Shown: piece after piece, positions 1-64,000 of the stretch
How positions within the stretch are numbered: position 1 is the first letter of the stretch
Layout of the letters: each line of letters starts with the position of its first letter
From: a virus
Virus record (IMG/VR): IMGVR_UViG_3300032020_001000
Coordinates: 1 to 64,000 of that record
Length of the DNA: 64,000 bases
Reading direction: 5' to 3' (one strand)
Program-made: the position numbers and the translations under genes
Notes under the pieces: generated by a model
What the model was told of the DNA's origin: nothing
The model's database searches: none
The model's input: the letters and a program-made list of their open reading frames with translations, nothing else

Positions 1-121
1 ATCCTGGTGCGGGACGCAAGCACCAGCGTGGCCGCGGTGACCCGCGTAGACTGCGTGCGGTTCTGGCTGCCGTGAGATAGGGAGTAGGAAGTAGGGAGCA
101 GGGAGTAGGGAGGAATCATAC

Positions 122-349
122 ATGGCTTTGACTGAGCAGGAAAAGCAGGCGCTCTACAGCCGCTTCAGCCGCCTCAACGGCCTGGACATCGCGCACATTC
201 TCGTCGAGGCCAATGAGGCGGGGCTGATTGACGATGCGCGCGTGCGCGGGTTCGCGCAGCGGGTGTGGGCGGCGTGGACGGCGCAGCGGCGGGCGATCAT
301 AGAGGCGCAGATCGCGGATTTGCAGACCGAGCGCGAGGGGTTGGAATGA
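122..349 (+). CDS. Hypothetical protein
   Basis: GGAGG RBS; stop overlaps the next start (ATGA). Confidence 0.65.
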   Translation: MALTEQEKQALYSRFSRLNGLDIAHILVEANEAGLIDDARVRGFAQRVWAAWTAQRRAIIEAQIADLQTEREGLE

Positions 350-936
350 ATTGCCTTCGGTGCCCGAAACTGAAAGTGGGCGGCGAACTCCGCGATGAAG
401 TCTATTGCACACAGGGTGGTGGCCGGGTGAAGATATACCTCGACACGCTCGACCAGGGTTGCCCGCACGGAGTCAGCGATATGCCACGCCCGCGCTGGAG
501 TAAGGCAGAGAAGCTCTGGTTGGCCTTCAACTACCAGCGCAGGGGCCTCTCCGCCTGCGCGCACACGCTGGATCGCGGTCATTGCGCGACAGCGCACATG
601 GCGCAGACCTACCGACTGACGCGACCACGGCGGAAGTTTACAGCGCAGGAAGACGCGGAGATCCGCGACGCGCTTATGACCGCAGCGCCGGGCGAACGAT
701 GGGCGACTGTGCAGGCGGTTGCGCAGCGCCTGGGCCGGCCCTCCGCAGCGGCTGTGCTCAAGCGGGGTTACCGGCTGGGCATCCTGCGTACCCGTTCGGC
801 CTGGAGTCCGCGAGAGCGGGCCTATCTCAGCCGGTACTACCGGTACGGGACTGGCCGGCAGATCGCCGCGGCGCTGGGTCGGTCGTTGCATGCGGTGCAT
901 GCCTGCGCGCAACGCCACTTGAGCGAGCAACACTGA
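346..936 (+). CDS. Protein with tandem Myb/SANT-like HTH repeats
   Basis: Three repeats: WSKAEKLWL, FTAQEDAEI and WSPRERAYL, with LGRS/LGRP turns. Confidence 0.6.
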   Translation: MNCLRCPKLKVGGELRDEVYCTQGGGRVKIYLDTLDQGCPHGVSDMPRPRWSKAEKLWLAFNYQRRGLSACAHTLDRGHCATAHMAQTYRLTRPRRKFTAQEDAEIRDALMTAAPGERWATVQAVAQRLGRPSAAAVLKRGYRLGILRTRSAWSPRERAYLSRYYRYGTGRQIAAALGRSLHAVHACAQRHLSEQH

Positions 937-937
937 T

Positions 938-1225
938 ATGTGGGTGGCATGGACGATAGCCATACTCGTGGCGGCGACGCCCCGACCTTATACGGTGCCA
1001 GGATACTGTCTGGAGAATACGGCCAGTTGCGCCTGCTACATCCCGGCGACTGCGGAACACCAGATGGTCTGGAGCAACACGGTCGTGACGCTGGTGAGGC
1101 AGGCGCACGGCAAGAAGAAACTGGCACTCCTGGGCACGACGGCGATGCTGGAAAGTGTTGGCGCAGACGTGCAGGGCGCGGTGATTTGGCCGCGCACCGA
1201 GAGAGAGGAGCATATCGATGGCTAA
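938..1225 (+). CDS. Hypothetical protein with hydrophobic N-terminus
   Basis: ORF coupled to both neighbours. Confidence 0.5.
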   Translation: MWVAWTIAILVAATPRPYTVPGYCLENTASCACYIPATAEHQMVWSNTVVTLVRQAHGKKKLALLGTTAMLESVGADVQGAVIWPRTEREEHIDG

Positions 1226-1571
1226 ATGGAGGGAGACCGTAACAAAGGCGGCCGTCAGCAAGTCCGCACTGGAGGTCGTCCTGCCGCCGCGCGATGTGGG
1301 CGACATGCCGCGGCGGGTGGTCACCGTGAGCGTGGCCGGCGGGACGGGGAAATTGGGCCTGGCGGATGCGGACATCCAGCTAGGGCCGACCGCAAGCGGC
1401 CCATGGTTCGACGAGGACATCGCGGCATCCGGCATTCCCACCCTGGCCGCCGGCGCCAACGGCGTCTACCGGATGGATCGCGGCGACCGGTGGCTGCGGG
1501 TGCTGGGCAAGGGAATCGACAGCGAAGGGCAGACCGATGTGACGGTCTACCTGGATGCTATTGATGTGTGA
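1218..1571 (+). CDS. Hypothetical beta-rich phage protein
   Basis: GAGGAG RBS; protein-like composition. Confidence 0.65.
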   Translation: MAKWRETVTKAAVSKSALEVVLPPRDVGDMPRRVVTVSVAGGTGKLGLADADIQLGPTASGPWFDEDIAASGIPTLAAGANGVYRMDRGDRWLRVLGKGIDSEGQTDVTVYLDAIDV

Positions 1572-1675
1572 GAACCGATAGGCACTTAGGCATGGGGCGC
1601 CGATGCCCCTGGGTCGCCTACTGCGCGGAGCAGGCCCAGCATTGCGTTTGCTCAGCCATGGAGGAGGCATGAACG

Positions 1676-1978
1676 ATGGACGGCATCAAGACGTTTCTCG
1701 AGTATGGGGCGACCGGCATGGTGACCCTGATCATTCTAGTCGTGCTGGTGCCGGTGGTGCGCGCCTTCATCACCGAGATGCGGGCCGCGCGTAGCGACCG
1801 CGTAGCGGAGCGGCAGGAGCGCCAGCAGATGCGTCAGGAGCATAACGAGTTTGTGGTCAACCACGCGGATCATGTGGTTGCGGCACTGGCCGCTCAGACG
1901 ACGGCGCTGAGCAAGGTCAACGACGGCCTAGACCGCGTGTGCGAGCGGCTGAACAGCGATCCACGGAGACCGCAATGA
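1676..1978 (+). CDS. Holin-like membrane protein
   Basis: One N-terminal TM helix followed by a coiled coil; lies upstream of the amidase. Confidence 0.55.
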   Translation: MDGIKTFLEYGATGMVTLIILVVLVPVVRAFITEMRAARSDRVAERQERQQMRQEHNEFVVNHADHVVAALAAQTTALSKVNDGLDRVCERLNSDPRRPQ

Positions 1979-2210
1979 CAAGGAGCATGAGCTTCTGCTG
2001 CGGCCGGGGCCCGTATGTGATCATCGTGAACTGCGAGCCGGGCGGGGACACGATCAGCGTGGCCCGGGCGCATCCGCCATTCTGCGTGCAGCTCGCCGTC
2101 AGCGATGTGTGCATTGGGCTCGACATCCGGCGGGGGGACGAACCGCCCGAGACGCAGATCCTCGACCGCGCCCTCAATTCCGAGCAACCATGATATGGGA
2201 GGTTGATCAG

Positions 2211-2792
2211 ATGAAGCGCATCATCATCGCAGTTGATGCAGGACATGGCGGCACCGATCCGGGCGCAGTGGGGAACGGCCTGCAGGAGGCTCAGGTAGCG
2301 GCCGAGCTGGCGAATCAGCGTCTCGCAAGCTTCGCACGGCTGGCGGGGCATCGCGTGGAGTTGACTCGCCCCACGGGGACGGGTGTATCCCTGACCGCGC
2401 GGGCACAGAGGGCGGTGGAGCTGCGGGCCAACCTCTTTGTTAGCGTGCACATAAATGCGGCCTCTTCCCTGGCGCGTGGTTTCCAGGTCTGGCACCATGG
2501 CGGCGATGGCCGCAGCAAGCTGGTCGCACACCGCATGCACCGCATGGTGGCCGACGCGCTGCCGCAGTGGGCAGGGAACGCATGGCGCATCAGCGCCGAC
2601 ACGGAGCGTTATCGCAGCGGCTTTGCGGTGCTGCGTGGCACATGGCAGCGGATGCCAGCGCTGCTGCTCGAGGTCGGATTTCTGAGCAATGAGGCCGATG
2701 CCAATCTGCTGCGTGACCCCATACTGAAGCAGGCCACGATGCTCGAGGTGATGGCAGCCATCGCGGCTTCCCTGGCGCAGGACGAAGTGTAG
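2211..2792 (+). CDS. N-acetylmuramoyl-L-alanine amidase (Amidase_3), endolysin
   Basis: VDAGHGGTDPGA, QEA, FVSVHINA and LLEVGFLSN motifs. Confidence 0.93.
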   Translation: MKRIIIAVDAGHGGTDPGAVGNGLQEAQVAAELANQRLASFARLAGHRVELTRPTGTGVSLTARAQRAVELRANLFVSVHINAASSLARGFQVWHHGGDGRSKLVAHRMHRMVADALPQWAGNAWRISADTERYRSGFAVLRGTWQRMPALLLEVGFLSNEADANLLRDPILKQATMLEVMAAIAASLAQDEV

Positions 2793-2816
2793 GACATTTT
2801 CGATAGGCATATATCC

Positions 2817-3299
2817 ATGATGAGGTTGGCACACGAGATGGGAGTGGCACCCGAGTTCGCGCGCGAGCTCGAGGCATGGGTGGACCGGCTACTCGGCGCA
2901 GAGTGGGAGGTGGTGCTTGCCGCTGACGATACCTATGGCGACCGGGCCGGAGTGAACGTGTGTCTCCGCAACCGGGAGGCGACCGTGACTGTATGCCCCA
3001 CAGCGGATGTGCGACCCCACGCGACCGCCTGCCACGAGGTGGTGCATATACTGCTGCGACGCATGCATGAGGTGGCCTGGCGGATCATAGACCAACTACC
3101 CGAGGCGCTGCGGCAGTTCGCGCGGGACACATGGGTGGAGGCGCACGAGGAAGTGACGGAGGATATCGCCCGGGCATTCATCAGGGCCTATGCGGCCGCG
3201 GGCGAGGAAGGAGATGCAGGGAATGAAACGAAATCTGCTAGTCGGTTTGGTGGCCGGAATGGCCATGACACTCCTGATCGCGCTGCCGGTAGCCGCTGA
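2817..3299 (+). CDS. HExxH metallopeptidase-like protein
   Basis: ACHEVVH motif with downstream HEEVTE. Confidence 0.55.
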   Translation: MMRLAHEMGVAPEFARELEAWVDRLLGAEWEVVLAADDTYGDRAGVNVCLRNREATVTVCPTADVRPHATACHEVVHILLRRMHEVAWRIIDQLPEALRQFARDTWVEAHEEVTEDIARAFIRAYAAAGEEGDAGNETKSASRFGGRNGHDTPDRAAGSR

Positions 3300-3630
3300 G
3301 CCATTTGTCGAACAGCTCACCGGCTTCTTGGGGCAACCATCGGGCGCATCGGTGATGTTTCTGCATGGGCGTGACGCGACAGGTACGGGCCCGGCATTCA
3401 ACTTCGGTCTAGATGCGCAGGAGAAGACGCATCTGGACCTGGGCCTGATCACGAGCAACCGCGGCAACCAGCGCATGGTGCCGGGGCTGTCTGTCGACCT
3501 CGGCAGGAACCCATCGGTGCAGCCCTACGTCGGGATCGCGCTGACCCCGAGCGAATATGGCGGGACGCGGCTCGGCCCTCTGCAGGTAGATGGTATCTGC
3601 TTCTATGGGGGTCTGCGGCGGAGCTGGTAA
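3223..3630 (+). CDS. Secreted or envelope protein
   Basis: Signal peptide MKRNLLVGLVAG...PVAA; beta-strand-like body. Confidence 0.6.
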   Translation: MKRNLLVGLVAGMAMTLLIALPVAAEPFVEQLTGFLGQPSGASVMFLHGRDATGTGPAFNFGLDAQEKTHLDLGLITSNRGNQRMVPGLSVDLGRNPSVQPYVGIALTPSEYGGTRLGPLQVDGICFYGGLRRSW

Positions 3631-3668
3631 GGTTCAATTGCCCCAATGCGGGGCAGCAAGGAGGCACC

Positions 3669-3914
3669 ATGGATTTCGGGAAGGTTCTGAAGTGGCTGTC
3701 GGTCGGCCTGCGAATCGGCGCGATCCTCGAGGCGCTCAAGGGGGTGGACGCGAGAGCGCCTGGCACGACCAGCGAGGCGTACGCGGCGGCGGCTCCGGTC
3801 GCGCTTGCCTCGACGAGCGCGGAGTTCATGATGCGACTTGACGCCTGGGAGCAGGAGAACTTCGAGCGCATTATGCGAACCAGTCTGTTCTGGTTGGACT
3901 GGAAAACGCAGTAG
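3669..3914 (+). CDS. Hypothetical protein
   Basis: AGGAGG RBS. Confidence 0.6.
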   Translation: MDFGKVLKWLSVGLRIGAILEALKGVDARAPGTTSEAYAAAAPVALASTSAEFMMRLDAWEQENFERIMRTSLFWLDWKTQ

Positions 3915-3949
3915 ATTCGGGCTGCCGCACGCCATGCCCCAGCCCGAGT

Positions 3950-3984
3950 GGGCCCCGGCACCGAGCCGGGGCCCGTAACTTTCC
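3950..3984 (+). terminator. GC hairpin, probable end of the lysis operon
   Basis: GGGCCCCGGC/GCCGGGGCCC 10-bp stem; weak U tail. Confidence 0.45.
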
Positions 3985-4051
3985 GCTTGACTTCGACGGC
4001 CCGCAGAGTGATAGATGAGGGGCCAGCGTGGCTGGCAGGAGGGAGACTCAC

Positions 4052-4396
4052 ATGCCGAGACGGAGACGAGCGGATGCCGAGGCTACCGCTACCCCAGCGG
4101 CGCAGGAGGAGGCCCCAGCGGCCACCACGCGCGCGCGCAGGGGCGGGCGGCAGGCGGGAGACCAGTCGGGGGACACGAGGGGCACAGCGCGCGCCACAGC
4201 GCGGCGGAGCAGGCGCCTAGCGCCAGATGCAATGGTGACTATCGCGGTCCGCGGGGAGGCAGCCACGGCGATGAGGGCGCTGGCCGCGCAGCACAGCATG
4301 CCGCTGGTACGCCTGCTCCGGGACATGCTGGCCGTCTACCAGGGCCAGGTGGCCGCTGGCTATGTCCCCGGCGCGCTGGGGCAGCAGCAGGGCTGA
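4052..4396 (+). CDS. Ribbon-helix-helix-like protein
   Basis: MVTIAVRGEAATAMRALAAQHSMPLVRLLRDML pattern; strong RBS. Confidence 0.55.
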   Translation: MPRRRRADAEATATPAAQEEAPAATTRARRGGRQAGDQSGDTRGTARATARRSRRLAPDAMVTIAVRGEAATAMRALAAQHSMPLVRLLRDMLAVYQGQVAAGYVPGALGQQQG

Positions 4397-4458
4397 GGCA
4401 GTCGGCAGTCGACGACGGGGGCCTGGGGGATGCCGATCACGCACACCCCCGGCCCCTA

Positions 4459-4550
4459 GCGCACGTCCGTTCGCTGTCCCAGGGCTGAAAAGAAAGTTCG
4501 GAAATAGGCCCCGGGGCGGTTGACTTGCATCGCCCCACGAGTGATGAATG
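4459..4550 (+). promoter_or_regulatory. Early promoter element, copy 1
   Basis: GCGCACGTCCGTTCGCTG box, GAAAAGA, and GGTTGACTT (-35 at 4520); -10 is weak. Confidence 0.6.
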
Positions 4551-4606
4551 TAGGTGCCAGCGCAGAGTGCCGCGTGGCGAGAGCGGAACGGAACGGAGAG
4601 GACGAG

Positions 4607-5551
4607 ATGGCGCAGACGCAGGCAGCGAGCAGCAGGGCCGACGCCTACACCTTCGGCATCGAGATCGAGTGCCTTGTCCCCACCGCCGCCATCGTCAGGC
4701 TGGGCATCTCCATCGGCTCCTACCACCACGGATACCCGCTGCCAGCGCCCTTCCCGCAGGGATGGACGGCGGAGCATGACGCCACGATCCACACTCAGCG
4801 CAGCGACGAGACCTCGGTCGAAATCGTCAGCCCGGTGCTGAGGGGGGCGGCGGGCATCGAGCAGGTCAAACAGGTCGCGCAGACGCTGAGGGGGCTGGAG
4901 GCGCAGGTCAACTGCAGCTGCGGATTCCACGTGCACGTCGGAGCGGCCTCGGTGGCAGGGCACGACTACGCAGCACAGGCCGAATGGGTGGGCAAGCTGC
5001 TCTACCAGACGGCGATGCATGAGCGGGCGCTCTACGCCAGCACAGGCACCAGCGCCCGCGAGTGCAGCGCATACTGCGGGAGCGTGCACGCCGAGAAGCA
5101 TACGGCTGATGAACTGCGCCGCGCGCCGAAGGCCCGCAAGGCCGAGGCCCTGCGAGATGCCATCTACAACGGGCGCCGCTACCGCAGCCTCAACCTCACC
5201 AACCTGTTCACGCACAAGGCCACGGTCGAGTTCCGCTGGGCGGCCGGCACGGTCGAGTGGGTGAAGATGGTTGCTCACGTGCAGCAATGCCTGGCACTGG
5301 CTGAGCGCGCAACGGAGCAGACCAAGCTGGACTGGGGCGCACTCGCCAGCGAGCGCACCTACAAGCAGGCAGGCGCAGGCGCGCGCGCGCTCGACCGGTT
5401 CTTCTACCTCACCGGCTGGACGAAGGGCCGGCGGGACGTCGGGCAGCCGCAGGTGCAGATGGCCGGCTGGATTGCTGACCTGGCCGACCTCAAGCCGGTC
5501 AAGGTCGAGCTGAAGCGGCTGGCGCAGAAGTACGACCGGGGGGCGAATTGA
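4607..5551 (+). CDS. Putative amidoligase (COOH-NH2 ligase, Amidoligase_2)
   Basis: TFGIEIEC, HDATI, VEIVSPVL, SCGFHVHVG, RYRSLNL and TVEFR motifs. Confidence 0.88.
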   Translation: MAQTQAASSRADAYTFGIEIECLVPTAAIVRLGISIGSYHHGYPLPAPFPQGWTAEHDATIHTQRSDETSVEIVSPVLRGAAGIEQVKQVAQTLRGLEAQVNCSCGFHVHVGAASVAGHDYAAQAEWVGKLLYQTAMHERALYASTGTSARECSAYCGSVHAEKHTADELRRAPKARKAEALRDAIYNGRRYRSLNLTNLFTHKATVEFRWAAGTVEWVKMVAHVQQCLALAERATEQTKLDWGALASERTYKQAGAGARALDRFFYLTGWTKGRRDVGQPQVQMAGWIADLADLKPVKVELKRLAQKYDRGAN

Positions 5552-5552
5552 T

Positions 5553-6239
5553 ATGTGCGGCATCTTCGGATTCGCAGCAGAGGCGCGGTGGACGCCCGCG
5601 CAGCAACGGCTGGCGATGCGCCTGATGGAGGCGCTCGCCCGGGCCAGCGAGGAGCGCGGCGTAGACGCGGGCGGGTATGCAGCGCTGAGCGCGAACGGCG
5701 ACCTGCTCTGGGCGCGGCAGCCGGGGCCGGCGCACGAGCTGTTCGAGACGGCTTGGCGCCGGCTGGGGGAGCGCCGGCTGGTCGCCGCGATTGGACACAC
5801 GCGCTTTGCGACCCACGGGGCGCCGGCCACCAACGGCAACAACCACCCGCACATGGCGGGCGAGTGGGCGCTCGTCCATAACGGGGTTATCCCGCAGCAC
5901 AAGCGGAAGGCGCGCATACTGGGCATCCAGCTCCACGGCCAATGCGACAGCGAACTGCTGGCGCACATGCTGCGGCGCTACGGCGAAAGGCGCGGGCCGG
6001 CGGAATGCATGGCCCTGTGCGGGAGCCAGTCGGTGCTGGCGCTGCACGGAACCACCCGCGCGCTGCTGGCCTGGAGCAATGGTCGCATGCCGTTGGCGGC
6101 ATTCCGTATCGATGGCATGGATGGCTGGTGGTGGGCGTCGACCGCGGACATTGCAGCACGGGCGGCGGCAGCCGTGGGCATCGCAATAGTACCGGGGCGC
6201 ATCGCCAGCCACAAGGTCTACCGGATGGAGGCCCGCTGA
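5553..6239 (+). CDS. Class II glutamine amidotransferase (Ntn)
   Basis: N-terminal MCGIFG, GHTRFATHG, NNHPH, HNGVI and CDSE. Confidence 0.9.
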   Translation: MCGIFGFAAEARWTPAQQRLAMRLMEALARASEERGVDAGGYAALSANGDLLWARQPGPAHELFETAWRRLGERRLVAAIGHTRFATHGAPATNGNNHPHMAGEWALVHNGVIPQHKRKARILGIQLHGQCDSELLAHMLRRYGERRGPAECMALCGSQSVLALHGTTRALLAWSNGRMPLAAFRIDGMDGWWWASTADIAARAAAAVGIAIVPGRIASHKVYRMEAR

Positions 6240-6425
6240 TGAGCGACGGACTGGGGGGGAGCGAGAGGGTCGGAGCGATGCCAACGCCGCTACTGAATGC
6301 CCCGCGCTGGATAGATAAGACCGAGCACGAGACCTGTTGCGTGTGCGGGCGCCCCATGCGAGTCATGGTTTATGACCGCCCCGAAGGCGGCGTATGCGCG
6401 CGAGAAAGGCAGAAAGGAAAGAGCG

Positions 6426-6617
6426 ATGGCAAAGAAGAGCAAGGCAGAGAAGGTTGAGAAGGAGCCGAAGGAGCCGAAGGCGCCGAAGGCGGCCGGCGAT
6501 GTTGAGCGGGCCGTGGTGGTCGTGACCGGCGAGGATGCCGCGCGGCTCCGGGCGCTCGCAGCAGAGCGCAAGTGCTCGCTGGCCGAGGTCGTGCGCGGCC
6601 TGCTCAAGGCGGGCTAA
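6426..6617 (+). CDS. CopG/ribbon-helix-helix protein
   Basis: AVVVVTGEDAARLRALAAERKCSLAEVVRGLL. Confidence 0.65.
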   Translation: MAKKSKAEKVEKEPKEPKAPKAAGDVERAVVVVTGEDAARLRALAAERKCSLAEVVRGLLKAG

Positions 6618-6628
6618 GCACTGAGGGC

Positions 6629-6663
6629 GCGGGCCCCGGTTCAGATAGCGGGCCGGGGCCCGC
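6629..6663. terminator. Hairpin between convergent genes
   Basis: GCGGGCCCCGG/CCGGGGCCCGC 11-bp stem. Confidence 0.6.
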
Positions 6664-6671
6664 AGGCAATC

Positions 6672-6944
6672 TTACTGCGGCTGGCGCGCCTTCTGCCACC
6701 TGGTCCACCGAGCCCGCAAGTCGGCAATGCCCGTGATTCTCGCCAGCACTGCCATCGCCGCCTCAGGCACATCGTACTCGCCAGACTCCCAGCGCAGGAT
6801 TGTAATCGGAGTTATGCGGTAGGCAGATTCCGCCATCTGGCGGGCCAGGGCCGCCCGCGACAGCGGAGGCCACTGCTTCTCGCGCCAATGCCGCAGGGGG
6901 TTACGCCGACGCCAGTTTTCGAATGCCTGCGTTGAGGGACTCAT
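6672..6944 (-). CDS. XRE-family HTH regulator (repressor candidate)
   Basis: NPLRHWRE..LSRAALAR..TILRWESGEYDVP; one of few minus-strand genes. Confidence 0.75.
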   Translation of the reverse strand: MSPSTQAFENWRRRNPLRHWREKQWPPLSRAALARQMAESAYRITPITILRWESGEYDVPEAAMAVLARITGIADLRARWTRWQKARQPQ

Positions 6945-6950
6945 GCCGTG

Positions 6951-7017
6951 ATGTTAGCACAACAGCACCGCCGCCGTCAACTGGGGGCTTGACAGGAGTT
7001 GAGCGCGATGCTATACT
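6951..7017. promoter_or_regulatory. Back-to-back sigma70-type promoters
   Basis: Plus strand TTGACA(6989)-17-TATACT(7012); minus strand TTGACG(6980)-18-TGcTAACAT(6956); each -10 lies 6 nt from an ATG. Confidence 0.75.
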
Positions 7018-7023
7018 ATCATC

Positions 7024-7461
7024 ATGCCGCCCCAGCCAAAGAGCGCTTGGCGACGGGACCAAGACGCCGAGTTGGCGAACATTGTCCGCTGGCTGCGCGA
7101 GCGAGCCGATGCCCTGCAGACACTCGCGGCGCAGCTGGAGGAAGAGACCGAGGTTGAGGCGGCCCAGCACTGGCTAGCGGAGCGTGCCGAAGTAGCGGCC
7201 GCCATACGGATGATCGAGGAAGGGCTTGAGCGCTGCCTACGCATGTCATTCGAGATAGGGGCGCTCTCCATGCGAGACTATCCTGCCTACCGCCGCCAGG
7301 GGCCAGGGAGCCTGCGGCGGCTCAAGCGCCGGCCGCGGTGCCCCAAATGCCGTGCGATTGAGACGGACACGCGGCTCGCTGGCAGCGCTTCGGACGGAGA
7401 TCGGCTCATATCACGCTGCGGCAAGGGACACGTGTGGGGATATGTCGGGCTGGGTCAGTGA
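7024..7461 (+). CDS. Hypothetical protein with C-terminal Zn ribbon
   Basis: CPKC...CGKGH motif; directly downstream of the promoter. Confidence 0.6.
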   Translation: MPPQPKSAWRRDQDAELANIVRWLRERADALQTLAAQLEEETEVEAAQHWLAERAEVAAAIRMIEEGLERCLRMSFEIGALSMRDYPAYRRQGPGSLRRLKRRPRCPKCRAIETDTRLAGSASDGDRLISRCGKGHVWGYVGLGQ

Positions 7462-8217
7462 GTGGAGCAATGCGAGGAGGGCGAGATGAGGCCGGGAGAC
7501 ATGGCACGAGTCCGGGCTGCAGAGGCTGCCACCGAGGCGCTGGTGGGCACCACGTGGGCCGTGGCGGGCATGCCAGCCCCGGGACGGCCCACGCCACCAC
7601 CCGTAGGCCGAACAGGGCACACAGGCGCCCGTAGCCCAAAGCGTGGGGCACCAGACGTCGCAGCCAGCGGGCGCATCGTGGAGCGCCTGGCACCCGGCTC
7701 CCCGCTCGAGCGGGAGCTCGCGGACTTCCTCGCGGCACATTGTGCACTCATAGACGGCATGCGGCTGACGCCGCCCGGGGACTACCGCAGCATCTACCAC
7801 TGGCTGGTGGAGCATGGGCGGTGGATGCAGCTGCATCCCCGCCCCGCGCAGGCCGATGCACGGCGGATGATGGCGCGACTCCGGCGGCGCATCCAGCCCG
7901 AGGAGCAGCAGTGCTACCGCAACGCGCAGATGGCAGCCATCGAGGGCGAGCCAAACGTGGTGTACTGCGACGGGATGGCGCTGCCGTCTGGACTGATACC
8001 GGTATGGCATGCGTGGGTGCTGGTCGACGGGCTGGTGTGGGACCCCACGTGGGAACTGCTCGGCGACAGGCGCCCCGATGACGTCGCCTATCTCGGCACC
8101 GACCTGGCGACCACCATCGTGTGCGAGGCCATCGTGGCGCACCAGGAGCACTCGAGCATCGTCGACGATTGGCAGCGGCGCTGGCCGCTGCTGCGCGGGA
8201 ATAAATCATGCAAGTGA
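7462..8217 (+). CDS. Hypothetical phage protein (start uncertain)
   Basis: QCYRNA...HAWVLVDG..WDPTW, a Cys-His-Asp transglutaminase-like pattern. Confidence 0.55.
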   Translation: MEQCEEGEMRPGDMARVRAAEAATEALVGTTWAVAGMPAPGRPTPPPVGRTGHTGARSPKRGAPDVAASGRIVERLAPGSPLERELADFLAAHCALIDGMRLTPPGDYRSIYHWLVEHGRWMQLHPRPAQADARRMMARLRRRIQPEEQQCYRNAQMAAIEGEPNVVYCDGMALPSGLIPVWHAWVLVDGLVWDPTWELLGDRRPDDVAYLGTDLATTIVCEAIVAHQEHSSIVDDWQRRWPLLRGNKSCK

Positions 8218-10178
8218 CGATGAGCGAGGGCATATACATCGCGGAATCCAGGTACCCCGAGCGCGAGATCCCCAAGGCGGCGGGCATGCGGTGGAATGCG
8301 ACCGCGCAGCGGTGGCAAACTACCGACTGGCGCATTGCGCTCAAGCTGGCCGAGTACTGCGATGACGCAGCCCGGGCGGCCATCGAGGCCGGACAGCAGG
8401 CGGAGGCCGATAGCAGAGAGGCAAGCCGCGCGACGGACGCCGAGATCGAAATCCCAGCGCCGGGGGGCCTCGAGTATATGCCCTTCCAGATGGCGGGGAT
8501 CGCATATGCGCTTGCGCGAGAGACCACACTGATCGGGGACGAGATGGGCCTTGGGAAGACGGTCGAGGCGCTCGGCGTGGTCAATGCGCGCGAGGACATC
8601 CGGCGCGTTCTCATCATCTGCCCCGCCTCGCTGCGCATCAACTGGCGTCGGGAGGCGGAGCGATGGCTCACGCGCCGCATGAGCGTGGAGATTGCCGACA
8701 GCGGCGAGCTGCCCGCCGCCGACGTGACCATCATCAACTATGACATCCTGCACCGCCATGAGATCTCGCTGCGCGCCCGCGCCTGGGACTTACTGATCGT
8801 GGACGAGTGTCACTACCTGAAGAACCCGAAGGCGCGACGGACGCAGGAAGTATTCGGGCATTGGGACCGCGATCCTGACAAGCGGATCGCGCCGATCCCG
8901 GCGCGGCGCCGGCTCTACCTCACCGGGACGCCGATCGTGAACCGGCCTATCGAGCTGTGGCCGATACTGAGGAGCGTCGGGTGGCGGAACTGGCGCGATT
9001 TCGTCGTGCGCTACTGCGCGGGCTATCAGGATAAGTATGGTTGGAAAGTTGATGGCGCCTCCCACCTCGAGGAGCTGCAGGATAAGCTCCGCAGCACGAT
9101 CATGGTGCGGCGGCTGAAGCGGGACGTGCTCGCCGAACTCCCGGCGAAGCGGCGCCAGGTGATCGAGCTGCCGGCGAACGGCGCGGAGGCCGTGGTGCAG
9201 GCAGAGGCGGACGCGTGGGCTACGCAGCGCGATCGCCTCGAGGCACTGCAGGCCGCCGTCGAGATGGCTAAGGCGTCGGAATCCGATGAGGACTACCGGG
9301 CCGCGGTCGAGGCGCTGCGCGAGGGCATGCAGGTCGCGTTCACGGAGATGGCGCGACTGCGGCATGAGACGGCGCTGGCCAAGGTGCCATATGTCATCGA
9401 GCATCTGTGCGAGGCCGTAGATAGCAGCGGACGCGTGGTCTGCTACGCCCACCACCACGACGTCATTGCAGCCATCAGGGCCGGGCTAACCGAGGCCGGC
9501 ATCGAGTCGGTGGCGCTGACCGGCGAGATGGGGATGATGCAGCGGCAGGAGAGCGTGGATTGCTTCCAGGCCGAGGACGGGCCGGCCGTGTTCGTTGGCA
9601 GCATCCAGGCCGCGGGCCTCGGGATCACGCTGACCGCGGCGAGCCACGTGGTGTTCGCGGAACTGGACTGGGTCCCCGGCAACATGAGCCAGGCCGAGGA
9701 TCGCCTCCACCGCATCGGGCAGCGCGAATCCGTGCTCGTCCAGCACCTGGTGCTCGAGGGGTCGCTCGACGCCGAGATAGCCCGGCGGCTGGTGGAGAAG
9801 CAGGCGGTGATCGACCGGGCGCTCGACCGGCCGGGCGAGGCGGCGGCGATCGAGCCGGGCTGGGGCACGCTCATCAGCATTGGCGACGCCAGCACGCGGC
9901 GGGACAGCCGGGCCGAGATTGAGGAGCAAGCGGAAAACATTTCCGCACATGAGATCGAGGCCATCCACGCGCAGTTGCGGATGCTGGCCGGGATGTGCGA
10001 TGGCGCGCAGCGCCTCGACGGCGCCGGCTTCAGTCGCTACGATGCGCCGACCGGGCATCGGCTCGCGGCGCTGCCGACGCTGACGCCGAGGCAGGCGGCG
10101 CTGGGCAGACGGATGGTATGCACCTACCGAGCGCAACTGGAGGCGGCTGGATTTCGGGGCGGCGAGAAGGGAGCATGA
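8208..10178 (+). CDS. SNF2-family (HARP-like) helicase
   Basis: GDEMGLGKT, VDECH, LTGTP, GLGITLTAA and QAEDRLHRIGQ. Confidence 0.93.
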   Translation: MQVTMSEGIYIAESRYPEREIPKAAGMRWNATAQRWQTTDWRIALKLAEYCDDAARAAIEAGQQAEADSREASRATDAEIEIPAPGGLEYMPFQMAGIAYALARETTLIGDEMGLGKTVEALGVVNAREDIRRVLIICPASLRINWRREAERWLTRRMSVEIADSGELPAADVTIINYDILHRHEISLRARAWDLLIVDECHYLKNPKARRTQEVFGHWDRDPDKRIAPIPARRRLYLTGTPIVNRPIELWPILRSVGWRNWRDFVVRYCAGYQDKYGWKVDGASHLEELQDKLRSTIMVRRLKRDVLAELPAKRRQVIELPANGAEAVVQAEADAWATQRDRLEALQAAVEMAKASESDEDYRAAVEALREGMQVAFTEMARLRHETALAKVPYVIEHLCEAVDSSGRVVCYAHHHDVIAAIRAGLTEAGIESVALTGEMGMMQRQESVDCFQAEDGPAVFVGSIQAAGLGITLTAASHVVFAELDWVPGNMSQAEDRLHRIGQRESVLVQHLVLEGSLDAEIARRLVEKQAVIDRALDRPGEAAAIEPGWGTLISIGDASTRRDSRAEIEEQAENISAHEIEAIHAQLRMLAGMCDGAQRLDGAGFSRYDAPTGHRLAALPTLTPRQAALGRRMVCTYRAQLEAAGFRGGEKGA

Positions 10179-10744
10179 TGATGCGAGAGACCAGGGACGA
10201 GACGATCCGCAGGCGGTTCTGGGCCAAGGTCAACAAGGGGCCAGATTGCTGGATCTGGCGGGCGGGACGGACTGGTCCCTTCGGTCAGATGAGAGACGAG
10301 AATCAGCGGCGTGTGGTCGCTCACCGCTTGGCCTATCGCATGGAGATCGGCGATATCCCCGCGGGCATGTGCGTGGTTCGGACGTGCAAGAATCCCCTAT
10401 GCGTCAGGCCCGCCCATTTGCGGTTGGCGTCGGAGAGGGATGCCACGCTAGATGGAGCCGTGCGAGCCTCGAGGGAGTACCGCGCACGAATCGCAGCGCT
10501 GATAGGGGTGGCACCCCGGAGTAGGCCTCGCATCCTGCCTCGGCGGGGGCCGCTTGGGAAGCGCACCTATCTGCATCGGGCCGGATTCAGTGACGAGGAC
10601 ATTCTGCGCACCTATGCGGGCAGTCAGGGCCTGCGAGATGCAGCAATTACCTTGGCAAGCAGGTCGGGGGTTACGATCTCCTGGAGCGCGCTGGCTGGGC
10701 TCGTGCGTCAGATCGCGGCCGAGCGCGTCGGGGGCGCGGGATGA
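10175..10744 (+). CDS. HNH-like endonuclease with an apparently degenerate active site
   Basis: RFWAKV..CWIW..AHRLAY..VVRTCKNPLCVRPAHL; the usual His and Asn are replaced. Confidence 0.7.
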   Translation: MMMRETRDETIRRRFWAKVNKGPDCWIWRAGRTGPFGQMRDENQRRVVAHRLAYRMEIGDIPAGMCVVRTCKNPLCVRPAHLRLASERDATLDGAVRASREYRARIAALIGVAPRSRPRILPRRGPLGKRTYLHRAGFSDEDILRTYAGSQGLRDAAITLASRSGVTISWSALAGLVRQIAAERVGGAG

Positions 10745-10873
10745 CGCGCCAAGGCACACACGGCGGGACCCTGTGCGGCTGTGTGCGGTTCCCCGGGGTG
10801 GGGACGGCCGCAGGTAGCACTGGGCAGGGAACGGCGCACACGCAGGCAGACAGGGGGCATTTCGTGCGGCGCT

Positions 10874-10982
10874 GCGCACGGCCGTTCGCTGCCCGGCGGC
10901 CCGAAAAGACAGTTCGGCCCGCGCGAGAACAGGCGCCCACGCCGGTTGACTTTGCCTGTCGTTGTGGTAACATCCGACTGTC
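10874..10982 (+). promoter_or_regulatory. Early promoter element, copy 2
   Basis: GCGCACGGCCGTTCGCTG box; TTGACT(10946)-16-TAACAT(10968) with TGTGG extension. Confidence 0.7.
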
Positions 10983-11018
10983 CGACAGGGCGGGCGGGAG
11001 CCCAGAGAGGAGCGGACG

Positions 11019-11417
11019 ATGAGGATGCCGAGACTGAGACTGGAGAACCTCGAGGGAGAGGAGCTCGAGGTCGCGCGGTTGATCACCCGCAGCAACGGCA
11101 GCCTGCGCGCGAGCAAGCCGGACCTGCGCAAGGGCGATGAGCACCGGCGCGCAGCCTACGTCTGGAGGATGGTGGCCTTCAGCGTCTCGCCGATCCGCGC
11201 GCATCACTGCATGCCGGTCTGTGCAGAGTTCTACCTGCCGACCCGCTGCGGCGAGGAGGGGCACCGCGAGCTGGTCAAGCACCTCGATGACATCGCCAAC
11301 GCCATCGTCAATACCGTGCCGAAGGCCGAGTGGCATGGGGTCATCCGGTGGGGGCAGGCATTCGGCATGATTGGGAGGCCGCGCTACAACGAGGAGGGCG
11401 CGGTCATCTACCGCTGA
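11019..11417 (+). CDS. Hypothetical protein
   Basis: GAGGAG RBS; first gene after the promoter. Confidence 0.7.
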   Translation: MRMPRLRLENLEGEELEVARLITRSNGSLRASKPDLRKGDEHRRAAYVWRMVAFSVSPIRAHHCMPVCAEFYLPTRCGEEGHRELVKHLDDIANAIVNTVPKAEWHGVIRWGQAFGMIGRPRYNEEGAVIYR

Positions 11418-11501
11418 GAACCGCCGGCACCGCGCCGGCCCCACCGCCTGGAGACGGACGGCGGGGCGGGCGCGACGCCCGAGGAGGGGACGGGAACGCA
11501 G

Positions 11502-11810
11502 ATGAGACAGATGAGCCAGATGACGATGCGAGCGGCGGCAGCCGCGCAGGAGAAACGGCGTCGGCAGCGGGCAACCATCAAGTGCGGGGAACACACGGGA
11601 CAGCTCGTGGCGCGCTGGACGTCCAGCGTCTGCGAGATGCGCGTCTACCACTTCCCCACGCACGACCAGCCCTGGTGGGTGACCGATGACCTGCCGCAGG
11701 TCTATCGCAAGTGCGCATCCCGCGAGGAGGCCGAACGCGCCGCCCAGGAACTCCTGCGGTCTGCGACCCTGGACATCCTCCATCAGCCCGAGTGCATTCA
11801 AGGCATCTGA
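11502..11810 (+). CDS. Hypothetical protein
   Basis: Co-directional ORF with a purine-rich leader. Confidence 0.55.
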   Translation: MRQMSQMTMRAAAAAQEKRRRQRATIKCGEHTGQLVARWTSSVCEMRVYHFPTHDQPWWVTDDLPQVYRKCASREEAERAAQELLRSATLDILHQPECIQGI

Positions 11811-11823
11811 AGATGGGCGAACT

Positions 11824-11849
11824 AGCCCCGCAGCCTGCGGGCAGGGGCG
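11824..11849 (+). repeat. Intergenic hairpin repeat AGCCCCGCAGCC-n-GGGCAGGGGCG, copy 1 (others at 12041-12068 and 13362-13392)
   Basis: Three copies, each immediately before an RBS and ATG. Confidence 0.8.
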
Positions 11850-11862
11850 GGAGGAGACGAGG

Positions 11863-12042
11863 ATGACAGTAGGTGACATGCGGAAGAAGTTCGTAGCCGA
11901 CTGCATGACTAGCGCCCTATTCCGCACGGCGTTAATGCACGTTGGCTTACCCGAAGCGCCGGATGACACGGAACTGAGCGAGCAACAAGCAGCGGCAATC
12001 AAGGAGGCAATACAACGAGAGTATGCGGCGTGGAAGGACTAG
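11863..12042 (+). CDS. Small hypothetical protein
   Basis: GGAGGAG RBS after the repeat. Confidence 0.6.
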   Translation: MTVGDMRKKFVADCMTSALFRTALMHVGLPEAPDDTELSEQQAAAIKEAIQREYAAWKD

Positions 12043-12082
12043 CCCCGCAGCCCGGACGGGCAGGGGCGCAGGAGGAAGTGAG

Positions 12083-12259
12083 ATGAAGTCCTGGGTCGTC
12101 ACAGTGTATAACCCGGGCGCATGGCCGAAGCGAGAGGCGATGTATTCCTGCACAGTCCTGGCCAATACCAGAGCCGAGGCACGCCTAGCAGGCATTGTTG
12201 AGCTCAGGCACAAGGCGGGAGGCAGGCCGATCACGGTAAGACCACTGCCCCAGAGCTAG
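12083..12259 (+). CDS. Small hypothetical protein
   Basis: AGGAGG RBS after the repeat. Confidence 0.6.
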   Translation: MKSWVVTVYNPGAWPKREAMYSCTVLANTRAEARLAGIVELRHKAGGRPITVRPLPQS

Positions 12260-12383
12260 TGAATGCCCAGTATATCGGCCAAGGGTGACCGCCGAACTAG
12301 CTGCCCTGGCGCCGACAGAGGCGCCCAGAACTGGCGCCGGGGCAGCAGGTGCGGCAGCCAGCCGCAGGCAGGAGGTGAGCAAC

Positions 12384-12797
12384 GTGAGTGAGCCGGTCAA
12401 AATGGACGACTACGGGCTGATAGATGAGTCCGGGGTGCCCATCTACTGCGTGAACGATCCGTGCGAGTCGCAGGCGCTGTCCTACCGGGGGCGCGTAGGC
12501 GGCGAACCCATCGCGCTGTGTTTGACCTGCGGCCAGGCTTACGACCTGGCCGACGGCAGCCCGAAGCGCGTGTGGGTAGTGGTGGCGGAATACGGCGGCA
12601 TCGTGGATGACGCCCTCGCCTTCGCCACCGAGGACGAGGCGGAGGCACAGGCACAGACCCTGCGCGCCCAGGACCTCTTCAACGAGCAGGAGGACAGCAT
12701 CAGCGTTTGGGACGTGCTGGTGGGCCTGCAGAGCCAGCAGGATGACGAGGTGCTGATCTGCCCGAACGGGGCGAAGGTTCCTCTGGACACCTTGTGA
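12384..12797 (+). CDS. Acidic hypothetical protein with Cys pairs
   Basis: AGGAGGT RBS, GTG start. Confidence 0.6.
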   Translation: MSEPVKMDDYGLIDESGVPIYCVNDPCESQALSYRGRVGGEPIALCLTCGQAYDLADGSPKRVWVVVAEYGGIVDDALAFATEDEAEAQAQTLRAQDLFNEQEDSISVWDVLVGLQSQQDDEVLICPNGAKVPLDTL

Positions 12798-12873
12798 GCA
12801 GCCCCGGTGTCTGGCGGTGGGCGACCGCCGCCAGGCGCAGCGAGCTGCTCGCTGAGAAAGGCGGTGGCGAGCC

Positions 12874-13335
12874 ATGACAACGGGAGTCTCTTGGTTCGAT
12901 CAACAGCAGCCCTTTGAGCGCGTAGAGGACAAGGCGTTGAACGCGGTGGCATTGTGGCTCGACAGCGCTGGATACCCGGACGCGGCGGCTGCGGTTGCGG
13001 CGGAGGTACATCACCGCGCACATGAGTGGTTCGAGACTCTGCAGCGCCAACCGCAGCGCACCCGCTATCTGTATTATCGCCGCCCCGGGCGCGGCAGCAA
13101 ATGGGCGAAGCATCGCCCGGCCTGCCCGGAGTGCGGCGGCGGGGCGGCGGAACTGAAGCAGAGCGGCTGGAGCATGGGGCTGCGCGCCGGAATGAAGTGT
13201 GAGCAACTGACGGCGCGCTGTGCGAATGGCCATCTCTACCAGTTCGAGGCGTACAGCAAGCCCGACAAGCAAGCGCGCAGCGAAGACAAGATGGTACGCG
13301 GACTGAATCGCGCTGTTGCCAAGGTGTTCCGATAA
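12874..13335 (+). CDS. Hypothetical Zn-ribbon protein
   Basis: CPECGG...CANGH. Confidence 0.55.
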   Translation: MTTGVSWFDQQQPFERVEDKALNAVALWLDSAGYPDAAAAVAAEVHHRAHEWFETLQRQPQRTRYLYYRRPGRGSKWAKHRPACPECGGGAAELKQSGWSMGLRAGMKCEQLTARCANGHLYQFEAYSKPDKQARSEDKMVRGLNRAVAKVFR

Positions 13336-13409
13336 GCAACCAGAACCGGGACGGAGCGATCAGCCCCGCAGCCCCCGCCGGGGGCAGGGGCGGAACGGAG
13401 AGGACGAGC

Positions 13410-14138
13410 ATGACAGAGACGACGCTGAGGAGAGAGGCGAAAGCGAAGCGCGGTTGCGGCTATCGCAAAGCCGGCGCCCTGTATCTCGTGAGCGATGGGC
13501 CAGCCCACGAGTGCGGGTTGCTGCCGCGCGAGCTGACAGTGTGCCCCTGCTGCAACGCGGGGGTGCACCAGAAAATCGGGTGGTCCTGGGCGCAGGCGCG
13601 CATGGTGCTGCGGGCCGAGGACGTCCACGGCTGCGGCCAGGGATGCGACGCGCTGTGCGGCATGCGCGGCATGGCGCATGACCTCGAGCGGAAGATGGGA
13701 CTGATCTGGGTCGGCGCGAAGTACTACCCGACCCCCGCCGACTTCGTGCGCGAGGGCCTGGAGATGGGCATCTCCCGACGCGTCGCGGCCGTGCCCAAGG
13801 GCTTCCTGCTCGGCGAGACTTGGGTGCTGCTCGCACATCCGCTGGCGATTGAGTGCCTCCTCTGCGTGGGCGGCAAGGTCAACGCGATCGAGCCCGGAGC
13901 CGAGCCGGTAGACTGCGAGGCGTGCCGGGCCAAGGGCAAGCGCGCCGGCGTGTTCGGTCTGTTCCGGCCCACCCGCATCGAGCAGATCATCACCGAGACC
14001 CAGAGCCGGGACCCGGAGCTGCTCGAGCGCCTCGGCAAGCGCGGCATCACGCCGGTCGTGGTGGCCGACGGCGACCCCGACCATATCCCTGGCGAGGCCG
14101 CAGGGGACTCCGAAGATGGCACCGAAAATGAGGCTTGA
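13410..14138 (+). CDS. Cys-rich hypothetical phage protein
   Basis: KRGCGYRKAGALYLV, multiple CxxC, YYPTPADFVREG..MGISRRV. Confidence 0.7.
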   Translation: MTETTLRREAKAKRGCGYRKAGALYLVSDGPAHECGLLPRELTVCPCCNAGVHQKIGWSWAQARMVLRAEDVHGCGQGCDALCGMRGMAHDLERKMGLIWVGAKYYPTPADFVREGLEMGISRRVAAVPKGFLLGETWVLLAHPLAIECLLCVGGKVNAIEPGAEPVDCEACRAKGKRAGVFGLFRPTRIEQIITETQSRDPELLERLGKRGITPVVVADGDPDHIPGEAAGDSEDGTENEA

Positions 14139-14163
14139 CAATCCCGCGGCCAGGGCTTATCAT
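14135..14163 (+). promoter_or_regulatory. Sigma70-type promoter
   Basis: TTGACA-17-TATCAT. Confidence 0.65.
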
Positions 14164-14199
14164 GCCCTTGCCAGGGGCCTCCTTGGCAGAGGAGAGACG

Positions 14200-14577
14200 A
14201 TGGGAATGGACCCTCGCGCCGCCGACAGCACGGTGGACATCCACGACCTCATCGAGTCGTTGACCCGCGCCATCGCCGCCTGCCCCGGGTATGAGGTCGA
14301 CGACAAGACGGGCGGCCCCGCTGCGCTCGAGTTCGCACTCCACCGCGCCATACAGCACTGGGATCGCGGCCAGTCGCCTCGCTCCACCGGAGAGGTGGTA
14401 TGCGGGGTGGCTGCCGATCTAGGAGTGAGCGCTGCGCAGGCGCGCGAGCTCGCGGCCGCCATCGAGCATGGACTGGATGCGGTTGGCGACGATGCCGCGG
14501 CGGGGCGCCAATGGCTGCGCGCGATCAGGGGTTACGCCCGCGCCGCTGCCCGGGAGGTGGCGAGTGAACAGCGTTAG
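14200..14577 (+). CDS. Hypothetical protein
   Basis: GAGGAG RBS downstream of the promoter. Confidence 0.6.
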   Translation: MGMDPRAADSTVDIHDLIESLTRAIAACPGYEVDDKTGGPAALEFALHRAIQHWDRGQSPRSTGEVVCGVAADLGVSAAQARELAAAIEHGLDAVGDDAAAGRQWLRAIRGYARAAAREVASEQR

Positions 14578-15112
14578 CCGGTTGGCGATCGCGATAGTGG
14601 CCATAACCATCGTTGTCGCCGTGGTGCTGCCGAACAGGCGGCCGCCGCCAGAGGACCGGACGCCATCGCTGGCCCCAGGCGAAGATGGTGTGCGCCGCGC
14701 TGCCGAACTCCGCGATGCAGAAGCCGAGCTGATCCAAGCGCGGCGGGCCGCGGCGGATACAGAGGGCCGGCCGCCCCACTTACAACCCTCGCCGGCCGTT
14801 ACCACATCGCCGACGGGGGGGGATGATGGCGTGGCGGCATATCTGGATCGCCTCATGGCCGTCCCAGCCACGAGGAAGTACATCATGCGGATTCACCGGC
14901 CCGATCCCGGACTGCCACTGGTCTATGTGGACTGCAAGGAGGGCGTGCCCGATTGGCAGATCGAGGAGATCGTGCGCGTCATCACCAAGGGGGTGCACGA
15001 GAATTCGGAGACGGGCACCGCCACCGTGATAGCCCAGGTGGACGGGATCACCATGGTGCAGGGTGAGTACAAGATCTTCAGCGGGGCCATCGAGGTGAAG
15101 AGCCTGCGGTAG
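14564..15112 (+). CDS. Membrane-anchored protein (moron-like)
   Basis: N-terminal TM helix LAIAIVAITIVVAVVL; GGAGGT RBS. Confidence 0.6.
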   Translation: MNSVSRLAIAIVAITIVVAVVLPNRRPPPEDRTPSLAPGEDGVRRAAELRDAEAELIQARRAAADTEGRPPHLQPSPAVTTSPTGGDDGVAAYLDRLMAVPATRKYIMRIHRPDPGLPLVYVDCKEGVPDWQIEEIVRVITKGVHENSETGTATVIAQVDGITMVQGEYKIFSGAIEVKSLR

Positions 15113-15128
15113 GGCGCCAAAATAGAGC

Positions 15129-15158
15129 TTGACAGCCCCCGGGGCATTGTGGTAACGT
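15129..15158 (+). promoter_or_regulatory. Promoter reading across attP toward the integrase
   Basis: TTGACA-18-TAACGT with TGTGG extension. Confidence 0.55.
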
Positions 15159-15334
15159 ACCAATCAGACTGCTAGAGGCAAGCCGAGTGACCGCTTACTC
15201 ACCAACCAGGGAGGCATTCACACCGAGCGCCGCGAGTTCGTCGGGGCCGGCCCCCCCCGCAGGCTTGTCTCTAGCAGGATTCGCCTTCGCAGGATCGGGC
15301 CGGCCCTGGCGGCCCAAGGAGCAAACCGCACAGC

Positions 15335-15378
15335 TCGGGAGCAGGAGGTCGGCGGTTCAAATCCGCCCGCCCCGACCA
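15335..15378 (+). other. attP core: 3' half of tRNA-Pro(CGG)
   Basis: TCGGGAGCAGGAGGTCGGCGGTTCAAATCCGCCCGCCCCGACCA contains the anticodon loop, T-arm and CCA; no 5' half; next to the integrase. Confidence 0.85.
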
Positions 15379-15546
15379 GCCTCATCTAACCCCTTCATGG
15401 CGGGATATCACCCGCATCCCAGTTTTCGGCCTCGCATCGGGCACAGAACCGCCCCGTACCTCGCAGTCCTGATACTCAATCTCCATCTTGCCGCCGGGCG
15501 CGGAATGACCCTATTGGGAGCAAACTGCCGACCTTGCGGAGGAGAC

Positions 15547-16476
15547 ATGGAGAACCTTGACCACGTAGTCCAGTTCTTGCGATGCGAGCAGGCGGCGAAG
15601 GCGCCGGCCACGGTGCGGAACCGCCTGCGGGCCCTCGAGCGGTATGACCGCTGGTTGTCAGGCCGCGACGGCACCACCGGAGCAACCGCCACCAAACTGG
15701 ACCTGGCCGAATATGTGGCTGACTTGCGCGAGCATTATCCGCCCGCCCACGTCAACATCCACGTCTCGGCCCTGCGCGTCTATTACCGCTGGCTGGCCGA
15801 CATCGAAGCGCGCCGAGACAATCCTGCCCACGGCCTGCGGTACCTGGCCGCCCAATCCCGGCCCACGGCCAGCCTCGCGTCGGATGAGGTACATGCGCTG
15901 CTGCGATTTGCCTCGCGGGCGCGGGCAGCGCGTTTCGGAACCCACCGCGCGGCCGTGCTCGTCTTGGTGCTCGTCGATAGCGGCATGCGCATCGGAGAGG
16001 CGCTCCGGCTGCGCATGATGGATGTGAATCTCCTCGAGAACCACATTCTCATCACCGCAACGAAGACGCGGTCAGTTCGCCTCGCCCCGATCTCGCCCAC
16101 GCTGCGGCCGCACCTTCTGGCGTACCTCAAGCGGCGCAGCGAGCACCTGCGCGCCCGACATCTGGGGGATTGCGGCGCCCTATTTGTGAGCGAGCAGGGA
16201 TGCCCCTGGCCGGTCAACGGAGCCGAGCGCGGCTGCCGCACGGTGGCGAGCCTGGCGGGACTGACGAGGCGGCTACATCCACACTTGCTGCGCCACACCT
16301 GGGCGACCCTGAGCCTCATCAATGGCGCGCCGATGCCGGCGGTGATGATGCTCGGCGGGTGGCGCAAACTGGCGACGGTGCAGCGCTACACGCAGATGAG
16401 CGCGCGCCAATTGGCCGACGTGCAAGCATCCAGTTCGCCGCTGGGACGCGCGAGCCAACTGCGGCTGATCGCGTAG
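15547..16476 (+). CDS. int: Tyrosine integrase/recombinase
   Basis: SGMRIGE (R), HLLRHTWAT (HxxR), LGGW and TVQRY (Y); SAM-like N-terminal domain; GGAGGAG RBS. Confidence 0.92.
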   Translation: MENLDHVVQFLRCEQAAKAPATVRNRLRALERYDRWLSGRDGTTGATATKLDLAEYVADLREHYPPAHVNIHVSALRVYYRWLADIEARRDNPAHGLRYLAAQSRPTASLASDEVHALLRFASRARAARFGTHRAAVLVLVLVDSGMRIGEALRLRMMDVNLLENHILITATKTRSVRLAPISPTLRPHLLAYLKRRSEHLRARHLGDCGALFVSEQGCPWPVNGAERGCRTVASLAGLTRRLHPHLLRHTWATLSLINGAPMPAVMMLGGWRKLATVQRYTQMSARQLADVQASSSPLGRASQLRLIA

Positions 16477-16898
16477 AGGGAGAGATCGATGAACCTGTGG
16501 ATGAGCCGTGACGAGTATGAGGCGACGATGGTCGCCAGCCAGCGTGAGGCGCGCCTCTTCCGGTGCCTGTTGCTGGCATTTGCGGGGCTGCTGATGGTGG
16601 ATGTGTTGGCGCGCGGGCTGGCGCGCGCGGTGGGTTGGCTCCCCTGATCAAACACCGCGGCGCAGAGCGCCGGAAAGGGGGTCGGAATCGATGTCGCAGA
16701 GGGGTGCGACAATGATGACGGACGCGCAGCGCGCGTTCCGGGCGGGGCGCGGGGCCCCCCTCGCCGGTCATCTGGAACTGGCCGGTGGCCCGCGCCCCCC
16801 AAAATCAATGGCCCCGGGGGCGCTATCCTCGGGGCCATCAGTACCGGAGCCTCTCGTGCTCGGTGGTTTGGCTCAAGTATAACCCGCGAGAGGTCTCC

Positions 16899-17067
16899 TG
16901 ATAGCTCAACGAGGTCGCGAAGAGGTGATGGCACAGATGGATCAAGCAAGGCCGGCAGTTCCGACTGCCGGGCCCCGGGCGCCTGTACGCCCGCACGCCG
17001 ACGGAGCGCAGGAGAGGCGGGAATCCTGTGCCGGTCTCGGCAATTGGCCGGAGAAAAATGAGGCTAC
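16899..17067 (+). ncRNA. Orphan copy of the putative guide-RNA scaffold (3' end of the tnpB/cas12f-like gene)
   Basis: Matches 32091-32259 except for 8 substitutions, several of which preserve hairpin pairing. Confidence 0.6.
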
Positions 17068-17235
17068 GGTCTAGTGGGGCGCGCATTCACGGCCAACTAC
17101 AGGCAGGCGGCCCCTGTGCGCTCGTGCCCCTGGGGTGTAGTGGGGCGCGCATTCACGGCCAACTACAGGCGCTCGCTCGCATAGGACGCGTTCTCAACCG
17201 CTGTAGTGGGGCGCGCATTCACGGCCAACTACAGG
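17068..17235 (+). CRISPR. Mini CRISPR array, copy A (three 36-nt repeats, two 30-nt spacers)
   Basis: Repeat GSTSTAGTGGGGCGCGCATTCACGGCCAACTACAGG at 17068, 17134 and 17200; identical to 32260-32427. Confidence 0.88.
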
Positions 17236-17263
17236 GCCAACTACAGGGAGAGGAGACGATGAG

Positions 17264-18436
17264 ATGGAGCAGCAAGCAAAAGCGAACGGCGGGCTGGTAG
17301 ATTTCCACGACCTTGAGCCCGGCTTGTACCACGTGGCAACGCCGCGCGATATTGAGGTCGTCATGGAGGAGGTGAACCTGCGCGAGGCCGACCACTTCTG
17401 GATCGACAAAAAACGCCAACAGGTCCGCGGCGAGTGGCAGGATGTGATCCTGGGCCTGCGCACCTCGACCGATGGTCTGCGCATCCAGGCCGAGGCGCTC
17501 GGGGTGCATGTCGTGAGCCGGATCGTCGAGATGAACCAGAAGTACTGCCGCGCCGAGGCCACCGGCTATCGGCTGCGGCCCGATGGATTCCTCGAGATCT
17601 TTCGGTCGACCAAGGAATATGACCTGACGGCCGAGCTGGCCAAGGCGGCCCTGAAAAAAGTGCCGCGCAACAAAGACGAACGGCCGGCGGCGGCGACCTC
17701 GCAAGCGCTCGCGAAAATCGAGACCGAGGCCGGCGCATTGGCGCTGGTCAGCACGCTGCCGCAGACTGCGCAAGTGGAGGTGCTGCAGGCGCGGCTCGAG
17801 GTGCAGGCGCACCGGCTCGGCCTGTGCGAGACCAAGGCCGCCAACCGTGTCCTGCGCTACTACATTGGCAAGGCCGGCGGCATCCTCAAGGCGCAGCCGG
17901 GATTCAAGCAGATGAAGATCGAGCTGCGGCATGCCGTGCTGATGCGCCGGCTCGACCCGGCAGCACTGCGCGCCGTTACCGACTCGCTGTTCGCGGCACA
18001 GGCGCCCGCACCCCAACCCGCCCCACCCACGCCCCGCGCGACCGAAGCCCAACCCGGACCCGAGGTGGAGCGCACCGCCACGAGCGATGGGGGGGAGGCC
18101 ACAGAGGATGCGGAGGTCCTGCGCGAGGAGGCCGCGGGCGAAGCGCAGGCGATGGATGATGAGCAGGAGGATGATGGGGGCGCCAATGATGAGACCGCGG
18201 ATGAGCCCGGGCCATACGAGCAGCCCGAGCGAGTCGATCCGCATACCGGCGAAATGCAGGCCGGCGAAGGCCAGCCAACCCTCGGGGACATCATACCCTG
18301 TGGCGACTGCCAGAGGCCCCTGACGGCCAAGGAGATCGCTTTCTGTCAGAGCGAGCGCGGCCGCGCGGTCTTCGGCGGCGCCAATTGGTGCTATTCCTGC
18401 CAGCCGAAGCACAAGCAGCAAGGAGGAGCGGCATGA
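17264..18436 (+). CDS. Phage protein, possibly for single-strand annealing or recombination
   Basis: Globular N-domain, acidic linker and C-terminal CxxC...CxxC; lies upstream of sbcD/sbcC. Confidence 0.5.
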   Translation: MEQQAKANGGLVDFHDLEPGLYHVATPRDIEVVMEEVNLREADHFWIDKKRQQVRGEWQDVILGLRTSTDGLRIQAEALGVHVVSRIVEMNQKYCRAEATGYRLRPDGFLEIFRSTKEYDLTAELAKAALKKVPRNKDERPAAATSQALAKIETEAGALALVSTLPQTAQVEVLQARLEVQAHRLGLCETKAANRVLRYYIGKAGGILKAQPGFKQMKIELRHAVLMRRLDPAALRAVTDSLFAAQAPAPQPAPPTPRATEAQPGPEVERTATSDGGEATEDAEVLREEAAGEAQAMDDEQEDDGGANDETADEPGPYEQPERVDPHTGEMQAGEGQPTLGDIIPCGDCQRPLTAKEIAFCQSERGRAVFGGANWCYSCQPKHKQQGGAA

Positions 18437-18795
18437 GCGGCGGCCGCGCACTCGAGCAGAACGAGTCCGTAGCCTGCACGGAGTGCGGGTATGTCTGTCG
18501 CGTCATGGTGTGGGATCGGGGCCACGACAGGCTCTGCTATAACTGCATCGAGGCTTACGACCGGCGCGCCAACACTCGCATAGCGAGGCCCAACCCTGAG
18601 CAAACATCACACAAGGGGCTGCCGCCTGTGGGGACTGCGCTCCAGGCGCACTACAAGGGTCAGAGCTACGCAGCTCAGGTGACGGAGCGCGGTGTCGAGT
18701 ATGGCGGTCAGGCATATCGGTCGCTGACCGCCGCAGCGCAGACTATCACGCATGGACCGGTGAGTGGCCCGCGATTCTGGGAGGTACGAGGATGA
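18433..18795 (+). CDS. Zn-finger plus DUF2924/RAMA-like domain protein
   Basis: LPPVGTAL..YKGQSY..YRSLTAAAQTIT..SGPRFW. Confidence 0.65.
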   Translation: MSGGRALEQNESVACTECGYVCRVMVWDRGHDRLCYNCIEAYDRRANTRIARPNPEQTSHKGLPPVGTALQAHYKGQSYAAQVTERGVEYGGQAYRSLTAAAQTITHGPVSGPRFWEVRG

Positions 18796-18988
18796 GTCGG
18801 GTCGCGTGGCGGCAGAACTGCCGACGCTGCCTATTCTGCGATGATGAGATCATGCGGCGGGGGCTCATCCCCGGCGGCTGCCCGCTGGATCACCTCGGCC
18901 GGCCGATCCATCCGAAGCGCGTGAAGCGGTCAATGCCGGTCAACTGGCGATGCTCGAACTTCAGGCCGCGGCAGCCGGAGGCTGCGGT

Positions 18989-19333
18989 ATGAAGTATACG
19001 CACAAGCAGCGCATCCTGGACCTGCTTGCCGACCGCCAATGGCATTCCACGCCAGAGCTTAATGCCATCTGCTGGAGCTTCGGCCAGCGGTTGTGGGATC
19101 TGCGGCGGGAGGGATATGCATTTGAGAAGCGAGTGAAGCAAACGAGGCCGCGCATCGAGGAGTGGAGACTCATTGCAATGCCCTCAGCGATGGCAGAGGA
19201 GTTGGCGCCAGCGCCTATCCCGCAGAGGCGCCGCGCAGTCGTCGCGGCCAGCGGGAGCATGCGCCCGGCCTTGACTATGTGGCCACCGCGAGCGATGAAT
19301 GACGAGGGGCAAGGGGAGCTGCCATGGCCATAG
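18989..19333 (+). CDS. Winged-HTH protein
   Basis: KQRILDLLADRQWHSTPEL..RLWDLRREGY. Confidence 0.6.
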   Translation: MKYTHKQRILDLLADRQWHSTPELNAICWSFGQRLWDLRREGYAFEKRVKQTRPRIEEWRLIAMPSAMAEELAPAPIPQRRRAVVAASGSMRPALTMWPPRAMNDEGQGELPWP

Positions 19334-19566
19334 ACTCTGCAACACCGACGCCGCCCGCCGAGGGCAGCTTCAATAAGTACCTGTTCCACAGCGGCAGCTT
19401 TGTGACCGGAATGGCGCGGGCGATTCAGTGTGCCGATCCAGTGAATCGCGCTAGGTTGCGGCTTGCATTCCCGCAGATGATTGCGGCCATCGAGCACCAT
19501 GATTGGGATGAGGCGCCGCCGGGGTTCGCGCCACGCTACAACGCGGACAAGGATGGTGCAGCATGA
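19324..19566 (+). CDS. Hypothetical phage protein
   Basis: GSFVTGMARAIQCADPVNRARLRLAFP. Confidence 0.6.
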   Translation: MAIDSATPTPPAEGSFNKYLFHSGSFVTGMARAIQCADPVNRARLRLAFPQMIAAIEHHDWDEAPPGFAPRYNADKDGAA

Positions 19567-19967
19567 AGGATTATATCGGCATCCGCAGCCAGGATGCCTG
19601 CCGCGTCTATGTCGAGGAAGACGGCGTGCGGTGGCCGCTCGAACACCTCGTCTGTCATTCGCCGACCGGTCTCGAATGGGGCTATGGCGGGTGCGGTCCG
19701 GCCGACCTGGCGATCTCGCTGATCGCCGACGCCGATCCTGCGCTGGCCTGCCCCGGTCGGGTGCCTCCGGTCGAGCCATCGCTCTATGAATCCTTCAAGC
19801 GCGATGTCGTCTGCTCTCTGCCGCACGACGGCTGGCGCATTAGCGCGGTGGACGTCCGGCGGTGGATCGAATGTGACACGATGCTGGATGCGGATGATGC
19901 CCGGCGGCTGACGATTGTGCAGATCCACCCACTGGTAGCCGAGGGCGGGATGGAGGGTAAGGTATGA
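19563..19967 (+). CDS. DUF6166-like protein
   Basis: HSPTGLEWGYGGCGPADLA. Confidence 0.65.
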   Translation: MKDYIGIRSQDACRVYVEEDGVRWPLEHLVCHSPTGLEWGYGGCGPADLAISLIADADPALACPGRVPPVEPSLYESFKRDVVCSLPHDGWRISAVDVRRWIECDTMLDADDARRLTIVQIHPLVAEGGMEGKV

Positions 19968-21220
19968 AGGTCATCTGTACGGGAGATTGGCATATCGGGG
20001 ACGCCCGAACCTTGCGCGATGCCCAAGGACGCAACCAGCGCCTCATGGACTTTGCGCGATGTGCCCGCTTCGTGATTGAGGACGGGATCGCGCGGGGCGC
20101 CGAACTGATCCTGCACGCTGGCGACATTTGGAATGGCCCACGCCCGACACCGCTAGAGACGCGACTAGCCAAGGACGCATTCGATGTGGCGCTGGCGGCG
20201 GGCGTGCCTGTGCTCGCGATTGTGGGCAACCATGACATGCCGCGCTCGCCGGCGGAATATCATGCGCTCGACCATCTGCGCGACACCCCCGGGCTGACCA
20301 TTGTTGACCGGCCCTGCCTATTAGGGTTTGCGCTTGGTGATGCTGAACCCATGCTGAGCCAAGTGGCGGCCATCGAGGCATGGGAGGGCCCTGCCTTTGG
20401 CGCATTGTCGCTCCAGATCGCTTGCCTGCCTTGGCCCAACAAGTCGCTGCTGCTACAGGATGCCGACGTCCGCAAGCTCGGGCCGGGCGAGGTCAACCTG
20501 CTCGTGCGCGAGCGCATGATGGATGTCGCGCGCGCACTGGCCGGGCAGTTGCGGCCCGACGTGCCCAGCATCCTGCTGGCCCACTGCAGCCTCGATGTGG
20601 CAGCGGCCGGGACGCAGGATCGGCTGATGATGCTCGGTGGCGACTGGACGCTGAATGCCGCGGAGATCGCCGCGCTCGGTTTCACCTACGTCGCCCTCGG
20701 CCACATCCACAAGCCGCAGCAGATCGCAGGCAGTCTCTGGTACAGCGGCAGCCCCGAGGCCTGCACATTCGGCGAGGAGGGCGAGGCCAAGCAGTACCTT
20801 CTCGTGGACATCGCGCCGGACGACCCCGAGGGCATCGAGATCGAGCAAGTCCCCACGCCGTACCGCAACTTCATAACCATCGACGCGGCTGCGGGTTTCA
20901 CGACATGCACTGAGGAGGTCGGCGGCGCCATCGTGCGGCTGCGCCTACCCGAGGCACAAATGAATAACGCGAACACACTGCGCACGGCGCTACTTGGTGC
21001 AGGCGCGCTCGAGGTCAGCATCGAGATCGAGCGTGCCGAGTCGCAGCGGCGGGCAGGCGCGCTGGAGGTCTCGCACGGTATGGAGGTCGAGCCCGCGCTG
21101 CGGGCCTGGATCGCGCAGCGGCCCGACCTGGAGCCGCTTGCCGATGGCCTGGTGGCGGAGGGCCTTGCTATTGATCGCGGTCTGAGCGATCATCCTGAGC
21201 CGCGAGGAGCCGAGGCATGA
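19964..21220 (+). CDS. sbcD: SbcD/Mre11-like metallophosphoesterase nuclease
   Basis: GDWHIG, HAGDI, VGNHD, YVALGHIH and YSGS. Confidence 0.9.
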   Translation: MKVICTGDWHIGDARTLRDAQGRNQRLMDFARCARFVIEDGIARGAELILHAGDIWNGPRPTPLETRLAKDAFDVALAAGVPVLAIVGNHDMPRSPAEYHALDHLRDTPGLTIVDRPCLLGFALGDAEPMLSQVAAIEAWEGPAFGALSLQIACLPWPNKSLLLQDADVRKLGPGEVNLLVRERMMDVARALAGQLRPDVPSILLAHCSLDVAAAGTQDRLMMLGGDWTLNAAEIAALGFTYVALGHIHKPQQIAGSLWYSGSPEACTFGEEGEAKQYLLVDIAPDDPEGIEIEQVPTPYRNFITIDAAAGFTTCTEEVGGAIVRLRLPEAQMNNANTLRTALLGAGALEVSIEIERAESQRRAGALEVSHGMEVEPALRAWIAQRPDLEPLADGLVAEGLAIDRGLSDHPEPRGAEA

Positions 21221-22382
21221 CCGATCTCGAGTTCTTTATGCACCGCGTGCGAGACACCGGCCGTGGTCATAATATCGGCGAGCTACGGAAGGCCATCTAT
21301 CGCATTGCCAGCACCGATGATGCACAGCAGTTTTTCCGTGGTGAGGAGATTGCGAGATCAAACATCGGCTACCTATTGGGATACCTCAACGGCGAAGAGC
21401 GGCGGCGCAAGGCGGCTTTCTGGGTATCGGCCTGTGGTGTAAGGCATCCCATCTTTGGCTCACAAGCTCACCGCCGGAGCGATGATTCCGGCCCGCCCGA
21501 GGTGGGCGGATGAGTTCCTTCCTCGATGATGTGGGTTTGTTGATTGCAGAGACGACACAGTGTGCCGAGTGCGGCACAGACAGGCCGCCGCAGGCGTGGA
21601 CATCAGGCGGCGCGATCCACATCAACTATGGCGGCGGTCGCGGGAAGTGGCTGCGGTTCTGGAATGGGAGCCTGGGATGGGAGGCGCTGCCCGACCCCGA
21701 GGGTCCGCGCGCCTGGTGCCCAGAGTGCAGGCGCAAGCGCGCAGCGCAACTGGACCGGACGCGCCAACGAGCGGTCGCGGAACGAATGCGAAGGGAGAGC
21801 GAGCCACATGGCTGAGCGCACGATTCAGTGTTACATCCAGAGCATCGAGAATACTCTCCTCGAGGTTGGGGGCGCCCTGAACCTTGAGGACTGGAGTGGG
21901 GTCTGCCAGCTTCTGGAGGGCATCGAGGAGGACCTCGAGGCCGCTAGGCTCATCGCCGAGGGCCACGAGGAGGCGGGACAGCGAAAGGAGGGGGAAGGGC
22001 TTGATATTGAGCTGCCTTTGCGCGATGAATCATCACCAGGAGGCGCGGCATGAGCGAACACACGCCCGGGCCGTGGCGCGTCGAACCGGGGCGGGAAACC
22101 CGCGTTGGGGCCGACATTGTGATTGTCTCTCGGAACGGATTGGTCGCAATCGCATGTACCATCCATGAGGGGGCCGTCAACGCCGAGGCCAACGCTCGCC
22201 TGATCGCCGCCGCGCCGGAGATGCTGGCGGCGCTGGAGGCAGCCGAGGCACTGCTCAATGAGCACGAACATTGCCTGCGAGAGGACTGCACAAATCCAGG
22301 ATGCGTAGTTTATCGTCAAGCGAGAGCCGCCATCGCCAAGGCGAGAGGCGGTGCAGAGGACCCAGGAAAGGCAACGGGATGA
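21217..22382 (+). CDS. Four small hypothetical genes (21217-21513, 21510-21815, 21808-22053, 22050-22382)
   Basis: Overlapping stop/start coupling; the last has the common phage HTPGPW...ANARLIAAAP pattern. Confidence 0.55.
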
Positions 22383-24808
22383 GACCGCTTAGTCTGAGGC
22401 TCGACAACTTCCAGAGCTATAGGGGCCCGCACGAGCTTGACCTGCACGGGATCAACCTCGCCATACTGAGCGGCCCCAACGGCGCGGGCAAGTCCTCGAT
22501 CATCGATGCCATACGCTATGCCCTGTGGGGATATGCTCGCGCTGGCGCCGATAGCGTCGTCACCGAGGGCGAGAACGTCGGGCGGGTGGAATTCGAGTTC
22601 GCGCTGGGGGCTGACCACTATCTGGTCAGCCGTCAGCGGAATCGCAAAGGGGGTGGCGGGACAGCGCTGAGTTTCCAGAGCGTCATCGGCGACATCCTCC
22701 CACACGGGCGGCTCAACAACATAGTGCTCGATGGCAAAACGGTCGGGGAGACGCAGGCCAGCATCGAGCATGTCCTGCGCATGACCGATGATCTCTTCAC
22801 CCAGACTGCCTGTGCCAACCAGGGGAATGCTGCCGCCTTCTCCCAGGCCCGGCCCGCCGACCGCAAGCGCGTGCTTGGCGATATCCTCGACCTGGCGGCA
22901 TGGGAGCGCCGGGCCGAGGCCGCGCGGCAGGCATCGCGGGAGGCGCAGGGTCGGATTGATCGGGCGAGCGCCGATATCCAGGCTGCCCAGACTGAGGCCG
23001 CAAAGCAGCCGGACATCGAGGCTCAGATCGCAACCAACGCCGAGCGCATCGCCTATGCCGAGCGCGACCAGCAAGGCATCCAGGCCGACCTAGCCACAGT
23101 GCAGGAGCAGCGGGTCGCCGCGATCGCACTGCGGGATGGCGCAGTGCGCAAGAGCGAGGAACTGCAGGAGGCTCAGGGCCGGTGGCGGCTGATCGAGAGC
23201 CAGGTCAATGACCGTGCTGCGCGGCTGCGGAATCTCCAGCAGGTCACTGCTGACCGCGTCAATGTCGAGCAGGCGCTGGCGCAGGCTATCGCAGCGGCGG
23301 AGCGCGCCGAGGAATTGGCGGACGCGCAGCGCCAGGCCCAAGAGATCGCGCATGAGGAAAAGCTAATTGTCGAACGAGCGGCCACCGCCAAGCGCGAGCA
23401 TGAGGCAGAGATCGCCCGGGTCACCGAGGCACTCAGAGGTATCAAGCGGGACTATTCGCACCAGGTGCAGGCGCTCGATACCGAGGTCGCGCACATCCGG
23501 GAGGTTCATCTCCATCGGGTCGCGCAACTCGACGACCAGCACGAGCGGCTCGCCAGGCAGGCGGAAGTGCTGGACGAGGTGCCGTGCGCCAACCCGGTTG
23601 ACGAGGCCACGCGCCCTTCGTTCTTCGCCATCCGAGACAAATGCCCGCTGATCGCCCAGGCACGCGAAGCCGTGGCGCAGATCGGCGCCGTGTACGCAGA
23701 CCTTACGGCCGCCCGGGCAGCGGCTCCCTGGGCGGAGCGGCAGGCGGAGCTGGACGCCCTCCGCGGCCAGGCGAGCCAGATTGGGGCACCAGAGGCCGCC
23801 AGGCTCGCGCTGCTCGAGCGGGACGACCCACTGGCGCAGATCAGGGCCGACAGCGCCGCCCTGGCCGCCCGGCGCGCAGCGCTGGGCTACGTGGCGGGCA
23901 CTTGGGAAGAGGCTCGTCGCGAGGCGGATAAGCGCCCGGCGCTTGAGATCCGCATGCGCGAGATCGAGGTCGCCGCGGCGCAGGCAGCGGAGCTGCAGGC
24001 TGCGCTGGATGAGGCGCGTCGGGCGGCAGCCGACCTGGGCGAGCGCGTCGCCCAAATCCAGTCGGAGATGCTCGACCCCGCCGCGATCCAGCGCAAGCTG
24101 AGCGATGTTGACGCGGAAATCCATCGCTGCGAGACAGCGCTGGTTGATCTGCGCACGACGATCTCCCGCGCGCAAGCGCAGGCGGGTGCGCTGCACGAAC
24201 GCCTCGAGGCGGCTCGCCGAGATGCCCGGCATGCAGACGAACTGCTGGAACTGCTGGAGACGCTCGAGCGCCGGCGCCAACTGCTCGACCTGCTCGGCAA
24301 CCCCCGTAGCGGCGCATTCTCACGGTCAGGCATCCCCGCACTCCTCATTGACCAGGCCGTGCCCGAGCTCGAGGCCGCGGCCAACGAGGTGCTGCGCGAG
24401 CTGAGCGATGGCCGGATGTCGGTGGCGCTGCACACGCAGCGCGAGACGCAGGCAAAGACTCTCAGCGAAACCCTCGAGATCATCGTCGCCGACGAGCGGG
24501 GAGAGCGGCCGTACGAGACGTTCTCCGGCGGCGAGGCAATGAGGGTTGACCTGGGCCTCCGCATTGGACTCTCGCGGCTGCTGGCAGCACGCGCGGGCGC
24601 GCGCTGCGAGATGCTGGTGATGGATGAGACCGCGGCCCCTCTCGATGCAGATGGCCGGCGCCTGTTCGTGCAGTGCCTGGGCCGGGTGGCGGAGCGCTTC
24701 GCATGCGTGCTGTGTATCAGCCACGTCGAGGAACTGAAGGACTTGTTCCCGGCGCAGATCGCTGTGAGCAAAGGCGATGGCGGCAGCCGCCTGGAGGTGT
24801 TGCGGTGA
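22379..24808 (+). CDS. sbcC: SbcC/Rad50-like SMC ATPase
   Basis: LDNFQSY, GPNGAGKS, long coiled coil, FSGGE, LVMDE and ISH. Confidence 0.92.
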   Translation: MRPLSLRLDNFQSYRGPHELDLHGINLAILSGPNGAGKSSIIDAIRYALWGYARAGADSVVTEGENVGRVEFEFALGADHYLVSRQRNRKGGGGTALSFQSVIGDILPHGRLNNIVLDGKTVGETQASIEHVLRMTDDLFTQTACANQGNAAAFSQARPADRKRVLGDILDLAAWERRAEAARQASREAQGRIDRASADIQAAQTEAAKQPDIEAQIATNAERIAYAERDQQGIQADLATVQEQRVAAIALRDGAVRKSEELQEAQGRWRLIESQVNDRAARLRNLQQVTADRVNVEQALAQAIAAAERAEELADAQRQAQEIAHEEKLIVERAATAKREHEAEIARVTEALRGIKRDYSHQVQALDTEVAHIREVHLHRVAQLDDQHERLARQAEVLDEVPCANPVDEATRPSFFAIRDKCPLIAQAREAVAQIGAVYADLTAARAAAPWAERQAELDALRGQASQIGAPEAARLALLERDDPLAQIRADSAALAARRAALGYVAGTWEEARREADKRPALEIRMREIEVAAAQAAELQAALDEARRAAADLGERVAQIQSEMLDPAAIQRKLSDVDAEIHRCETALVDLRTTISRAQAQAGALHERLEAARRDARHADELLELLETLERRRQLLDLLGNPRSGAFSRSGIPALLIDQAVPELEAAANEVLRELSDGRMSVALHTQRETQAKTLSETLEIIVADERGERPYETFSGGEAMRVDLGLRIGLSRLLAARAGARCEMLVMDETAAPLDADGRRLFVQCLGRVAERFACVLCISHVEELKDLFPAQIAVSKGDGGSRLEVLR

Positions 24809-25019
24809 GGACGATCATTGGCATCGGCGGATGGTGGTTGGCGGGGTGGTGGGTGCTGGACGGCCCACTGATGTGGCGGGTCGTGTGGATGGCGGTGGGA
24901 TTCGCCATCATCCTGTGCATCGGCGGCTGGGAGGAGAATGCGAGCGTGCGCAGACGAGCCGCGCGATCCCTGCGCCGGAATGCGCACAAGGTCCTGGGCC
25001 AGGACATCAGCGTCAAGTT

Positions 25020-25118
25020 GGGCGGCGGGTAGTGTATGCGTTAGCGATTGGCGCATGCCTCCATCGGCGCCGGAAGACGCCGCCGGGCGAATACGGTGCC
25101 GATTGCTGCCCGCCGCCC
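25020..25118 (+). ncRNA. 99-nt structured element, copy 1
   Basis: 13-bp closing stem and two internal hairpins; 94/99 identical to 32969-33067. Confidence 0.55.
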
Positions 25119-25146
25119 GCAATGAAAATCGAGAGGAGCCGACAGC

Positions 25147-25485
25147 ATGAAGATCGACATTAACAAACTGAGTCCCACCGAATTGAGCGACGTGGCCGAG
25201 GCCGCGCGTGAGCGGCTGGGCGCGGTGACCGAGGCGCAGAAGAACCTCGTCATAGCGAGGGAGGGTCTGCGGCGATCCATTGTGGAGAGGGATGGAGCCC
25301 GGGGCGATGTCCGCATCTACCGGGCGGAGATTGCGGAACTGGAGCAGATCATCAGCCCGAAGCGGCGACGCAAGGCGAAGGGGGCGCCGGATGAGGAGTG
25401 CGCCACGACGGTTGAGAGCGATGGCGCTGGCGCGGTTCCTGCGACAGTCGCGCCCAGATCGCGGAAGCAGCGGAGCCAGCCTTAA
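25147..25485 (+). CDS. Coiled-coil protein with a basic tail (paralog of 32462-32746)
   Basis: INKLSPTEL...RAEIAELEQIISPKRRRKA. Confidence 0.65.
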   Translation: MKIDINKLSPTELSDVAEAARERLGAVTEAQKNLVIAREGLRRSIVERDGARGDVRIYRAEIAELEQIISPKRRRKAKGAPDEECATTVESDGAGAVPATVAPRSRKQRSQP

Positions 25486-25558
25486 CAGGGCGGCGGGCGT
25501 GATCTCGCCGCTTGACTTTTCTGCCGACCGGAGTGACAGATAACAGCCCGCGCTGCGG

Positions 25559-25873
25559 ATGAAAGGAGTCGATGGGATGCCAGCATTTATGGGCACGGTC
25601 AAGGGCACGAAGCTTGTCTACGTGGACGAGAAAGAGGAGGGGCAGATCATCAGTACCCATCCCGAGTGTATCGTCGGGCTGATCGCGCAGGACGAGAATC
25701 CACATGAGCTCGCGGACGCTCTCGGCGCGCTGCATGGCCGGCGCGTGCGCGTGCAGATCACGCTGGAGCAGCCGGAGCTCTTCCCGGAGCGCGCCGCCGA
25801 GCAGACGGGAGCGCGGACCGCCGCGGAGATGGCAGAGCATGCAGCAGATCTGGAGCCGATGCAGGAGGAGTAG
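25559..25873 (+). CDS. Hypothetical protein
   Basis: ORF with RBS (alternative start 25577). Confidence 0.55.
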   Translation: MKGVDGMPAFMGTVKGTKLVYVDEKEEGQIISTHPECIVGLIAQDENPHELADALGALHGRRVRVQITLEQPELFPERAAEQTGARTAAEMAEHAADLEPMQEE

Positions 25874-25884
25874 CAGCAACGGCA

Positions 25885-26838
25885 ATGGAGGGCAGCGTGG
25901 CCGGTCGCACGATTTACAGCAGCATCTGGGATGAGCCCTGGTTTCACACATTCACTCCCGACGCCAAGTTGCTGTTCCTCTATTTCGTCACCTCTCCGTT
26001 GGCGAACCCATCGGGAATCTACAGCATATTGCCGGGCCTCATCGCCGCGCACACGGGCTTGCGTGGCGTCCGCCTGGATCGCGCCCTAGATGGCATCACG
26101 GAGCGTTGCTGCTACGACCCCGACGATGGGGTGGTCTGGGTCAAGAACTTCCTGCGCGTCCAGGCCGGCGAAGTCAAGGCCGGATCGAAGTTCCTTATCT
26201 CGGCACTCAACCATGCCCTGCGCGGGCCGAAGCGGTTTTTGCGCGACTTTCTGGAGCACAATCGGGACCTCCTCGGGGGGCTGCCAGCATACCCTACGGA
26301 TACCCTATCGGTAGGGTATCGAGAGGGTATCGATACCCCCAAGAGAGAGGGACTAGTCCCTCCCCCTCTCTCAGGCTCAGGCTCAGTCCCTCCCTCAGGC
26401 TTAGTCACAGACCCAGGCTCAGAGGGAGGGAGGGGAGGCGCGAAACCGCTCCGCGTTTCCGCGCGGTCGCCCGAGCAAATCGCCGCCGACATCGAGGCCA
26501 TCCTCGCAGCCACCGGATTCCGGGATAGTTACCAGGCCCTGGCAGATATACTGGCGGCCGAAAACAAGCGCGGGAAAGTGGCCGCTTCGCGGTTGCTCAC
26601 AACCCTGCTGCAGCCGCTATGGCACGAGGAGCAGCAACGAGCCGGGGATGAGGCTGGTCGCATCGCCTTCGAGTACGGGCTGCAGGCGGCGATACAAGCC
26701 GGCGCCCCAAACGTCAACTACGTCAAGCGCGCGACGGAAGGCGCGCTGAAGCGAGGAACCCGTGCAGAGACTCGGGCGGGTGTTGGAATCCGGCGCAGTG
26801 ATGCCGGCCCCAGGGAGAAGGATTGGCATGAGGTCTGA
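25885..26838 (+). CDS. Phage replication initiator (replisome organizer-like)
   Basis: N-terminal IWDEPWF..KLLFLYFVTSP..SGIY; internal iteron-like repeats; followed by a DnaC-like gene. Confidence 0.7.
   Translation: MEGSVAGRTIYSSIWDEPWFHTFTPDAKLLFLYFVTSPLANPSGIYSILPGLIAAHTGLRGVRLDRALDGITERCCYDPDDGVVWVKNFLRVQAGEVKAGSKFLISALNHALRGPKRFLRDFLEHNRDLLGGLPAYPTDTLSVGYREGIDTPKREGLVPPPLSGSGSVPPSGLVTDPGSEGGRGGAKPLRVSARSPEQIAADIEAILAATGFRDSYQALADILAAENKRGKVAASRLLTTLLQPLWHEEQQRAGDEAGRIAFEYGLQAAIQAGAPNVNYVKRATEGALKRGTRAETRAGVGIRRSDAGPREKDWHEV
26289..26438. repeat. Putative replication-origin iterons
   Basis: ATACCC(T) at 26289, 26300 and 26333; inverted AGGGTAT at 26313 and 26324 (~11-bp spacing); TCAGGC repeats follow. 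Confidence 0.55.
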
Positions 26839-27775
26839 CTTCGTTGCCGCCGATCCGAAATGCCCGGCGTGTGGCGCGTCGGCGAAGCTGGTGCAGGACC
26901 CGGTGCTCGATGAGATCGCGGCATTCCTGGCTTGCGACTGCTATGGGCCAGGCGACTATCCATTGGCCGAGGCGACGCCGCCCCCGCGGCCAGCCAGCGG
27001 GCCTTGCACTGACTGTGGCGCTGCGGAGACGCGGACCTGGGTTGCGGCTATCCGGCGTTGGCGCTATATGCGTGATTGCACGACCGAATGCGCCTGCGCC
27101 GCTTGCGAAGAGCGCAGGGACCGGGAGACACATGCTGCCGCCCAGGCCGAGATGGCCCAGCGACTGGTGGCCATATTGGACTGCGAGCGGCGCCTGCGGG
27201 CGGCCGGCATCCCCCGCGCCTACGGGCGCTGCGAGATCGCCACGTACCAGGCGCTCCCCGAGGTTGCGACAGCGAAGCAGCGGGTGATTGAGTTTGCGGG
27301 GCGTCTGAGTGATCACCTGAACGCCGGCCGCGGCCTCTGGTTCATCGGGCCGACCGGGACCGGCAAAACCCACTTGGCGGTGGCGGTGCTCAAGCTGGCG
27401 ATTGATGCGGGCTGGGGTGGCCTCTACTGCTGGACGCGGGATTACCTGCGTGACTTGCGCGCGTCCTACGACGACCGCCAACTCGACCCGCTGCCCCGCC
27501 TCTTGGGGGCATCTGTTCTGCTGCTCGACGACGTGGGAGAGGCGCGCCTGGACCGCAACCCCGAGTGGGTGCGCGAGGCCCTGATTGATGTACTGGGTCA
27601 CCGCCACATGGACCTGCGGCCAACATTGGTGACCAGCAACCGCAGTCGCCGAGAGCTGCGCGAGGACCTCGACGAGCGGATCACCAGTCGGCTGGCAGAG
27701 ATGTGCGAAGTGGTGGTCCTGGAGGGTCCGGATTATCGGCTGCGCGAGGGCGCGGGAGACAGGAGTGCCGGGTGA
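26828..27775 (+). CDS. DnaC/IstB-like AAA+ helicase loader
   Basis: GPTGTGKTHLA, LLLDDVG, TLVTSN and RITSRL; N-terminal Cys clusters. Confidence 0.9.
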   Translation: MRSDFVAADPKCPACGASAKLVQDPVLDEIAAFLACDCYGPGDYPLAEATPPPRPASGPCTDCGAAETRTWVAAIRRWRYMRDCTTECACAACEERRDRETHAAAQAEMAQRLVAILDCERRLRAAGIPRAYGRCEIATYQALPEVATAKQRVIEFAGRLSDHLNAGRGLWFIGPTGTGKTHLAVAVLKLAIDAGWGGLYCWTRDYLRDLRASYDDRQLDPLPRLLGASVLLLDDVGEARLDRNPEWVREALIDVLGHRHMDLRPTLVTSNRSRRELREDLDERITSRLAEMCEVVVLEGPDYRLREGAGDRSAG

Positions 27776-30327
27776 CTGAGGCAATGCCGACCCTGAGCCA
27801 GAAATGCGGGCTGTGTGGTCGGGCATTCGAGCAGGGCGAGGAGCGGCAGGGCGCCGGCGACATCGGGGCGCAGGCTATCAATGTCCGCTGCTCAGTGCCG
27901 GCGGCAATCTGCATCGTCGGCTGCGTGCTTCTCGCATTGCGCCATCCCGACAACGAGGGCCCATGCTCGATGCCAGCGCGCGTCTTTGCGCGAGGCCTAG
28001 CCGAGGCGATTATCCGGAGCGGTCTCATTCCGGTGCCACAGGCAGTGTACCAAGAATGGGCGCGGGAGCTGGGGATCGCTGGGCCGCAGCGAGGCAATGC
28101 ATGAGCGACGGCGAGGAGATCATCGTCATCTGCCTGCCAACATCCTGCGGCGCGCCGCGCGCGCCCTCCGAGCGGCGCGAGTGCGCGAACTGCGGGCGGG
28201 CAATCTGGCTGCACACCGAGATGGTTCCTGTGGCCACGCGTTGTATCTGCATGGCCTGCGCCGCGCGGCTGCCCGTCCCGCCTGCCGTAGTGCATTCGGT
28301 AACGCGGAGTTACCTGCATTCGCGCCGATACTCCGATGCACTCATCGACCGCATCCTGGGCGCATTCAACCGAGCCATCGCGGAAGCGGGGCAACCGCCA
28401 GAAGGAAAGCCCTGATGCCCTGGAAGCGCCTGCGATGCAAAGGCTGCGGGGCGGTGCAGCGCATCTATCGCCGTCCCAGCCGGAACAAACCGGCCGGTCA
28501 CATCAAGCACCTGTGGTACTACCAGTGCAAGGCGCGTATCCATCATGTCGAGCTGAGCCCGCACGAGGCAAATGACGGGCGCGTGGGGCCGCGACCTATC
28601 GGCGCAAAGATCGGAGGGAAGTGATGGGAGCATTCGACGGATTCAAGGTCGGCAGCCGGTTGATCCTGACGCATGATGCGCGGGATTTTGCCGCCGCGGG
28701 CGATGAGGTCGAGGTGGTGGCCATGCTGCAGCCGGGCGATTGCGACGGCGCGATCCGGGTGCCCGACGATGGCATCCGGGTCAAGCGAGTGGGCGGCCGG
28801 ATTAGCGAGCTCCACCCCGAGGAAATGGAGTTCGTCTGGGCCTGCGGCCGGCGGTATTTTGAGTGAATGGGGTGATGCCATGAGCCGACGGATTCCGCCA
28901 TGCAAGTTCTGCGGCCGCGATCTGCGCCGTCTCAAACCGCGTATGCTGGTGAGCGAGGGCGGCCGGGGCAAACAGAAGCACTGGGCACTGTGCGCCGATC
29001 CGGACTGCATGAGAAAGTTCCGCGAGGAGACCAGGCAGGGCTTGCACGCATTGAGCCGAGGCGAAGAGCCAGGAGCGAGCACATGACCACCTACCCCGAG
29101 CACGAAAAGATGCAGGCGGTGCAGGAGAAGAGCCAGGCGTGCGGCGAGTTCGTCGAGTGGTTTCAGCAGCGTGGGATTCATCTCGCCGAATACACAACTT
29201 TCACCCACACGTACAAGGCGCTCAACGGTCAGACACGTGAGATCAAGCGCGTGGAGCTGGCGCTCAGCCGGCGCTTGTTGCAAGACCTGCTTGCCGAGTT
29301 CTTCGGCATTGACCTCCAGCGCCTTGAAGCGGAAAAGCGCGCGATGCTGGCGGCGGCGCGGCTCGAGAGAGGAGGCGCTTGATGGCTCAGGAGATCCTGC
29401 GCGCAGCGATCATCCTCGCCATGTGCGACCTGGAATATCCGCTGCCTGCTGAGCGACCGTGGCAGAGTGAACATGCCCGTCAGGCATTGGCGACGGACCG
29501 CGAGCAGATCGACCTGGAGCGCCAGCAGTTCGGCATGAGCTTCGCCGACAGCACGGTCGGCGAGCTGATCGAATGGCTGCTCGCGGCGATCGGCGATGGG
29601 CGGGTGCGGCTTGTGGCGCGGGGGCAGAGTGATGGCGGCTACGGTCTATGACCTCGAGATCTTCTTGGAGGGACCGAACTGATGAGCAGCAATCCGACAC
29701 TAGCGCAAGTAACACACCAACTGCGCCAAGCGCACGCCAGCTATGATGCCGTCGTGCTGCGCGAACGCATCATCTGGGAGCAAGCCCTCCGCCATGCCGA
29801 GACCGCCTATAACGCTGAACTCACCGCCCATGATGCCTTATACGCGCGCGCCATAGAGGCGGCCGCCGAACGAATGAGAGTCATTGTCAAGCCCACCTGG
29901 GAGCAATACCGCACCGCGATGCACGACGCGGATATGGATCTCCAGGCAGCCATTCGGAAGTTCGAAGAGACGGCAGCGAGCTTACGCGGCGAAAGAGAAC
30001 GGAAGCCGAGCAAAGCCAAGGGCCAGATGGTTAGTAAAGACACAGAGGCAAAGTCATGACGGCTAGCGTGCGCACGCGATGACGACAAAGCAGCGGCTTG
30101 AGGAAGTCCTGCGGGCAGCCGGCCTGCATGAGATGGCCGCGAATGCGCTGCTCGGTGGCTACGATGATTTCGAGACCACGAGTCCGACACCAATCCATGA
30201 CCTGGTGCGGGATCTCAATGCTGCGGGCCGGCCCGATCTGGCGCAGCGGGCTATCAATGGGGAATGGGATGCAAGCCCCGATGAGGCGCGCGAATGGTTT
30301 AAACGCGAAGGCAGATATCTCCGATGA
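27772..30327 (+). CDS. Cluster of small hypothetical genes (e.g. 28621-28866, 29083-29382, 29379-29651, 29682-30059, 30079-30327)
   Basis: Translationally coupled short ORFs, several with CxxC; individual starts uncertain. Confidence 0.45.
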
Positions 30328-30406
30328 TGTGGGCGGCGGGAGGCACAGGGCGTGGCGCGGCCGAGAACCGCCTGCGCCAGAGTCAGGAGGATTGGGGGTG
30401 CGAGGA

Positions 30407-30892
30407 ATGAGTAGGAGGGACCAGGGACTGACGCCGGAGGAGTTGGAGCAGGCAGTTCATCATGCGTTGCTGGCATTCAGCAACGAGCAGTTGGTGAGGG
30501 AACTGGAGCGGCGTTATGAGCACAATCACCCTCGCTACGCTCGATGGAAGCTACGACCTTCAGAGCTTGCGTTGGCGGCGCTGGACATGACTGGCGTGAT
30601 CCGTAGCAAGACCCATGAATTGCTAAAGGCGGAGATGAAGCTGCTTAAGCTGACCAAAAAGGACATGCTCCAGCAAGCGGCGATAGCGGAAGCCCAGGCA
30701 GAGGTGGGGGGAGACATTATCGAACTGGTCAAGCAACGCGACAACGAGATGCCAGCGTGGGACGGTTTACTCGCCGCCCTGAAGGAAAGACAAACGACGA
30801 TCAGTCGGATAGTAGAGCGCTACAGATTGCCCGCGCGCGCGAGGACGGATGAGCTGGCAAGCACCGAAGAGGCAGAGGGCAGCGTCCATTAA
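30407..30892 (+). CDS. Helical hypothetical protein immediately upstream of the TnpB/Cas12f-like gene
   Basis: ORF ends 18 nt before the nuclease start. Confidence 0.6.
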   Translation: MSRRDQGLTPEELEQAVHHALLAFSNEQLVRELERRYEHNHPRYARWKLRPSELALAALDMTGVIRSKTHELLKAEMKLLKLTKKDMLQQAAIAEAQAEVGGDIIELVKQRDNEMPAWDGLLAALKERQTTISRIVERYRLPARARTDELASTEEAEGSVH

Positions 30893-30910
30893 GACTAGAG
30901 GGAAGTACCA

Positions 30911-32266
30911 ATGGCATTCCGGCGGGGAAAAGCGAAGGCCGAAGGACGGATAATTGGGATTCGCTTCAAGGTGAGCGACCCGAAGCCGGCCGACCTGGCG
31001 ATGCTGAAGACGCTGGCAGCGCGCTGCCGCGAGTTGCGTTATCACCTCTTTGATTGGGCAGTCGCAAACGATGGTTCCGGGCCAGAGCACCTGCGCGCCA
31101 TGTATTACGAGGCCGCCCGCTTGGCGCCCGATCTGTCGGCAGACATGAGAGGCACGATTGCCGGGGAAATACGCACGGCGATCAAGCAGTATCGCAAAGT
31201 GCAGCGCCAGGACCCGCTGGCGCGCCCCTTCGAGTTCAAGCGCGTCATCATTCCGGTCAAGGTCTCAAGCATCTATGAGTTGGCGCCAGAAGGGGCGAAT
31301 GGTTATTGGCGGCTGCGTGTCGGACTATGGGCGAGGGGCGGCACTGAAGAAACCACGGCCAGTCTCCGTCTAGCCGCGGACACTAATCGCAACGGGGATG
31401 GCTATCAATTGGCGCACTACAATGCTGCGGTGGCCTGGGGACTGGAGGCAGGCTCCTCGCCGATAGGGGACGGTAAGATTGTGCTCCAACGCGGGAAGTG
31501 GCTCTACATTCAGGCCTTATCCTTGGCTCCGGTTATGGCGGTCGAGGGCCTGCGGGTTGCGGGGGTTGATGTGGGGCGCCATCATCTGGCAGTGGTGGCG
31601 ATGCCCGAGAACGGAAAGACGGAGTTCGTGGGGCGTTACAATTGGGTGCGCGACTTGATCGCCGACCGCTGGCGGAAGACTCGTCTCTATCGTGCGGGCC
31701 TGCGGAAGCGCGCCAATGCCGAAAGCGATAGGGCGGCTGACAAGACAAAGACAATCTGTCAGCAGGTGGCGGCTCGCGTCGCGGATGTGCTCGTGCAGTG
31801 GGAGGCCACGCACGTGGCGATGGAAGACCTGACCGGCATGAGGGAGAGACTCGCGGAAAAGTTCGGCGAGGGCACCGAGGGAGCCGTCGTCAATGCGCGC
31901 TTCCCCTACTATAGATTGCAGGCGGCGATTGAGTATGCTTGCGGGAAGGTTGGGATTGCCACCGTCAAGGTGGAGGCCAAATACAGTTCGCAGACGTGTT
32001 GGCGCTGCGGAGAAAGGGGCAAGCGGGATGGGCTAGAGTTTAGATGCGACGAGTGCGGCAAGGAGCATGCTGATGCAAATGCGGCCCGCGTGATAGCTCA
32101 GCGAGGTCGCGAAGAGGTGATGGCACAGATGGATCAAGCAAGGCCAGCGGTTCCGGCTGCTGGACCCCGGGCGCCTGTACGCCCGCACGCCGACGAAGCA
32201 CAGGAGAGGCGGGAATCCTGTGCCGGTCTCGGCAATTGGCCGGAGAAAAATGAGGCTACGGTCTAG
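30911..32266 (+). CDS. tnpB: TnpB/Cas12f-like RNA-guided RuvC nuclease (451 aa)
   Basis: RuvC-I AGVDVG, RuvC-II VAMEDL, YSSQTCWRCG..FRCDECG Zn finger and RuvC-III HADANAARVI; D-E-D triad intact. Confidence 0.9.
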   Translation: MAFRRGKAKAEGRIIGIRFKVSDPKPADLAMLKTLAARCRELRYHLFDWAVANDGSGPEHLRAMYYEAARLAPDLSADMRGTIAGEIRTAIKQYRKVQRQDPLARPFEFKRVIIPVKVSSIYELAPEGANGYWRLRVGLWARGGTEETTASLRLAADTNRNGDGYQLAHYNAAVAWGLEAGSSPIGDGKIVLQRGKWLYIQALSLAPVMAVEGLRVAGVDVGRHHLAVVAMPENGKTEFVGRYNWVRDLIADRWRKTRLYRAGLRKRANAESDRAADKTKTICQQVAARVADVLVQWEATHVAMEDLTGMRERLAEKFGEGTEGAVVNARFPYYRLQAAIEYACGKVGIATVKVEAKYSSQTCWRCGERGKRDGLEFRCDECGKEHADANAARVIAQRGREEVMAQMDQARPAVPAAGPRAPVRPHADEAQERRESCAGLGNWPEKNEATV

Positions 32267-32427
32267 TGGGGCGCGCATTCACGGCCAACTACAGGCAGGC
32301 GGCCCCTGTGCGCTCGTGCCCCTGGGGTGTAGTGGGGCGCGCATTCACGGCCAACTACAGGCGCTCGCTCGCATAGGACGCGTTCTCAACCGCTGTAGTG
32401 GGGCGCGCATTCACGGCCAACTACAGG
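32260..32427 (+). CRISPR. Mini CRISPR array, copy B (three 36-nt repeats, two 30-nt spacers)
   Basis: Repeats at 32260, 32326 and 32392; the nuclease stop codon (32264-32266) lies inside repeat 1. Confidence 0.9.
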
Positions 32428-32461
32428 ACAGGGGAATAGGCAGACAGGAGAGGAGGATACG

Positions 32462-32746
32462 GTGATGCGAGTTAACGTTGGCAGGCTTAACCCGGACGAG
32501 TTGGCGGCACTGGTGACGGCGGGCGAGCAGCGCCTCGAGGACATGCGGAGGGCGGCGTCGCGTCTGCCGGAAGCGCAGCGGAACCTCGAGGAGGCCCTCG
32601 GGGAGCGCGATCGTATCAGCGCGGAGATCCGCGCACTGCGCGCAGAGATCGAGGGGCTGCAGAATACGATCAAGCCGAAGCGGCGGCGCAAGGCGACGCC
32701 CGAGGCCGCCGCAGAGGCCCCGGATGATGCCATTGCCGCCGAATGA
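32462..32746 (+). CDS. Coiled-coil protein with a basic tail (paralog of 25147-25485)
   Basis: VGRLNPDEL...RAEIEGLQNTIKPKRRRKA; GAGGAGG RBS. Confidence 0.65.
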   Translation: MMRVNVGRLNPDELAALVTAGEQRLEDMRRAASRLPEAQRNLEEALGERDRISAEIRALRAEIEGLQNTIKPKRRRKATPEAAAEAPDDAIAAE

Positions 32747-32768
32747 GCCCGTTCGGGGAGGGCAGAGC

Positions 32769-32963
32769 ATGGCATCGAGCGAGAAGGAGTGGCCGTCCGG
32801 CTACTGCGTGAGCGTGCCGCTGTACACGGCGGTGACGCGCGCGCTGATCCGCGACCGCGGAGATCGGCTCATAGACCAGGCGGGTCACAATGAGCTGATT
32901 CGCCTGCTGGCCGAGGTGCAAGAGTTCTTCGATGGACTGCCTCGCGCCGGGAGGGCAAGATGA
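32769..32963 (+). CDS. Small hypothetical protein
   Basis: GGAGG RBS. Confidence 0.5.
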   Translation: MASSEKEWPSGYCVSVPLYTAVTRALIRDRGDRLIDQAGHNELIRLLAEVQEFFDGLPRAGRAR

Positions 32964-32968
32964 ATGTT

Positions 32969-33067
32969 GGGCGGCGGGTAGTGTATGCGTTGGCGATTGG
33001 CGCATGCCTCCATCGGCGCCGGAAGAAGCCGCCGGGCGAGTACGGTGCCGCTTCCTGCCCGCCGCCC
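32969..33067 (+). ncRNA. 99-nt structured element, copy 2
   Basis: Intergenic near-identical copy of 25020-25118. Confidence 0.55.
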
Positions 33068-33090
33068 CATGTCCGGGAAAGGAGTCAATC

Positions 33091-33291
33091 GTGAGTGAGC
33101 GCCACACGGAGTCTGAACTGCGGGGGATGATCACCGCCCGCCAGAACGAGATCGAGGAGATCATGTACCGGTGCGAGCGGTCGGGGTTTCCCCAGGCCGC
33201 AGAAGAACTGCAGGATGCCATGGTTGACCTGACGGCGGCGAAGCATGCCCTGGTGCGCGAGGCGAAGGCGCGGGAGGTCCAGGGGGAATGA
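33091..33291 (+). CDS. Small helical hypothetical protein
   Basis: AAGGAG RBS, GTG start; coupled to the next gene. Confidence 0.5.
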   Translation: MSERHTESELRGMITARQNEIEEIMYRCERSGFPQAAEELQDAMVDLTAAKHALVREAKAREVQGE

Positions 33292-34286
33292 CCCGTCGCA
33301 TCGGGCGCTTTCAGTCCAAGCCGGGCATAGTCTGCGCTGGGTTCTGGCGCTTGCCCTACATTGCTGCATGCCCGCATCAGTGCGCCTACTGCTACCTCGC
33401 GGGGACATACTGGCGCGGCCTCCCGCGGGATTTGACCGAGGCCGATCTGCCGGAGATGCAGCATGAAGTAGAGCGCTGGATGGAACGCACACGCTGCGAG
33501 GTCTGCGATGGCAGCGGCGAGTGGTGTCGGGCCTGTGATGCGCCCAGTCATGGCCCGGTGCAGGATGATGCAACGGGGGGACCCTGTCCAGTCTGCAAGG
33601 GCACCGGCGGAGCGATCCTCAACGCCGGCGAGCTGTCTGATTCCTTCGCCCCGGCGATCTCGGCGGAGCTGAGCCTGCGTCTCATCGAGATGTTCCGGGC
33701 TCAGGATAGGCACACGCTGCTGCTGCTCACCAAGGCCCTGCCGCATAGAGTGCTTCGCAAGACCGAGCCGACGCCGCAGGTAATCCTGAGCTTCTCGCTG
33801 GGCCAGCAGCGGTTCTGCGGCCAACCGCTTGCGGGGCGCGGCCCCACCGGCGAGGCTCTGATTGCGGCGGCGGGGGAGCTGCGCGCGATGGGATGGCGGG
33901 TTCGGCTGCGGATCGATCCCATCATCGACCGCCAAGGCCCGGAGCAGATCGAGCGGCTGCTGGAGAAGACACCTGGGCCGTGGGAGCGGATCACGCTCGG
34001 CTCGTTGAGATTCACCGAGGCGACCCACCGCCTGATGGTTCTCGGCACGCCCCTGCAGCATGCCTTGGCCGGGCACCTAGTAGCCCGGATGGAGCCGGAC
34101 TTTGGCCACCATCCGTGGCGGCTGGGCACGCATGAGCGGGTGCGGCTCTACCGCGACATCCGGGAGCGCCTGGCCGGCTGCACGGATTCCTGGGCGCTGT
34201 GCAAGGAGACGCCTGACATCTGGCGCCTGACCTTTGGCGCGGACTGGCCCGGGCATGAGTCGGTGCGGTGTAACTGTACGCCGTAG
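33288..34286 (+). CDS. Radical SAM protein, spore-photoproduct-lyase-like
   Basis: CPHQCAYC, NAGELSDS, LLLTK and LRIDPII; inserted CxxCxGxG Zn finger. Confidence 0.75.
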   Translation: MTRRIGRFQSKPGIVCAGFWRLPYIAACPHQCAYCYLAGTYWRGLPRDLTEADLPEMQHEVERWMERTRCEVCDGSGEWCRACDAPSHGPVQDDATGGPCPVCKGTGGAILNAGELSDSFAPAISAELSLRLIEMFRAQDRHTLLLLTKALPHRVLRKTEPTPQVILSFSLGQQRFCGQPLAGRGPTGEALIAAAGELRAMGWRVRLRIDPIIDRQGPEQIERLLEKTPGPWERITLGSLRFTEATHRLMVLGTPLQHALAGHLVARMEPDFGHHPWRLGTHERVRLYRDIRERLAGCTDSWALCKETPDIWRLTFGADWPGHESVRCNCTP

Positions 34287-34335
34287 GAAGCGGCCGACAT
34301 CACCGCCATCCATGACAACACGAGGAGGCGACCGA

Positions 34336-35976
34336 GTGACCGACCAGACGGCTATTACCTACGTCGAGGCGCGGAGCCTGCATGAGTCCGCGACCAACCC
34401 GCGCCGGCACTTCGACGAGCGCGGGCTCGAGGAGCTCGCGGCCAGCATCCGCGAGCAGGGCATCATCAACGCGCTGCTGGTGCGCCCCATTCGTGACGAC
34501 CGCGGCGAGCAGGTGATGGAGCGCGGGCCCAAGGATGATCGCAAGCCTCGGCCATCATACGAGGTGATCTGCGGCGCCCGCCGGCTGCGGGCCGCCCGGG
34601 CGGCGGGGCTGGAGTCCATCCCGATCGTGATCCGCGACCTCAACGACGCCCAGGCGCTGGAAACACAGGTCGTGGAGAACCTGCAGCGCGAGGACGTGCA
34701 TCCCCTGGACGAGGCCCATGGTTTCCGCGCGCTCATGGAGAGCTGCCGCTACGACGTCACGGCGGTGGCAGCCAAGGTTGGGCGCTCGCAGTCCTACATC
34801 TACCAGCGCCTCAAACTGTGCGAACTCATCGAGCCGGTGCAGACCGCGCTGTGGGAGGAAAAGATCACCGCCGCCCATGCCATCCTGATCGCCCGCCTCC
34901 AGCCCCACGATCAGGCCGAGGCGCTGAAGCAGGCCACGCCCCGTTATCTCCAGGGCGACCATGTCAGCGCCGCTCATCTCGACGACTGGATTAGAAGCAA
35001 CATCCTGCTCGACCTGCACGCCGCGCCATTCGCCAAGGCGGATGCGCCGGACCTGGTGCCATCCGCGAGCGTTTGCAAAGATTGCAAAAAGCGGACGGGG
35101 TACACGCCGGCGCTGTGGAGTGACCTGGCGAAGCGGGACCTGTGCGCCGACCGTGCCTGCTACCACGCGAAGACCACCGCCCACGTCGAGCGCGCACTCG
35201 CGGCGGCGAAGACGAAGGGCGAGCGGCTGCTGCGGCTCAGCAGGCATTATGGGGCGACGGATAAGGGCATCCTCTCGCGCAATGACTACTCCCAGCTAAA
35301 ATCCGGCCTCAAGCATTGTGAAGCGGCGGGCAAGGGCATCATCGTCGGCGGCGAGGACGACCTGGGGCAGATCATCACCGTGTGCCCGCGCTCCTCGAAG
35401 TGCAAAGAGCACTGGGGATCGAGTTCGTCGGCGCGCGCGCCGTCTGAGATCGCGGCGGAGAAGAAGCGCAAGGAGGCGAAGCGCGCCGCCCAGCGCGCGG
35501 GCCAACTGGTGCTCGAGCGGATCATGGAACGCGCGCGGGCGGAACCATTCGGCGCGCCGGCGATGCGGCTGCTTTATGCCGCCCAGACGCGGCACCTGGA
35601 TCATAACGCGGCGAAACGCATGAGCGAGCAGCTCGGGCTGGAGCCGTCGAAGAACAACTGGGGCGGTACCGATTATCGAGGGGCAATCGTCAGCGTTTTC
35701 GATAATGAAGGGTCGCCCGAAAAGATCGCAACCGCGACCATCGAGTTGGCGCTGCAGGCGGAACTGGCAAGCGATCTCAACAACCACCAATTCGACGGCA
35801 AGTACGAGCACCTGCGGCAGCGCGGAAAAGACTGGGGCGTCAATGTCGCCGGCGCCGAGCGCCAGGTGGCGGCCGAGGAAAAGCAGCGCGCGGACGCGGC
35901 GGCCGCCCGGGCCAAGAAGCCGGCGCCCACCGGGAAGAAGCAAGCCAAGGCTAAGGGCAAGGCCGAGGGCAAATGA
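34336..35976 (+). CDS. parB: ParB/Spo0J-family protein with a long C-terminal extension
   Basis: NPRRHFD..ELAASIREQGII, ICGARRLRAA, ENLQREDVHPLDEA and HTH. Confidence 0.88.
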   Translation: MTDQTAITYVEARSLHESATNPRRHFDERGLEELAASIREQGIINALLVRPIRDDRGEQVMERGPKDDRKPRPSYEVICGARRLRAARAAGLESIPIVIRDLNDAQALETQVVENLQREDVHPLDEAHGFRALMESCRYDVTAVAAKVGRSQSYIYQRLKLCELIEPVQTALWEEKITAAHAILIARLQPHDQAEALKQATPRYLQGDHVSAAHLDDWIRSNILLDLHAAPFAKADAPDLVPSASVCKDCKKRTGYTPALWSDLAKRDLCADRACYHAKTTAHVERALAAAKTKGERLLRLSRHYGATDKGILSRNDYSQLKSGLKHCEAAGKGIIVGGEDDLGQIITVCPRSSKCKEHWGSSSSARAPSEIAAEKKRKEAKRAAQRAGQLVLERIMERARAEPFGAPAMRLLYAAQTRHLDHNAAKRMSEQLGLEPSKNNWGGTDYRGAIVSVFDNEGSPEKIATATIELALQAELASDLNNHQFDGKYEHLRQRGKDWGVNVAGAERQVAAEEKQRADAAAARAKKPAPTGKKQAKAKGKAEGK

Positions 35977-37772
35977 GAAGCAGCCCGCGAATCGAGTTGG
36001 GCCGCACAGTCGAGGATGCCCGGCCATTCTATCTCGACATGGAGACCCTCCTTCCGACGCGCCTGCTGCTGCAGGCGACGAGCGGCGGGGGCAAGTCATG
36101 GGCACTCCGCCGCATCCTGGAACAATCCCACGGGAGCATTCAGCAGATCGTGATTGACCCCGAGGGCGAGTTCCCCAGCCTGCGCGAGAAGTATGACTAT
36201 GTCCTGGTGGGCAAGGGCGGCGACATTGCGGCCGAGCCGCGGTTGGCAGAGATGCTGGCGCATCGGCTGCTCGAGTTGGGCGTCAGCGCCGTCTGCGATC
36301 TCTACGAGATGCGCGCCCGCGAGCGGCCGCACTTTGTGAAGGTTTTCCTCGAGGGCTTGATCAACGCACCGCGCAAACTTTGGCATCCGGTTCTGATCGT
36401 TGTCGATGAGGCACATGCGTACTGCCCTGAAAAGGCCGACTCCGAATCAACCGATGCAGTATGCGACCTCTGCACGCGCGGACGCAAGCGCGGCTTCTGC
36501 GCGATCCTGGCAACGCAGCGACTGAGCAACCTGAACAAGCAGGCGGCCGCGCAATGCTTTAACGTCATGGTCGGCCCGACCAGCCTGGACATTGATCGCA
36601 AGCGCGCGGTCGAGGCCCTGGGTCTGAGCGGCGCCGAGCAGAAGCGCGTCCAGAACCTGCTGATGACGCGCGAGCCGGGCGAGTTCTACTGCATCGGTCG
36701 GGCGATGTCCAAGTCGCTCGCGTTGGTGAAGGTCGGCGGCGTGCAGACACATCACCCGGAGATCGCGCGGGGTGCTCGAGCGGTGCAAGGGCCTCCCCCA
36801 CCCCCGGAACGGGTCAAGGCTATGCTGGCGAAGCTGGCCGACCTGCCGCGGGCCGCAGAAGAAGACATTCAAGAGCGCGCCGGTTTACAGCGCCGGGTGC
36901 GCGAGTTGACCGGCGAGTTGGCGGCGGCGAAGCGGGTGGCACCGGGGCGGATAGATGACAAGCAAGAATTGGAGCTGCGCGCCGAGGTGCGCGCGGCCAA
37001 GGGGGCGCTGGCCGGCGCGGAGGTTCTGCACCGGCAGCGGATTGCGGAGGCGCGCAAGGCCGGCGACGAACTCAAGGGCATACTGAGCCGCGTGGCAGAT
37101 CTGGCGGCGAAAGCGGCTGCGATCACGTTGCCAGACCCCGCGGTGAGCCTGATCGAATGGGACAAAGCCGCAGGCGGGGCAGGTGGGCCGCCGATCGTCG
37201 GGACGCAACCTCCAGAACCTAGCATGCGAAGGCTGGATGGACGCCGGCGAGTTCCCGGCCCCCCGCCCGCAGGCCTTGATACCGCAGAGCCGTTGCTGCG
37301 CGCCGGTGCGCTGCGGATGCTGCGCACCCTTGCGCAGCACCACCCGATGGTTATGACGCGCAGCCAGCTCGGCACGCTCAGCGGCTTCACCCCGAGCGGC
37401 GAGACATTCGGTACCTACCTCGGCGACCTGCGTCGTGGCGGGTACATCGCTCTGGAAGGCCGCGAAGTAGAGATTACCGAGGCCGGCCTTGAACGCGCGG
37501 GCCGCGTACCGCCCACGCCGACCACGCTCGATGAACGGCTCGATGTCTGGCGGGGGGCCCTCCGCGCCGGCGAGCGGAAGATGCTCGATATCCTGGTCGA
37601 AGTTTACCCCGATACCCTCAGTCGCCAGGACCTCGCGGAGCGCACGGGTTTCGAGGCCAGCGGCGGCACATTCGGCACCTACCTCGGCGTGCTGCGGCGC
37701 AACGGACTGATCGAGGTGCGCGGCCCGGAAGTGCGCGCATCAGACACGCTGTTCATGGGGGACGGAGCATGA
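35973..37772 (+). CDS. HerA/DUF87-like P-loop ATPase with tandem C-terminal winged helices
   Basis: ATSGGGKS, VIDPEGEF, VVDEAH, RGRKRG and ATQR; two GTFGTYL repeats. Confidence 0.8.
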   Translation: MRSSPRIELGRTVEDARPFYLDMETLLPTRLLLQATSGGGKSWALRRILEQSHGSIQQIVIDPEGEFPSLREKYDYVLVGKGGDIAAEPRLAEMLAHRLLELGVSAVCDLYEMRARERPHFVKVFLEGLINAPRKLWHPVLIVVDEAHAYCPEKADSESTDAVCDLCTRGRKRGFCAILATQRLSNLNKQAAAQCFNVMVGPTSLDIDRKRAVEALGLSGAEQKRVQNLLMTREPGEFYCIGRAMSKSLALVKVGGVQTHHPEIARGARAVQGPPPPPERVKAMLAKLADLPRAAEEDIQERAGLQRRVRELTGELAAAKRVAPGRIDDKQELELRAEVRAAKGALAGAEVLHRQRIAEARKAGDELKGILSRVADLAAKAAAITLPDPAVSLIEWDKAAGGAGGPPIVGTQPPEPSMRRLDGRRRVPGPPPAGLDTAEPLLRAGALRMLRTLAQHHPMVMTRSQLGTLSGFTPSGETFGTYLGDLRRGGYIALEGREVEITEAGLERAGRVPPTPTTLDERLDVWRGALRAGERKMLDILVEVYPDTLSRQDLAERTGFEASGGTFGTYLGVLRRNGLIEVRGPEVRASDTLFMGDGA

Positions 37773-38452
37773 GGTGCTGGCCGGAAAATGAAGAACAACT
37801 CGCCGCCCCTATCCTGCCGTGGCTGGAGCAGCAGCACTGGGACGTGTACCAGGAAGTTCAGATCCTAGCCTACGAGAGTGTTGCCGACATCGTGGCAATC
37901 CAGGGGCCCCTCATCTGGGTCATCGAGGTAAAGCGCAGCCTCGGGTTCCGGGTATGCGAGCAGGCGATTCGATGGCAGCAGATAGCCCACCTCGTCTCGG
38001 TGGCGGTGCCGGCCACCGAGCGGGGCGGCCGCGGGCCATTCGTCACCCACATGCTCCATCATATCGGCCTCGGAGTTATCACGGCGCGAGAGCATGGCAG
38101 TCCACACGAGTTGCTGTCGGCGCGTCTGTGTCGGCGCACCGTGCCGGTGCTGACCGCCCGCCTGCGCAAAGCCTGCACCGAGGAGCGCAAGCACTTCGCG
38201 CGGGCCGGCAATGCGGAAGGCTTGCGCTACACGCCTTTTAGCGCCACCTGTCGAGCCGTGCTGGACTATGCGACGAAGCATCCCGGTGCCACCCTCAAGG
38301 AGGTGGTGGAGGGGATTGACCATCACTACCGCAGCGACACGACGGCGCGATCCTGCCTGGCCCAGTGGATTCGGGCTGGCAAGGTGCGCGGAGTAGTGGC
38401 GCGGCACGAGGGCCGGCTAATGCGGGTCTATGTGGCCCAGGAGAACACGTGA
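37769..38452 (+). CDS. PD-(D/E)xK nuclease-like protein
   Basis: VYQEV..VADIVA..VIEVK. Confidence 0.65.
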   Translation: MRCWPENEEQLAAPILPWLEQQHWDVYQEVQILAYESVADIVAIQGPLIWVIEVKRSLGFRVCEQAIRWQQIAHLVSVAVPATERGGRGPFVTHMLHHIGLGVITAREHGSPHELLSARLCRRTVPVLTARLRKACTEERKHFARAGNAEGLRYTPFSATCRAVLDYATKHPGATLKEVVEGIDHHYRSDTTARSCLAQWIRAGKVRGVVARHEGRLMRVYVAQENT

Positions 38453-38654
38453 TCGCTAATGACCAGAGAGTGATGCGTTGCGGCAGCGGCTGGCCAACGG
38501 AAACCGGTAGATGCCTTCTGCGGGAGGGAGACATGTGTCGCAAGTGGCTGAGGATTGGTCGCCGCAGCAGCGATGGCGCGGTCTGCCTGCTGTCTCCAGG
38601 GGAGGTACGGGCGGTGCTGGCCTTCGCCGATGCCTACCGGAAAGGAGCGGACTA

Positions 38655-39137
38655 ATGCTGACCCTGACGCCCCGACAGATGGAGGCGCTGCGTGCTATCC
38701 GCGATCTGACGCGGCGGCGCGGCCCCACCATCCGAGAGCTGGGGAGAGCGCTCGGATTGTTGTCCACATGCACCACCTGGCGGCATGTGGATCGGCTCGT
38801 GGATAAGGGGATGGTGTGCAAAGGGGAGAGGGAGAACCGCGGCATCGAGCTGACGGCAGCAGGGATGGCTGAGCTGAATCCGGCCCCAGCCCCGGCAGTA
38901 GACGGCAACTTGTCGGTAGCAAGTTGCGGCGAGATGACGGCGGTCATGCGGATGCAGCGCTGGGATGGTTGGCGGATCGACCGCCTGGGAGACGTTGCCG
39001 TCAACGGCCCCGGCATCGGGTTTATCCCCGTGTATGCGACCGAGGAAGAGGCGCTGCGCGATTTCCCGGACGGGCCGTTTGCGCGGATGCGCCTGTGCGA
39101 GAGTGATGGCGCGGCAGCAGAGGACTGTGCGGACTGA
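38655..39137 (+). CDS. LexA-type DNA-binding domain protein (no peptidase domain)
   Basis: LTPRQMEAL..PTIRELGRALGL.S..T.WRHVDRLVDKG. Confidence 0.75.
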   Translation: MLTLTPRQMEALRAIRDLTRRRGPTIRELGRALGLLSTCTTWRHVDRLVDKGMVCKGERENRGIELTAAGMAELNPAPAPAVDGNLSVASCGEMTAVMRMQRWDGWRIDRLGDVAVNGPGIGFIPVYATEEEALRDFPDGPFARMRLCESDGAAAEDCAD

Positions 39138-39184
39138 GGGGCGGGGCATTCTCGCCCTAGAAAGTGTTCCTGAGGGAGGGAGAC

Positions 39185-39862
39185 ATGCCGAAAAGAAAGG
39201 CAGCAAAAGGCGAGGTGGATGCGCGGGCATGGGCCTTACCGCAGAACTTCGTGCTCCACCGCAACCCGCGCAAGACATTGCGGGTGCGGATTATCGGCAA
39301 AGGGCCGCTCCTGGAGCAGAACCCGGCGCGAATGCGGGATGCGCATATCAAAACGAAAGAGCAGACGGGGCAGACCAAGAAGCGCCAGGCTTGGGATGCT
39401 GAGGCCGAATGCAAGGCCCATGTCCACCGACTGATGGATGGACGGCCGGGCGTACCCTGCATTGCGCTCAAGAAGGCGATGGCCGCGACTGTTAGCGGGA
39501 AGGGCCAAGAGTGGTATGGGCGCCGAAAGGAACTCTACAGCGCCTTCTGGATTCGGGGCGAAGCCAATCAGGAGCAGGGCGGCATGGAATTGTTGCCCAT
39601 TATCTCGCCCAACGGTGACTACGTGGTGGATCGTTCCTGGGTGCGCAACAGTGGCATCGGCCGCCCCATTGACGTGCGAGCCAGGCCGCGATGGGACAAG
39701 TGGGCGCTCGACGTAGAGATCGAGTTCAAGACTAGCGCCGGACTGACGGAGCAGACCCTGCTCGATATGCTCGATGAGGCTGGAGACCGGGGGATCGTCT
39801 CCCGCCGGCAGGAGAACAGCGGAGAGAACTATGGCACCTTCGAGGTGGCGGTGGAGGCATAA
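39185..39862 (+). CDS. Stand-alone phage RAMP/Cas7-like protein (candidate guide-RNA-binding effector)
   Basis: N-terminal strand VRIIGKGPLL, PCIALKKAM helix, RARPRWDKWALDVEIEF and C-terminal AG..GI..RR...G.NYGTFEV glycine-loop-like end. Confidence 0.65.
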   Translation: MPKRKAAKGEVDARAWALPQNFVLHRNPRKTLRVRIIGKGPLLEQNPARMRDAHIKTKEQTGQTKKRQAWDAEAECKAHVHRLMDGRPGVPCIALKKAMAATVSGKGQEWYGRRKELYSAFWIRGEANQEQGGMELLPIISPNGDYVVDRSWVRNSGIGRPIDVRARPRWDKWALDVEIEFKTSAGLTEQTLLDMLDEAGDRGIVSRRQENSGENYGTFEVAVEA

Positions 39863-39867
39863 ACAGC

Positions 39868-40392
39868 ATGGTCAGGGAGAGCGGGGCGCAACTCGAAATC
39901 GGGGTTCGGCCAGGCTTCCATCTCAGCCAGGAGCAGGCCGAGCGATATGGGGCGCGGCTCTACGAACTGATCCGGACGAAGCGCGGCATTCCCATCTCCG
40001 CCCGTGAGATCGTCGAAGCTGCCCGTTCATCGAGATCGGCGCTCCATGACTGGTTCACTTGGGACGACGGCGAGGCCGCCGAGCGTTGGCGCGAGGAGCA
40101 GGCCCGCAACTTGGCGCGGGCCATCCAGATCAACATCGTGGTCGAAGGCGGTGGCCCGCCTGTACCCGTGCGCGCCTTTGTCTATGTTGAGGACCGCGAT
40201 GCCGAGGGCGAGCAGGCAGGCTATGTGCCACTGGCGGAGGCGCTCGGCGATGAGGCCCGGTATGCCTATATCCTGGAGCGCGCATACCGGGAATATCGGG
40301 CACTTGCAATGAAACATCGGCACCTCAAGGAACTCAGCCGACTCTTCCCGGCGCGGGAGATGGCGCGTTGGGATAAGCGGTTTCGAGGATAA
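39868..40392 (+). CDS. Phage protein between the RAMP-like gene and the array
   Basis: EIVEAAR..SALHDWFTWDDGEAAERWREEQARNL..VRAFV; starts 5 nt after the RAMP-like stop. Confidence 0.7.
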   Translation: MVRESGAQLEIGVRPGFHLSQEQAERYGARLYELIRTKRGIPISAREIVEAARSSRSALHDWFTWDDGEAAERWREEQARNLARAIQINIVVEGGGPPVPVRAFVYVEDRDAEGEQAGYVPLAEALGDEARYAYILERAYREYRALAMKHRHLKELSRLFPAREMARWDKRFRG

Positions 40393-40394
40393 GA

Positions 40395-40668
40395 TGCAGG
40401 AGAGCATGAGGCCAGGTGGAGCTGGGCCGGGCGCAGTCCGGCATGGCACGGTAGGGTTCCAAATTGCACGAGAGTATGCAGTTAGGCTGGGCGAGGCCAG
40501 GACTGGCACAGCCCAGTGCGGCAAGGTTCTGAATTGCAGGAGAGCATAGGGAGCGGCGTGGCCGGGCGGGGACTGATACGGCATGGATCAGTGAGCTAAG
40601 GTTTCCGAATTCCAGGAGAGCATGAGGCTTGGCTTGGCACGGCGAGGCAAGGCGAGGTCGAGTAAGGA
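40395..40668 (+). ncRNA. Array of four ~70-nt units made of NN-GGY pentamers (candidate guide-RNA array)
   Basis: Head TGCAGGAGAGCAT (and variants) at 40395, 40465, 40535 and 40611; then 10, 10, 11 and 9 in-register pentamers; 33 of 40 triplets are RGY. Confidence 0.8.
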
Positions 40669-40675
40669 TTGCCGC

Positions 40676-41167
40676 ATGAGAATCATGGGTATTGACCTCG
40701 GCAATCCGGGCGCGCTGGCCATCCTGAGCGATGATCAGCCCGGCAAGCCGCGGGTCGTGGCAACCGCCTCCTGGGGGCACACGACCGGCCTGCACCTCCA
40801 GGAGATGATCCTTGCCCTGGGACGCGAGCACGGCGTGGAGCTGGTGGCGACCGAGCGACCAGGGAGCTGGGGCAGGCGATCGGTGGGAATGTCGCAGCGG
40901 GGCAAGCAGGAGGTGGTGCGGGCGGCCTGCCAGGCGCTGCGAGTACACCTTGTGGATTACCAACCACGGACGATCCGGGCGGCGCTCGGAGTCAGGGCTC
41001 AGGCCGCGGAGGGGAAACGGCAGGTCGGGCGCTGTGTTAAACTGCTGGTCAAGATTGACAGCGACAATGAGCATGTGCTCGACGCCTGCGCTCTGGCCCT
41101 GGTAGCGCTGAACCGGGAGGGGTCGCGGCGGAGGATGCTCGCCGCAAAGGTACGGAGCCAATTATGA
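40676..41167 (+). CDS. RuvC-like Holliday junction resolvase
   Basis: MRIMGIDLG, VATERP and NEHVLDACALA. Confidence 0.75.
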   Translation: MRIMGIDLGNPGALAILSDDQPGKPRVVATASWGHTTGLHLQEMILALGREHGVELVATERPGSWGRRSVGMSQRGKQEVVRAACQALRVHLVDYQPRTIRAALGVRAQAAEGKRQVGRCVKLLVKIDSDNEHVLDACALALVALNREGSRRRMLAAKVRSQL

Positions 41168-42054
41168 TCGATCCATCCTCGATGCGACTGTGGCTGCCGC
41201 ACGTTGAGCGGCTGGGGATTCCAAGTCCGCGCACGATTCTCGTGGTGGAGCCGGAGCCCGGATTCCTGGATCGCCTTCTCTTGGCGGCAATCGATGCAGT
41301 GGAGGGCGGCGGCGAACCTCTGGATGCCCGGGCCGCAGAGTTCGTGGGCGACGTTACGAAGGCTGTGGATGGCGTGGGCTATCCAGCATTCCTACGCACG
41401 GACCTCTGCAGCGGGAAGCATCAGTGGAGGGACACCTGCTTCGTCGCGGCGCCAGGGCACGTCTACTCGCATGTGCTGGCCCTGATTGAGTTCGGGATGA
41501 ACGCTGATATGCTGGGGCTGCAGCATACAGCGATCGCCGCGCGCCAGTACCTCTACCTTGACGCCCCATTCGCCGCCTACCGCGGGTTACCGATTGCGGC
41601 GGAGCGCCGATATTTCGTGCGCGAGGGCCGGGTGCTGTGTCACCATCCATACTGGGAACGCGAGGCAGTGGCGGCAGGCTATCCGTGGTGCGCCGAATGG
41701 GAACGGCACCTGGAGCGTCTCAACCGGGAGGAGGACGACGAGGTTGCCACGCTCACCGGATTCGCGGCGGCAGTAGGGGGAGCGCTTGGCGGCTTCTGGA
41801 GCATCGACTTCGCGCGCGATGCGGGGGGCAAGTGGTGGTTGATCGATATGGCGGTGGGCGGAGAGTCCTGGCATCCCAGAGGCCCATGTCCAGAGGTTAC
41901 AGTATGCGCCATATGCAGCGGCGTCATCGACGAGGAATATCCATCGAGGCACGCAGGATGCGCGGCCGCTGGCCGACGACCGAAGGCCGCTGCTGCTGAT
42001 GATGCTGATGATGATGCTGATGATGATGCTGATGATACGGAGCCGCGCAAGTGA
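41164..42054 (+). CDS. ATP-grasp-like protein
   Basis: GYPAFLRTDLCSGKH, ERRYFV and WSIDFA..WWLIDMA; acidic GCTGATGAT repeat tail. Confidence 0.55.
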   Translation: MIDPSSMRLWLPHVERLGIPSPRTILVVEPEPGFLDRLLLAAIDAVEGGGEPLDARAAEFVGDVTKAVDGVGYPAFLRTDLCSGKHQWRDTCFVAAPGHVYSHVLALIEFGMNADMLGLQHTAIAARQYLYLDAPFAAYRGLPIAAERRYFVREGRVLCHHPYWEREAVAAGYPWCAEWERHLERLNREEDDEVATLTGFAAAVGGALGGFWSIDFARDAGGKWWLIDMAVGGESWHPRGPCPEVTVCAICSGVIDEEYPSRHAGCAAAGRRPKAAAADDADDDADDDADDTEPRK

Positions 42055-42287
42055 CGGTGGCCACGGACGGAGTGCACCTGGTGGCAGACGACCTGGACGA
42101 GCTGCACGCTTTCGCCCGGCGCGTGGGATTGCGGCGCGAATGGTTCCAGGATGGGCCGCGCCCGCACTACGATCTGACAACGCATCGGGCGCTCGAGCGG
42201 GCGCTGCATGCGGGCGCGAAGCGCGTGTCGCGGCGAGCCGCTGTGAGGCTCGCGAGGGAGGCGGCTGATGCCCTGGCGCGGATTTGA
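42051..42287 (+). CDS. DUF4031-like protein
   Basis: HLVADDLDELHAFARRVGLRREWFQ..PHYDLT. Confidence 0.8.
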   Translation: MTVATDGVHLVADDLDELHAFARRVGLRREWFQDGPRPHYDLTTHRALERALHAGAKRVSRRAAVRLAREAADALARI

Positions 42288-43329
42288 GGCCCTGCCCCCA
42301 TACTTTGGCGGGAAGCGAAAGCTCTGCCCGCGCATCTTCCGTGAGATCTCGCGGGCGCTGCCGCAAGGGCGGTGGGGTTCGGCGCGCCTGGTGGACCCTT
42401 TCCTGGGCGGCGGCGCCGTGGGACTGTATGCGAAGGCGAGGGGCTTCGCCGTGCAGTGCTCGGATATCGCCGAGCGCAGCGCGCTGATCGGGCGCGCGCT
42501 CATCGCCAACGATTCGGTGAGGATCGAGCACGAGGATATTGCGCGTCTGTTCGTGCCGCAGGATGATGCTGGCGACCATATGCAGACGCATGCCGCGCCC
42601 GACAACATGACGCCCGAGGCGGCGCGGTTCCTCGACAACGCATGGACGGCGGCGGCGCGATTCGCGGACGATACAAAGCGCGCCTTGGCCCGCCTGCTGC
42701 TGGTGAAGTATCTATTCTCGCTGCGGCCGATGGCGCAGTTCTCCAGCCCGAATGCTTTCAACCGGCCGTTCGTCGAGGGCCGGTTCGATGATATCAAGGC
42801 GATCTACAAGGATGCAATAGCGGCGAATGCCGCGCACCCATCCGTAGCGCTCGAGCGCCTGCGCGGCAGGATCAACGCTGCGGTGTTCCGGGGAGCACAG
42901 GCATGCTCGGTGTGGCAGGGCGATGCACGCGAGGCCGTGGCGATGGCGCCGGGCGCTGTCGCAGGACAGCGCGGCGCGGACGCGCTCTACCTCGATCCGC
43001 CATACGCCGGCACGCTCTCCTACGAGAAGGAGTACTCCTTGCTGGATCACTGGCTCGGAGACACGCTGGAGCCGAGTCCCTACTCGACCGATCGTGGCCT
43101 GGCGGAGTTCGGGCAGTTCCTGGGCGCCTGCGAGAGCCACCGGCTGTGGGTGATTTCCTATGGCAATGCCGTGGCATCGCTCGAGCAGGTGCGGGCAGTG
43201 ATCGAGCGGTACCGGCCCACGCGCGCCGTCGAACTGGCGTATGCGCATCTGGGTGCCGTGGCCACGGCGGAGAAAAGCGCACGCAATCGAGAGTTCATAA
43301 TCCTGGCGGGAGAAGGAGTGGAGGCATGA
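42268..43329 (+). CDS. D12-class DNA adenine methyltransferase
   Basis: PYFGGKRKL, DPFLGGGAV and YLDPPY. Confidence 0.85.
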   Translation: MPWRGFEALPPYFGGKRKLCPRIFREISRALPQGRWGSARLVDPFLGGGAVGLYAKARGFAVQCSDIAERSALIGRALIANDSVRIEHEDIARLFVPQDDAGDHMQTHAAPDNMTPEAARFLDNAWTAAARFADDTKRALARLLLVKYLFSLRPMAQFSSPNAFNRPFVEGRFDDIKAIYKDAIAANAAHPSVALERLRGRINAAVFRGAQACSVWQGDAREAVAMAPGAVAGQRGADALYLDPPYAGTLSYEKEYSLLDHWLGDTLEPSPYSTDRGLAEFGQFLGACESHRLWVISYGNAVASLEQVRAVIERYRPTRAVELAYAHLGAVATAEKSARNREFIILAGEGVEA

Positions 43330-44480
43330 TCAGTGGAGGCATGATCAATTGGCATGCGGTGCTGGCGCTGGGACCGCAGGACCGGCCCGAACTGCTGACG
43401 TTTCAGGGGCGGCCCATTGTGTATAATCCGGCGAGCGCGGAGGACAGCGAGATCATGGGTCCCTTGCTCGACCGCGGCCTGGTGTGGGTGGGAGAAAGTA
43501 TCATCGGCATCCGGGCGAGCGAATGGGCGCGACGCGACCGGCATGCAGGGGATGCCGCGCCCGAGCCGATCGATAGGCGCGGTGAATACCTGGCGGAGGC
43601 GGAGGTTCGCGCAGAGGCAGCCGTGAAGCGGGCGATAGACCAGCGGTATGATCAGCGGCCGCTCTCATGGTACGCGGCAGCGCGGCCGCTTCCCGCCGAT
43701 CCGTTCCGGGCGCTATCGCTCTTCCAGTTCGAGGGCCGCCCCATATTGTTTGCCGACAGTCATGTGCGCGAGCAGGAGATGCTCGCGCAGCTGCAGGGAG
43801 GATGGACGCCCATCCGCTGGGGCTATTTCCCCCTGGCTCTGCCCGGGACCCAGTGGGATACGCTGGTGCGGGGCGGCGGCGTATCCTGGTCACGGAGGCG
43901 CGAGGATGGATGAGATCGAGCAGATCGCACAGCTGGTGGGGGAACTGGAGGCTGCGCTGGCGATCGAGCAGGAGGCGGGCTGCGACCTGGCGCGATGGGG
44001 CGAATGGTCGCACCACTGGAATCGCCGGCGCCAGGCGCTGCTCAATGCCGTATTGGAGTGCCGCGACACGAGCCTGCCGCATCGCCGGGCGCTCCTGGCC
44101 TGTGTGCACCTATTTGACGCCTGGCAGCGCATTCACTACAGGATCACCCAGCACAAGCCCCCAGATGTGCTTGGCCTCGAGGAGGTCAAGCGGCGGCTGC
44201 GGGAAGCGGCGGAGGCAAAAGCGAGGAGTATATGAGGATGACCAATTTCTTTTGCCCAAAGTGCAAGGAGGCATTTTCGGACGAGAACAAGGCGAAATCG
44301 CATCGGTGTGATATTGCGAGGTTATGTACCCTCGACCTAGCGCCCTTTACCGAAAGACAAATGCAGATGGATGGACGTCAGCGGCGCGGAGCAGTCGAGC
44401 TTGCATTTTGGCGAGGGCATCAAGCGGGCCAGGAAGATGAGGCGCGGCGCCATCGGAAATCGGCCCGCAAGCCGCGGTGA
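43326..44480 (+). CDS. Three hypothetical genes (43326-43913, 43906-44235, 44232-44480)
   Basis: Overlapping stop/start coupling with RBSs. Confidence 0.55.
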
Positions 44481-44718
44481 ATGTGGGGCGGCGGTACGCT
44501 GACGAGCTTACGCGAGGGAGGCCACCCGAACGGGCGACATCCCTACTGGGGACGCCAGACTCTGAGGCGTGGAGTGGAGTGGCCGCACGGCATACTGGCA
44601 CCGAACCTTGCCCGCCGCCCCCGCGGATGACTGATCCCGCCAGGCAGACCGGGCTTGACTGCGGTCGAGATATGAGCAATGAATGACAACCGGGAACAGG
44701 ACGACTAGAGGAGGAGCG

Positions 44719-45660
44719 ATGTTCATGAAGTGGAGAGCAATCTATTCGCATGCCGCCGATCTCGACGGCCTGGTGGCCGGGCTGCACCTCGAGTTCCTGA
44801 CCGGGGCGCCGCTGCACTTCCTCGATTATGGGCAGGAGGACCGGATTGCCGCGGCCCCCTGCATCATCGCCGACCTCAACCTGGCGAACGACCACCCGGC
44901 CCTCGCCGATGAACGCAACCTCATCATCGACCACCACGCCGACCGGCGCGGCCCGGTCAAGGCGGAAGTTATTTACCGCGAGGGCGAGTGTGCGGCATTG
45001 ATGGTCGTCAATGCCGGCGGGAAACTTGGGCGGCGCGACCGCGGCGCGCTACACCCCTACTCGGCGCGCGCTATGTTGGCCTGGGCGAAGCTGGCGCAGG
45101 CCGCGGACTACATGCTCACCGACGCGAAGGATTATCGCTATGCGCGTGACCTAACCAGTTTCATGCGCATCGTGGGCGTCGAGACGGCGCGCACCTATCT
45201 GCAGGGCGGCAGTAATGGACTGACGATGTGGCCGTACAATCCGACGCTGGCACATGTGCGTTGCGCTGCGGCGATTGCCGGTGCGGTTAATGCGCGCGAG
45301 CGCGAGCGGGGCAGGGCGGCAGCGCAGCAGAGCCTGAGCGTCTATAGAGTCGGCAGCCTGGGCGAAATGGGCGAGCCGGATGTGGTAGTCGAGTGCATGA
45401 TGGGTGTGCTTCCCTGCGGCAGCGTCTCGGAGATCGCGGGCGACTTGAGCGAGCGCCTCGGCAAGCCGGTGGCGCTTGTGCTGTTGGGGACAGCGGGCAA
45501 CGAGGCGGGCACAATTCAGGTGGGCATCCGGGGAGAGGGAGCGCGAGAGATCGCACAGCGCTTCGGTGGCGGCGGGCATCCGACAGCGGCGGGCTGGACG
45601 GTGAAGTGGCGGGACGTGGGGAGCGCGATCACAGCGGCAGCGACAGAGCGGGAGGCATGA
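44719..45660 (+). CDS. DHH-family phosphoesterase
   Basis: HAADLDG, IADL, IIDHH and GGGGHPTAAG. Confidence 0.8.
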   Translation: MFMKWRAIYSHAADLDGLVAGLHLEFLTGAPLHFLDYGQEDRIAAAPCIIADLNLANDHPALADERNLIIDHHADRRGPVKAEVIYREGECAALMVVNAGGKLGRRDRGALHPYSARAMLAWAKLAQAADYMLTDAKDYRYARDLTSFMRIVGVETARTYLQGGSNGLTMWPYNPTLAHVRCAAAIAGAVNARERERGRAAAQQSLSVYRVGSLGEMGEPDVVVECMMGVLPCGSVSEIAGDLSERLGKPVALVLLGTAGNEAGTIQVGIRGEGAREIAQRFGGGGHPTAAGWTVKWRDVGSAITAAATEREA

Positions 45661-45702
45661 GGAAAAGGCGAAGGGGGAGCAACCAGGCCCGGGAGGCCAA
45701 CG

Positions 45703-45987
45703 ATGGGGACATTGATCGTCAAGCAGCCTAACGGCAAACTCGCGCTGTTCTCGACCGTCGTGGATCAGTTCGTGCTGATGGATGCCAGCCGTGAGGATGT
45801 GGTCGCAAAGTTCAGCCGGGATGCCATCACGCGAGTCCAGAAGCGAGTGGCGCAAGCGATGCTGGACCCGCTTGGCGAAGTGAGTTGGGAGCAGGCATTG
45901 GGTGACATCGAGGTCCGGCATGGCAGGCGCGCGGCGGAAAAGGAGCGGCGCCACGGCATGATGCCGGTTTCCGAGGGCAGCCGATGA
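45703..45987 (+). CDS. Hypothetical protein
   Basis: GGAGG RBS; IVKQPNGKLALFSTVVD. Confidence 0.6.
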   Translation: MGTLIVKQPNGKLALFSTVVDQFVLMDASREDVVAKFSRDAITRVQKRVAQAMLDPLGEVSWEQALGDIEVRHGRRAAEKERRHGMMPVSEGSR

Positions 45988-46475
45988 CCAAGCATCTACG
46001 CTATGCCTGGTATGTGCTGCGGCACAAGTGGTTCGTGCTCATCGAGTGCTGCCGGCGGGGGATGTGGTGGCGGGCCTTCACGCATGATCTCTCCAAGTTC
46101 TCTGCCGCCGAGTGGTTCCCCTATGCCGAGCACTTCTACGGCCAGCCGCGCGCCGAGCAGCGGGATGCCACCGGGTACTACAAGCCGTACGACACCGGCG
46201 ATCTCGCGTTCGACCGCGCGTGGCTGCACCATCAACATGCGAATGACCATCACTGGCAGTGGTGGATATTGCCCTGCGACGAGGAGGGGACGCGGGTGTT
46301 GGAGATGAGTGAGGGCGCCCGTCTGGAGATGCTATGCGACTGGATCGGCGCCGGCCGCGCGCAGGGCACCCTGGATATCTGCGCCTGGTATGAGAAGAAC
46401 CGGCAGAAGATGCAACTGCACCCACAGACTCGACTGTGGTTGGAGCAACAAATGCGCCAGAACGGGGGAAGATGA
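45984..46475 (+). CDS. HD-like DUF5662-type protein
   Basis: RHKWFV, HDLSKFS, HHQHANDHHWQWW and EMLCDWIGAG. Confidence 0.75.
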   Translation: MTKHLRYAWYVLRHKWFVLIECCRRGMWWRAFTHDLSKFSAAEWFPYAEHFYGQPRAEQRDATGYYKPYDTGDLAFDRAWLHHQHANDHHWQWWILPCDEEGTRVLEMSEGARLEMLCDWIGAGRAQGTLDICAWYEKNRQKMQLHPQTRLWLEQQMRQNGGR

Positions 46476-46616
46476 GAGCGAGGAAAAGGAGAGGGGGCCC
46501 CTACCCATTCATCGAGCGCGGTACGCCGCCGGCATCGCCGCGGCTGCTGGTTCTCCCGCAAGATGCCCTGACGATACCGTGACGAAATAGCGTGACGCAC
46601 TCAGCGAGGCTAAGCC

Positions 46617-47339
46617 ATGCAGATGATCCCGCGCAACCGCATCCGTGAGAACCCCTGGAACCCCAATGCCTTCGACCCCGAGAACTATGCGAAGCTGGTC
46701 GAAAGCATCCGGGAGAAGGGCTTCCTCGAGCCGCTGAAGGTGATGATCGATCCCGCCTCCGCAATGGCGCGGGGCGGCGATGGCAATCTGGACGACGTCG
46801 AGTACCTGCTCATCGATGGTTACCATCGCTGGATGGCGGCCGGAGACCTCGGCATCGATGGAGTGCCCTGCGATGTGTGGGACATCACCATCGAGGAGGC
46901 CAAGATCCGCGGCCTGCAGTTGAACTATCTGCGCGGGCAGCCGGTGCCGCAGCGCCTGGCGGGGCTCGTGCACGAGCTCAATGCGGCATACTCGATGGAG
47001 GACCTCGCTGGCATGCTGCCGTGGTCGGTGTCGGAGCTCGAGGACTCGATGGAGCTGCTGCGGTTGCCGGCGGACCTCGAGAGGCAGATGCGCGCCGCCG
47101 CCGCGGCGCAAGAAGCAGTGGCGCCGGTGCCGGTGACCGTGGTGCTGCTGGGCGCGGAGCACGAGACATTCCAACGGGCGATGGCGGCGGCGAAGGCGGC
47201 GCTGGGCCGGAGCGCCCGGCGCGGGCAATGCCTGGCCGAGATCTGCGGGCGCTACCTAGAGGCGGCGGGACTGAGCGACTTTGAGGGGCCGCCTGCGCAG
47301 GCCGAGGCAGAGGAGGACGCGGCACATGCGCCAGGATGA
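46617..47339 (+). CDS. ParB/Srx N-terminal domain protein
   Basis: NPWNPN, LVESIREKGFLEPL and LIDGYHRW. Confidence 0.8.
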   Translation: MQMIPRNRIRENPWNPNAFDPENYAKLVESIREKGFLEPLKVMIDPASAMARGGDGNLDDVEYLLIDGYHRWMAAGDLGIDGVPCDVWDITIEEAKIRGLQLNYLRGQPVPQRLAGLVHELNAAYSMEDLAGMLPWSVSELEDSMELLRLPADLERQMRAAAAAQEAVAPVPVTVVLLGAEHETFQRAMAAAKAALGRSARRGQCLAEICGRYLEAAGLSDFEGPPAQAEAEEDAAHAPG

Positions 47340-47715
47340 TATCGAGAAACGGCGCGAGAGGGCCGAGCATGCGCGGCAGCAGATTGCCCGCTTCCTGGCT
47401 GACCTGCGGGGAGCCATCGAGCGGCGCATAGCCGATTTGCATCGGTATGTCCGCCTCGCCGAGATAGTGGCGCTGATCGCGGAGCAGGCATGCCGGCATC
47501 CCGGGCAGCCCATTGATCTGACTGCGGAATTGGCGCCGCAGATCAGAACGTTTGCCATGTGGGCTCGGCAGAAAGCGGTGCAGGAACTCCATGAGTGGGA
47601 GACGGAGGCTAGGCGGCAAGGCCTATCATCTGCAGATATCAATCCCATGGCGGCATGGGATAAGCCGCCCGCTGCGGCTGAGGCGGAAGCGGAGACCGGC
47701 GAGGGCGCGGGCTGA
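47326..47715 (+). CDS. Hypothetical protein
   Basis: Coupled to the upstream gene; GAGGAGG RBS. Confidence 0.55.
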   Translation: MRQDDIEKRRERAEHARQQIARFLADLRGAIERRIADLHRYVRLAEIVALIAEQACRHPGQPIDLTAELAPQIRTFAMWARQKAVQELHEWETEARRQGLSSADINPMAAWDKPPAAAEAEAETGEGAG

Positions 47716-47933
47716 CGCGGCGAGCCGGGAGAGTGAGTGGCAGGGCATGGGGACGGCAGCGCGCGCTGCCGTTTCGCATTGATGGGTCGGGGTCCGGGTC
47801 CGGTGGCCCAGAGGCCAGCAGCGCGCACCAGGGCAGCCGTGTGGGGCACTGGGGATGGGAATGGTGGGCAGCCAGGGGCAGGGCGGCGGGCGGGACACAC
47901 GGGGGCATGTGGGGGCAGTTTCTGGGGCATGGA

Positions 47934-48030
47934 GCGCACGTCCGTTCGCTGTTTGAGGTCGAAAAGAAATCTGGCCCCAGGGCCCCGGGGCGGTTGACTT
48001 TGGCCGCCGGTGTGGTAACATCGGACTGTC
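47934..48030 (+). promoter_or_regulatory. Early promoter element, copy 3
   Basis: GCGCACGTCCGTTCGCTG box; TTGACT(47994)-16-TAACAT(48016) with TGTGG extension. Confidence 0.7.
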
Positions 48031-48072
48031 AGACGCAGGCAAGCAGGGGCACAGCCCCGGAAGGGAACGGAG

Positions 48073-50608
48073 ATGACGGAGAAGACACGGATCGAGAAGC
48101 TGGAGAACCCGCAGGACCTGCTGACGCTGCTGAAGCTGCCGCGCACCTTCGAGTGGGACGGGAGCACCTGGGAGCATGGCAGCTCGAGCGCCGAGAGCAT
48201 GGCGGCGATGCTCGGTCTGCACGGACCCGAGAGAGTATACGCGCCGACCATCGAGTGGATGGCGCACGACAAGGATGCGCACGGGAACTTCACTCGCCAT
48301 CAGCGGATTCAGATGGTGTTCGAGGTTGACGGCACGACCATCAGCGCCGACCGCGTGGAGGTGATGAAGTACTGAGCGAAACGGGGCTGCGGCCCCGTCC
48401 GCCGGGGATGGCCGCCCGGCGCTGAAGAGCCAGGCCAGAGAGGAATGGAGATGAGAAGCGGATGCACCTGCGAGGGCAGAGCGAGGATAGACTGCCCGGA
48501 GCATGGGCCAGCTGAGAATCAGCGGCGGCTGGAGTGCGCCAAGCGCGAGCTGGAACTGCTGATGGAGAAGCGGCGGCAGGGCAAGCGCCTGACCCTGGCC
48601 GCGCGGCGGCAGACGCACGCCGAGGCTTGGAGCAAGAGGGTCTGATGATGAGAGTCGCGATTAAGTACTCGCCCTACAATGGGCGGCGCTACGGGAAGCC
48701 CTGGATTGGCATCATCAGCGGCTGGCCAGTGGGAGGCAAGCCGGAGCTGGAGTGGGGGGGATACGTCGGCGACGCCGGCGGGGGAGAGGCGGAGGTGGAT
48801 GCTGCGGTGGGGGACGTCAGCCGCAGCGGACAGAAAGACCAGCGAGGGACTCGCTCCCTCAGCAGCTGGCATATCGTGGGCAGCGATGGGGAGCTGGTAC
48901 AGGTCGGCCCCGTCGAGGCGCGAGAGGCCTGGGACAAGCGCCAGGCGGAGATGGCGCAGGGAGCGGACAACCCGTTACTGGCATTCACCGACGAGCAGTT
49001 GATGGCGGAGATGGAGCGGCGGGAACTGAGCGCGTAGGGCCCGGCAAGGGCAGAAAGGAACAGAGCAGATGAGGGACATTCTGCGAGTGATGAAGCTGGG
49101 CGATGGTGATGATGAAATTGGCATCACCATCGGGACGGGCGCGGTCTACCGCGTCGAGATGGACTGGTCAGGCAGCGAGGTCAACGTGACGGCCTACGAT
49201 GAGCGCGACCAGAAACTGCCGCACGGGCACCTGGCCGCGCGACTGACACTGGCGCTCATAGACCTGGGAATCGTGCCGTGAACATCGTGGCGCACTATAC
49301 CCGCAAGCTCGGCGCCCCCGGGGCCGGCATCTACCGCTGCGGATACTGGGATACCAATTCGGGGACGACCCACGCGGCGAAGGACGGATACACGCTGTGC
49401 GGCCACCCCGTCCGCGGCGCCGAGCGGGGCTGGGAGGACCTGGGGCTGAGGCATACCGGACTGCCGCTCGACGACGGCCGCAACGGGGTAGGATGCAAAG
49501 GCTGTCTGCGCGCGGCGCGGAGGGCGCGATGAGAGTGACCATCTACGTGAACCCATTGGGATACTTCACCGCCGGGCCTGTGCTGCGTCGGCCAGTGACG
49601 CCGGGGACCTGGCGCCCACTGCTAACGTGGAAGCACCGGCGCCACCGCGGGGAGCCTGCCGCAGCCATCCGCCGGATGTACGGGGAGTTGCTCATGCGGA
49701 TGAAGCAGAGCAGAGAGGAGAGAGGGTCATGAGCGAAGCCAAGGTGAGTCTGCTGGAGGGGATGCAGTGTCCGGGCTGCGGGTTTGAGGCTGGCGATGAG
49801 GGGGAGCACCTGCATATCGAGGTCACACTGGTCGCGGACGTGTTTCCGAGCGGCGTGAGCTTCGAGGGCAGCGAGGAGGGTGCGCGCTGGGAGGATCAGG
49901 ACTACTGCCAGTGCTGCGAGTGCGGGCATGAGGGGACGGTAGGGGAGTTCCTCGCGGCCGGAGCAGCGGGGGAAGGAGCTAAGGACGGCAGCGGGACACC
50001 TGCCTGAGCCAGGCAGATCGACAGAGCGCGGTCGACGCGCTCGTGGCCGAGGGACTGGCCTACCGCGACGCCTCGGCGTTCGTCGACTTCATGTTCGGCA
50101 CAGTCGCCGTGATCCGCGACTGCGAGCCGGACGAGCACCTGGACGAGGAGCTGCGGCGGAGACTGACCATGATGGCCGAGGAGGCGTGGCGATGACCAAT
50201 GAGTCGGATCGAATCAGTGCGTGGGTGCCGCAGGAGATCATTGCGGCGCTGACGGCGCGCGGCATTCTGAGCGAGGCGCTGCGCGAGGTGCTGGCGCGAT
50301 ACTTCGCGCTGCTCGAGGCAGCGCGGGCGGACCTGCGGGAGCGATTCGCGGCGGCCGAACTCGGCCTGCTCGTGGACATCTGCCAGGGCACGCTGTGGGA
50401 GGCGCACACCCTGTGCATGGTGGGGCAGCAGGCGGCAGACGCCGAGGATGCGCACTACGAGAGATGGGGACTGGAGCGCAGGGACCTGCTGAAAAAGATG
50501 CGGGGGCTCAATCTCCTGCAGCGCGCAGCCCTGGTCGATGCCATCGAGCGCTACTGGCGGGCGTCCGCAACTGGCATGCGGATCAGCCATGAGGGGATAT
50601 TGGGCTGA
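48073..50608 (+). CDS. Operon of small hypothetical genes (48073-48375, 48445-48645, 48645-49037, 49069-49281, 49278-49532, 49729-50007, 50192-50608)
   Basis: Short coupled ORFs with RBSs after promoter copy 3. Confidence 0.55.
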
Positions 50609-50731
50609 CGAGACAGCATGTGCGGCGCCGGCGATGTGGGCGGCGAGAAGGGCACGGGCCTCTGGCGCGCGCCATAGATTCGCCGGCGCTGGCGCTGCGG
50701 CCGGCGAAGCGAGAGCGGCAAGGCAGCGAGG

Positions 50732-50753
50732 GCTGCTCAAATAGATTGCAGGA
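50732..50753 (+). repeat. 22-bp direct repeat GCTGCTCAAATASATTGCAGGA (second copy 51614-51635)
   Basis: 21/22 identity; the copies flank gene 50851-51612. Confidence 0.8.
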
Positions 50754-50850
50754 AGGAGAAAGCGCGCCAAGCATCGGCGTGAGAAAGGGCGAGGAGGGCA
50801 GGAAGATGGTCAAGGCAAAGTGGCTGGTTAAGGACAGGAGGTTTGTTCCG

Positions 50851-51612
50851 ATGAAGTGGCTGCGCGTCCTAGGCATCATCGCATTAGTCATGTACCTCAC
50901 GCCGCCAGCGGCGGCCGTGGACTGGGTGGGAACACTGCCCGAGGCGGTGGCGGCCCTGAAGCCACCTCCGCCGGCAGAACTGCCGGTGGCCGTGCTGCCT
51001 GTCTGGGCGCCAAGCCCGCGCGTCGCCGCCCTGGCCCGGGCCTGCATCCTGCTCAATCTTGAACGCAGGGGCTTCGCCCTGGCTCCATCCGGCAAACTCC
51101 GGCCTTCTGCCGAGACGCGCGATCGCGCCCCCCAGGCGCCCAGCCCCGAGTCCGTGGCGATCCATGCCGCGAAGGTGGACATCCTGGTCAAGGTGGCCCG
51201 CGCCCGCGACCCGACCGCGCGCCTGGAGCGCGAGGATGCGCTGGGCCTTGGGGAGAGAGCGAAGGCGCGATGGGTCATATTCGGCGAAGTGGAAAACCTC
51301 AATACCGCGATTCACAAGCGGATATTGTTCACTCGCAAGGTCGGCTCTATTGACATGCGCCTATCGCTGCTGGACGTTCCGACCGGGGAGGTTGTCTACT
51401 GGGCGTATATCCGCGACACGGGCACTGGCGGAGTCGGGTTCTGGATGGCGCCAGCCCAGGAGATCGAGCGACACCTGCTGACCCGCACCATCAACCGCAT
51501 CATGGACGACATAGCGAAGGCGCTTCCGCCCCACAAAGTGGGCAGCGAGGTCACCGAGGCCCAAGTGCAGCGCCTGGCTGAAACCATAGGGTTCGAGTTG
51601 GTGATGGAGTAG
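50851..51612 (+). CDS. Secreted alpha/beta protein (CsgG/TolB-N-like pattern)
   Basis: Signal peptide; VAVLP..LGERAKARWVIFGEV..LLDVPTGEVVYW. Confidence 0.55.
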   Translation: MKWLRVLGIIALVMYLTPPAAAVDWVGTLPEAVAALKPPPPAELPVAVLPVWAPSPRVAALARACILLNLERRGFALAPSGKLRPSAETRDRAPQAPSPESVAIHAAKVDILVKVARARDPTARLEREDALGLGERAKARWVIFGEVENLNTAIHKRILFTRKVGSIDMRLSLLDVPTGEVVYWAYIRDTGTGGVGFWMAPAQEIERHLLTRTINRIMDDIAKALPPHKVGSEVTEAQVQRLAETIGFELVME

Positions 51613-51645
51613 CGCTGCTCAAATACATTGCAGGAGGGATTGACC

Positions 51646-52179
51646 ATGAGATGGGTAGTCGTTGTGGCGGTGCTGTTGCTGATAGCAGGAATTGGCTGGA
51701 GCGCAGGCGATGAAGCAGGACGCGACCTTTCGGTGGCAGTCCTTTACGGTCAGGGCTCCAGCGGCGGTGATGCAGCGTTTGGTATGGAACTGATCGGGGG
51801 TCGCGGCGCAGATTGGGATGGAGTGGCGCTGTGGCTTTCGGGCAAGCCCTTCCAGGGAGAGGATGTGATTGACACATCCATTCCGCATGGCGACTATCGC
51901 GTCCGCGAGGAGCACGGATCGATTGGGCTGCAGTACCTGCATGGATCGGGAACTCCGCGCGCGCTGGCCATCGTCGGTGTCGGCTTCATCATGGATGAGA
52001 CCCGCTACATTCAAGTTTCCAACGTCACGGGCTGGGAGTGGGCCGGCGGATCTGATACGCATTACGAGGTGACCGCACAGGTCGGCGGCCGCCTGCAGCT
52101 TGCGCCCGGGCTCAGCTTGCGCGCGGGCTATGATAGCCATTACCGCGCCTTTGGCGGCCTGGCCTTTCAATCGCGGTAG
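51646..52179 (+). CDS. Secreted, possible outer-membrane beta-barrel protein
   Basis: Signal peptide; alternating Gly/aromatic strands; ends LRAGYDS..FGGLAF. Confidence 0.5.
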   Translation: MRWVVVVAVLLLIAGIGWSAGDEAGRDLSVAVLYGQGSSGGDAAFGMELIGGRGADWDGVALWLSGKPFQGEDVIDTSIPHGDYRVREEHGSIGLQYLHGSGTPRALAIVGVGFIMDETRYIQVSNVTGWEWAGGSDTHYEVTAQVGGRLQLAPGLSLRAGYDSHYRAFGGLAFQSR

Positions 52180-52267
52180 GGGCTATAACGACACCAGGCA
52201 GGGGAGACCGGGGCACACGCGGGCAGCTGCGGGGCAACCGCAAGGGCTGTGTGTGGACCCGCCCTCG

Positions 52268-52278
52268 TGTGGTATAAT
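52268..52278 (+). promoter_or_regulatory. Extended -10 promoter for the MTase-terminase operon
   Basis: TGTGGTATAAT. Confidence 0.55.
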
Positions 52279-52342
52279 CGAGACGGGCCGCCTGCGGGAA
52301 AACTGTGGGCGGCCCGGCTTGTGGCCCTGCCTGGAGAGTGCA

Positions 52343-53809
52343 TTGACTGAACCGACCGACTGGTTGCGCCTGCCGCTCGAGCGGCTGCTGGCGAATCCGC
52401 GCAACTACCGCAGGCATCCCGAGGCGCAGATCGCGGCGCTCCGCGCCAACCTCAGTCGTCATGGGCAGCAGAAGCCCGTGGTGATCCGCTCGGACGACAC
52501 GATCCTGGCCGGCCACGCGCTGGTGGAGGCGGCGCGGCAGTCGGGCTGGAGCGAGATCGGCATACGCGTCTACGACGGCACCGCCCCCGACGCATTCCTG
52601 GTCGACGATAACGAGTCGGTGCGCCTGGCAGAGGATGATGACCAGGCACTCGCCGGGCTGCTGCGAGAGCGCATGGAGGCGGGGACGCTGGACTCCACGG
52701 GCTGGGGAGAGGATGAGGTGCGGGCGCTGCTCGAGCGCATCGAGGCGGAGCAGCACCAGGTGCAGGGCGAAGATCCGGGGCCGGGGGAGGCGCCGGCGGA
52801 GCCGGTAACGCGCCCGGGCGACTTATGGCTGCTGGGCGAGCACCGGCTGCTGTGCGGTGACTGCATGGTCGAGGGCGACATCGACCGCCTCATGGCCGGC
52901 GAGAAGGCCGGGTGCTGCGTGACGTCGCCGCCCTACGCCATGCAGCGAGAATCGACGTACGGCGGCACCCCCGCCTCCGATTATCCCGCCTGGTTCCGGC
53001 GCGTGGCAGCCCAGGTGTGGAGCGCGCTCGATGAGGCCGGCAGTTTCTTTCTGAACCTCAAAGAACACGTCGAGGATGGCCAGCGCAGCCTCTACGTCAT
53101 GCGTACGGTGATCGCTCTCGTCGAGGCGGGTTGGCGCTACGTGGATCAGCTGATCTGGGTGAAGCCCGGGCTGCCGGGCGAGCACTACCCGCGCTTGAAG
53201 AATGACTTCGAGCCGATTCATTTCTTCGCGCGGCAGGACGCCGTCAACTGGCAAGTGCGGGTTGTGGACATGAACCGCGACTGGCTGGCGGAGACCGACT
53301 TCAACCTGGCGGAGATGTATGAGGACATCTTCCAGTTCTCCAAGCAGTTCCGGATCAGGTTCCGACCGCGCGCAGTGGGGCACCGAAGCACGGGCGTTCC
53401 TGAGTATCAAGGGCCCGGCGGCTCCTACGGCCCCAGCGGGAACATCAGCCTGAACGATGATGTGCGAGTCTCAGGCATCGCGCGCCCGGGCAACGTGCAG
53501 CATTTTGGACTAAATCGTGAATCCTTCGATCATCCGGCGGTGTTCCCGGTGGCGCTGCCGGCCTTCTTCATGCGCTTGACCACCGAGGAAGGCGGGCTGA
53601 CCTTCGAACCCTTCTCCGGCGCGGGCACGACCATCATCGCCGCGGAGCAGAACCAGCGCCGATGCGTCGCCGTGGAACTGGTGCCGGCCTACTGCGACGT
53701 CGCTATCGAGCGCTGGCAGCGCATGACCGGACGCCCAGTGTCCCATGCGGAGACAGGCAGAACCTTCGCCGAGTACACTCAGGAGCGTGCTCAGGGCGGC
53801 GCAGAGTGA
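52343..53809 (+). CDS. ParB-N fused N4/N6 DNA methyltransferase
   Basis: NPRNYRRH..ILAGHA; HRLLCGD, VTSPPY, HPAVFP and EPFSGAGTT; TTG start with GGAG RBS. Confidence 0.9.
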   Translation: MTEPTDWLRLPLERLLANPRNYRRHPEAQIAALRANLSRHGQQKPVVIRSDDTILAGHALVEAARQSGWSEIGIRVYDGTAPDAFLVDDNESVRLAEDDDQALAGLLRERMEAGTLDSTGWGEDEVRALLERIEAEQHQVQGEDPGPGEAPAEPVTRPGDLWLLGEHRLLCGDCMVEGDIDRLMAGEKAGCCVTSPPYAMQRESTYGGTPASDYPAWFRRVAAQVWSALDEAGSFFLNLKEHVEDGQRSLYVMRTVIALVEAGWRYVDQLIWVKPGLPGEHYPRLKNDFEPIHFFARQDAVNWQVRVVDMNRDWLAETDFNLAEMYEDIFQFSKQFRIRFRPRAVGHRSTGVPEYQGPGGSYGPSGNISLNDDVRVSGIARPGNVQHFGLNRESFDHPAVFPVALPAFFMRLTTEEGGLTFEPFSGAGTTIIAAEQNQRRCVAVELVPAYCDVAIERWQRMTGRPVSHAETGRTFAEYTQERAQGGAE

Positions 53810-53855
53810 CACAGATCGGGACAGTCATCGCGCGCGCGCGCGAGGCGGCAGACGC

Positions 53856-54629
53856 ATGAGCGCCGATCGGCAACCGCTGCAGCCGGCCGGGAATGGGGCA
53901 GACGGGAGCCCCGGCGGGGAGCAACGTGGAGGGACGGGACCAGATCACCAGCCGCCGGGCAATGTAGGCACACAGGGGCACACAGGGGCAACTCCGGGGC
54001 AACCTGGGCGGCGACGGCGCGGCGGTGGGGCCCGGGCGGAGCGGATCGCTATCCTCGAGGAGCGGCGTACGCGGGTGTGGATGCTGGCACTCGTCCGCAA
54101 GCTCAGCGTCCGCGAGATCGCCCAGGTCGTGGGCGTTGGGAAGAGCACGGTCGACCGGGATCTGCTGACGGTCCGCAGGCGCACACATGCAGTGATACGC
54201 GCGACCGGCCGCATGGAGCAAGCCGTCCTGCAGATGGCGGCGCAGATTATCGAGACCTGCGACGCGGTGGCGCGGCAGGCCTGGGCCGACCTGATGGAGG
54301 CGCCAAAGGGCTCGTCGACGCGGGCGCGGTTCCTGCGGATCATCCTGGGAGCCGTCGCAGAGCAGGTCAAGTTGCTGCAATCCCTCGGGGTAATGAAGCG
54401 GGTACCGGAGGAGGTGGTGATCGGTGGATTCGAGCTTGAGCAGCGTCTCCAGCGACTCAGCGACGAGGATGCGGCCGCAGCTATCGCGCTCCTCGATCAA
54501 ATCTGTCCCCCTATTGAGGGAGCCACTGGCGGCAATGGTGGCCGCGCGCAGCGACCCGCGAGCGTGGATCGAGAGCCACCTTTGGATACGCGACAAGCGC
54601 CGCCGCCTGATACCACTGCACCTGAATGA
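53856..54629 (+). CDS. terS: HTH protein, probable terminase small subunit
   Basis: LSVREIAQVVGVGKSTVDRDL HTH; directly upstream of terL. Confidence 0.65.
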   Translation: MSADRQPLQPAGNGADGSPGGEQRGGTGPDHQPPGNVGTQGHTGATPGQPGRRRRGGGARAERIAILEERRTRVWMLALVRKLSVREIAQVVGVGKSTVDRDLLTVRRRTHAVIRATGRMEQAVLQMAAQIIETCDAVARQAWADLMEAPKGSSTRARFLRIILGAVAEQVKLLQSLGVMKRVPEEVVIGGFELEQRLQRLSDEDAAAAIALLDQICPPIEGATGGNGGRAQRPASVDREPPLDTRQAPPPDTTAPE

Positions 54630-56124
54630 GTGCCAGGCCGATTACCATGCCCACGCGACGCAGTGGGACGTGATCCTCAAGGCGCGGCAGATCGGGTTCA
54701 CCACGCTCATCTGCGCCCGCTACTTCGCTGACTGCCTGCTGCGGCGCAATACCGTGTCGGTCATCGTGGCGCATGATGCCGACTCGGCGGAGAAGATCTT
54801 CCGCATCGTGCAGCTCTACTGGGAGCGGCTACCGGCGTGGCTGCACGTGATGGCGGGCAAGCCGCGCTTCTCCAACCGCCGCGAGTTCTTCTGGCCGCAG
54901 ATCAACAGCCAGTTCTATGTCGGCACCGCCGGCGCCCTGACCTTTGGACGCGGCCAGACCATCAACAACCTGCACTGCAGCGAGTTCGCGTTCTGGCCCA
55001 AGCCCGAGGAGGCGCTGGTTGCCCTCAGCGAGGCAGTGCCTGCGGATGGGCGGATGGTGATCGAGAGCACGGCCAACGGCATGGGCAATTACTTCCACCG
55101 CCTGTGGCGGGCGGCGATGGATCAGGAGAACCGCTTTACGCCGCACTGGTATCGGTGGTTTGACTCCAGCGAGTATGCAGCGGCGCCGACCGCCGCCGAG
55201 GAAGCGGCATGGGCCGCACAACTGGTTTCGGCGGACGCTGGCCAGCTCGGGGCGAGGGATGGGGTAGCTGGCCTCAGCCAGGATGAACTGCGCCTCATTC
55301 GCGGCCACGGGCTGTCCTTTGCACAGATCAAGTGGCGGCGGGAGAAGGTGCGCGACCTCGGCCAGCGCTTCAGGCAGGAATACCCCGAGAATGACCTGGA
55401 CTGCTTCCTGGCGAGCACGCGCGGGGTGTTCGAGCCGGATGCGCTGGAGCGAGCGGTGGCGCGGATCGCCGCCGAGCCGCGGGCGCAGCGCCTTGATATC
55501 CTGCGCGGCAAGGACAGCCAGATCGCGGTCGCGCCGGCAACGCTGCTGGTATGGGAGGAGCCGGTCGCGGAGCGCATCTACGTGATCGGCGCCGACGTTG
55601 GCGAGGGGCTTGCTGGCGGCGATGCATCCGCGGCCTGCGTGCTGGACCGCAACAGCGGGGCGCAGGCGGCAGAGCTGCACGGACGGGTGGCGCCCGACCG
55701 CTTCGCGCAGCAACTGAACCTCCTGGGCCGCTGGTATAACCGGGCGCTGCTGGCGGTGGAGCGCAACAACCACGGGCACTCGACGCTCAACACGCTACGC
55801 AATGTCCTGCGCTACCCGCGCCTCTACTACCACGTGCGCTACGATGCGATGAGGCAGGCTACTCCTATGCTGGGCTGGCCGACCGACCAGGCGACGAAGC
55901 CGATCCTGGTGGACGATATGGCGGCAGCGATATCGCAGGATGCGTTAATCATGCGCTCATCCGGGCTGGCGGACGAATGCCGGACGTTCGTGGTTCACAA
56001 TGATGGATCGCAGGGGGCGGAGGTCGGCCAGTTTGATGATCGGGTGATTGCTGCGGGTATTGCATGGCAGGCGCGCAAGCGGATGGTGCCGCGGCCCATT
56101 GCCAAGCGGCCAGAGGGATGGTGA
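54535..56124 (+). CDS. terL: Terminase large subunit (start uncertain, 54469 possible)
   Basis: ILKARQIGFTT, LHCSEFAFW, IESTANG, IGADVGEG, AVERNNHG and DDRVIA. Confidence 0.93.
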   Translation: MVAARSDPRAWIESHLWIRDKRRRLIPLHLNECQADYHAHATQWDVILKARQIGFTTLICARYFADCLLRRNTVSVIVAHDADSAEKIFRIVQLYWERLPAWLHVMAGKPRFSNRREFFWPQINSQFYVGTAGALTFGRGQTINNLHCSEFAFWPKPEEALVALSEAVPADGRMVIESTANGMGNYFHRLWRAAMDQENRFTPHWYRWFDSSEYAAAPTAAEEAAWAAQLVSADAGQLGARDGVAGLSQDELRLIRGHGLSFAQIKWRREKVRDLGQRFRQEYPENDLDCFLASTRGVFEPDALERAVARIAAEPRAQRLDILRGKDSQIAVAPATLLVWEEPVAERIYVIGADVGEGLAGGDASAACVLDRNSGAQAAELHGRVAPDRFAQQLNLLGRWYNRALLAVERNNHGHSTLNTLRNVLRYPRLYYHVRYDAMRQATPMLGWPTDQATKPILVDDMAAAISQDALIMRSSGLADECRTFVVHNDGSQGAEVGQFDDRVIAAGIAWQARKRMVPRPIAKRPEGW

Positions 56125-56345
56125 TGGGGGCTCAGCGCCACTGGGATAATCTGGTGGCGGCCGTCTATGCCTATGGCCAGCAGGTAGGCGGCTTCGGATC
56201 GGTGACCGTGCGCATCGGTTTTCACGAGGGCCTGCCCGTGCAACTGGATGTCCTGAATCGCGAGGAGCGGTGCCGGCTGGATGGCGGCGGCATCGTGTTG
56301 ACACCGAAGCCCGGCCCGGTTACACTGCCTACAGATAACCAGTAG
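56124..56345 (+). CDS. Small DUF2292-like protein
   Basis: FGSVTVRIGFHEGLPVQLDVLNREERCRL resembles the FGSV.I.IHDG.VVQIE pattern; TGATG coupling to terL. Confidence 0.45.
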   Translation: MGAQRHWDNLVAAVYAYGQQVGGFGSVTVRIGFHEGLPVQLDVLNREERCRLDGGGIVLTPKPGPVTLPTDNQ

Positions 56346-56412
56346 CACCCGCCGACATCTCGCAGATTAGGCGGCCTCGATTCCCGATGGTCATCGGGCG
56401 AGGCCGCCTTTT
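56298..56412 (+). promoter_or_regulatory. Promoter plus attenuator-like leader of the portal gene
   Basis: TTGACA-17-TACACT; conserved CCGCCGACATCTCGCAGATTAGGCGG overlaps an 11-bp terminator stem followed by a short T tract. Confidence 0.7.
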
Positions 56413-56428
56413 GCATTAGGAGGAGAGC

Positions 56429-57793
56429 ATGGCCATTGATTTCCGCGTCTACCCGCCCGAGCGAGAGAAAACGCGCATCGAAGGGTACGTCCGCTACGAG
56501 AAGCTGTTTCTGGGGCAGCACCGGGAATTGTATGCGGCGCGGCCGGGCCGATACCAGCTAGCTCGCTACATCGCGGTCAACATGCCGGGCATGATCTCGC
56601 GGCTATGTGCCGACCTGCTGTTTGGCGAGCAGCCCGACTTCACAGCCACTGAGGATGCGACGCAGGAGGCGCTGGATGATCTGGTACAGCGCAACAACCT
56701 GCACACCCTCAACTATGAGTCCGCCTTGGCGAACTCCTTCCGCGGCGACGCGGTGTACAAGGTGCGCTGGGGCAAGCGCACCCCGCAGGCGGAGCTACCG
56801 GAGGCCATCATCGAGGAGGTGCCGCCCGCCATCTACTTCCCTGAGATCGATGAGGACGATGTGAGGAGAGTGAGGAGGGTGACCCTGGCTTGGCTCAAGA
56901 TCGATCCGGCCAACCCTCAGTTGCGCTACCTGCGGATGGAGGAGCATGAACCCGGCGTGGTCCGGAATCGGCTGCTGCGCTTCGCCGACAGAGGGGCGAC
57001 GCAGGAGGAGATGCCGCTCACGATCTTCTCGGCCTATGAGGGACTCGAGCCTGAGGTGGCAACGGGGCTGAGTGTGATCCCAATCTTCCACATCCCGAAC
57101 TTCGTGTATGGGAGCCGCTTCTGGGGGATCAGCGACTACGAGGGGTTGGAGACCCTGTTCGAGGCGCTCAATGACCGGGTGACGCAGTGCGACGATGTGC
57201 TCAGCAAGCACGTGGCGCCGAAGCTGGTGGTGCCGCCGCGCTTCGTCGACGAGGAGGGGAAGGTCAAACTGGGCGAGCTGGAGGTCGTGCAGCTCGACCC
57301 CGGAGAGCCGGCGCCGACCTACGTCACGTGGGATGCGCACCTGACCGCAGCGATGGCACACTTGGACCGCTTGATGGACTTCATCTTCATCATCTCCGAG
57401 ACAGCGCCTGCCGCGTTCGGGCTGGACAAATATGGCGTGGCCGAGTCGGGCAGGGCATTGCGGCTGCGCCTGCTGCGTACGCTCGCCAAGGTCAATCGCA
57501 AGCGGTTGTACTATGATCGCGCCCTGAAAGCGGCCCTGCTATGCGCGCAGCAGCTCGAGGTGGTGCACGGCGGCGCGTCCTATGAACCCCAGGAGCCCGT
57601 CATTGGCTGGGCGGACGGCCTGCCGGAGGACATGTTCGAGCTGGTGCAGATGGAGGCCCAGCGGCTGACGGCCGGCAACACGAGCCTCGAGTCCAGCATC
57701 CGCCGCCTGGATGGCCCCGATGCGGTCGAGGCTGAGATGGAGAGGATCGCCGAGGACCTGGGGCAGGCGACGACGCTGACGGGGCAGGGATAA
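56429..57793 (+). CDS. Phage portal protein (SPP1 gp6/A118-like)
   Basis: Position after terL; ADLLFGE, HIPN..WGISDY and ESGRALRLRL. Confidence 0.85.
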   Translation: MAIDFRVYPPEREKTRIEGYVRYEKLFLGQHRELYAARPGRYQLARYIAVNMPGMISRLCADLLFGEQPDFTATEDATQEALDDLVQRNNLHTLNYESALANSFRGDAVYKVRWGKRTPQAELPEAIIEEVPPAIYFPEIDEDDVRRVRRVTLAWLKIDPANPQLRYLRMEEHEPGVVRNRLLRFADRGATQEEMPLTIFSAYEGLEPEVATGLSVIPIFHIPNFVYGSRFWGISDYEGLETLFEALNDRVTQCDDVLSKHVAPKLVVPPRFVDEEGKVKLGELEVVQLDPGEPAPTYVTWDAHLTAAMAHLDRLMDFIFIISETAPAAFGLDKYGVAESGRALRLRLLRTLAKVNRKRLYYDRALKAALLCAQQLEVVHGGASYEPQEPVIGWADGLPEDMFELVQMEAQRLTAGNTSLESSIRRLDGPDAVEAEMERIAEDLGQATTLTGQG

Positions 57794-57811
57794 CATCCCA
57801 GGGGTGCGACG

Positions 57812-58354
57812 GTGTCGCGCTGTGGGTGGATACGGGCGGTCGGCTACGAGGAGTATGAGTGCGGGATCACCGGCGTGTCTGTGGTTGCCGAGTGCGCGAA
57901 CGCGGCGCGATGCATTCCGCGCATGGCGCGCATGTACGTGCGGGGAATGCTGCCCGCTTTCGACCGACTAGATGAGGAGACGAGGGAAGCGATCATGCAG
58001 GTGGCCAAGGAGTTCGGTGGGCTTGGCGGAGCATCGGTCAAGGGGATGAGCGAGGGCGAGCTGACGGCACTCATGGAACAGGTGCGCTCCGAGCGTCAGG
58101 CGCGGGCGAGGGGCAAACGGCAACTGCCTGCCTACAACAAACGCCTCCGGCGCCTGGTCGAGCGGCGCCACCAGATCGATGAGCAGATCAAGGCGGTGCA
58201 GGCCGCGATCGTGGCTATTGAGGAGGGGAGGGGAGAGCCGGAGGCCCCGCGCCGGCGGAACCTCAGCGAGCAGGGTAGGCGCCGCATCGCCGAGGCGGCT
58301 CGCCAGCGGGCCGTTCGTCAGCGGGCTGCTCGCGAGGAGAGCAAGCCCAAGTGA
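57812..58354 (+). CDS. Hypothetical protein with a coiled coil and basic tail
   Basis: MSEGELTAL...RRRNLSEQGRRRIAEAAR. Confidence 0.55.
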   Translation: MSRCGWIRAVGYEEYECGITGVSVVAECANAARCIPRMARMYVRGMLPAFDRLDEETREAIMQVAKEFGGLGGASVKGMSEGELTALMEQVRSERQARARGKRQLPAYNKRLRRLVERRHQIDEQIKAVQAAIVAIEEGRGEPEAPRRRNLSEQGRRRIAEAARQRAVRQRAAREESKPK

Positions 58355-58756
58355 CGCTGTTCCACTCCCGCATCTATGGCGCGATGAACAAGCGCCGGCG
58401 CAAGCAGCTCGGACTGGCCAGGCATCGCCGCGAGGCGGTGTGGCGACTCATGGCCGCAGAGGAGGCTGGGCTGGCCGCAACTGCGCGCTTCCGTCTGGCA
58501 CCGTGGTGGCGTCGGGTTCTGCACCGGCTGCTGTGGCTGGCTGGGAGGCTATGGTCAGGCCGGCGATCAGCAGATCGAGCCAGGCTATCGAGAACCGCCA
58601 GAGCAGCGCCACGGCGTTCTGGGCGGTGAGGGCGGCAGTGCCGTGCCCACTGTCGATAGTTGCGGCGGCGCTTCGAAACGCCGCCATACCCTGTTGGCGC
58701 AGCGCAGCCACATCGGCATCACTGATCATGGCCAACCTCCGTGCCGATAAGATTCG

Positions 58757-61700
58757 ATGCAGGCGGGCGCGATGCCTGCACTGATCGGGCGTCGCAAGGT
58801 TGATGATTTCCGCCGCGCGTTCGGCGGGCCGCTGGATTCCCTGGCTGCCGTCTATCGCCGGGGAATGGCGGATGCGATGGAAGTCCTCAGCAATGCCGCC
58901 TCTACCCTCGCGCAGCGCCGCTATGCCCTATCCCACCTGCGTCAATACAACGTTGTGCTGAGCAATCTCCGGGATGAGACCGCGGCCTGGGCGCAACTCC
59001 ACATGCCGGCCTCATACCGCCTCGGCATGGAGTTCGCGGATGATGGCATCCGCAGCGTGCGTCGCGCCGGCATCAACCTCGGAAAGCCGCAGTATGAAGT
59101 CTTCAGCCAGGTGCATCGGCAGGCAGCCGAAAGTGCCACTACGGAGTTGCTGCGGACGACCGATTTCGCAATCGCGCAGATCGGCCGGCGGGTGGATGAT
59201 GTGTTCCGCCGGGTCGGCATGGAGGAGGTCACGAAGGGCATCGTCGAGGGGGCGACGCGGCTGGATGTCAGCAAGGCGATCAAGGAGCGATTGATTGATG
59301 AGGGCCGGCCATTCTTCCTGGACCGCGCCGGCCGCAAGTGGGACCTCGACCGCTACAGCGAGATGGTCGCCCGCACCACGACGCGCGAGGCGGCGACGAC
59401 GGGGACGATCAACCGGCTGAGCGAACACAATATCTGGCTGGCGCAGGTGTCGGCGCACAACGCGGGAGATTTCTGTCTTTACTATGAGAATGTCATCGTC
59501 TTCATCGGCGACGATCCGAATCCTACACCCTACCCACCGATCAGCGCCATCGAGGGCGGCCCGCCTTTCCACCCGCAGTGCCTCATTCGCGGCAGCCGGG
59601 TCCTGACATCGAGCGGGTGGCGGGCAATCGAGTGCATTCGGCGCGGCGACCTGGTGATGACACACCGCGGCCGTTGGCGACGAGTGACGGCGATGATGCA
59701 GCGTGAGTACGAAGGGGAACTCGTGCAACTCGGCGCGCTCCGTGTGACACCTGAGCACCCAGTATTGACTCAACACGGATGGGTGACTGCGGGCAGTTTA
59801 TCCGGTGCCGAGAAGGTGGCGATCCTGCAAGCAAGCGACGACCGCATCGGCGGTCAATTCGGGCCGCTTGCGGTAGCGAATCCGAACGACCTCATAGCCC
59901 AAGGCGCGAACAGCGGCATCGCGGGATTCACGCTTGGCAACGCGTTTCGGCTCGCGCCAGTGGTCGATCTCGATGGTCATATTGCTGCCGTGGCCAGGGA
60001 AGAAGAAGTCTGCGATGTAGCGCCCGATGGGATGCTGGAAAGAATATTCGATGCCGGCTGCGGTGAGCGCGGCACAGACCGCGGATTCGTGGGGATGCGG
60101 TTTGCGGCGATAGGAGCCAGCTCGCGTGATCGACATTTTGCGCGCGAGAGTTTCGTCGCGGCTGGGGTTACCGGGCCCGCGCATGCGACTCCGATTGCGA
60201 GTGAACGCGGGACCGTTAGGGTCAGTGATGCTGTCTCGCTTCGCCCCGCCCCTGGGGCGGGTCTGGATGCCGTAGCGGGGGAACCAGATACGCAGCAACT
60301 GTGTGGCATCGCGGCCGATCTCTACTCCCAGCTGCTTCAGCGTGGTGCCTTCGGCATATCGGCGGCGAAGAAACTGCTTCAGCGGTTCGCCCACTGCTTG
60401 TCCGAGGCGCTTTTCAGTGATGCGGCGCCGAAGCTCCTCCCGGCAACCGAAGGAGCAAGTCGGGCTGCCCAAAACCCGGTCGCGGCGGGAGACGCTCAGA
60501 GTGAAGGGCTGGTGACAAACAGGACAGCTAGTCATCGCGACCCCATTATACCATTGCCCAGACGTGCTTGCAACTACAGCGGCGTTGTCTACAACCTCTC
60601 GGTCGCGGAGGACGAGAGTTATATCGCCGAAAGGATCGTCGTCCACAACTGTGTCCATGTCCTCACCCCCTTCGTCGAGCGCCTGGCAACTGAGGCGGAG
60701 AAGCAGGCGGGCAAGATCGATGCCGACCTGCTCAACAAGTCGCCGGCGGAACTGCAGCGCCGGTTCCGCGCAGAGTTCCCCGAGCGCGCCCGGGCGGAGG
60801 GGAAACGGCTGCGGGAGCAGGCGGCGCGGGGGCGTGGGGCGATCATGCGGCGCGCAGAGAGAAGGGCACTAGCGGGGCCACCACCGATGAAGGTGCCGGC
60901 CCTCCGCGAGATGCCGGTTGGCACCGTGCTGCGGCGCACCTACAAAGGCCGCGAGTATGTCGCCGAGGTACTGCACGACGGCAGGATCATGTGTAATGGC
61001 CAAGTTTATCGGTCGCTCACCGAACTCGCGAAGAATATCACGGGCCAAACCGCGATCAGCGGACCGCGGTTCTTCGGAGTGGCCGAGCGCGGGAAGCGGG
61101 GAGTGGCCATCGCCCCCACCCCCACCCGAGCAGCCCCCGGCGAGGTTGCCGCACCACGTCCGCCGCGCCTGCCGCCGCGCGACGAGTTGCAGATGGCGAG
61201 GTACATCGCCGATGACCTTGCAACGTTGATGGACACGAAGGTAGGATGGAATGGCAAGCTCACGATAGAAAAGATACCCGACGCTGTCGGGCTGAAGCAG
61301 TGGAATTGTTCTATTGTCCTGGATCAGGCGACCCGCGAGCGTCTAACGGAACTTATGCAGTTGAATGCAGAGTCCTGGGCGCATAAGTATGAATGGCACC
61401 GGCGGCAGATAGCGGACGCATTCCAAACGCTCGTGCACGAAATGACGCATGCTGCTGGGCCACAGGGATCATGCACCCAATTCGATTTTGTAACGGCCGC
61501 GCAGCGGTGGATCGAGGAGGCGGTGACAAGCGCAGCGTCTGAGCGCATGGCGCCAGTGCTGTTCAAGCAGATCATGGGGTTTGAAGCCGGGCTAGCGCCA
61601 GAGGCTTTTGGACCCGCCTCATATGCATCCTATCAGCAGGCATTGGCGAAGGCGCTGGGCGGACCGCAATATGGCCGCACGCTGAAAGAGCCAATGCGGG

Positions 61701-62578
61701 GCATCGCCACCGACCTGCAACTCGACCTAGCTTACAAGACGCCCCGCAAGGATCGACTGTTCCGAGTGGCCACGGAAATGAGCAAGGCCGTCAAGGGACA
61801 GATGACCGCTGTGGAGATTGAGGCGGCGCTGGAGGCCGGCGCCGACCAGGCAGTGAGGGCGACGTATGCGAGCGCTCGGGCAGCCGGCGCCCGCGCCCGG
61901 GCGGCAGGCAAGGCGGCTGGCGCTCGCGCGCCGGCGATAACGAGGGCTCCAGCGGCGGCGCGGGCCCTGGAAATCGGGGTAGAACCTGGTGCCGCACGTG
62001 CTGCCCCACGAGGCGCGGCCATTATCGAGAAGCCAATCAAAGCGAAGGTGGGTGCAGTGCGGATAACTGCCAGCGCGGGGATCAGAACCGAGGGGTGGGA
62101 TGGTGTAGTCGCCATCGCCCGCGGGATACCGTCTGGCCACATGAAGGGCGTCAAGGGAATTGACCTGCTGGCAGAGGTCGGGCCATTGGCGAGGGCCGGT
62201 AAGGCGTCGGGTAACGTGGTCGGCACCTGGTACATGCAGCGGATCACGATGTATGACCTCGGTACGCGCGGCGTGGCGAAGAAAACGGGCGCGCACTTCG
62301 CGCACGAAGTGGGGCATAACTTGGCGATGCGCGCCGAACTGAAGGGATTGTTGGGGCGGGACAAAGTGGCCAGGGCATGGAACGAGCTGCATGATATCTG
62401 GAAGAAAGAGGATGGCGTGAGTCCATATGCGCGGGCCTGGTGGAAGCGGGGTAAGGGCAAAGTGTCGGAGACGATAGCCGAGATGTACCGCCTGCGCATG
62501 ACGCAGCCCGCAGCCTATAGGCGGCTGCCGGAGGCCCTGCGGAAGCCCTTTGAGGTGATCTACAATGGCCTCGCCTGA
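58757..62578 (+). CDS. MuF/minor-capsid-type head protein with an intein, a DUF2924-like domain and two HExxH domains
   Basis: DRAGRKWDLDRYSEMVARTT and PPFHPQ/CVH; LVHEMTH and FAHEVGH..VSPYA..ETIAE. Confidence 0.8.
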   Translation: MQAGAMPALIGRRKVDDFRRAFGGPLDSLAAVYRRGMADAMEVLSNAASTLAQRRYALSHLRQYNVVLSNLRDETAAWAQLHMPASYRLGMEFADDGIRSVRRAGINLGKPQYEVFSQVHRQAAESATTELLRTTDFAIAQIGRRVDDVFRRVGMEEVTKGIVEGATRLDVSKAIKERLIDEGRPFFLDRAGRKWDLDRYSEMVARTTTREAATTGTINRLSEHNIWLAQVSAHNAGDFCLYYENVIVFIGDDPNPTPYPPISAIEGGPPFHPQCLIRGSRVLTSSGWRAIECIRRGDLVMTHRGRWRRVTAMMQREYEGELVQLGALRVTPEHPVLTQHGWVTAGSLSGAEKVAILQASDDRIGGQFGPLAVANPNDLIAQGANSGIAGFTLGNAFRLAPVVDLDGHIAAVAREEEVCDVAPDGMLERIFDAGCGERGTDRGFVGMRFAAIGASSRDRHFARESFVAAGVTGPAHATPIASERGTVRVSDAVSLRPAPGAGLDAVAGEPDTQQLCGIAADLYSQLLQRGAFGISAAKKLLQRFAHCLSEALFSDAAPKLLPATEGASRAAQNPVAAGDAQSEGLVTNRTASHRDPIIPLPRRACNYSGVVYNLSVAEDESYIAERIVVHNCVHVLTPFVERLATEAEKQAGKIDADLLNKSPAELQRRFRAEFPERARAEGKRLREQAARGRGAIMRRAERRALAGPPPMKVPALREMPVGTVLRRTYKGREYVAEVLHDGRIMCNGQVYRSLTELAKNITGQTAISGPRFFGVAERGKRGVAIAPTPTRAAPGEVAAPRPPRLPPRDELQMARYIADDLATLMDTKVGWNGKLTIEKIPDAVGLKQWNCSIVLDQATRERLTELMQLNAESWAHKYEWHRRQIADAFQTLVHEMTHAAGPQGSCTQFDFVTAAQRWIEEAVTSAASERMAPVLFKQIMGFEAGLAPEAFGPASYASYQQALAKALGGPQYGRTLKEPMRGIATDLQLDLAYKTPRKDRLFRVATEMSKAVKGQMTAVEIEAALEAGADQAVRATYASARAAGARARAAGKAAGARAPAITRAPAAARALEIGVEPGAARAAPRGAAIIEKPIKAKVGAVRITASAGIRTEGWDGVVAIARGIPSGHMKGVKGIDLLAEVGPLARAGKASGNVVGTWYMQRITMYDLGTRGVAKKTGAHFAHEVGHNLAMRAELKGLLGRDKVARAWNELHDIWKKEDGVSPYARAWWKRGKGKVSETIAEMYRLRMTQPAAYRRLPEALRKPFEVIYNGLA
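59798..60535 (-). CDS. DUF559/Vsr-like endonuclease encoded antisense inside the intein (245 aa)
   Basis: CPVC..CSFGC Zn finger, HTH-like segment, then HESAV..FQHPIGRYIADF..IEID..RD..LGYEVVRI. Confidence 0.8.
   Translation of the reverse strand: MTSCPVCHQPFTLSVSRRDRVLGSPTCSFGCREELRRRITEKRLGQAVGEPLKQFLRRRYAEGTTLKQLGVEIGRDATQLLRIWFPRYGIQTRPRGGAKRDSITDPNGPAFTRNRSRMRGPGNPSRDETLARKMSITRAGSYRRKPHPHESAVCAALTAAGIEYSFQHPIGRYIADFFFPGHGSNMTIEIDHWREPKRVAKRESRDAAVRALGYEVVRIRYRKRPELTADAVVACLQDRHLLGTG
60545..60573 (-). promoter_or_regulatory. Promoter of the antisense endonuclease
   Basis: Minus strand TTGCAA-17-TATAAT with TGG extension, 9 nt before the ATG. Confidence 0.75.
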
Positions 62579-62750
62579 GACAGAGGAGATTATCGTCTAC
62601 GCGGATGATGAGGGCAACGAGGTGCCGCCGGAGAAAGCGACACTGGCGGAGCGCCGACTGTACCGGGATGGGCGGTTGGTGGAGCGCGCGCAGATCCGGA
62701 TCACCCATGTCGAGGGCAAGCCGACAAGCCGCGCGGGGACAGCGGCATGA
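62565..62750 (+). CDS. Small protein (candidate immunity protein)
   Basis: Overlaps the MuF stop; acidic N-terminus. Confidence 0.5.
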   Translation: MASPETEEIIVYADDEGNEVPPEKATLAERRLYRDGRLVERAQIRITHVEGKPTSRAGTAA

Positions 62751-62935
62751 GAGAGGAGTTCATCCACGCAGCGCACGATGCCATCACCACGGCCCTTACC
62801 CCCCAAGCCGCCCGCCGCCAACTGAAACACTACCTACGGCTGGCCAGAGACGAGGACGAGCGCACCCAGATCGAGCGGTACGAGGAGATGCTCCACATGT
62901 GGGAGACTATTCCCCGGAGGGTTCGGGGGGATTGA
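62747..62935 (+). CDS. Small hypothetical protein
   Basis: ATGA coupling. Confidence 0.5.
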   Translation: MREEFIHAAHDAITTALTPQAARRQLKHYLRLARDEDERTQIERYEEMLHMWETIPRRVRGD

Positions 62936-63093
62936 CAGCACGCCCCGCGCGGGCTATACTCGATGCAGAGTAGGAGCCGGGCCAGGACCGGCCCTGCGCC
63001 GATAACCGAATAGAGTAACCTGCCGTCATCACGCAGATTAGGCGGGCTTCCCTGAGTGCCGAGAGATCGGGATTCGGGGGAGCCCGCTTTTTT
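62932..63093 (+). promoter_or_regulatory. Promoter plus attenuator-like leader, copy 2
   Basis: TTGACA-17-TATACT; CCTGCCGTCATCACGCAGATTAGGCGG overlaps the terminator GCGGGCTTCCC/GGGGAGCCCGC-TTTTTT. Confidence 0.75.
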
Positions 63094-63122
63094 CGTGCCC
63101 GGGAGGAGAGCGGGCGCGCCCG

Positions 63123-63975
63123 ATGCCATCCGAACTGGGCGAGGTAGTGCTCCACGTGAGGGTCAGCGACCCGCATGGGTTGCTCGACGAGATCAAGCGG
63201 TTCGGGAATGCGATGGGCGCGCTGAGCAAGGCGCTCAACGCCGGCTGCCGCCAGCAACAGGCGGTTGCCCGGGTGGAGCGCGCGCTCGAATCACTGGCCG
63301 CCAAAGTGCAGACGGCCCTCGGCGCCGAGCAGCGCGCCGCCGACTCCGGGTGCCCCGGAAGGTGTGCCGGCATCGCTGCGAACTGAGGCAGAGACATGGC
63401 AGTCGTAGTGACCAAGTTGGATGGCCTGATGATCGCCAAGGATGCGCGGACCCGCAGGTTTGGGGTGGTGGCCCCACCGCCCAGTTGCTTCACCAAGGGA
63501 TTCAGCATCCTCGAGTTCGATGCCAACGGCGAGGTCGGAGTGATTGGCTGGGCGAGCACGCAGGTAGAGGCGCGGGCATTCGTGCAGGGTTTTGACCACG
63601 GAGTGCGGCGCGCCGATGAGACGAGGGACGCCGATGCTCCTGATCGACAATGAGCGGGTCAGTGATCTCCCCTGGCATGATGATCGCGCGGCGGATATGA
63701 GCGAGGCGCTGGACGGCGCCGATGCGGGCGTGATGGCCGAGGCATATGCCTACGTAGGGGCAGATGGGAATCCCGTGGGCCTCCACCACGAGGTGCGCGA
63801 CGATGTGCTGATTATCAACCGCCAGGGCGTGTGGCGAGCGGTGGGGGGCATAGATTTCCCCTCCGCCCCCGATGGGACGCCAGCACCGGAGATCCCGCTT
63901 GCGCTGAGATGCGAAGCACGAGACCACCTGCGGCAGCATATGCGGACAATGGACAACGTGCCAATCGGCGAGTGA
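63123..63975 (+). CDS. Three small hypothetical genes (63123-63386, 63396-63653, 63634-63975)
   Basis: Co-directional ORFs with RBSs after the leader. Confidence 0.55.
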
Positions 63976-64000
63976 TCCCATGCCTGTGCGCAAAGTGGCT

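Follow-up and report, generated by a model that had tools for sequence, protein, structure and literature searches.

The viral genome analysed here carries, away from its TnpB/Cas12f-like nuclease gene, a second, nuclease-less copy of the scaffold and mini-array found at the 3' end of that gene. The second copy, hereafter the orphan or copy A, is confirmed. It consists of a scaffold of about 170 nt, which in the full locus forms the codons of the nuclease C-terminal tail, and of the same array of three repeats and two spacers. The orphan is tentatively read as a guide-RNA-only paralogue of a TranC/Cas12n-like locus that would supply scaffold and guides in trans, a reading to which a little less than an even chance is given. 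The window is the whole stretch of 64,000 nt that was analysed; the parent record, classed in IMG/VR as a 'provirus', measures 83.9 kb, has 65% G+C and reaches a CheckV completeness of 100. The features on which the argument is built are the following.

15187..16476, + strand: tyrosine integrase (PF00589, E 4e-27; phrog_1, E 5e-41), 423 nt upstream of the orphan
16489-16647: small ORF with high GC3
16601..16882, + strand: small ORF with a TAA stop at 16880-16882, 16 nt ahead of the orphan
16899..17070, + strand: orphan scaffold (copy A), counterpart of the final 172 nt of the nuclease ORF (codons 394-451)
17071..17235, + strand: orphan mini-array, identical to the array at 32263-32427
17071-17103 (first base C, not G), 17137-17169 and 17203-17235, + strand: orphan repeats
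17104-17136 and 17170-17202, + strand: orphan spacers
17236..17247, + strand: 12-nt tandem copy of 17224-17235, the end of the repeat
17264..18436, + strand: 390-aa gene, no family found, with the ribosome-binding site GGAGAGGAG starting at 17247
30911..32266, + strand: TnpB/Cas12f-like nuclease P0001, 451 aa, with its TAG stop within repeat 1
32091..32262, + strand: nuclease-linked scaffold (copy B), which also codes for the nuclease tail
32263..32427, + strand: nuclease-linked mini-array, three repeats and two spacers, ending 34 nt before the next gene (32462)

Copy A (16899-17235) and copy B (32091-32427) align without gaps over 337 nt with eight differences, all transitions, at 16909/32101, 16954/32146, 16957/32149, 16964/32156, 16969/32161, 16972/32164, 17004/32196 and 17008/32200. 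The two arrays are identical, as the earlier note on this DNA had claimed, with a period of 66 nt (repeat family D2), and all six matches of the repeat pattern across the whole 83,861-bp record fall within the two loci. A tblastn search of the record with the nuclease returned its own gene and the orphan only, the latter at E 2e-29, so that the match between the copies cannot be put down to chance. The 12-nt duplication, also claimed in that note, is exact and directly follows the final repeat of the orphan; after the final repeat of copy B just the last 5 nt (ACAGG) recur and the 12-nt duplication is absent. The unit had been said to start right at the end of the RuvC-III codons. It does begin just after RuvC-III, but its left edge is codon V394, six codons past the RuvC-III aspartate D388.

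The eight substitutions had been attributed to the 169-nt leader, which is correct; however, they are not spread over its whole length. All eight lie in the first 110 of the 337 nt (p = 1.3e-4 for uniform placement), where the copies diverge by 7%, five of them within 19 nt (p 0.017), while the remaining 227 nt, both spacers included, show no difference at all. The two copies therefore have a mosaic history. One or more events of recombination or gene conversion, involving either the other copy or the allele of a related phage, took place after or during the duplication. Six of the eight differences are synonymous third-codon positions in the nuclease frame, the caveat that the earlier note had attached to its own reading and which turns out to be a stronger signal than the pairing. 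Six or more out of eight at third positions are expected by chance with a probability of about 0.02 (hand calculation), and the proportions of changed sites in that frame are 0.142 for pS and 0.016 for pN (pN/pS 0.11). The two replacements, A416/T and E429/G, give T and G in the virtual translation of the orphan, the residues also present in the only close relative of the nuclease, P0002; the orphan keeps the older amino-acid states. A freely drifting non-coding copy would vary at all codon positions and in the array, which is not the case here. The differences therefore look like divergence between coding alleles rather than drift of a non-coding copy, and the simplest account is that each copy has, in its first 110 nt, a different coding allele of the nuclease tail. 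Such alleles may have diverged in related phages or earlier in the phage's own lineage and then been combined by recombination or gene conversion, with a crossover inside the duplicated unit. Given the six synonymous changes and the P0002 residues, the differences inform on the scaffold of nuclease-linked coding alleles and not on selection acting on the orphan.

As the record derives from a metagenome, the orphan could be an artefact of assembly or of the population, with one true locus and a second copy, or the eight variant letters, contributed by a co-occurring strain. The window was compared over 16300-17900 with independent Logan contigs of one public sediment-metagenome run of 2019, which may be the source sample. 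One contig matches 16300-16939 without difference and spans the left junction of the orphan together with the orphan-specific A at 16909; another matches 17206-17900, again without difference, and includes the 12-nt duplication with the flank to its right. For copy B, the left (nuclease-side) and right flanks form contigs of their own, the loose ends of which fall at 16899 and 17235. The left junctions of both copies are thus supported, as are the right ones, at similar depths (31.9 and 42.7 on the left, 40.2 and 38 on the right). The seven inner orphan-specific letters are absent from the Logan contigs, in which 16910-17101 is covered by a single contig of depth 64.2 bearing the seven copy-B letters, and contigs built from 31-letter words cannot join left to right flanks over the 227-nt identical stretch; both points favour an artefact. 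Nevertheless, the repeat words reach six-fold depth (255 over six repeats, about 42.5 per locus), and a hand calculation predicts for the shared contig a depth of 63 if the B letters are present at one locus and of 85 if they are present at both. The observed 64.2 is near the former, so that a popped bubble fits better than two identical loci. Two loci with differing letters are therefore the better fit to the contig depths and an artefact is unlikely, indeed very improbable.

The orphan is closely fitted between its neighbours, all of which are encoded on the + strand. It begins 16 nt after the TAA of a small ORF, a stop that lies in the same frame as the virtual tail and closes the orphan off from the upstream ORF, and with its duplication it ends 16 nt ahead of the start codon of the 390-aa gene, the ribosome-binding site of which overlaps the last base of the duplication (17247). 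The 390-aa gene is the first of a + strand block in which SbcD-, SbcC-, DnaD- and DnaC-like genes are found, and phage genes resembling amidoligases, amidotransferases and helicases lie to the left of the integrase. No promoter-like site was detected upstream of the orphan and no terminator-like site in 16300-17400; the nuclease locus has a single promoter-like and a single terminator-like site, each on the - strand and no more than shuffled sequence would yield. Any transcription of the orphan would then occur by operon read-through, as for copy B.

The main competitor of the guide-RNA paralogue is a neutral recombination relic, which is ranked nearly as likely. The orphan would be either the remnant of an older or second nuclease cassette that lost its gene body by deletion or a side effect of module shuffling, with no role of its own, and would persist by recency or by gene conversion with the full locus. 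The coding-type differences and the P0002 residues at both replacement sites suggest that the first 110 nt evolved within a gene, the passage from 7% to no divergence indicates recombination acting on the copies, and the lack of a promoter-like site at the orphan agrees with a relic. The nuclease and its two upstream neighbours (29682-32090) have a G+C of 0.585-0.62 against 0.65-0.68 in the rest of the record, which fits a cassette moving between genomes, and other duplicated non-coding pieces (families D3 and D7) occur in this genome. On the other hand, a nuclease-gene remnant sought by tblastn upstream of the orphan was rejected, the best hit (E 0.05) falling inside the integrase. Moreover, the copy begins six codons past the last catalytic residue, keeps the whole array at its right edge and fits its intergenic gap within 16 nt on each side. 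An insert of 349 nt without any use would also be costly to the phage, since it would flank 15 kb of replication and recombination genes with a perfect direct repeat of 227 nt.

The proximity of the integrase, which ends 423 nt upstream, raises another possibility, namely that the copies act as DNA, as direct repeats used for recombination. They might form the site at which the phage attaches or border a 15.2-kb module (17248-32427) that can be excised and that contains the nuclease and the SbcCD- and DnaD/DnaC-like genes. The non-coding stretch filled by the orphan is the only one of any size near the integrase, the divergent-then-identical pattern is that of hybrid sites after a crossover inside the identical part, and the integrase-side contig is less deep than the others (31.9 versus 38-43). 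However, the integrase lies outside the repeat-bounded segment, and no junction or loose end beyond the flanks of copy B was found at the orphan, in contigs that drop rare forms. The 102-nt repeat D3 is present both inside and outside the segment and the G+C is alike on both sides, which argues that the segment is not a foreign island. A search for relatives of the integrase in genome contigs gave 76 pattern matches, none of them confirmed. A role as DNA is improbable. A still smaller probability, below even that of an artefact, is given to the orphan encoding a free-standing peptide of 48 aa (ATG 16928 to TAG 17072-17074) equivalent to the nuclease C-terminal tail. The frame is open from the ATG and the differences are mostly synonymous; yet changes that occurred in the coding copy would account for this bias, only 2 nt separate the sole purine-rich stretch from the ATG, the aligned TnpB fold does not include the tail, and none of the eight shorter proteins scored as candidates with the tail alone gave a match.

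The hairpin letters quoted in the earlier note and the alternative GCAGG and ACAGG partners are indeed those of the sequence, and both copies form the same set of hairpins. The claim that the substitutions preserve pairing is weakly supported. In the RNAalifold consensus fold of 55 pairs, six of the eight differences fall in kept pairs, corresponding to one compensatory pair (a double change from G-C to A-U) and four one-sided wobble changes; two differences are unpaired and no pair is broken. When eight random transitions were introduced and the consensus refitted, 2-5% of the 400 trials run under each null placed at least six of them in kept pairs, whether one copy or the other was mutated and whether placement was uniform or limited to synonymous sites, and the consensus energy was equal or better in 0.5-12.5% of the trials. 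Five changes lie in or beside hairpin 1, of which four keep pairs (one double change from G-C to A-U and two wobble changes) and the fifth, at 16972, is a bulge or a broken pair depending on the fold. Pairs are kept more often than under random transitions in the consensus control (p 0.02-0.05), but not on the fold of copy A taken by itself. Copy B threaded on the minimum-energy fold of copy A breaks two pairs, with an ordinary energy (p 0.28-0.52, 1000 trials). The covariation signal is modest and depends on the fold chosen, and the folds of the two copies are no more stable than those of their dinucleotide shuffles (z -0.32 and -0.12).

The + strand, which had been proposed as the RNA strand, is the likelier of the two. 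Its consensus fold is 9.5 kcal/mol better than that of the - strand (-80.4 versus -70.9 kcal/mol), the G-U pairs of each copy would be A-C on the opposite strand, and the neighbouring genes have the same orientation. The nuclease tail is identical to that of P0002 at 48 of 51 positions, compared with 142 of 196 in the catalytic core (Fisher p 6e-4), and its GC3 is 0.58 against 0.72 in the gene body. Together with the + strand fold, these values hint that the tail region acts as RNA as well as codons, and a scaffold under constraint is plausible. An anti-repeat in the scaffold was considered and is unsupported, shuffled controls giving comparable scaffold-repeat duplex energies (a fraction of 0.59 do as well or better, and 0.19-0.52 for the 5' 50 nt). 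No Rfam family matched 31800-32500 at E <= 10. At the gathering score, the only Rfam match is a hammerhead located elsewhere in the window.

The two spacers offer little indication of a target. Outside the arrays, the 83.9-kb record contains no site closer than 9 mismatches in 30, no exact 30-mer of the spacers occurs in IMG/VR viral contigs, and GenBank phages gave partial matches only (E >= 1), taken as chance. The arrays being identical, the orphan adds no new target and cannot widen targeting. Neither a Y1 nor a serine TnpA (PF01797 and PF00239) is matched in the 83,861-bp record, and the DNA upstream of the orphan bears no similarity to that upstream of the nuclease; the TnpA and the matching left and right ends of an IS200/IS605 or IS607 element are thus not in evidence. 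The record likewise contains no match to Cas1 or Cas2 (PF01867 and PF09827), which sets the locus apart from an adaptive type V system.

The nuclease itself, P0001, has the RuvC residues D220, E305 and D388 and a CxxC...CxxC zinc ribbon, the three acidic residues and the four cysteines being invariant or nearly so in 84 aligned sequences. It matches PF07282 (Cas12f1-like TNB domain) above the cut-off (E 3.4e-16), whereas its match to the NCBIfam family guided_TnpB (NF040570), 85.3 bits over residues 193-398 only, falls under the curated cut-off of 100, and no family match was found for its N-terminal half. The ESM Atlas's own model of the protein adopts a TnpB fold over residues ~11-404 (TM 0.67-0.71), beyond which the C-terminal tail is rich in proline and alanine. 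The best match among solved structures is OsCas12f (9nzq, E 9.5e-11), and none of the PDB matches is named Cas12n. Relatives amount to 1718 representative proteins at E <= 0.001, just one of them below 1e-30, out of 1.84 billion representatives. This sole close relative, P0002, is a fragment of 256 aa, 76% identical, and lies on a JGI contig of 1048 bp; P0003 is on a 1659-bp Logan contig. A homologous-protein search recovered two proteins at E <= 0.001 among 8000 scored, one of which is the query. Searches for related loci with P0001 or its alignment gave 5, 596, 41 and 31 pattern matches, none of which was confirmed, a degenerate pattern of the tail had no match in metagenome contigs or in viral contigs, and the repeat core had none in viral contigs. 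Thirteen GenBank phage records matched, all at <60% identity and <51% coverage, and the 787-nt intergenic region had no match among GenBank phages. Judged from these searches, the P0001 family is almost unsampled and very rare.

Several observations count against a guide-RNA paralogue: the copies fold no better than shuffles, no anti-repeat is apparent, and two pairs break on the fold of copy A. The differences look coding-driven and give no sign of selection on the orphan itself, and the 227-nt identity may reflect a recent copy or conversion alone. The absence of promoter-like sites upstream, the spacers being the same as in the full locus and the seven inner letters missing from the independent contigs also weigh against it. 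In favour of the guide-RNA paralogue, the orphan is intact, with no difference over the 227 nt that include both spacers, and it is placed on the strand of its neighbours between the TAA at 16880-16882 and the ribosome-binding site of the gene at 17264. The proposal of a supply in trans draws on this layout and on the precedents of Cas12n, PATE and TranC. The orphan would be read through as part of the integrase/early operon, its RNA would be processed like that of the full locus, and it would load in trans onto the nuclease produced from 30911-32266. With the same two guides, the benefit might be one of dosage, of timing, or of a guide supply that spares the 3' end of the nuclease mRNA. A more specific version, rather unlikely on the present evidence, makes the orphan a dedicated guide-RNA gene that delivers a protein-free scaffold and guides from the integrase/early operon, with other timing and without cutting the nuclease mRNA, the duplicated unit marking the ends of the working RNA. 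In that case a natural TnpB-like system would have been caught splitting into separate protein and RNA genes.

If the orphan is used, it marks the guide-RNA boundaries (~170 nt of scaffold plus repeat) of a rare TnpB-sized, array-bearing nuclease, and it would also illustrate how guide supply can become uncoupled from a nuclease gene whose 3' end is the guide scaffold, a step in the route proposed to lead from transposon TnpB to CRISPR-Cas12. If it is a relic only, it records recombination between the nuclease cassettes of related phages. Either way, the two copies provide a two-sequence view of the scaffold positions that tolerate change.

The TranC (transposon-CRISPR intermediate) nucleases, reportedly from Jin et al. 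in Cell in 2025, are among the known systems nearest to this locus. In the available part of later accounts, TranC loci comprise a TnpB-sized RuvC nuclease beside a short CRISPR-like array without Cas1/Cas2, with repeats of 32-38 nt and a guide thought to derive from a split transposon right-end RNA (10.64898/2026.03.27.714800; PMC13565253). The arrays have 3-20 repeats and one member is phage-borne, in a Caudoviricetes genome, according to the accessible portion of one of them (10.64898/2026.03.27.714800). The present locus is alike in that a nuclease of 451 aa directly adjoins its array, with the stop inside repeat 1 of three repeats of period 66, a likeness of described architecture. It differs in that a second, nuclease-less copy of scaffold and array does not figure in those parts of the TranC descriptions, and in that a clear anti-repeat was not found here, the duplex energies lying within those of shuffles. 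Cas12n (type V-N/U4) is TnpB-like, with a disordered C-terminus and a 170-nt tracrRNA that overlaps the ORF, as far as the available text describes it (PMC12216341). The leader of 169-172 nt found here, which overlaps the part of the nuclease tail outside the fold, may correspond to this arrangement. In contrast, the excerpted account has the tracrRNA of Cas12n pairing with the repeat, which is not evident here, and describes no duplicated tracr-plus-array unit (PMC12216341).

A supply in trans has its precedent in the PATE elements, the omega RNAs of which need a TnpB encoded elsewhere, as stated in the available part of the report (Meers et al., 10.1101/2023.03.14.532601). The orphan is likewise a guide-RNA unit without a nuclease gene of its own, the nuclease being elsewhere in the genome. 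However, PATEs have transposon left and right ends as their borders and are moved by TnpA, in the same portion of that source (10.1101/2023.03.14.532601), whereas for the orphan neither a left-end counterpart nor a TnpA was found, and it contains a repeat-spacer array. Two further accounts, in the sections available, concern orphan CRISPR arrays, viral mini-arrays and solitary repeat units, by which a host system is borrowed or blocked (PMC10651486, PMC8616872). As in the viral mini-arrays so described, a short repeat-spacer unit is found here in a virus genome, away from cas genes. Unlike those, it has its cognate nuclease in the same phage, its spacers duplicate those of the main array, and it includes a scaffold from the 3' end of the nuclease coding sequence. 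In the literature searched, no TnpB-like or TranC nuclease was found described with a copy of scaffold and array that lacks the nuclease. Overall, the orphan joins the orphan-array and omega-RNA-only kinds of element, here attached to a rare TranC/Cas12n-like phage nuclease.

Besides the tyrosine integrase, the genes around the orphan, the nuclease-less copy of the scaffold and mini-array (16899-17247, + strand), include the following:

16489-16647, + strand: 52-aa ORF immediately 3' of the integrase, with a GC3 of 0.85 and its own ribosome-binding site
17264-18436, + strand: 390-aa protein, the first after the orphan, with no Pfam or PHROG family

The second half of the 52-aa ORF looks hydrophobic. 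Family matches to the 390-aa protein were sought in Pfam and PHROG and none were found; the ESM Atlas offered single-strand annealing proteins (RecT, Sak) as weak leads only (0.84-0.85). On the integrase side of the orphan, the independently built contig (window 15351-16939) reaches a depth of 31.9, against 38-43 for the contigs of the other three flanks; some of the phages in the population may vary in this segment or lack it.

Other non-coding elements were located in the window:

25017-25118 and 32966-33067: 102-nt element of the duplicated family D3, two copies with 95% identity
48374-48439, + strand: type II hammerhead ribozyme (RF02276, 53.3 bits, E 3.7e-8)

One D3 copy lies within the segment delimited by the two scaffold-array copies and the other outside it. 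The ribozyme directly follows a 100-aa gene (48073-48375), upstream of which stands a promoter-like segment that occurs a second time at 10930-10986 (duplicated family D7, 81% identity).

Together with the two genes next to it on the upstream side, the nuclease gene (window 29682-32090 for all three) forms a small compositional island, as the G+C of these genes is 0.585-0.62 versus 0.65-0.68 in the remaining record and their GC3 0.66-0.70 versus about 0.8. The next-nearest relative of the nuclease is P0003, a 509-aa protein encoded on a 1659-bp Logan contig and sharing 37% identity over 230 aa. P0003 also terminates in a Pro/Ala-rich tail, which bears a faint likeness to that of the phage nuclease. 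Judging from these tail sequences, the layout in which the scaffold overlaps the tail codons may therefore predate this phage.

What the first reader, a model, noticed from the sequence alone, without database searches (positions are those of the whole stretch)
39185..40668. Candidate non-CRISPR RNA-guided system: RAMP/Cas7-like gene, partner gene and array of NN-GGY pentamer units
Seen: the 280 bp between ORF 39868-40392 and the resolvase is four tandem units starting at 40395, 40465, 40535 and 40611. Each has a conserved head (TGCAGGAGAGCAT, TGCACGAGAGTAT, TGCAGGAGAGCAT, TCCAGGAGAGCAT), then a strict 5-nt period of two variable bases plus a fixed triplet. Of 40 triplets, 26 are GGY, 7 AGY, 5 GGA and 2 other. 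Units 1-3 end in TCCAAAT, TCTGAAT and TTCCGAAT. The variable dinucleotides differ per unit: U1 GA CA GG TG CG GC CC AT AC AG; U2 GC TA TG GA CA CT AC CC GC AA; U3 AG GC GT CG GG CT AC AT TC GA AA; U4 GA TT TT AC GA AA GA CG AA. Two genes upstream is a 225-aa protein with RAMP-like features and no other cas genes nearby. Known: Cas7 RAMP proteins polymerise on guide RNA with a fixed nucleotide period. Inference: each unit is a guide in which GGY is the per-subunit handle and the NN bases spell a discontinuous target. From memory this resembles recently reported viral RAMP plus GGY/NN-repeat (VIPR-type) loci, which I cannot verify here.
Basis: partly seen in the sequence, partly recalled or inferred. 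Interest (0 to 1): 0.95.

Follow-up and report, generated by a model that had tools for sequence, protein, structure and literature searches.

The report
Phage VIPR guide-RNA system, divergent member
A provirus from a sediment sample carries a small protein, a helper gene and four pentamer-repeat guide RNAs of the recently described VIPR kind, which phages use to silence rival DNA; it is a real but already known type of system, in a divergent form.

Summary
Window 40395-40675 has four units: a 13-nt conserved block followed by 9-11 pentamers of two variable bases plus GGY (26 GGY, 7 AGY, 5 GGA, 2 other of 40). Nothing else in the 83,861-bp provirus record reaches 6 of 10 in-phase NNGGY. Of 2000 dinucleotide shuffles, none reaches the observed 8.

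VIPR systems are in print as 2026 bioRxiv preprints. A profile of the 225-aa protein's family matches the solved SUSP1 Vipr protein (PDB 36pp, E 2.3e-15; hhalign 98.6%).

The partner gene belongs to a family that sits next to a vipr homolog and an NNGGY array in 15 of 16 bacterial loci. All 5 phage homolog loci fetched also carry arrays.

This is a new member of a known kind. It is deep-branching, with its nearest relative at 38% identity. It has Ser where SUSP1 has the essential Asp177. Its guides are separated by 20-24-nt conserved blocks, with no own promoter, terminator or ribozyme detected.

No target was found and no RNA data exist. The same stretch was noted before in this scan.

The parts
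39185..39862 (+). vipr: 225-aa Vipr-family (RAMP-related) protein, P0001
   Evidence: phrog_4652 E 1.8e-11, nearly full length. 298 homologs at E<=1e-3 among 1.84 billion representatives, nearest 38% identical. The family profile A1 hits PDB 36pp_D 'SUSP1 Vipr protein' at E 2.3e-15 and the SUSP1 genome at E 7.7e-18. hhalign gives 98.6% probability over 171 columns. R167 and R208 align with SUSP1 R138 and R179. A GGAGG Shine-Dalgarno sequence precedes the ATG.
39868..40392 (+). vap-like accessory gene (174 aa, P0151), signature PLHxxFxWDDxxAAxxxRxxQA
   Evidence: phrog_15946 E 5.7e-14. Homologous to Gordonia phage UmaThurman gp41 (E 3e-16) and Mycobacterium phage Saal gp52 (E 3e-8), both next to vipr homologs. 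15 of 16 genomic loci found through this protein alone hold vipr plus an array. Not related to SUSP1 vap1 (BLASTP E 3.7; hhalign probability 0.1%). No Pfam or PDB match.
40395..40464 (+). vrRNA unit 1: 13-nt conserved block, 10 NN-GGY pentamers (40408-40457), then TCCAAAT
40465..40534 (+). vrRNA unit 2: conserved block, 10 pentamers (40478-40527), then TCTGAAT
40535..40610 (+). vrRNA unit 3: conserved block, 11 pentamers (40548-40602; two are off-consensus, CTGAT and GAGCT), then TTCCGAAT
40611..40675 (+). vrRNA unit 4: conserved block, 9 pentamers (40624-40668), then a degenerate separator that runs into the ruvC-like start codon at 40676. The last pentamer AAGGA lies 7 nt before that ATG.

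Best explanation
This is a VIPR (Viral Interference Programmable Repeat) system carried by a complete 84-kb provirus. It consists of vipr (39185-39862), a vap-type accessory gene (39868-40392) and a four-guide vrRNA array (40395-40675), all on the + strand.

By analogy with the characterised SUSP1 system, the array is transcribed with the surrounding genes. Each 9-11-pentamer tract is coated by one Vipr protomer per pentamer. Neighbouring protomers hold the GGY bases, through the conserved thumb Arg167 and G-loop Arg208. The 9-11 exposed NN dinucleotides pair with double-stranded DNA in which every third base is skipped. That reads about 18-22 specified bases over a 26-32-bp site and silences transcription of a competing phage, satellite or prophage.

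Shown here: the homology, the array, the gene trio and the viral context. Inferred from the papers: RNA production, filament assembly, the 1-nt-skip rule and silencing. My own inference: the guides are released from a polycistronic transcript at the 20-24-nt conserved separators, by host nucleases trimming what Vipr does not cover.
For: 1. Array: four units of 9-11 NN-GGY pentamers, unique in the 83,861-bp record and beyond 2000 of 2000 shuffles. The repeat number lies in the published 9-16 range.
2. Protein: the family profile hits the solved SUSP1 Vipr protein (E 2.3e-15; E 7.7e-18 on the SUSP1 genome; hhalign 98.6%). The equivalents of SUSP1 R138 and R179 are kept in P0001 and in 93 of 93 and 92 of 93 family members.
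3. Homolog loci: 5 of 5 phage loci fetched (Saal, SUSP1, UmaThurman, prophiBWHA-1, Moogle) have in-phase NNGGY arrays next to the homolog on its strand and none on the other strand.
4. Partner gene: of 16 loci in diverse bacteria found through the partner protein alone, 15 have a vipr homolog just upstream (E<=1e-49) and an NNGGY array on the same strand; 0 of 16 have one on the opposite strand.
5. Context: an IMG/VR provirus rated 100% complete by CheckV, with integrase, terminase and portal. The paper reports 56% of VIPR loci as proviral.
6. No self-target under any skip rule: best 15 of 20, equal to shuffled guides. The paper reports the same for its systems.
Against: 1. P0001 alone finds nothing in the PDB, so the link to SUSP1 Vipr runs through the family profile.
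2. The residue aligned with SUSP1 D177, whose alanine substitution abolished silencing, is Ser206. H17 is Gln45 and W178 is Arg207. Only 4 of 93 family members have Ser there.
3. Only 26 of 40 triplets are strict GGY.
4. No RNA data exist: the one holder run listed is a DNA sediment metagenome. No promoter-like or terminator-like site was found around the array (none of either in 39138-41300).
5. No convincing target was found.
6. The fold was not computed.
7. The published long 3' tail with a pseudoknot has no visible counterpart. Only a 20-24-nt separator is conserved.
Confidence: 0.88

Rival explanations
1. A decaying or inactive VIPR remnant. The genes and array descend from a VIPR system, but the protein no longer grips the GGY handle (Ser206 at the essential Asp position) and the repeats are drifting, so nothing is silenced.
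For: Ser206 aligns with SUSP1 D177, and D177A abolishes silencing. 14 of 40 triplets are not GGY, and unit 3 has two off-consensus pentamers. No target was found.
Against: Both ORFs are intact, with a good ribosome-binding site. The nearest relative P0002 shares Gln, Ser and Arg at the same three positions despite only 38% identity. That argues for a maintained variant pocket rather than decay. Position 4 of the pentamer is G in 38 of 40, and the heads are nearly identical. SUSP1 and other active-type arrays also carry off-consensus pentamers.
Confidence: 0.08
2. The periodic tract works at the DNA level, for example as an array of binding sites for the neighbouring RuvC-like resolvase, the ParB-like protein or another DNA-binding protein. 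It would not be a guide RNA.
For: It lies directly before a RuvC-like gene. No promoter or terminator of its own was found.
Against: The arrays travel with vipr and the vap family, not with RuvC. They sit on the vipr strand in 15 of 15 bacterial and 5 of 5 phage loci, upstream or downstream of vipr, and never on the opposite strand. A strand-blind DNA site would not behave so. In SUSP1 such tracts are sequenced small RNAs that co-purify with Vipr.
Confidence: 0.02
3. The tract is translated. Each head carries AGGAG, and three of four heads carry an ATG. Small Gly/Ala/Arg-rich peptides, or an N-terminal extension of the RuvC-like protein (ORF 40622-41167), would then be the product.
For: AGGAGAGCATG is present in units 1 and 4. 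ORF 40394-40549 (51 aa) and the in-frame ORF 40622-41167 exist.
Against: A 5-nt period cannot conserve a peptide. Unit 3 has ATA instead of ATG. RuvC-type proteins begin at the MGIDLG-type motif, which here follows the ATG at 40676. Homologous arrays lie in varied positions and phases.
Confidence: 0.02

Closest known systems
Type II VIPR of Escherichia phage SUSP1 (Vipr, vap1, four vrRNAs); bioRxiv 10.64898/2026.04.26.720920 and 10.64898/2026.04.26.720927; PDB 36pp
   Same: A small Vipr protein of about 200 aa is followed by a small accessory gene and a downstream array of guides made of NN-GGY pentamers (9-16 per guide), on one strand in a phage genome. The thumb Arg and G-loop Arg are conserved. 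No self-targets.
   Different: The Vipr proteins are only about 20% identical. The accessory genes are unrelated. SUSP1 guides are about 100 nt with a long conserved 3' tail and pseudoknot and AT-rich leaders. Here the units are 65-76 nt with a 20-24-nt separator. SUSP1 has an extra guide upstream of vipr; here the upstream gap is 47 nt. D177, H17 and W178 are Ser, Gln and Arg here.
Unannotated vipr/vap/array loci in Mycobacterium phages (Cheoctovirus, e.g. Saal gp51-gp52) and Gordonia phage UmaThurman (gp39-gp41), and in 15 bacterial genome loci
   Same: Same Vipr family (27 Mycobacterium phage records at 29% identity). Same accessory-gene family. NNGGY arrays on the same strand. Temperate-phage context near repressor and integrase genes.
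   Different: Most of these arrays are long continuous runs with 1-nt phase slips at GGCAGGC junctions, not discrete 70-nt units. Gene order varies: array-vipr-vap, vipr-array-vap or vipr-vap-array. All of them but L030, L038 and L039 keep H/E-or-D/W at the three pocket positions where this protein has Q/S/R.
Class 1 CRISPR-Cas backbone (Cas7 RAMP filament on crRNA)
   Same: Per the papers: a RAMP protomer binds a fixed number of guide nucleotides, a thumb flips bases periodically, and guides are arrayed between conserved separators.
   Different: There is no cas1/cas2, Cas5/6/8 or nuclease in the locus. The period is 5 nt with 3 bases sequestered, not 6 with 1 flipped. The target is read with gaps. 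No sequence-level match to any Cas7 in the PDB. The separators are 20-24 nt and show no strong hairpin.

Membership tests
VIPR system | Vipr protein homologous to characterised Vipr | tested here: met
   Profile A1 (93 homologs of P0001) against PDB sequences: 36pp_D 'SUSP1 Vipr protein' at E 2.3e-15, with the next hit at E 1.5. SUSP1 genome E 7.7e-18. hhalign 98.6%. P0001 alone gives no PDB hit.
VIPR system | RAMP fold: RRM core, glycine-rich loop and thumb | not testable with these tools
Indirect evidence: the G-loop motif AG..G....R...G..G.F.V aligns with that of SUSP1. The Atlas holds a model (pTM 0.73) whose neighbours are unnamed viral proteins at TM 0.73-0.79.
VIPR system | GGY-binding residues of SUSP1 Vipr (H17, R138, D177, W178, R179) | tested here: inconclusive
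   R138 aligns with R167 and R179 with R208, both kept. H17 aligns with Q45, D177 with S206 and W178 with R207, all changed. Across the family, the D177 position is E or D in 80 of 93 and S in 4 of 93.
VIPR system | vrRNA of tandem YNNGG repeats (paper's search threshold at least 4 units; 9-16 per vrRNA) | tested here: met
   Four tracts of 10, 10, 11 and 9 pentamers; 26 of 40 are strict GGY and 38 of 40 have G at position 4.
VIPR system | Conserved 3' tail after the repeat tract | tested here: inconclusive
   A conserved 20-24-nt block separates the tracts. Only a 3-4-bp hairpin is possible and it fails in unit 4. No Rfam family, hammerhead included, matches 38000-42000 at E<=1. 5' versus 3' assignment needs RNA ends.
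VIPR system | Adjacent vap accessory gene in a minimal locus without CRISPR array or cas operon | tested here: met
   The partner family co-occurs with vipr and an array in 15 of 16 loci. Which of the published vap1-6 it is could not be told, because figures and supplements are not held. It is not SUSP1 vap1.
VIPR system | Viral or proviral context | tested here: met
   IMG/VR provirus record of 83,861 bp, rated 100% complete by CheckV; integrase, terminase and portal present.
VIPR system | vrRNAs expressed and bound by Vipr | not testable with these tools
   Only one DNA run (a sediment metagenome) is listed as holding the stretch.
VIPR system | Natural targets under the 1-nt-skip rule, with none in the own genome | tested here: inconclusive
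   Own record: best 15 of 20, 15 of 20, 15 of 22 and 13 of 18, equal to shuffled guides. Exact patterns: U1 and U2 gave 0 hits in viral contigs. U4 gave 7 hits, all in contigs of 36-44% GC. U1 gave 1 hit in metagenome contigs, in a repetitive stretch. U3 was not scanned.
CRISPR-Cas (Class 1) | cas operon (Cas7 with Cas5/6/8, cas1-cas2) and repeat-spacer array | tested here: not met
   Flanking genes are LexA-like, RuvC-like and an R2K ATP-grasp. The units have an internal 5-nt period, not unstructured spacers.

The most novel reading that the evidence does not exclude
This may be a deep-branching VIPR lineage with its own rules. It is represented only by this protein and one 38%-identical relative among 1.84 billion representatives. 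A Gln45/Ser206/Arg207 pocket, replacing His/Asp-or-Glu/Trp, would accept A as well as G at the first handle base, making an RGY handle. That would explain why 7 of 40 triplets are AGY, the highest share among the 19 loci compared. The four guides would be excised from a polycistronic phage mRNA at CRISPR-like 20-24-nt separators, without a ribozyme or their own promoter or terminator. This would be a compact natural multiplex guide array and a relaxed handle code.
Probability: 0.25. Interest if true: 0.5.

Novelty: new member of a known kind. Interest (0 to 1): 0.35.

Why it matters
VIPR was described only in 2026 and is proposed as the ancestor of the CRISPR RAMP proteins, so each divergent natural system helps define what is essential to the code.

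This one keeps the two arginines but replaces the acidic residue that SUSP1 needs. It tolerates AGY and GGA handles, and it packs four guides into 281 bp with short separators.

If it is active, it would show that the handle pocket is evolvable, and it would offer a compact multiplex array format.

The survey made here adds three things:
- One accessory-gene family (motif PLHxxFxWDDxxAA) is tightly linked to vipr across many bacterial phyla.
- Some deposited annotations overlap the arrays: UmaThurman gp40 lies almost wholly inside one, and the start of Saal gp51 overlaps one.
- The same provirus also carries a Cas12f/TnpB-like gene, so one phage may field two RNA-guided systems.

Tried and rejected
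Structure and fold
- I used sequence profiles against PDB sequences, hhalign and the Atlas look-up instead. The Atlas showed only unnamed viral neighbours and no Cas7 family.
- P0001 alone against the PDB gave only chance hits at E of about 0.8.

Closest relatives
- The word-index search found only the protein itself among 363 candidates.
- The search for related loci with P0001 and P0002 in viral contigs, and with P0001 in genome contigs, confirmed no relative.
- Alignments A1 and A2 were too diverse for that tool.
- The contig of P0002 could not be fetched (look-up of encoding contigs closed). Whether the nearest relative has the same separator architecture is therefore unknown.

Other arrays with the same head
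- The pattern of head plus two GGY units gave 7 hits in viral contigs. None is followed by an array (2-3 of 12 in-phase pentamers), and 6 of the 7 are one repeated sequence.

Targets
- The own record has none at 80% or more under 0-, 1- or 2-nt skips. The 3-nt skip finds only the array itself.
- Exact 1-nt-skip patterns gave U1: 0 and U2: 0 in viral contigs.
- U4 gave 7 hits in viral contigs, all in contigs of 36-44% GC against 65.5% for this provirus. Four of them are one gene family in which the skipped base falls on the wobble position. I take this as a chance-level number for 18 specified, AT-rich bases; that is my rough estimate, since I do not know the collection's size.
- U1 in metagenome contigs gave 1 hit, in a repetitive stretch and out of wobble phase in the longest frame.
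- U3 was not scanned. Searches that tolerate mismatches across large collections were not possible with these tools.

Host
- No tRNA gene in the window.
- The terminase has less than 30% identity to any of 702 phage records.
- The portal's Atlas neighbours are mixed Actinomycetota and Bacillota.
- The host remains unknown.

Expression
- No RNA holder is listed; the only run listed is a DNA sediment metagenome.

Other checks
- Rfam: nothing at E<=1 in 38000-42000.
- Promoter and terminator scan: none at the array.
- Folding of the array gave z -2.72, mostly pairing between guides and no conserved separator hairpin.
- Partner gene function: no Pfam, PDB or NCBI-style name.
- VIPR type (I-VII): not assignable. 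The figures are not held and supplements are closed, so data S4 and figs S16-S19 of 10.64898/2026.04.26.720920 may already contain this lineage, this vap family or this array layout.
- The AGY comparison is crude. Its windows include flanking non-array pentamers, and it rests on one locus with the Ser pocket.
Full report
**Observation**

The 283 bases between the stop of ORF 39868-40392 and the ATG at 40676 hold four head-to-tail units, starting at 40395, 40465, 40535 and 40611. Each begins with a 13-nt block (TGCAGGAGAGCAT twice, TGCACGAGAGTAT, TCCAGGAGAGCAT) and continues with 10, 10, 11 and 9 pentamers.

Over the 40 pentamers, positions 1 and 2 use all four bases. Position 3 is G 33 / A 7, position 4 is G 38 of 40, and position 5 is C 22 / T 13 / A 5.

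In the whole 83,861-bp record, on both strands, every window of ten in-phase pentamers with six or more NNGGY lies inside this tract (maximum 8). The best elsewhere is 5. In 2000 dinucleotide-preserving shuffles of the tract the maximum was 6, reached twice. Tandem Repeats Finder does not report the array.

**What is already in print**

- bioRxiv 10.64898/2026.04.26.720920. I read the abstract, Results, Discussion, methods sections 18, 20, 26 and 27, and the legends found by term search. It describes VIPR systems:
  - a roughly 20-kDa Vipr protein related to the CRISPR RAMPs;
  - an accessory vap gene;
  - vrRNAs of 9-16 YNNGG repeats followed by a conserved tail;
  - a target read through the NN dinucleotides with one base skipped between them;
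  - transcriptional silencing of competing phages, satellites and prophages;
  - seven types with variable array layouts.
- 10.64898/2026.04.26.720927 (abstract and sections 5 and 6 read) gives the structural basis. One protomer binds per repeat. G1 is read by H17 and D177. G2 is held by R138 and W178. Y3 is held by R179. D177A and R138A abolish silencing.
- I saw only the abstract of 10.64898/2026.10.15.759431.
- I saw passages of 10.64898/2026.10.21.760802, which reports 99 clusters of 5-nt-period arrays, 21 of them with non-canonical handles.

**The protein**

ORF 39185-39862 (225 aa) has no Pfam family. It matches phrog_4652, of unknown function, over nearly its whole length (E 1.8e-11).

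It is isolated. The word-index search of 5.8 billion clusters found only the protein itself. An exhaustive HMMER search of 1.84 billion representatives found 298 proteins at E<=1e-3, with only one above 30 bits of real similarity (P0002, 38% identity).

A profile of 93 of these homologs (A1) gave the following:
- It hits one PDB sequence, 36pp chain D, 'SUSP1 Vipr protein', at E 2.3e-15 over profile positions 23-208 and residues 2-189. The next hit is at E 1.5.
- It finds the vipr gene in the SUSP1 genome (E 7.7e-18) and in Mycobacterium phage Saal (E 5e-68).
- hhalign gives 98.6% probability over 171 columns.
- The single sequence finds nothing in the PDB, so the chain of homology runs through the family.

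In alignments SUSP1 R138 and R179 correspond to R167 and R208. These positions are R in 93 of 93 and 92 of 93 family members. SUSP1 H17, D177 and W178 correspond to Q45, S206 and R207. The D177 position is E or D in 80 of 93 members and S in 4. P0002 shares Q, S and R.

In a FastTree tree of 111 sequences, P0001 and P0002 pair with support 0.996 on a long branch outside the small SUSP1 group (midpoint root, deeper placement weakly supported).

The Atlas holds a model (pTM 0.73) whose neighbours are unnamed viral proteins.

**The partner gene**

ORF 39868-40392 (174 aa) matches phrog_15946 (E 5.7e-14). It has no Pfam or PDB relative.

It is homologous to UmaThurman gp41 (E 3e-16) and Saal gp52 (E 3e-8), which both flank vipr homologs. 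It is not related to SUSP1 vap1 or to prophiBWHA-1 gp42.

I used its alignment (A5, motif PLHxxFxWDDxxAAxxxRxxQA) to fetch loci from one genome per species. This returned 16 loci, among them Sphingopyxis, Clostridiales, Eggerthellaceae, Eiseniibacteriota, Selenomonadales, Chloroflexi, Microbacterium, Nocardia, Acidobacteria and Peribacteria.
- In 15 of 16 loci a vipr homolog (E<=1e-49) lies just upstream on the same strand.
- The same 15 loci have an NNGGY array (at least 6 of 10 in phase) on that strand.
- None of the 16 has one on the opposite strand.
- L028 has the partner gene alone.

The partner is therefore a genuine vap-type accessory gene. I could not tell which of the published vap1-6 it is, because the figures and supplements are not available.

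**Homolog loci carry arrays**

All five phage loci that I fetched have in-phase NNGGY arrays beside the homolog, on its strand only: Saal, SUSP1, UmaThurman, prophiBWHA-1 and Moogle. The family is present in 105 phage records, among them Escherichia 45, Mycobacterium 28, Gordonia 7, Salmonella 7 and Shigella 7.

**Context**

- The window is the first 64 kb of an IMG/VR provirus record of 83,861 bp, rated 100% complete, with 65.5% GC. It comes from a sediment metagenome.
- It encodes an integrase, SNF2 helicase, SbcC-like ATPase, methylases, terminase and portal.
- Directly upstream of vipr is a protein with a LexA-type DNA-binding domain. Downstream are a RuvC-like gene and an R2K ATP-grasp gene.
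- All of these are on the + strand, with no promoter-like site and no terminator-like site near the array.
- The host is unknown.

**Anatomy of the array**

Aligning the units with their flanks shows a conserved separator of 20-24 nt, RGGTTYC..AAT-TSCASGAGAGYAT. It is also present in part before unit 1, where it overlaps the vap stop codon. It is present in degenerate form after unit 4, where it runs into the next gene's start codon. Each guide is thus flanked on both sides, as in a CRISPR array.

The separator offers at most a 3-4-bp hairpin, which fails in unit 4. No ribozyme or other Rfam family matches. The long tail and pseudoknot of SUSP1 vrRNAs have no counterpart here.

Most arrays in the vap-linked loci are long continuous runs with GGCAGGC phase slips. 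At least one, L032, has short conserved separators.

**Targets**

- No site in the provirus itself reaches 80% NN match under 0-, 1- or 2-nt skips. The best scores equal those of shuffled guides, which agrees with the paper's finding of no self-targeting.
- Exact 1-nt-skip patterns gave no hit for units 1 and 2 in the viral collection.
- Unit 4 gave seven hits, all in low-GC contigs.
- Unit 1 gave one hit, in a repetitive stretch of a metagenome contig.
- I regard all of these as chance-level. Unit 3 was not scanned, and mismatch-tolerant searches were not possible. The natural targets are unknown.

**Most likely mechanism**

Shown here: the gene trio, the array, the homology and the proviral setting.

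Taken from the papers by homology: the array is transcribed, one Vipr protomer binds each pentamer, adjacent protomers sequester GGY, and the NN dinucleotides pair with DNA in which every third base is skipped. The complex then blocks transcription of a competitor.

My own inference: the guides are cut from a polycistronic transcript at the separators, and the Q45/S206/R207 pocket may accept A at the first handle base. AGY makes up 7 of 40 triplets here. By a crude common measure its share is 0.12, against 0.00-0.08 in 18 other loci.

**Verdict**

It is a new, deep-branching member of a known kind rather than a new kind.

Open points are the fold, expression, processing, targets, the activity of the Ser-pocket protein, and the type assignment. 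The paper's supplements, which I could not see, may settle the last of these.

Noticed in passing
window 30911-32266 (and 16899-17247, per earlier notes): The same provirus encodes a 451-aa protein with a Cas12f1-like TNB domain (Pfam PF07282, E 3.4e-16). Earlier notes of this scan describe a mini repeat-spacer array at its 3' end and a second copy of that array. One phage may therefore carry two unrelated RNA-guided systems.
   Followed up: partly
L015 3089-3434 (Gordonia phage UmaThurman gp40); L001 2571-2838 (upstream of and overlapping the start of Saal gp51): NNGGY arrays overlap deposited gene annotations in phage records. UmaThurman gp40 lies almost wholly inside the array, and the annotated start of Saal gp51 overlaps the array's last few bases. 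No held paper has both 'vrRNA' and 'mycobacteriophage'.
   Followed up: partly
L001 2590-2830; L026, L030, L032, L039 arrays: Many arrays in this vap-linked clade are continuous, with recurrent GGCAGGC junctions that shift the pentamer phase by one base. This fits the 'staggered, overlapping vrRNA' arrays named in the paper's legend for fig. S18.
   Followed up: no
L037 1641-2162, 2848-3340, 3369-3939 (Nocardia sp. NPDC049149): This chromosome locus has three NNGGY tracts totalling about 1.6 kb around one vipr gene, by far the largest array seen here.
   Followed up: no
L028 (Ructibacterium MAG): This is the only one of 16 loci with the vap-family gene but no vipr homolog and no array within the 4 kb upstream. 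It may be a solo accessory gene or a decayed locus.
   Followed up: no
window 40398-40402 and equivalents; 40664-40668: Three of the four heads contain AGGAG (CGAGA in unit 2), followed by ATG in three of four units. The last pentamer, AAGGA, lies 7 nt before the ATG of the RuvC-like gene, so it may double as that gene's ribosome-binding site.
   Followed up: no
window 38511-39137 and 41164-42054: The VIPR locus sits between a gene with a LexA-type DNA-binding domain (E 2.6e-9) and, after the RuvC-like gene, an R2K-clade ATP-grasp gene (E 2.2e-9). In Saal, UmaThurman and prophiBWHA-1 the locus also lies near immunity repressor genes.
   Followed up: no

Follow-up and report, generated by a model that had tools for sequence, protein, structure and literature searches.

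An intein in a provirus head gene with a predicted DUF559/Vsr-like nuclease gene in register on its opposite strand

What fills the centre of an intein when the sense strand there resembles nothing recognisable and yet stays open, while the opposite strand appears to encode a nuclease? The question is raised by a head gene in the window, by which we mean the whole stretch of 64,000 nucleotides analysed (positions 1 to 64,000 of IMG/VR virus record IMGVR_UViG_3300032020_001000). Our analysis supports a contiguous intein that carries a real nuclease gene, in reverse complement, as its central 245 or so codons. We consider it probable that the element is a mobile intein of a non-canonical, antisense-endonuclease type, lodged in the conserved PPxHPxC motif of the MuF/minor-capsid head gene of a provirus.

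A complete intein interrupts the head gene

The head gene is open throughout, as a plus-strand reading frame of 1273 aa (58757-62578) with zero internal stops. Its N-extein (58757..59578, plus strand) is MuF/minor-capsid-2-like (Pfam Phage_min_cap2, 51 bits) and ends in GGPPFHPQ; its C-extein (60650..62578, plus strand) begins CVHVLTPFVERLAT and continues into a DUF2924/RAMA-like domain and further C-terminal domains. Between the two lies a complete, contiguous class-1 intein of 357 aa (59579..60649, plus strand), followed by a +1 Cys at 60650. The nucleophile Cys1 stands directly 3' of the N-extein (HPQ/CLIRG), block B (TxxH) is present as VTPEHPVLT, with T57, E59, H60 and P61 invariant in four aligned inteins, and the C-terminal junction, VVHN/CVHV, consists of His-Asn and then the +1 Cys.

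Profile searches located the splicing domains at the two ends of the insert. The Pfam models Vint (34.9 bits) and Hint_2 (33.1 bits) both exceed their cut-offs, begin at intein residue 1-6 and mark an N-terminal Hint lobe of residues 1-87 (59579..59839, plus strand), which is identical to the intein of an IMG/VR relative, L014, at 47/80 positions and also aligns with inteins of Vibrio phages. The C-terminal splicing block (residues 337-357; 60587..60649, plus strand; ...YNLSVAEDESYIAERIVVHN) is matched by the NCBIfam model intein_Cterm TIGR01443 (20.9 bits against a cut-off of 15.6) and agrees with L014 at 20/26 positions. In all seven intein-less IMG/VR homologues of the MuF gene (L002-L008) the insert is missing and the two exteins are contiguous, reading ...PPFHP(R/Q)/C(V/K)...; because 7/7 related alleles read straight across the junction, the intein boundaries are exact. 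An initial sequence-only reading of this DNA had proposed a complete intein splitting the HPQ/C motif of a MuF protein, and the Hint, Vint and intein_Cterm matches, together with the seven empty alleles joined at that very point, bear it out. Its description of the centre as unrecognisable yet open on the sense strand likewise holds, as our search with the sense intein found no match to the centre besides the window's own protein, and the frame from 58757 to 62578 is without a stop.

The opposite strand encodes a DUF559/Vsr-like protein

The stretch that reads as a non-homologous linker on the sense strand (59798..60535) is, on the minus strand, a gene whose triplets coincide with those of the intein (245 codons and a stop), recognised by its DUF559 domain, its homologues and its GC content at third codon positions (GC3). 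This frame (60535-59798) falls between intein residues 74 and 319, that is, between the splicing blocks. HMM searches of both strands placed DUF559 on the antisense strand and Hint/Vint on the sense lobes, as had been anticipated.

The predicted protein is modular. Residues 4-30 (60446..60526, minus strand) form a Zn ribbon, CxxC...CxxxC, whose Cys columns are kept in an alignment of the family (A1), and Pfam DUF559 (PF04480) scores 28.8 bits for the protein, above its cut-off of 20.6. Pfam and profile comparisons place a DUF559/Vsr-like (EDxHD-related) core at residues 150-221 (59873..60088, minus strand), with D176, E187, D189 and H190. The Zn ribbon and the nuclease domain of the original reading thus stand; its helix-turn-helix, at residues 50-100 (60236..60388, minus strand), is a probable DNA-binding module only, as Pfam HTH_58 scores below its cut-off (E 0.0048) and a profile from a second family alignment (A2) matches helix-turn-helix domains in the PDB weakly (E 0.003-0.5). 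Compared with structures as a whole, the A2 profile found 3hrl (6e-22), 3r3p (9.7e-12), which is the catalytic domain of I-Bth0305I according to Taylor et al. (PMC3239194), and Vsr itself (1cw0, 0.034).

Homologues numbered 312 at E<=1e-3 and 13 at E<=1e-10 (top E 1.1e-27). They match over the full length (for example, residues 1-222 against residues 1-211 of P0031), and the start codon of the window gene aligns with their N-termini. D176 is invariant in A1 and A2, and the acidic pair E187 and D189 (E189/D191 in A2 numbering) is nearly invariant in A1. The motif His is less secure. Close relatives read EIDGxxH(Y/W) and the window protein reads EID, a three-residue gap and then HW, so that H190 aligns only past the deletion; the His is missing in several members of the family, and several relatives carry K or R there. 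Nuclease activity is not assured, because the putative general base sits after this deletion. Judged by profile and alignment, the antisense frame is nonetheless a genuine member of a predicted nuclease family of DUF559/Vsr-like, EDxHD-related type.

Close relatives of the window element did not emerge. A word-index search with the antisense protein returned zero close homologues, locus searches with the window nuclease (P0001) in genome contigs and viral contigs, and with P0028, P0029 and the L009 nuclease in viral contigs, recovered nothing related, and the word-index, locus and sense-intein searches contained no relative more than 60% identical to the element. Because closer ones were not found, purifying selection in the window lineage is read from comparisons at 26-51% identity. 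At locus L013 the top-scoring homologue, P0028, stands free and runs convergently to a MuF gene that has no intein, an arrangement that fits descent from a free-standing endonuclease with MuF genes as its target.

A promoter-like site precedes the nuclease gene

If the antisense gene is expressed, a candidate promoter lies directly before it: TTGCAA-17-TGgTATAAT, with a TG extension, at 60573 to 60545 on the minus strand, with 9 nt between the end of its -10 and the ATG. No other promoter-like site was found within 59300-60900, and of the five sites with a score of at least 10/12 in the 64 kb, both strands counted, it alone has a perfect TATAAT. The motif reported at the outset is therefore present, rare in the window (one of five sites per 128 kb) and kept in L014, where the -35, spacing, TG and -10 all persist (TTGCTA-17-TGcTATACT, 6 nt before the ATG), although its persistence in L014 is confounded by overlap with codons for the conserved C-terminal portion of the intein.

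Scans of other relatives used assumed start codons; that of L014 was set by alignment. L036 and L017 have a similar arrangement, with the -10 six nt ahead of the ATG, L009 and L053 have promoter-like sites plus a Shine-Dalgarno sequence, and no convincing promoter was seen in L045, L061, L066 or L051. Downstream of the nuclease frame in the window there is no terminator-like site. A promoter of the nuclease's own is thus supported as a pattern match, conserved in the nearest relative, L014, and only partly shown; the spacing of the -10 would give a leaderless or nearly leaderless nuclease mRNA.

Both frames are held open, and the nuclease frame is the better conserved

When two genes overlap in register on opposite strands, a stop on one strand is a TTA, CTA or TCA codon on the other. 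Any of these codons in the nuclease gene would therefore truncate the head protein, and the window gene contains none. At the 66% GC of the window, however, the probability that the sense frame stays open across the antisense gene is about 0.07-0.09, and many other genes of the window also show in-register antisense runs of 200-400 codons without a stop, so that the openness remarked on earlier is real and its supposed improbability in this DNA is not. Because the window is not significant in this respect, the statistical weight for dual openness comes from low-GC relatives. Across the genome of Vibrio phage 1.265.O (42% GC), TTA and CTA make up 50% of Leu codons and TCA 31.5% of Ser codons, yet its nuclease gene, with 17 Leu and 18 Ser, contains zero of the three (P = 8e-9); over 37 reference CDS the longest in-register antisense open run is 86 codons. 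Avoidance at other low-GC loci has P values from 4e-10 to 3e-6. Both frames are constrained to remain open, and TTA, CTA and TCA are measurably avoided.

Composition and substitutions bear on which of the two frames is under selection. Read in the sense frame, the centre of the intein has a GC content by codon position of.72/.54/.63, against a GC3 of.74-.79 in the exteins, and GC3 flips to the antisense frame within the centre. Between the window and L014 the nuclease frame is identical at 121/237 residues (score 625) and the sense frame of the same DNA at 62/239 (score 178); between L009 and L010 the corresponding identities are 51% and 40%. In the overlap of L010 and L011, 8/10 substitutions hit the third position of nuclease codons (compared with the remainder of the gene, Fisher p = 6e-5). 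Conservation compared strand by strand was higher for the nuclease frame at every distance tested, and these substitution patterns show the nuclease frame to be the selected frame.

We also considered, and dropped after a dipeptide count, the idea that only the in-register antisense frame can stay open through synonymous changes alone. Each nuclease has 1-4 unavoidable stops in one out-of-register frame and 0-1 in the other. The genetic code by itself therefore does not dictate the codon register, and common descent is no less likely to explain its invariance.

These data bear most directly on the alternative that the nuclease gene is a decaying relic within an intein that still splices and no longer homes, its frame left open by high GC. 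The long in-register antisense frames of ordinary window genes (200-400 codons, with a probability of about 0.07-0.09 of meeting no stop) are compatible with decay, as are the displacement of the motif His by the three-residue deletion and the singleton status of the element in the searches run, and some Vsr-like antisense cases look vertically inherited (Gosselin et al., bioRxiv 10.1101/2025.01.02.630785). A relic would not readily account, however, for full-length alignment with homologues, intact acidic catalytic residues, a start codon that matches homologue N-termini, a near-consensus promoter-like site directly upstream that is kept in L014, or an identity to L014 of 51% in the nuclease frame against 26% in the sense frame. 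We regard decay as improbable.

The arrangement recurs at the same head-gene motif

Searching 50,697 phage records by tblastn with the window nuclease (P0001) returned only three Vibrio phages, all of them cultured, and no actinophage record; each match is antisense inside a CDS annotated as 'hint domain' or 'coil containing' that adjoins the portal gene. In IMG/VR we examined the best 80 of 245 related intein loci, of which 23 carry the nuclease family in antisense orientation. At 21 of these 23 (17 distinct sequences, again among the best 80 of 245) the sense ORF spans the nuclease in the same register, with zero TTA, CTA or TCA codons, and the codon register of the two strands was always the same among the loci checked. 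The layout is confirmed as real and as recurring in many phages.

Around this same head-gene motif the one nuclease family occurs in-frame, antisense, split and free-standing. The split form is represented by L017/L018, where an antisense nuclease gene separates an N-intein ORF that ends in a stop from a distinct C-intein ORF with an ATG start of its own. In a tree of the nuclease core (31 distinct rows, duplicates left out, requiring an hmm start <=200 and end >=240, so that the loci left out include L015, L017/18, L038-L040, L042, L043, L049 and L055), orientation was clustered, with 4 changes against 9.5 in shuffles; well-supported branches force at most one change.

Evidence of mobility comes from Vibrio phages 1.266.O and 1.082.O, between which the exteins have diverged at 11.7% and 20.5% of their sites and the intein at only 1.4-2.2%. 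The intein is thus about 5-15 times more alike than the host gene, which points to recent transfer, and the movement of intein plus nuclease as a block between diverged alleles is what homing predicts.

This movement also bears on the proposal that the nuclease serves not, or not only, for homing, and instead excludes competitors by cutting their head genes or regulates MuF through an antisense transcript. The promoter-like site of the window gene faces the late operon and could act in a lysogen while late genes are silent. The homologue nearest to it stands free next to a MuF gene that lacks an intein, a situation resembling that of free-standing phage endonucleases, which are known to exclude markers of related phages. 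Transfer of intein and nuclease as a unit is nevertheless the behaviour expected of homing, with which exclusion is in any case not mutually exclusive, and we hold a role apart from homing to be very unlikely. That the sense frame is instead untranslated through the insert, the halves of a split ('fractured') gene being joined by trans-splicing, is hardly credible for the window: the split relative L017/L018 exists and Vsr-like endonucleases have been described in fractured genes (PMC2677866), but the sense frame runs uninterrupted between 58757 and 62578 and is open in 21/23 antisense loci among the best 80 of 245, and strong TTA/CTA/TCA avoidance would be pointless were read-through not needed.

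Discussion

The reading that we favour, a mobile intein with an antisense endonuclease gene, would work as follows. Sense-strand transcripts made late would be translated straight through the insert; the Hint lobes (residues 1-87 and 337-357) would then fold and excise the whole 357 aa, including a passenger linker of roughly 245 aa that is the in-register reverse complement of a gene. The opposite strand would supply the Zn-ribbon, helix-turn-helix and DUF559/Vsr-like (EDxHD-related) nuclease. A sigma-70-type promoter of its own, embedded in the sequence that codes for the C-terminal end of the intein, would most likely drive this gene and yield an mRNA with little or no leader; with such a promoter, synthesis of the nuclease would be independent of the late head operon. 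The nuclease would presumably cleave alleles that lack the intein, close to the ...CACCCGCAG/TGTGTCCAT... junction, whereupon repair by recombination would copy in the intein together with the nuclease gene. The data themselves establish the anatomy, the homology of both parts, the constraint on the two frames, the recurrence among phages and a sign of recent transfer in Vibrio phages; that the promoter is used, that the precursor splices, where the nuclease cuts and that the element homes are steps that we infer.

A further and more tentative suggestion, to which we lean less than even, is that the antisense orientation is an adaptation and not an accident of insertion, the conserved promoter allowing expression early or in the lysogen, uncoupled from the late operon. 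The often used leaderless arrangement and this timing would suit homing, and perhaps exclusion of intein-less competitors, and strict in-register dual coding would have persisted among phages over a GC range of 43% to 69% and over different bacterial phyla.

The premise that such a layout is unheard of is too strong: antisense endonucleases in inteins have already been described, and the novelty here is limited. Gosselin, Arsenault and Gogarten report that actinophage genes, minor capsid genes among them, contain full inteins with Vsr-like endonucleases on the antisense strand (bioRxiv 10.1101/2025.01.02.630785), and that 2025 preprint cites antisense LAGLIDADG endonucleases in inteins from 1998 and 2002. 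Their elements resemble ours in being full inteins with the endonuclease slot read through on the sense strand, in an antisense Vsr-like ORF related to 3R3P/I-Bth0305I, in minor-capsid hosts and in the proposed origin from a free-standing endonuclease that invaded an intein. Unlike their PhagesDB actinophages, the window element comes from a sediment-metagenome provirus of 66% GC, and its relatives are Vibrio phages and diverse IMG/VR contigs. In the text of the preprint (supplementary cluster lists aside) the word 'promoter' is absent and the two occurrences of 'codon' concern stop codons; the conserved promoter-like site, the invariant register and the avoidance of TTA, CTA and TCA are additions because they are missing from that text. 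To the account given there our results also add that the layout reaches well beyond actinophages, and that around one motif a single nuclease family takes in-frame, antisense, split and free-standing forms.

Other described systems share parts of this organisation. The Synechocystis DnaX and Chloroflexus SpoVR-like inteins (Gorbalenya 1998 and Gogarten et al. 2002, both as cited by Gosselin et al.) also have an endonuclease opposite a contiguous intein, but theirs are LAGLIDADG enzymes in cellular host genes, whereas ours is DUF559/Vsr-like with a Zn ribbon and helix-turn-helix in a phage head gene. 'Fractured genes', in which a free-standing Vsr-like or GIY-YIG endonuclease gene lies between the halves of a split intein (Dassa et al. 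2009, PMC2677866), likewise involve phage genes, a Vsr-like gene with its own control elements in the endonuclease slot and a model of invasion by a free-standing endonuclease; they comprise a split intein and three ORFs on one strand, in contrast to the contiguous intein and antisense nuclease of the window, whose single open sense frame and opposite-strand nuclease rule out assignment to that class. I-Bth0305I, the prototype of EDxHD homing endonucleases (Taylor et al. 2011, PMC3239194), shares the C-terminal Vsr-like catalytic domain and a modular N-terminal DNA-binding region, but it resides in a recA group I intron and has NUMOD-type motifs in place of a Zn ribbon and helix-turn-helix encoded antisense in an intein; by sequence the window protein is nearer DUF559 (3hrl, 6e-22) than I-Bth0305I (9.7e-12). 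The HNH nuclease hidden in the ShiLan domain, an insertion in a phage methylase (PMC11855218), is also an out-of-frame homing nuclease within an open host frame, although on the same strand, in the third frame and without splicing domains, whereas that of the window is antisense in an intein.

Antisense nuclease genes of this kind go unseen because gene callers annotate only the long sense ORF; in three GenBank Vibrio phage records the site is listed only as a 'hint domain' or 'coil containing' protein. If the antisense orientation is indeed adaptive, switching between antisense, in-frame and split forms would be rare, and the family would offer a natural series of intermediates in the evolution of intein endonucleases. 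The locus offers a clean natural case of about 740 bp that encodes two proteins on opposite strands, one a predicted functional enzyme and the other a tolerated passenger that would need only to stay open and be removed by splicing. It is thereby a useful system for the limits of intein cargo, for the constraint that dual coding places on codon choice and for how homing endonucleases join inteins.

A complete intein in a head gene holds an antisense nuclease gene

The source record is an 83.9-kb IMG/VR provirus, and a sediment metagenome is the sole sequencing run that holds the stretch. Its head-gene region includes a sense ORF of 1273 aa (58757-62578, +) with Pfam matches to Phage_min_cap2 (51 bits) and a weak one to Phage_Mu_F. 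The sequence-only reading held that a complete intein splits the HPQ/C motif of this MuF protein, and both domain matches and related alleles bear this out. The intein (59579-60649, +; residues 275-631) opens with Cys1 and CLIRG, has block B as VTPEHPVLT, ends in VVHN followed by Cys, and scores above the cut-offs of Pfam Vint, Pfam Hint_2 and NCBIfam intein_Cterm. Using the N-extein to query IMG/VR, we obtained seven alleles (53-83% identity) lacking the insert, all of which read PPFHP(R/Q)/C, with CVHVLTPFVE continuing past the junction in five. Because all seven are contiguous at HP(R/Q)/C, the insertion 59579-60649 is exact; the empty sites of the four closest distinct alleles agree with the joined exteins of the window in 48-49 of 60 bases. 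The C-extein (60650-62578, +), which matches DUF2924 and, more weakly, RAMA and carries a HEMTH motif, has an unusual length among MuF proteins. Most intein-less relatives end ~60-70 residues past the junction (L003 and L004 extend to 624 residues), and the window's protein therefore bears extra C-terminal cargo.

Within the intein, the opposite strand encodes a 245-aa protein (60535-59798, -) that had been read as a Zn finger, HTH and DUF559/Vsr-like nuclease. The CxxC...CxxxC Zn ribbon and the DUF559 domain (28.8 bits against a cut-off of 20.6) are confirmed, whereas the intervening HTH-like region gives a weak model match (E 0.0048) that falls short of the cut-off. Searched exhaustively with phmmer, 1.84 billion representatives yielded 312 homologues at E<=1e-3, of which 13 reached E<=1e-10 (best 1.1e-27); several alignments begin at the first residues and extend to residue ~222, in proteins 220-290 aa long. 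D176 is invariant in alignments of both 15 and 60 sequences, and the acidic pair E187 and D189 (E189/D191 in the 60-sequence alignment) is nearly invariant in the 15-sequence one. Compared with known structures, the 60-sequence profile matched the DUF559 structure 3hrl (6e-22), 3r3p (9.7e-12) and, more weakly, Vsr (0.034). According to Taylor et al. (PMC3239194), 3R3P comes from I-Bth0305I, the homing endonuclease that serves as EDxHD prototype, and is its catalytic domain. The window's nuclease reads EID-HW where its closest relatives have EIDGxxH(Y/W), so that the putative general-base His aligns only after a 3-residue deletion; some relatives carry K or R at this position. In sense translation, the central 245 codons resemble nothing recognisable, as had been noticed: the sole match covering the centre is the window's own predicted protein, and the other 23 cover only the Hint ends.

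The layout recurs in Vibrio phages and IMG/VR lineages

A tblastn search with the nuclease against 50,697 phage records matched three Vibrio phages (MG592630, MG592631 and MG592457), in each case antisense within an annotated 'hint domain' or 'coil containing' CDS of 697-708 aa directly after the portal gene. All three have a 340-aa intein at the homologous motif (PPFHWNA/C, PPAHPNA/C) and an opposite-strand HTH + DUF559 ORF of 245-246 aa in the same codon register.

Among IMG/VR relatives of a four-intein alignment, we searched the stop-to-stop ORFs of the best 80 of 245 loci with an HMM built from 60 nucleases. Nuclease-family matches lay antisense to the intein in 23 of these 80 loci and on the same strand in 22 (20 of them inside the intein-bearing ORF), and 35 had no match. 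In 21 of the 23 antisense loci, representing 17 distinct sequences of 0.43-0.69 GC, the sense ORF runs across the whole aligned nuclease stretch in the same register. Phage_Mu_F or Phage_min_cap2 was found in 9 of 17 N-exteins (from 16 of these 21 loci and the window), to which the motif PPxHxN/C is common. At eight loci (L036, L051, L054, L023, L026, L019, L053 and L056) the intein starts with Leu, Ile or Ala rather than Cys, directly after an HxNA motif (e.g. PNHWNA/LASGT); these inteins may be class 2 or class 3, or the assigned boundary may be off by one residue.

Double openness exceeds chance in low-GC relatives and the nuclease frame is the better conserved

Since nuclease and intein codons occupy identical triplets, a sense stop corresponds to an antisense TTA, CTA or TCA. 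Base composition could account for the open overlap in the window itself: at 66% GC these codons make up 1.1% of all codons, giving a probability of ~0.07-0.09 that 245 codons contain none, and in ordinary window genes the in-register antisense frame stays open over stretches of 200-400 codons. Double openness is not beyond chance in the window alone, and it is the relatives that decide the question. In Vibrio phage 1.265.O (42% GC), 50% of Leu codons are TTA or CTA and 31.5% of Ser codons are TCA genome-wide, yet all 17 Leu and 18 Ser codons of the nuclease gene avoid these three (P = 8e-9); among 37 reference CDS, in-register antisense frames stay open for 86 codons at most. In the same phage, an out-of-register antisense frame of one reference CDS is open for 202 codons, and other frames for up to 89. 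The 21 IMG/VR loci (best 80 of 245) likewise have no TTA, CTA or TCA in the overlap, with per-locus P of 4e-10, 5e-9 and 3e-6 at low GC and uninformative values (0.2-1) at high GC.

Conservation favors the nuclease reading. Between the window and its nearest relative, L014, the nuclease frame is identical at 121/237 positions (score 625) and the sense frame of the same DNA at 62/239 (score 178); between two Vibrio phage lineages (L009 and L010) the values are 51% (score 602) and 40% (score 384). In the near-identical phage pair 1.266.O and 1.082.O, 8 of 10 substitutions in the overlap fall at nuclease codon position 3, whereas those in the Hint lobes and exteins fall at sense position 3 (Fisher p = 6e-5 for the contrast). 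GC by sense codon position is.72/.54/.63 in the window's intein centre; GC3 there is lower than in the exteins (.74-.79), and the composition signal therefore flips to the antisense frame.

This phage pair also bears on mobility. Their exteins differ by 11.7% (N) and 20.5% (C) and the intein by 1.4-2.2%, the pattern expected if the intein had recently transferred between diverged alleles. The window and L014 are 59% identical in the N-terminal Hint lobe, 77% in the C-terminal lobe, 51% in the nuclease and 37% over the last 100 residues of the N-extein.

The nuclease family also occurs in-frame, split and free-standing

Pfam searches of 4 of the 20 in-frame cases (L084 2162-3868, L077 692-2824, L027 1448-3622 and L040 1622-3685, all +) placed DUF559 between Hint-type matches and the C-extein in all four, nested in an Intein_splicing match in L084, L077 and L040 (L027 has no such match); this predicted placement is the conventional in-frame arrangement. 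One in-frame DUF559/Vsr-like intein sits in a uracil-DNA-glycosylase gene. As a recent preprint (bioRxiv 10.1101/2025.01.02.630785), in its available text, gives Vsr-like endonucleases otherwise only with split inteins, in-frame ones may be unreported.

The other two antisense loci, L017 and L018 (IMG/VR, 34% GC), hold a split version: a portal-MuF fusion with the N-intein followed by a stop (446-2764, +), a gene for a Zn-ribbon + HTH + HNH protein, its motif HNH rather than DUF559 (2721-3248, -), and a separate ATG-started ORF with C-intein and C-extein (3272-3688, +). A 169-codon ORF in register with the antisense gene (2766-3275, +) is open despite 34% GC, which suggests recent derivation from the contiguous form via two frame changes.

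The window's nuclease has its best homologue in P0028, encoded by a free-standing gene on a 5-kb metagenome contig (L013; 2013-2711, +). This gene is convergent with an intein-less MuF-like gene (2714-3859, -; motif ...PPHPNCAHVMEPFV...) and lies ahead of a scaffold-like gene. Such a context is consistent with descent from free-standing endonucleases beside MuF genes, or with kinship to them, and the L013 nuclease is a candidate free-standing endonuclease targeting MuF genes. In a tree built from 31 distinct nuclease cores, members of like orientation cluster (4 changes vs 9.5 for shuffled labels), and the window's core groups with that of L014 (support 100/99).

A promoter-like signal precedes the nuclease gene

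The nuclease had also been assigned a promoter of its own. TTGCAA-17-TATAAT with a TG extension (60573->60545, -) does end 9 nt ahead of the ATG; no other such site occurs within 59300-60900, and it is one of five scoring >=10/12 across the two strands of the window. Among the other four of these best sigma-70-like sites, one at 56298 (TTGACA-17-TACACT, +) closely precedes the portal gene and one at 62932 (TTGACA-17-TATACT, +) closely follows the MuF gene. The start at 60535 agrees with homologue N-termini (MNKTCPIC, MNACPIC), unlike an upstream in-frame ATG at 60658. L014 keeps the elements (TTGCTA-17-TGcTATACT, 6 nt before its ATG), but this conservation is not independent evidence, as these bases double as coding sequence for the intein's conserved C-terminal part. 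A -10 element likewise lies 6 nt before the ATG in L036 and L017, and the Vibrio phage locus L009 combines TTGAAA-16-TATACT and TG with a GGAGG Shine-Dalgarno, its ORF being followed by a terminator-like hairpin; promoter scans of several other loci gave nothing convincing. From these signals we infer that the window's nuclease is transcribed independently, probably as a leaderless mRNA.

Relation to known systems

The observation is confirmed and the sequence-only reading supported; the element belongs to a recently described kind rather than a new one. Dassa et al. 2009 (PMC2677866) described inteins split in two, with a Vsr-like or GIY-YIG endonuclease gene lying between the halves on the same strand; the model set out there includes no antisense case, whereas the window's nuclease is antisense. 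In the preprint cited above, Gosselin, Arsenault and Gogarten surveyed 784 actinophage inteins and reported full inteins with antisense-encoded LAGLIDADG and VSR-like endonucleases, citing examples with antisense LAGLIDADG that date from 1998 and 2002. Their hosts include minor-capsid genes, where the inteins all have non-canonical endonucleases; the VSR-like endonuclease is tied to 3R3P/EDxHD via HHpred, the sense reading has no recognisable fold, and the proposed origin is free-standing endonucleases invading inteins. The preprint's available text does not mention promoters, and it uses 'codon' twice, both times of stop codons rather than of register or avoidance. What is added here is the breadth of the layout across Vibrio phages and many IMG/VR lineages, its invariant codon register with quantified codon avoidance, a conserved promoter-like signal, and the finding that around one head-gene motif a single nuclease family occurs antisense, in-frame, split and free-standing.
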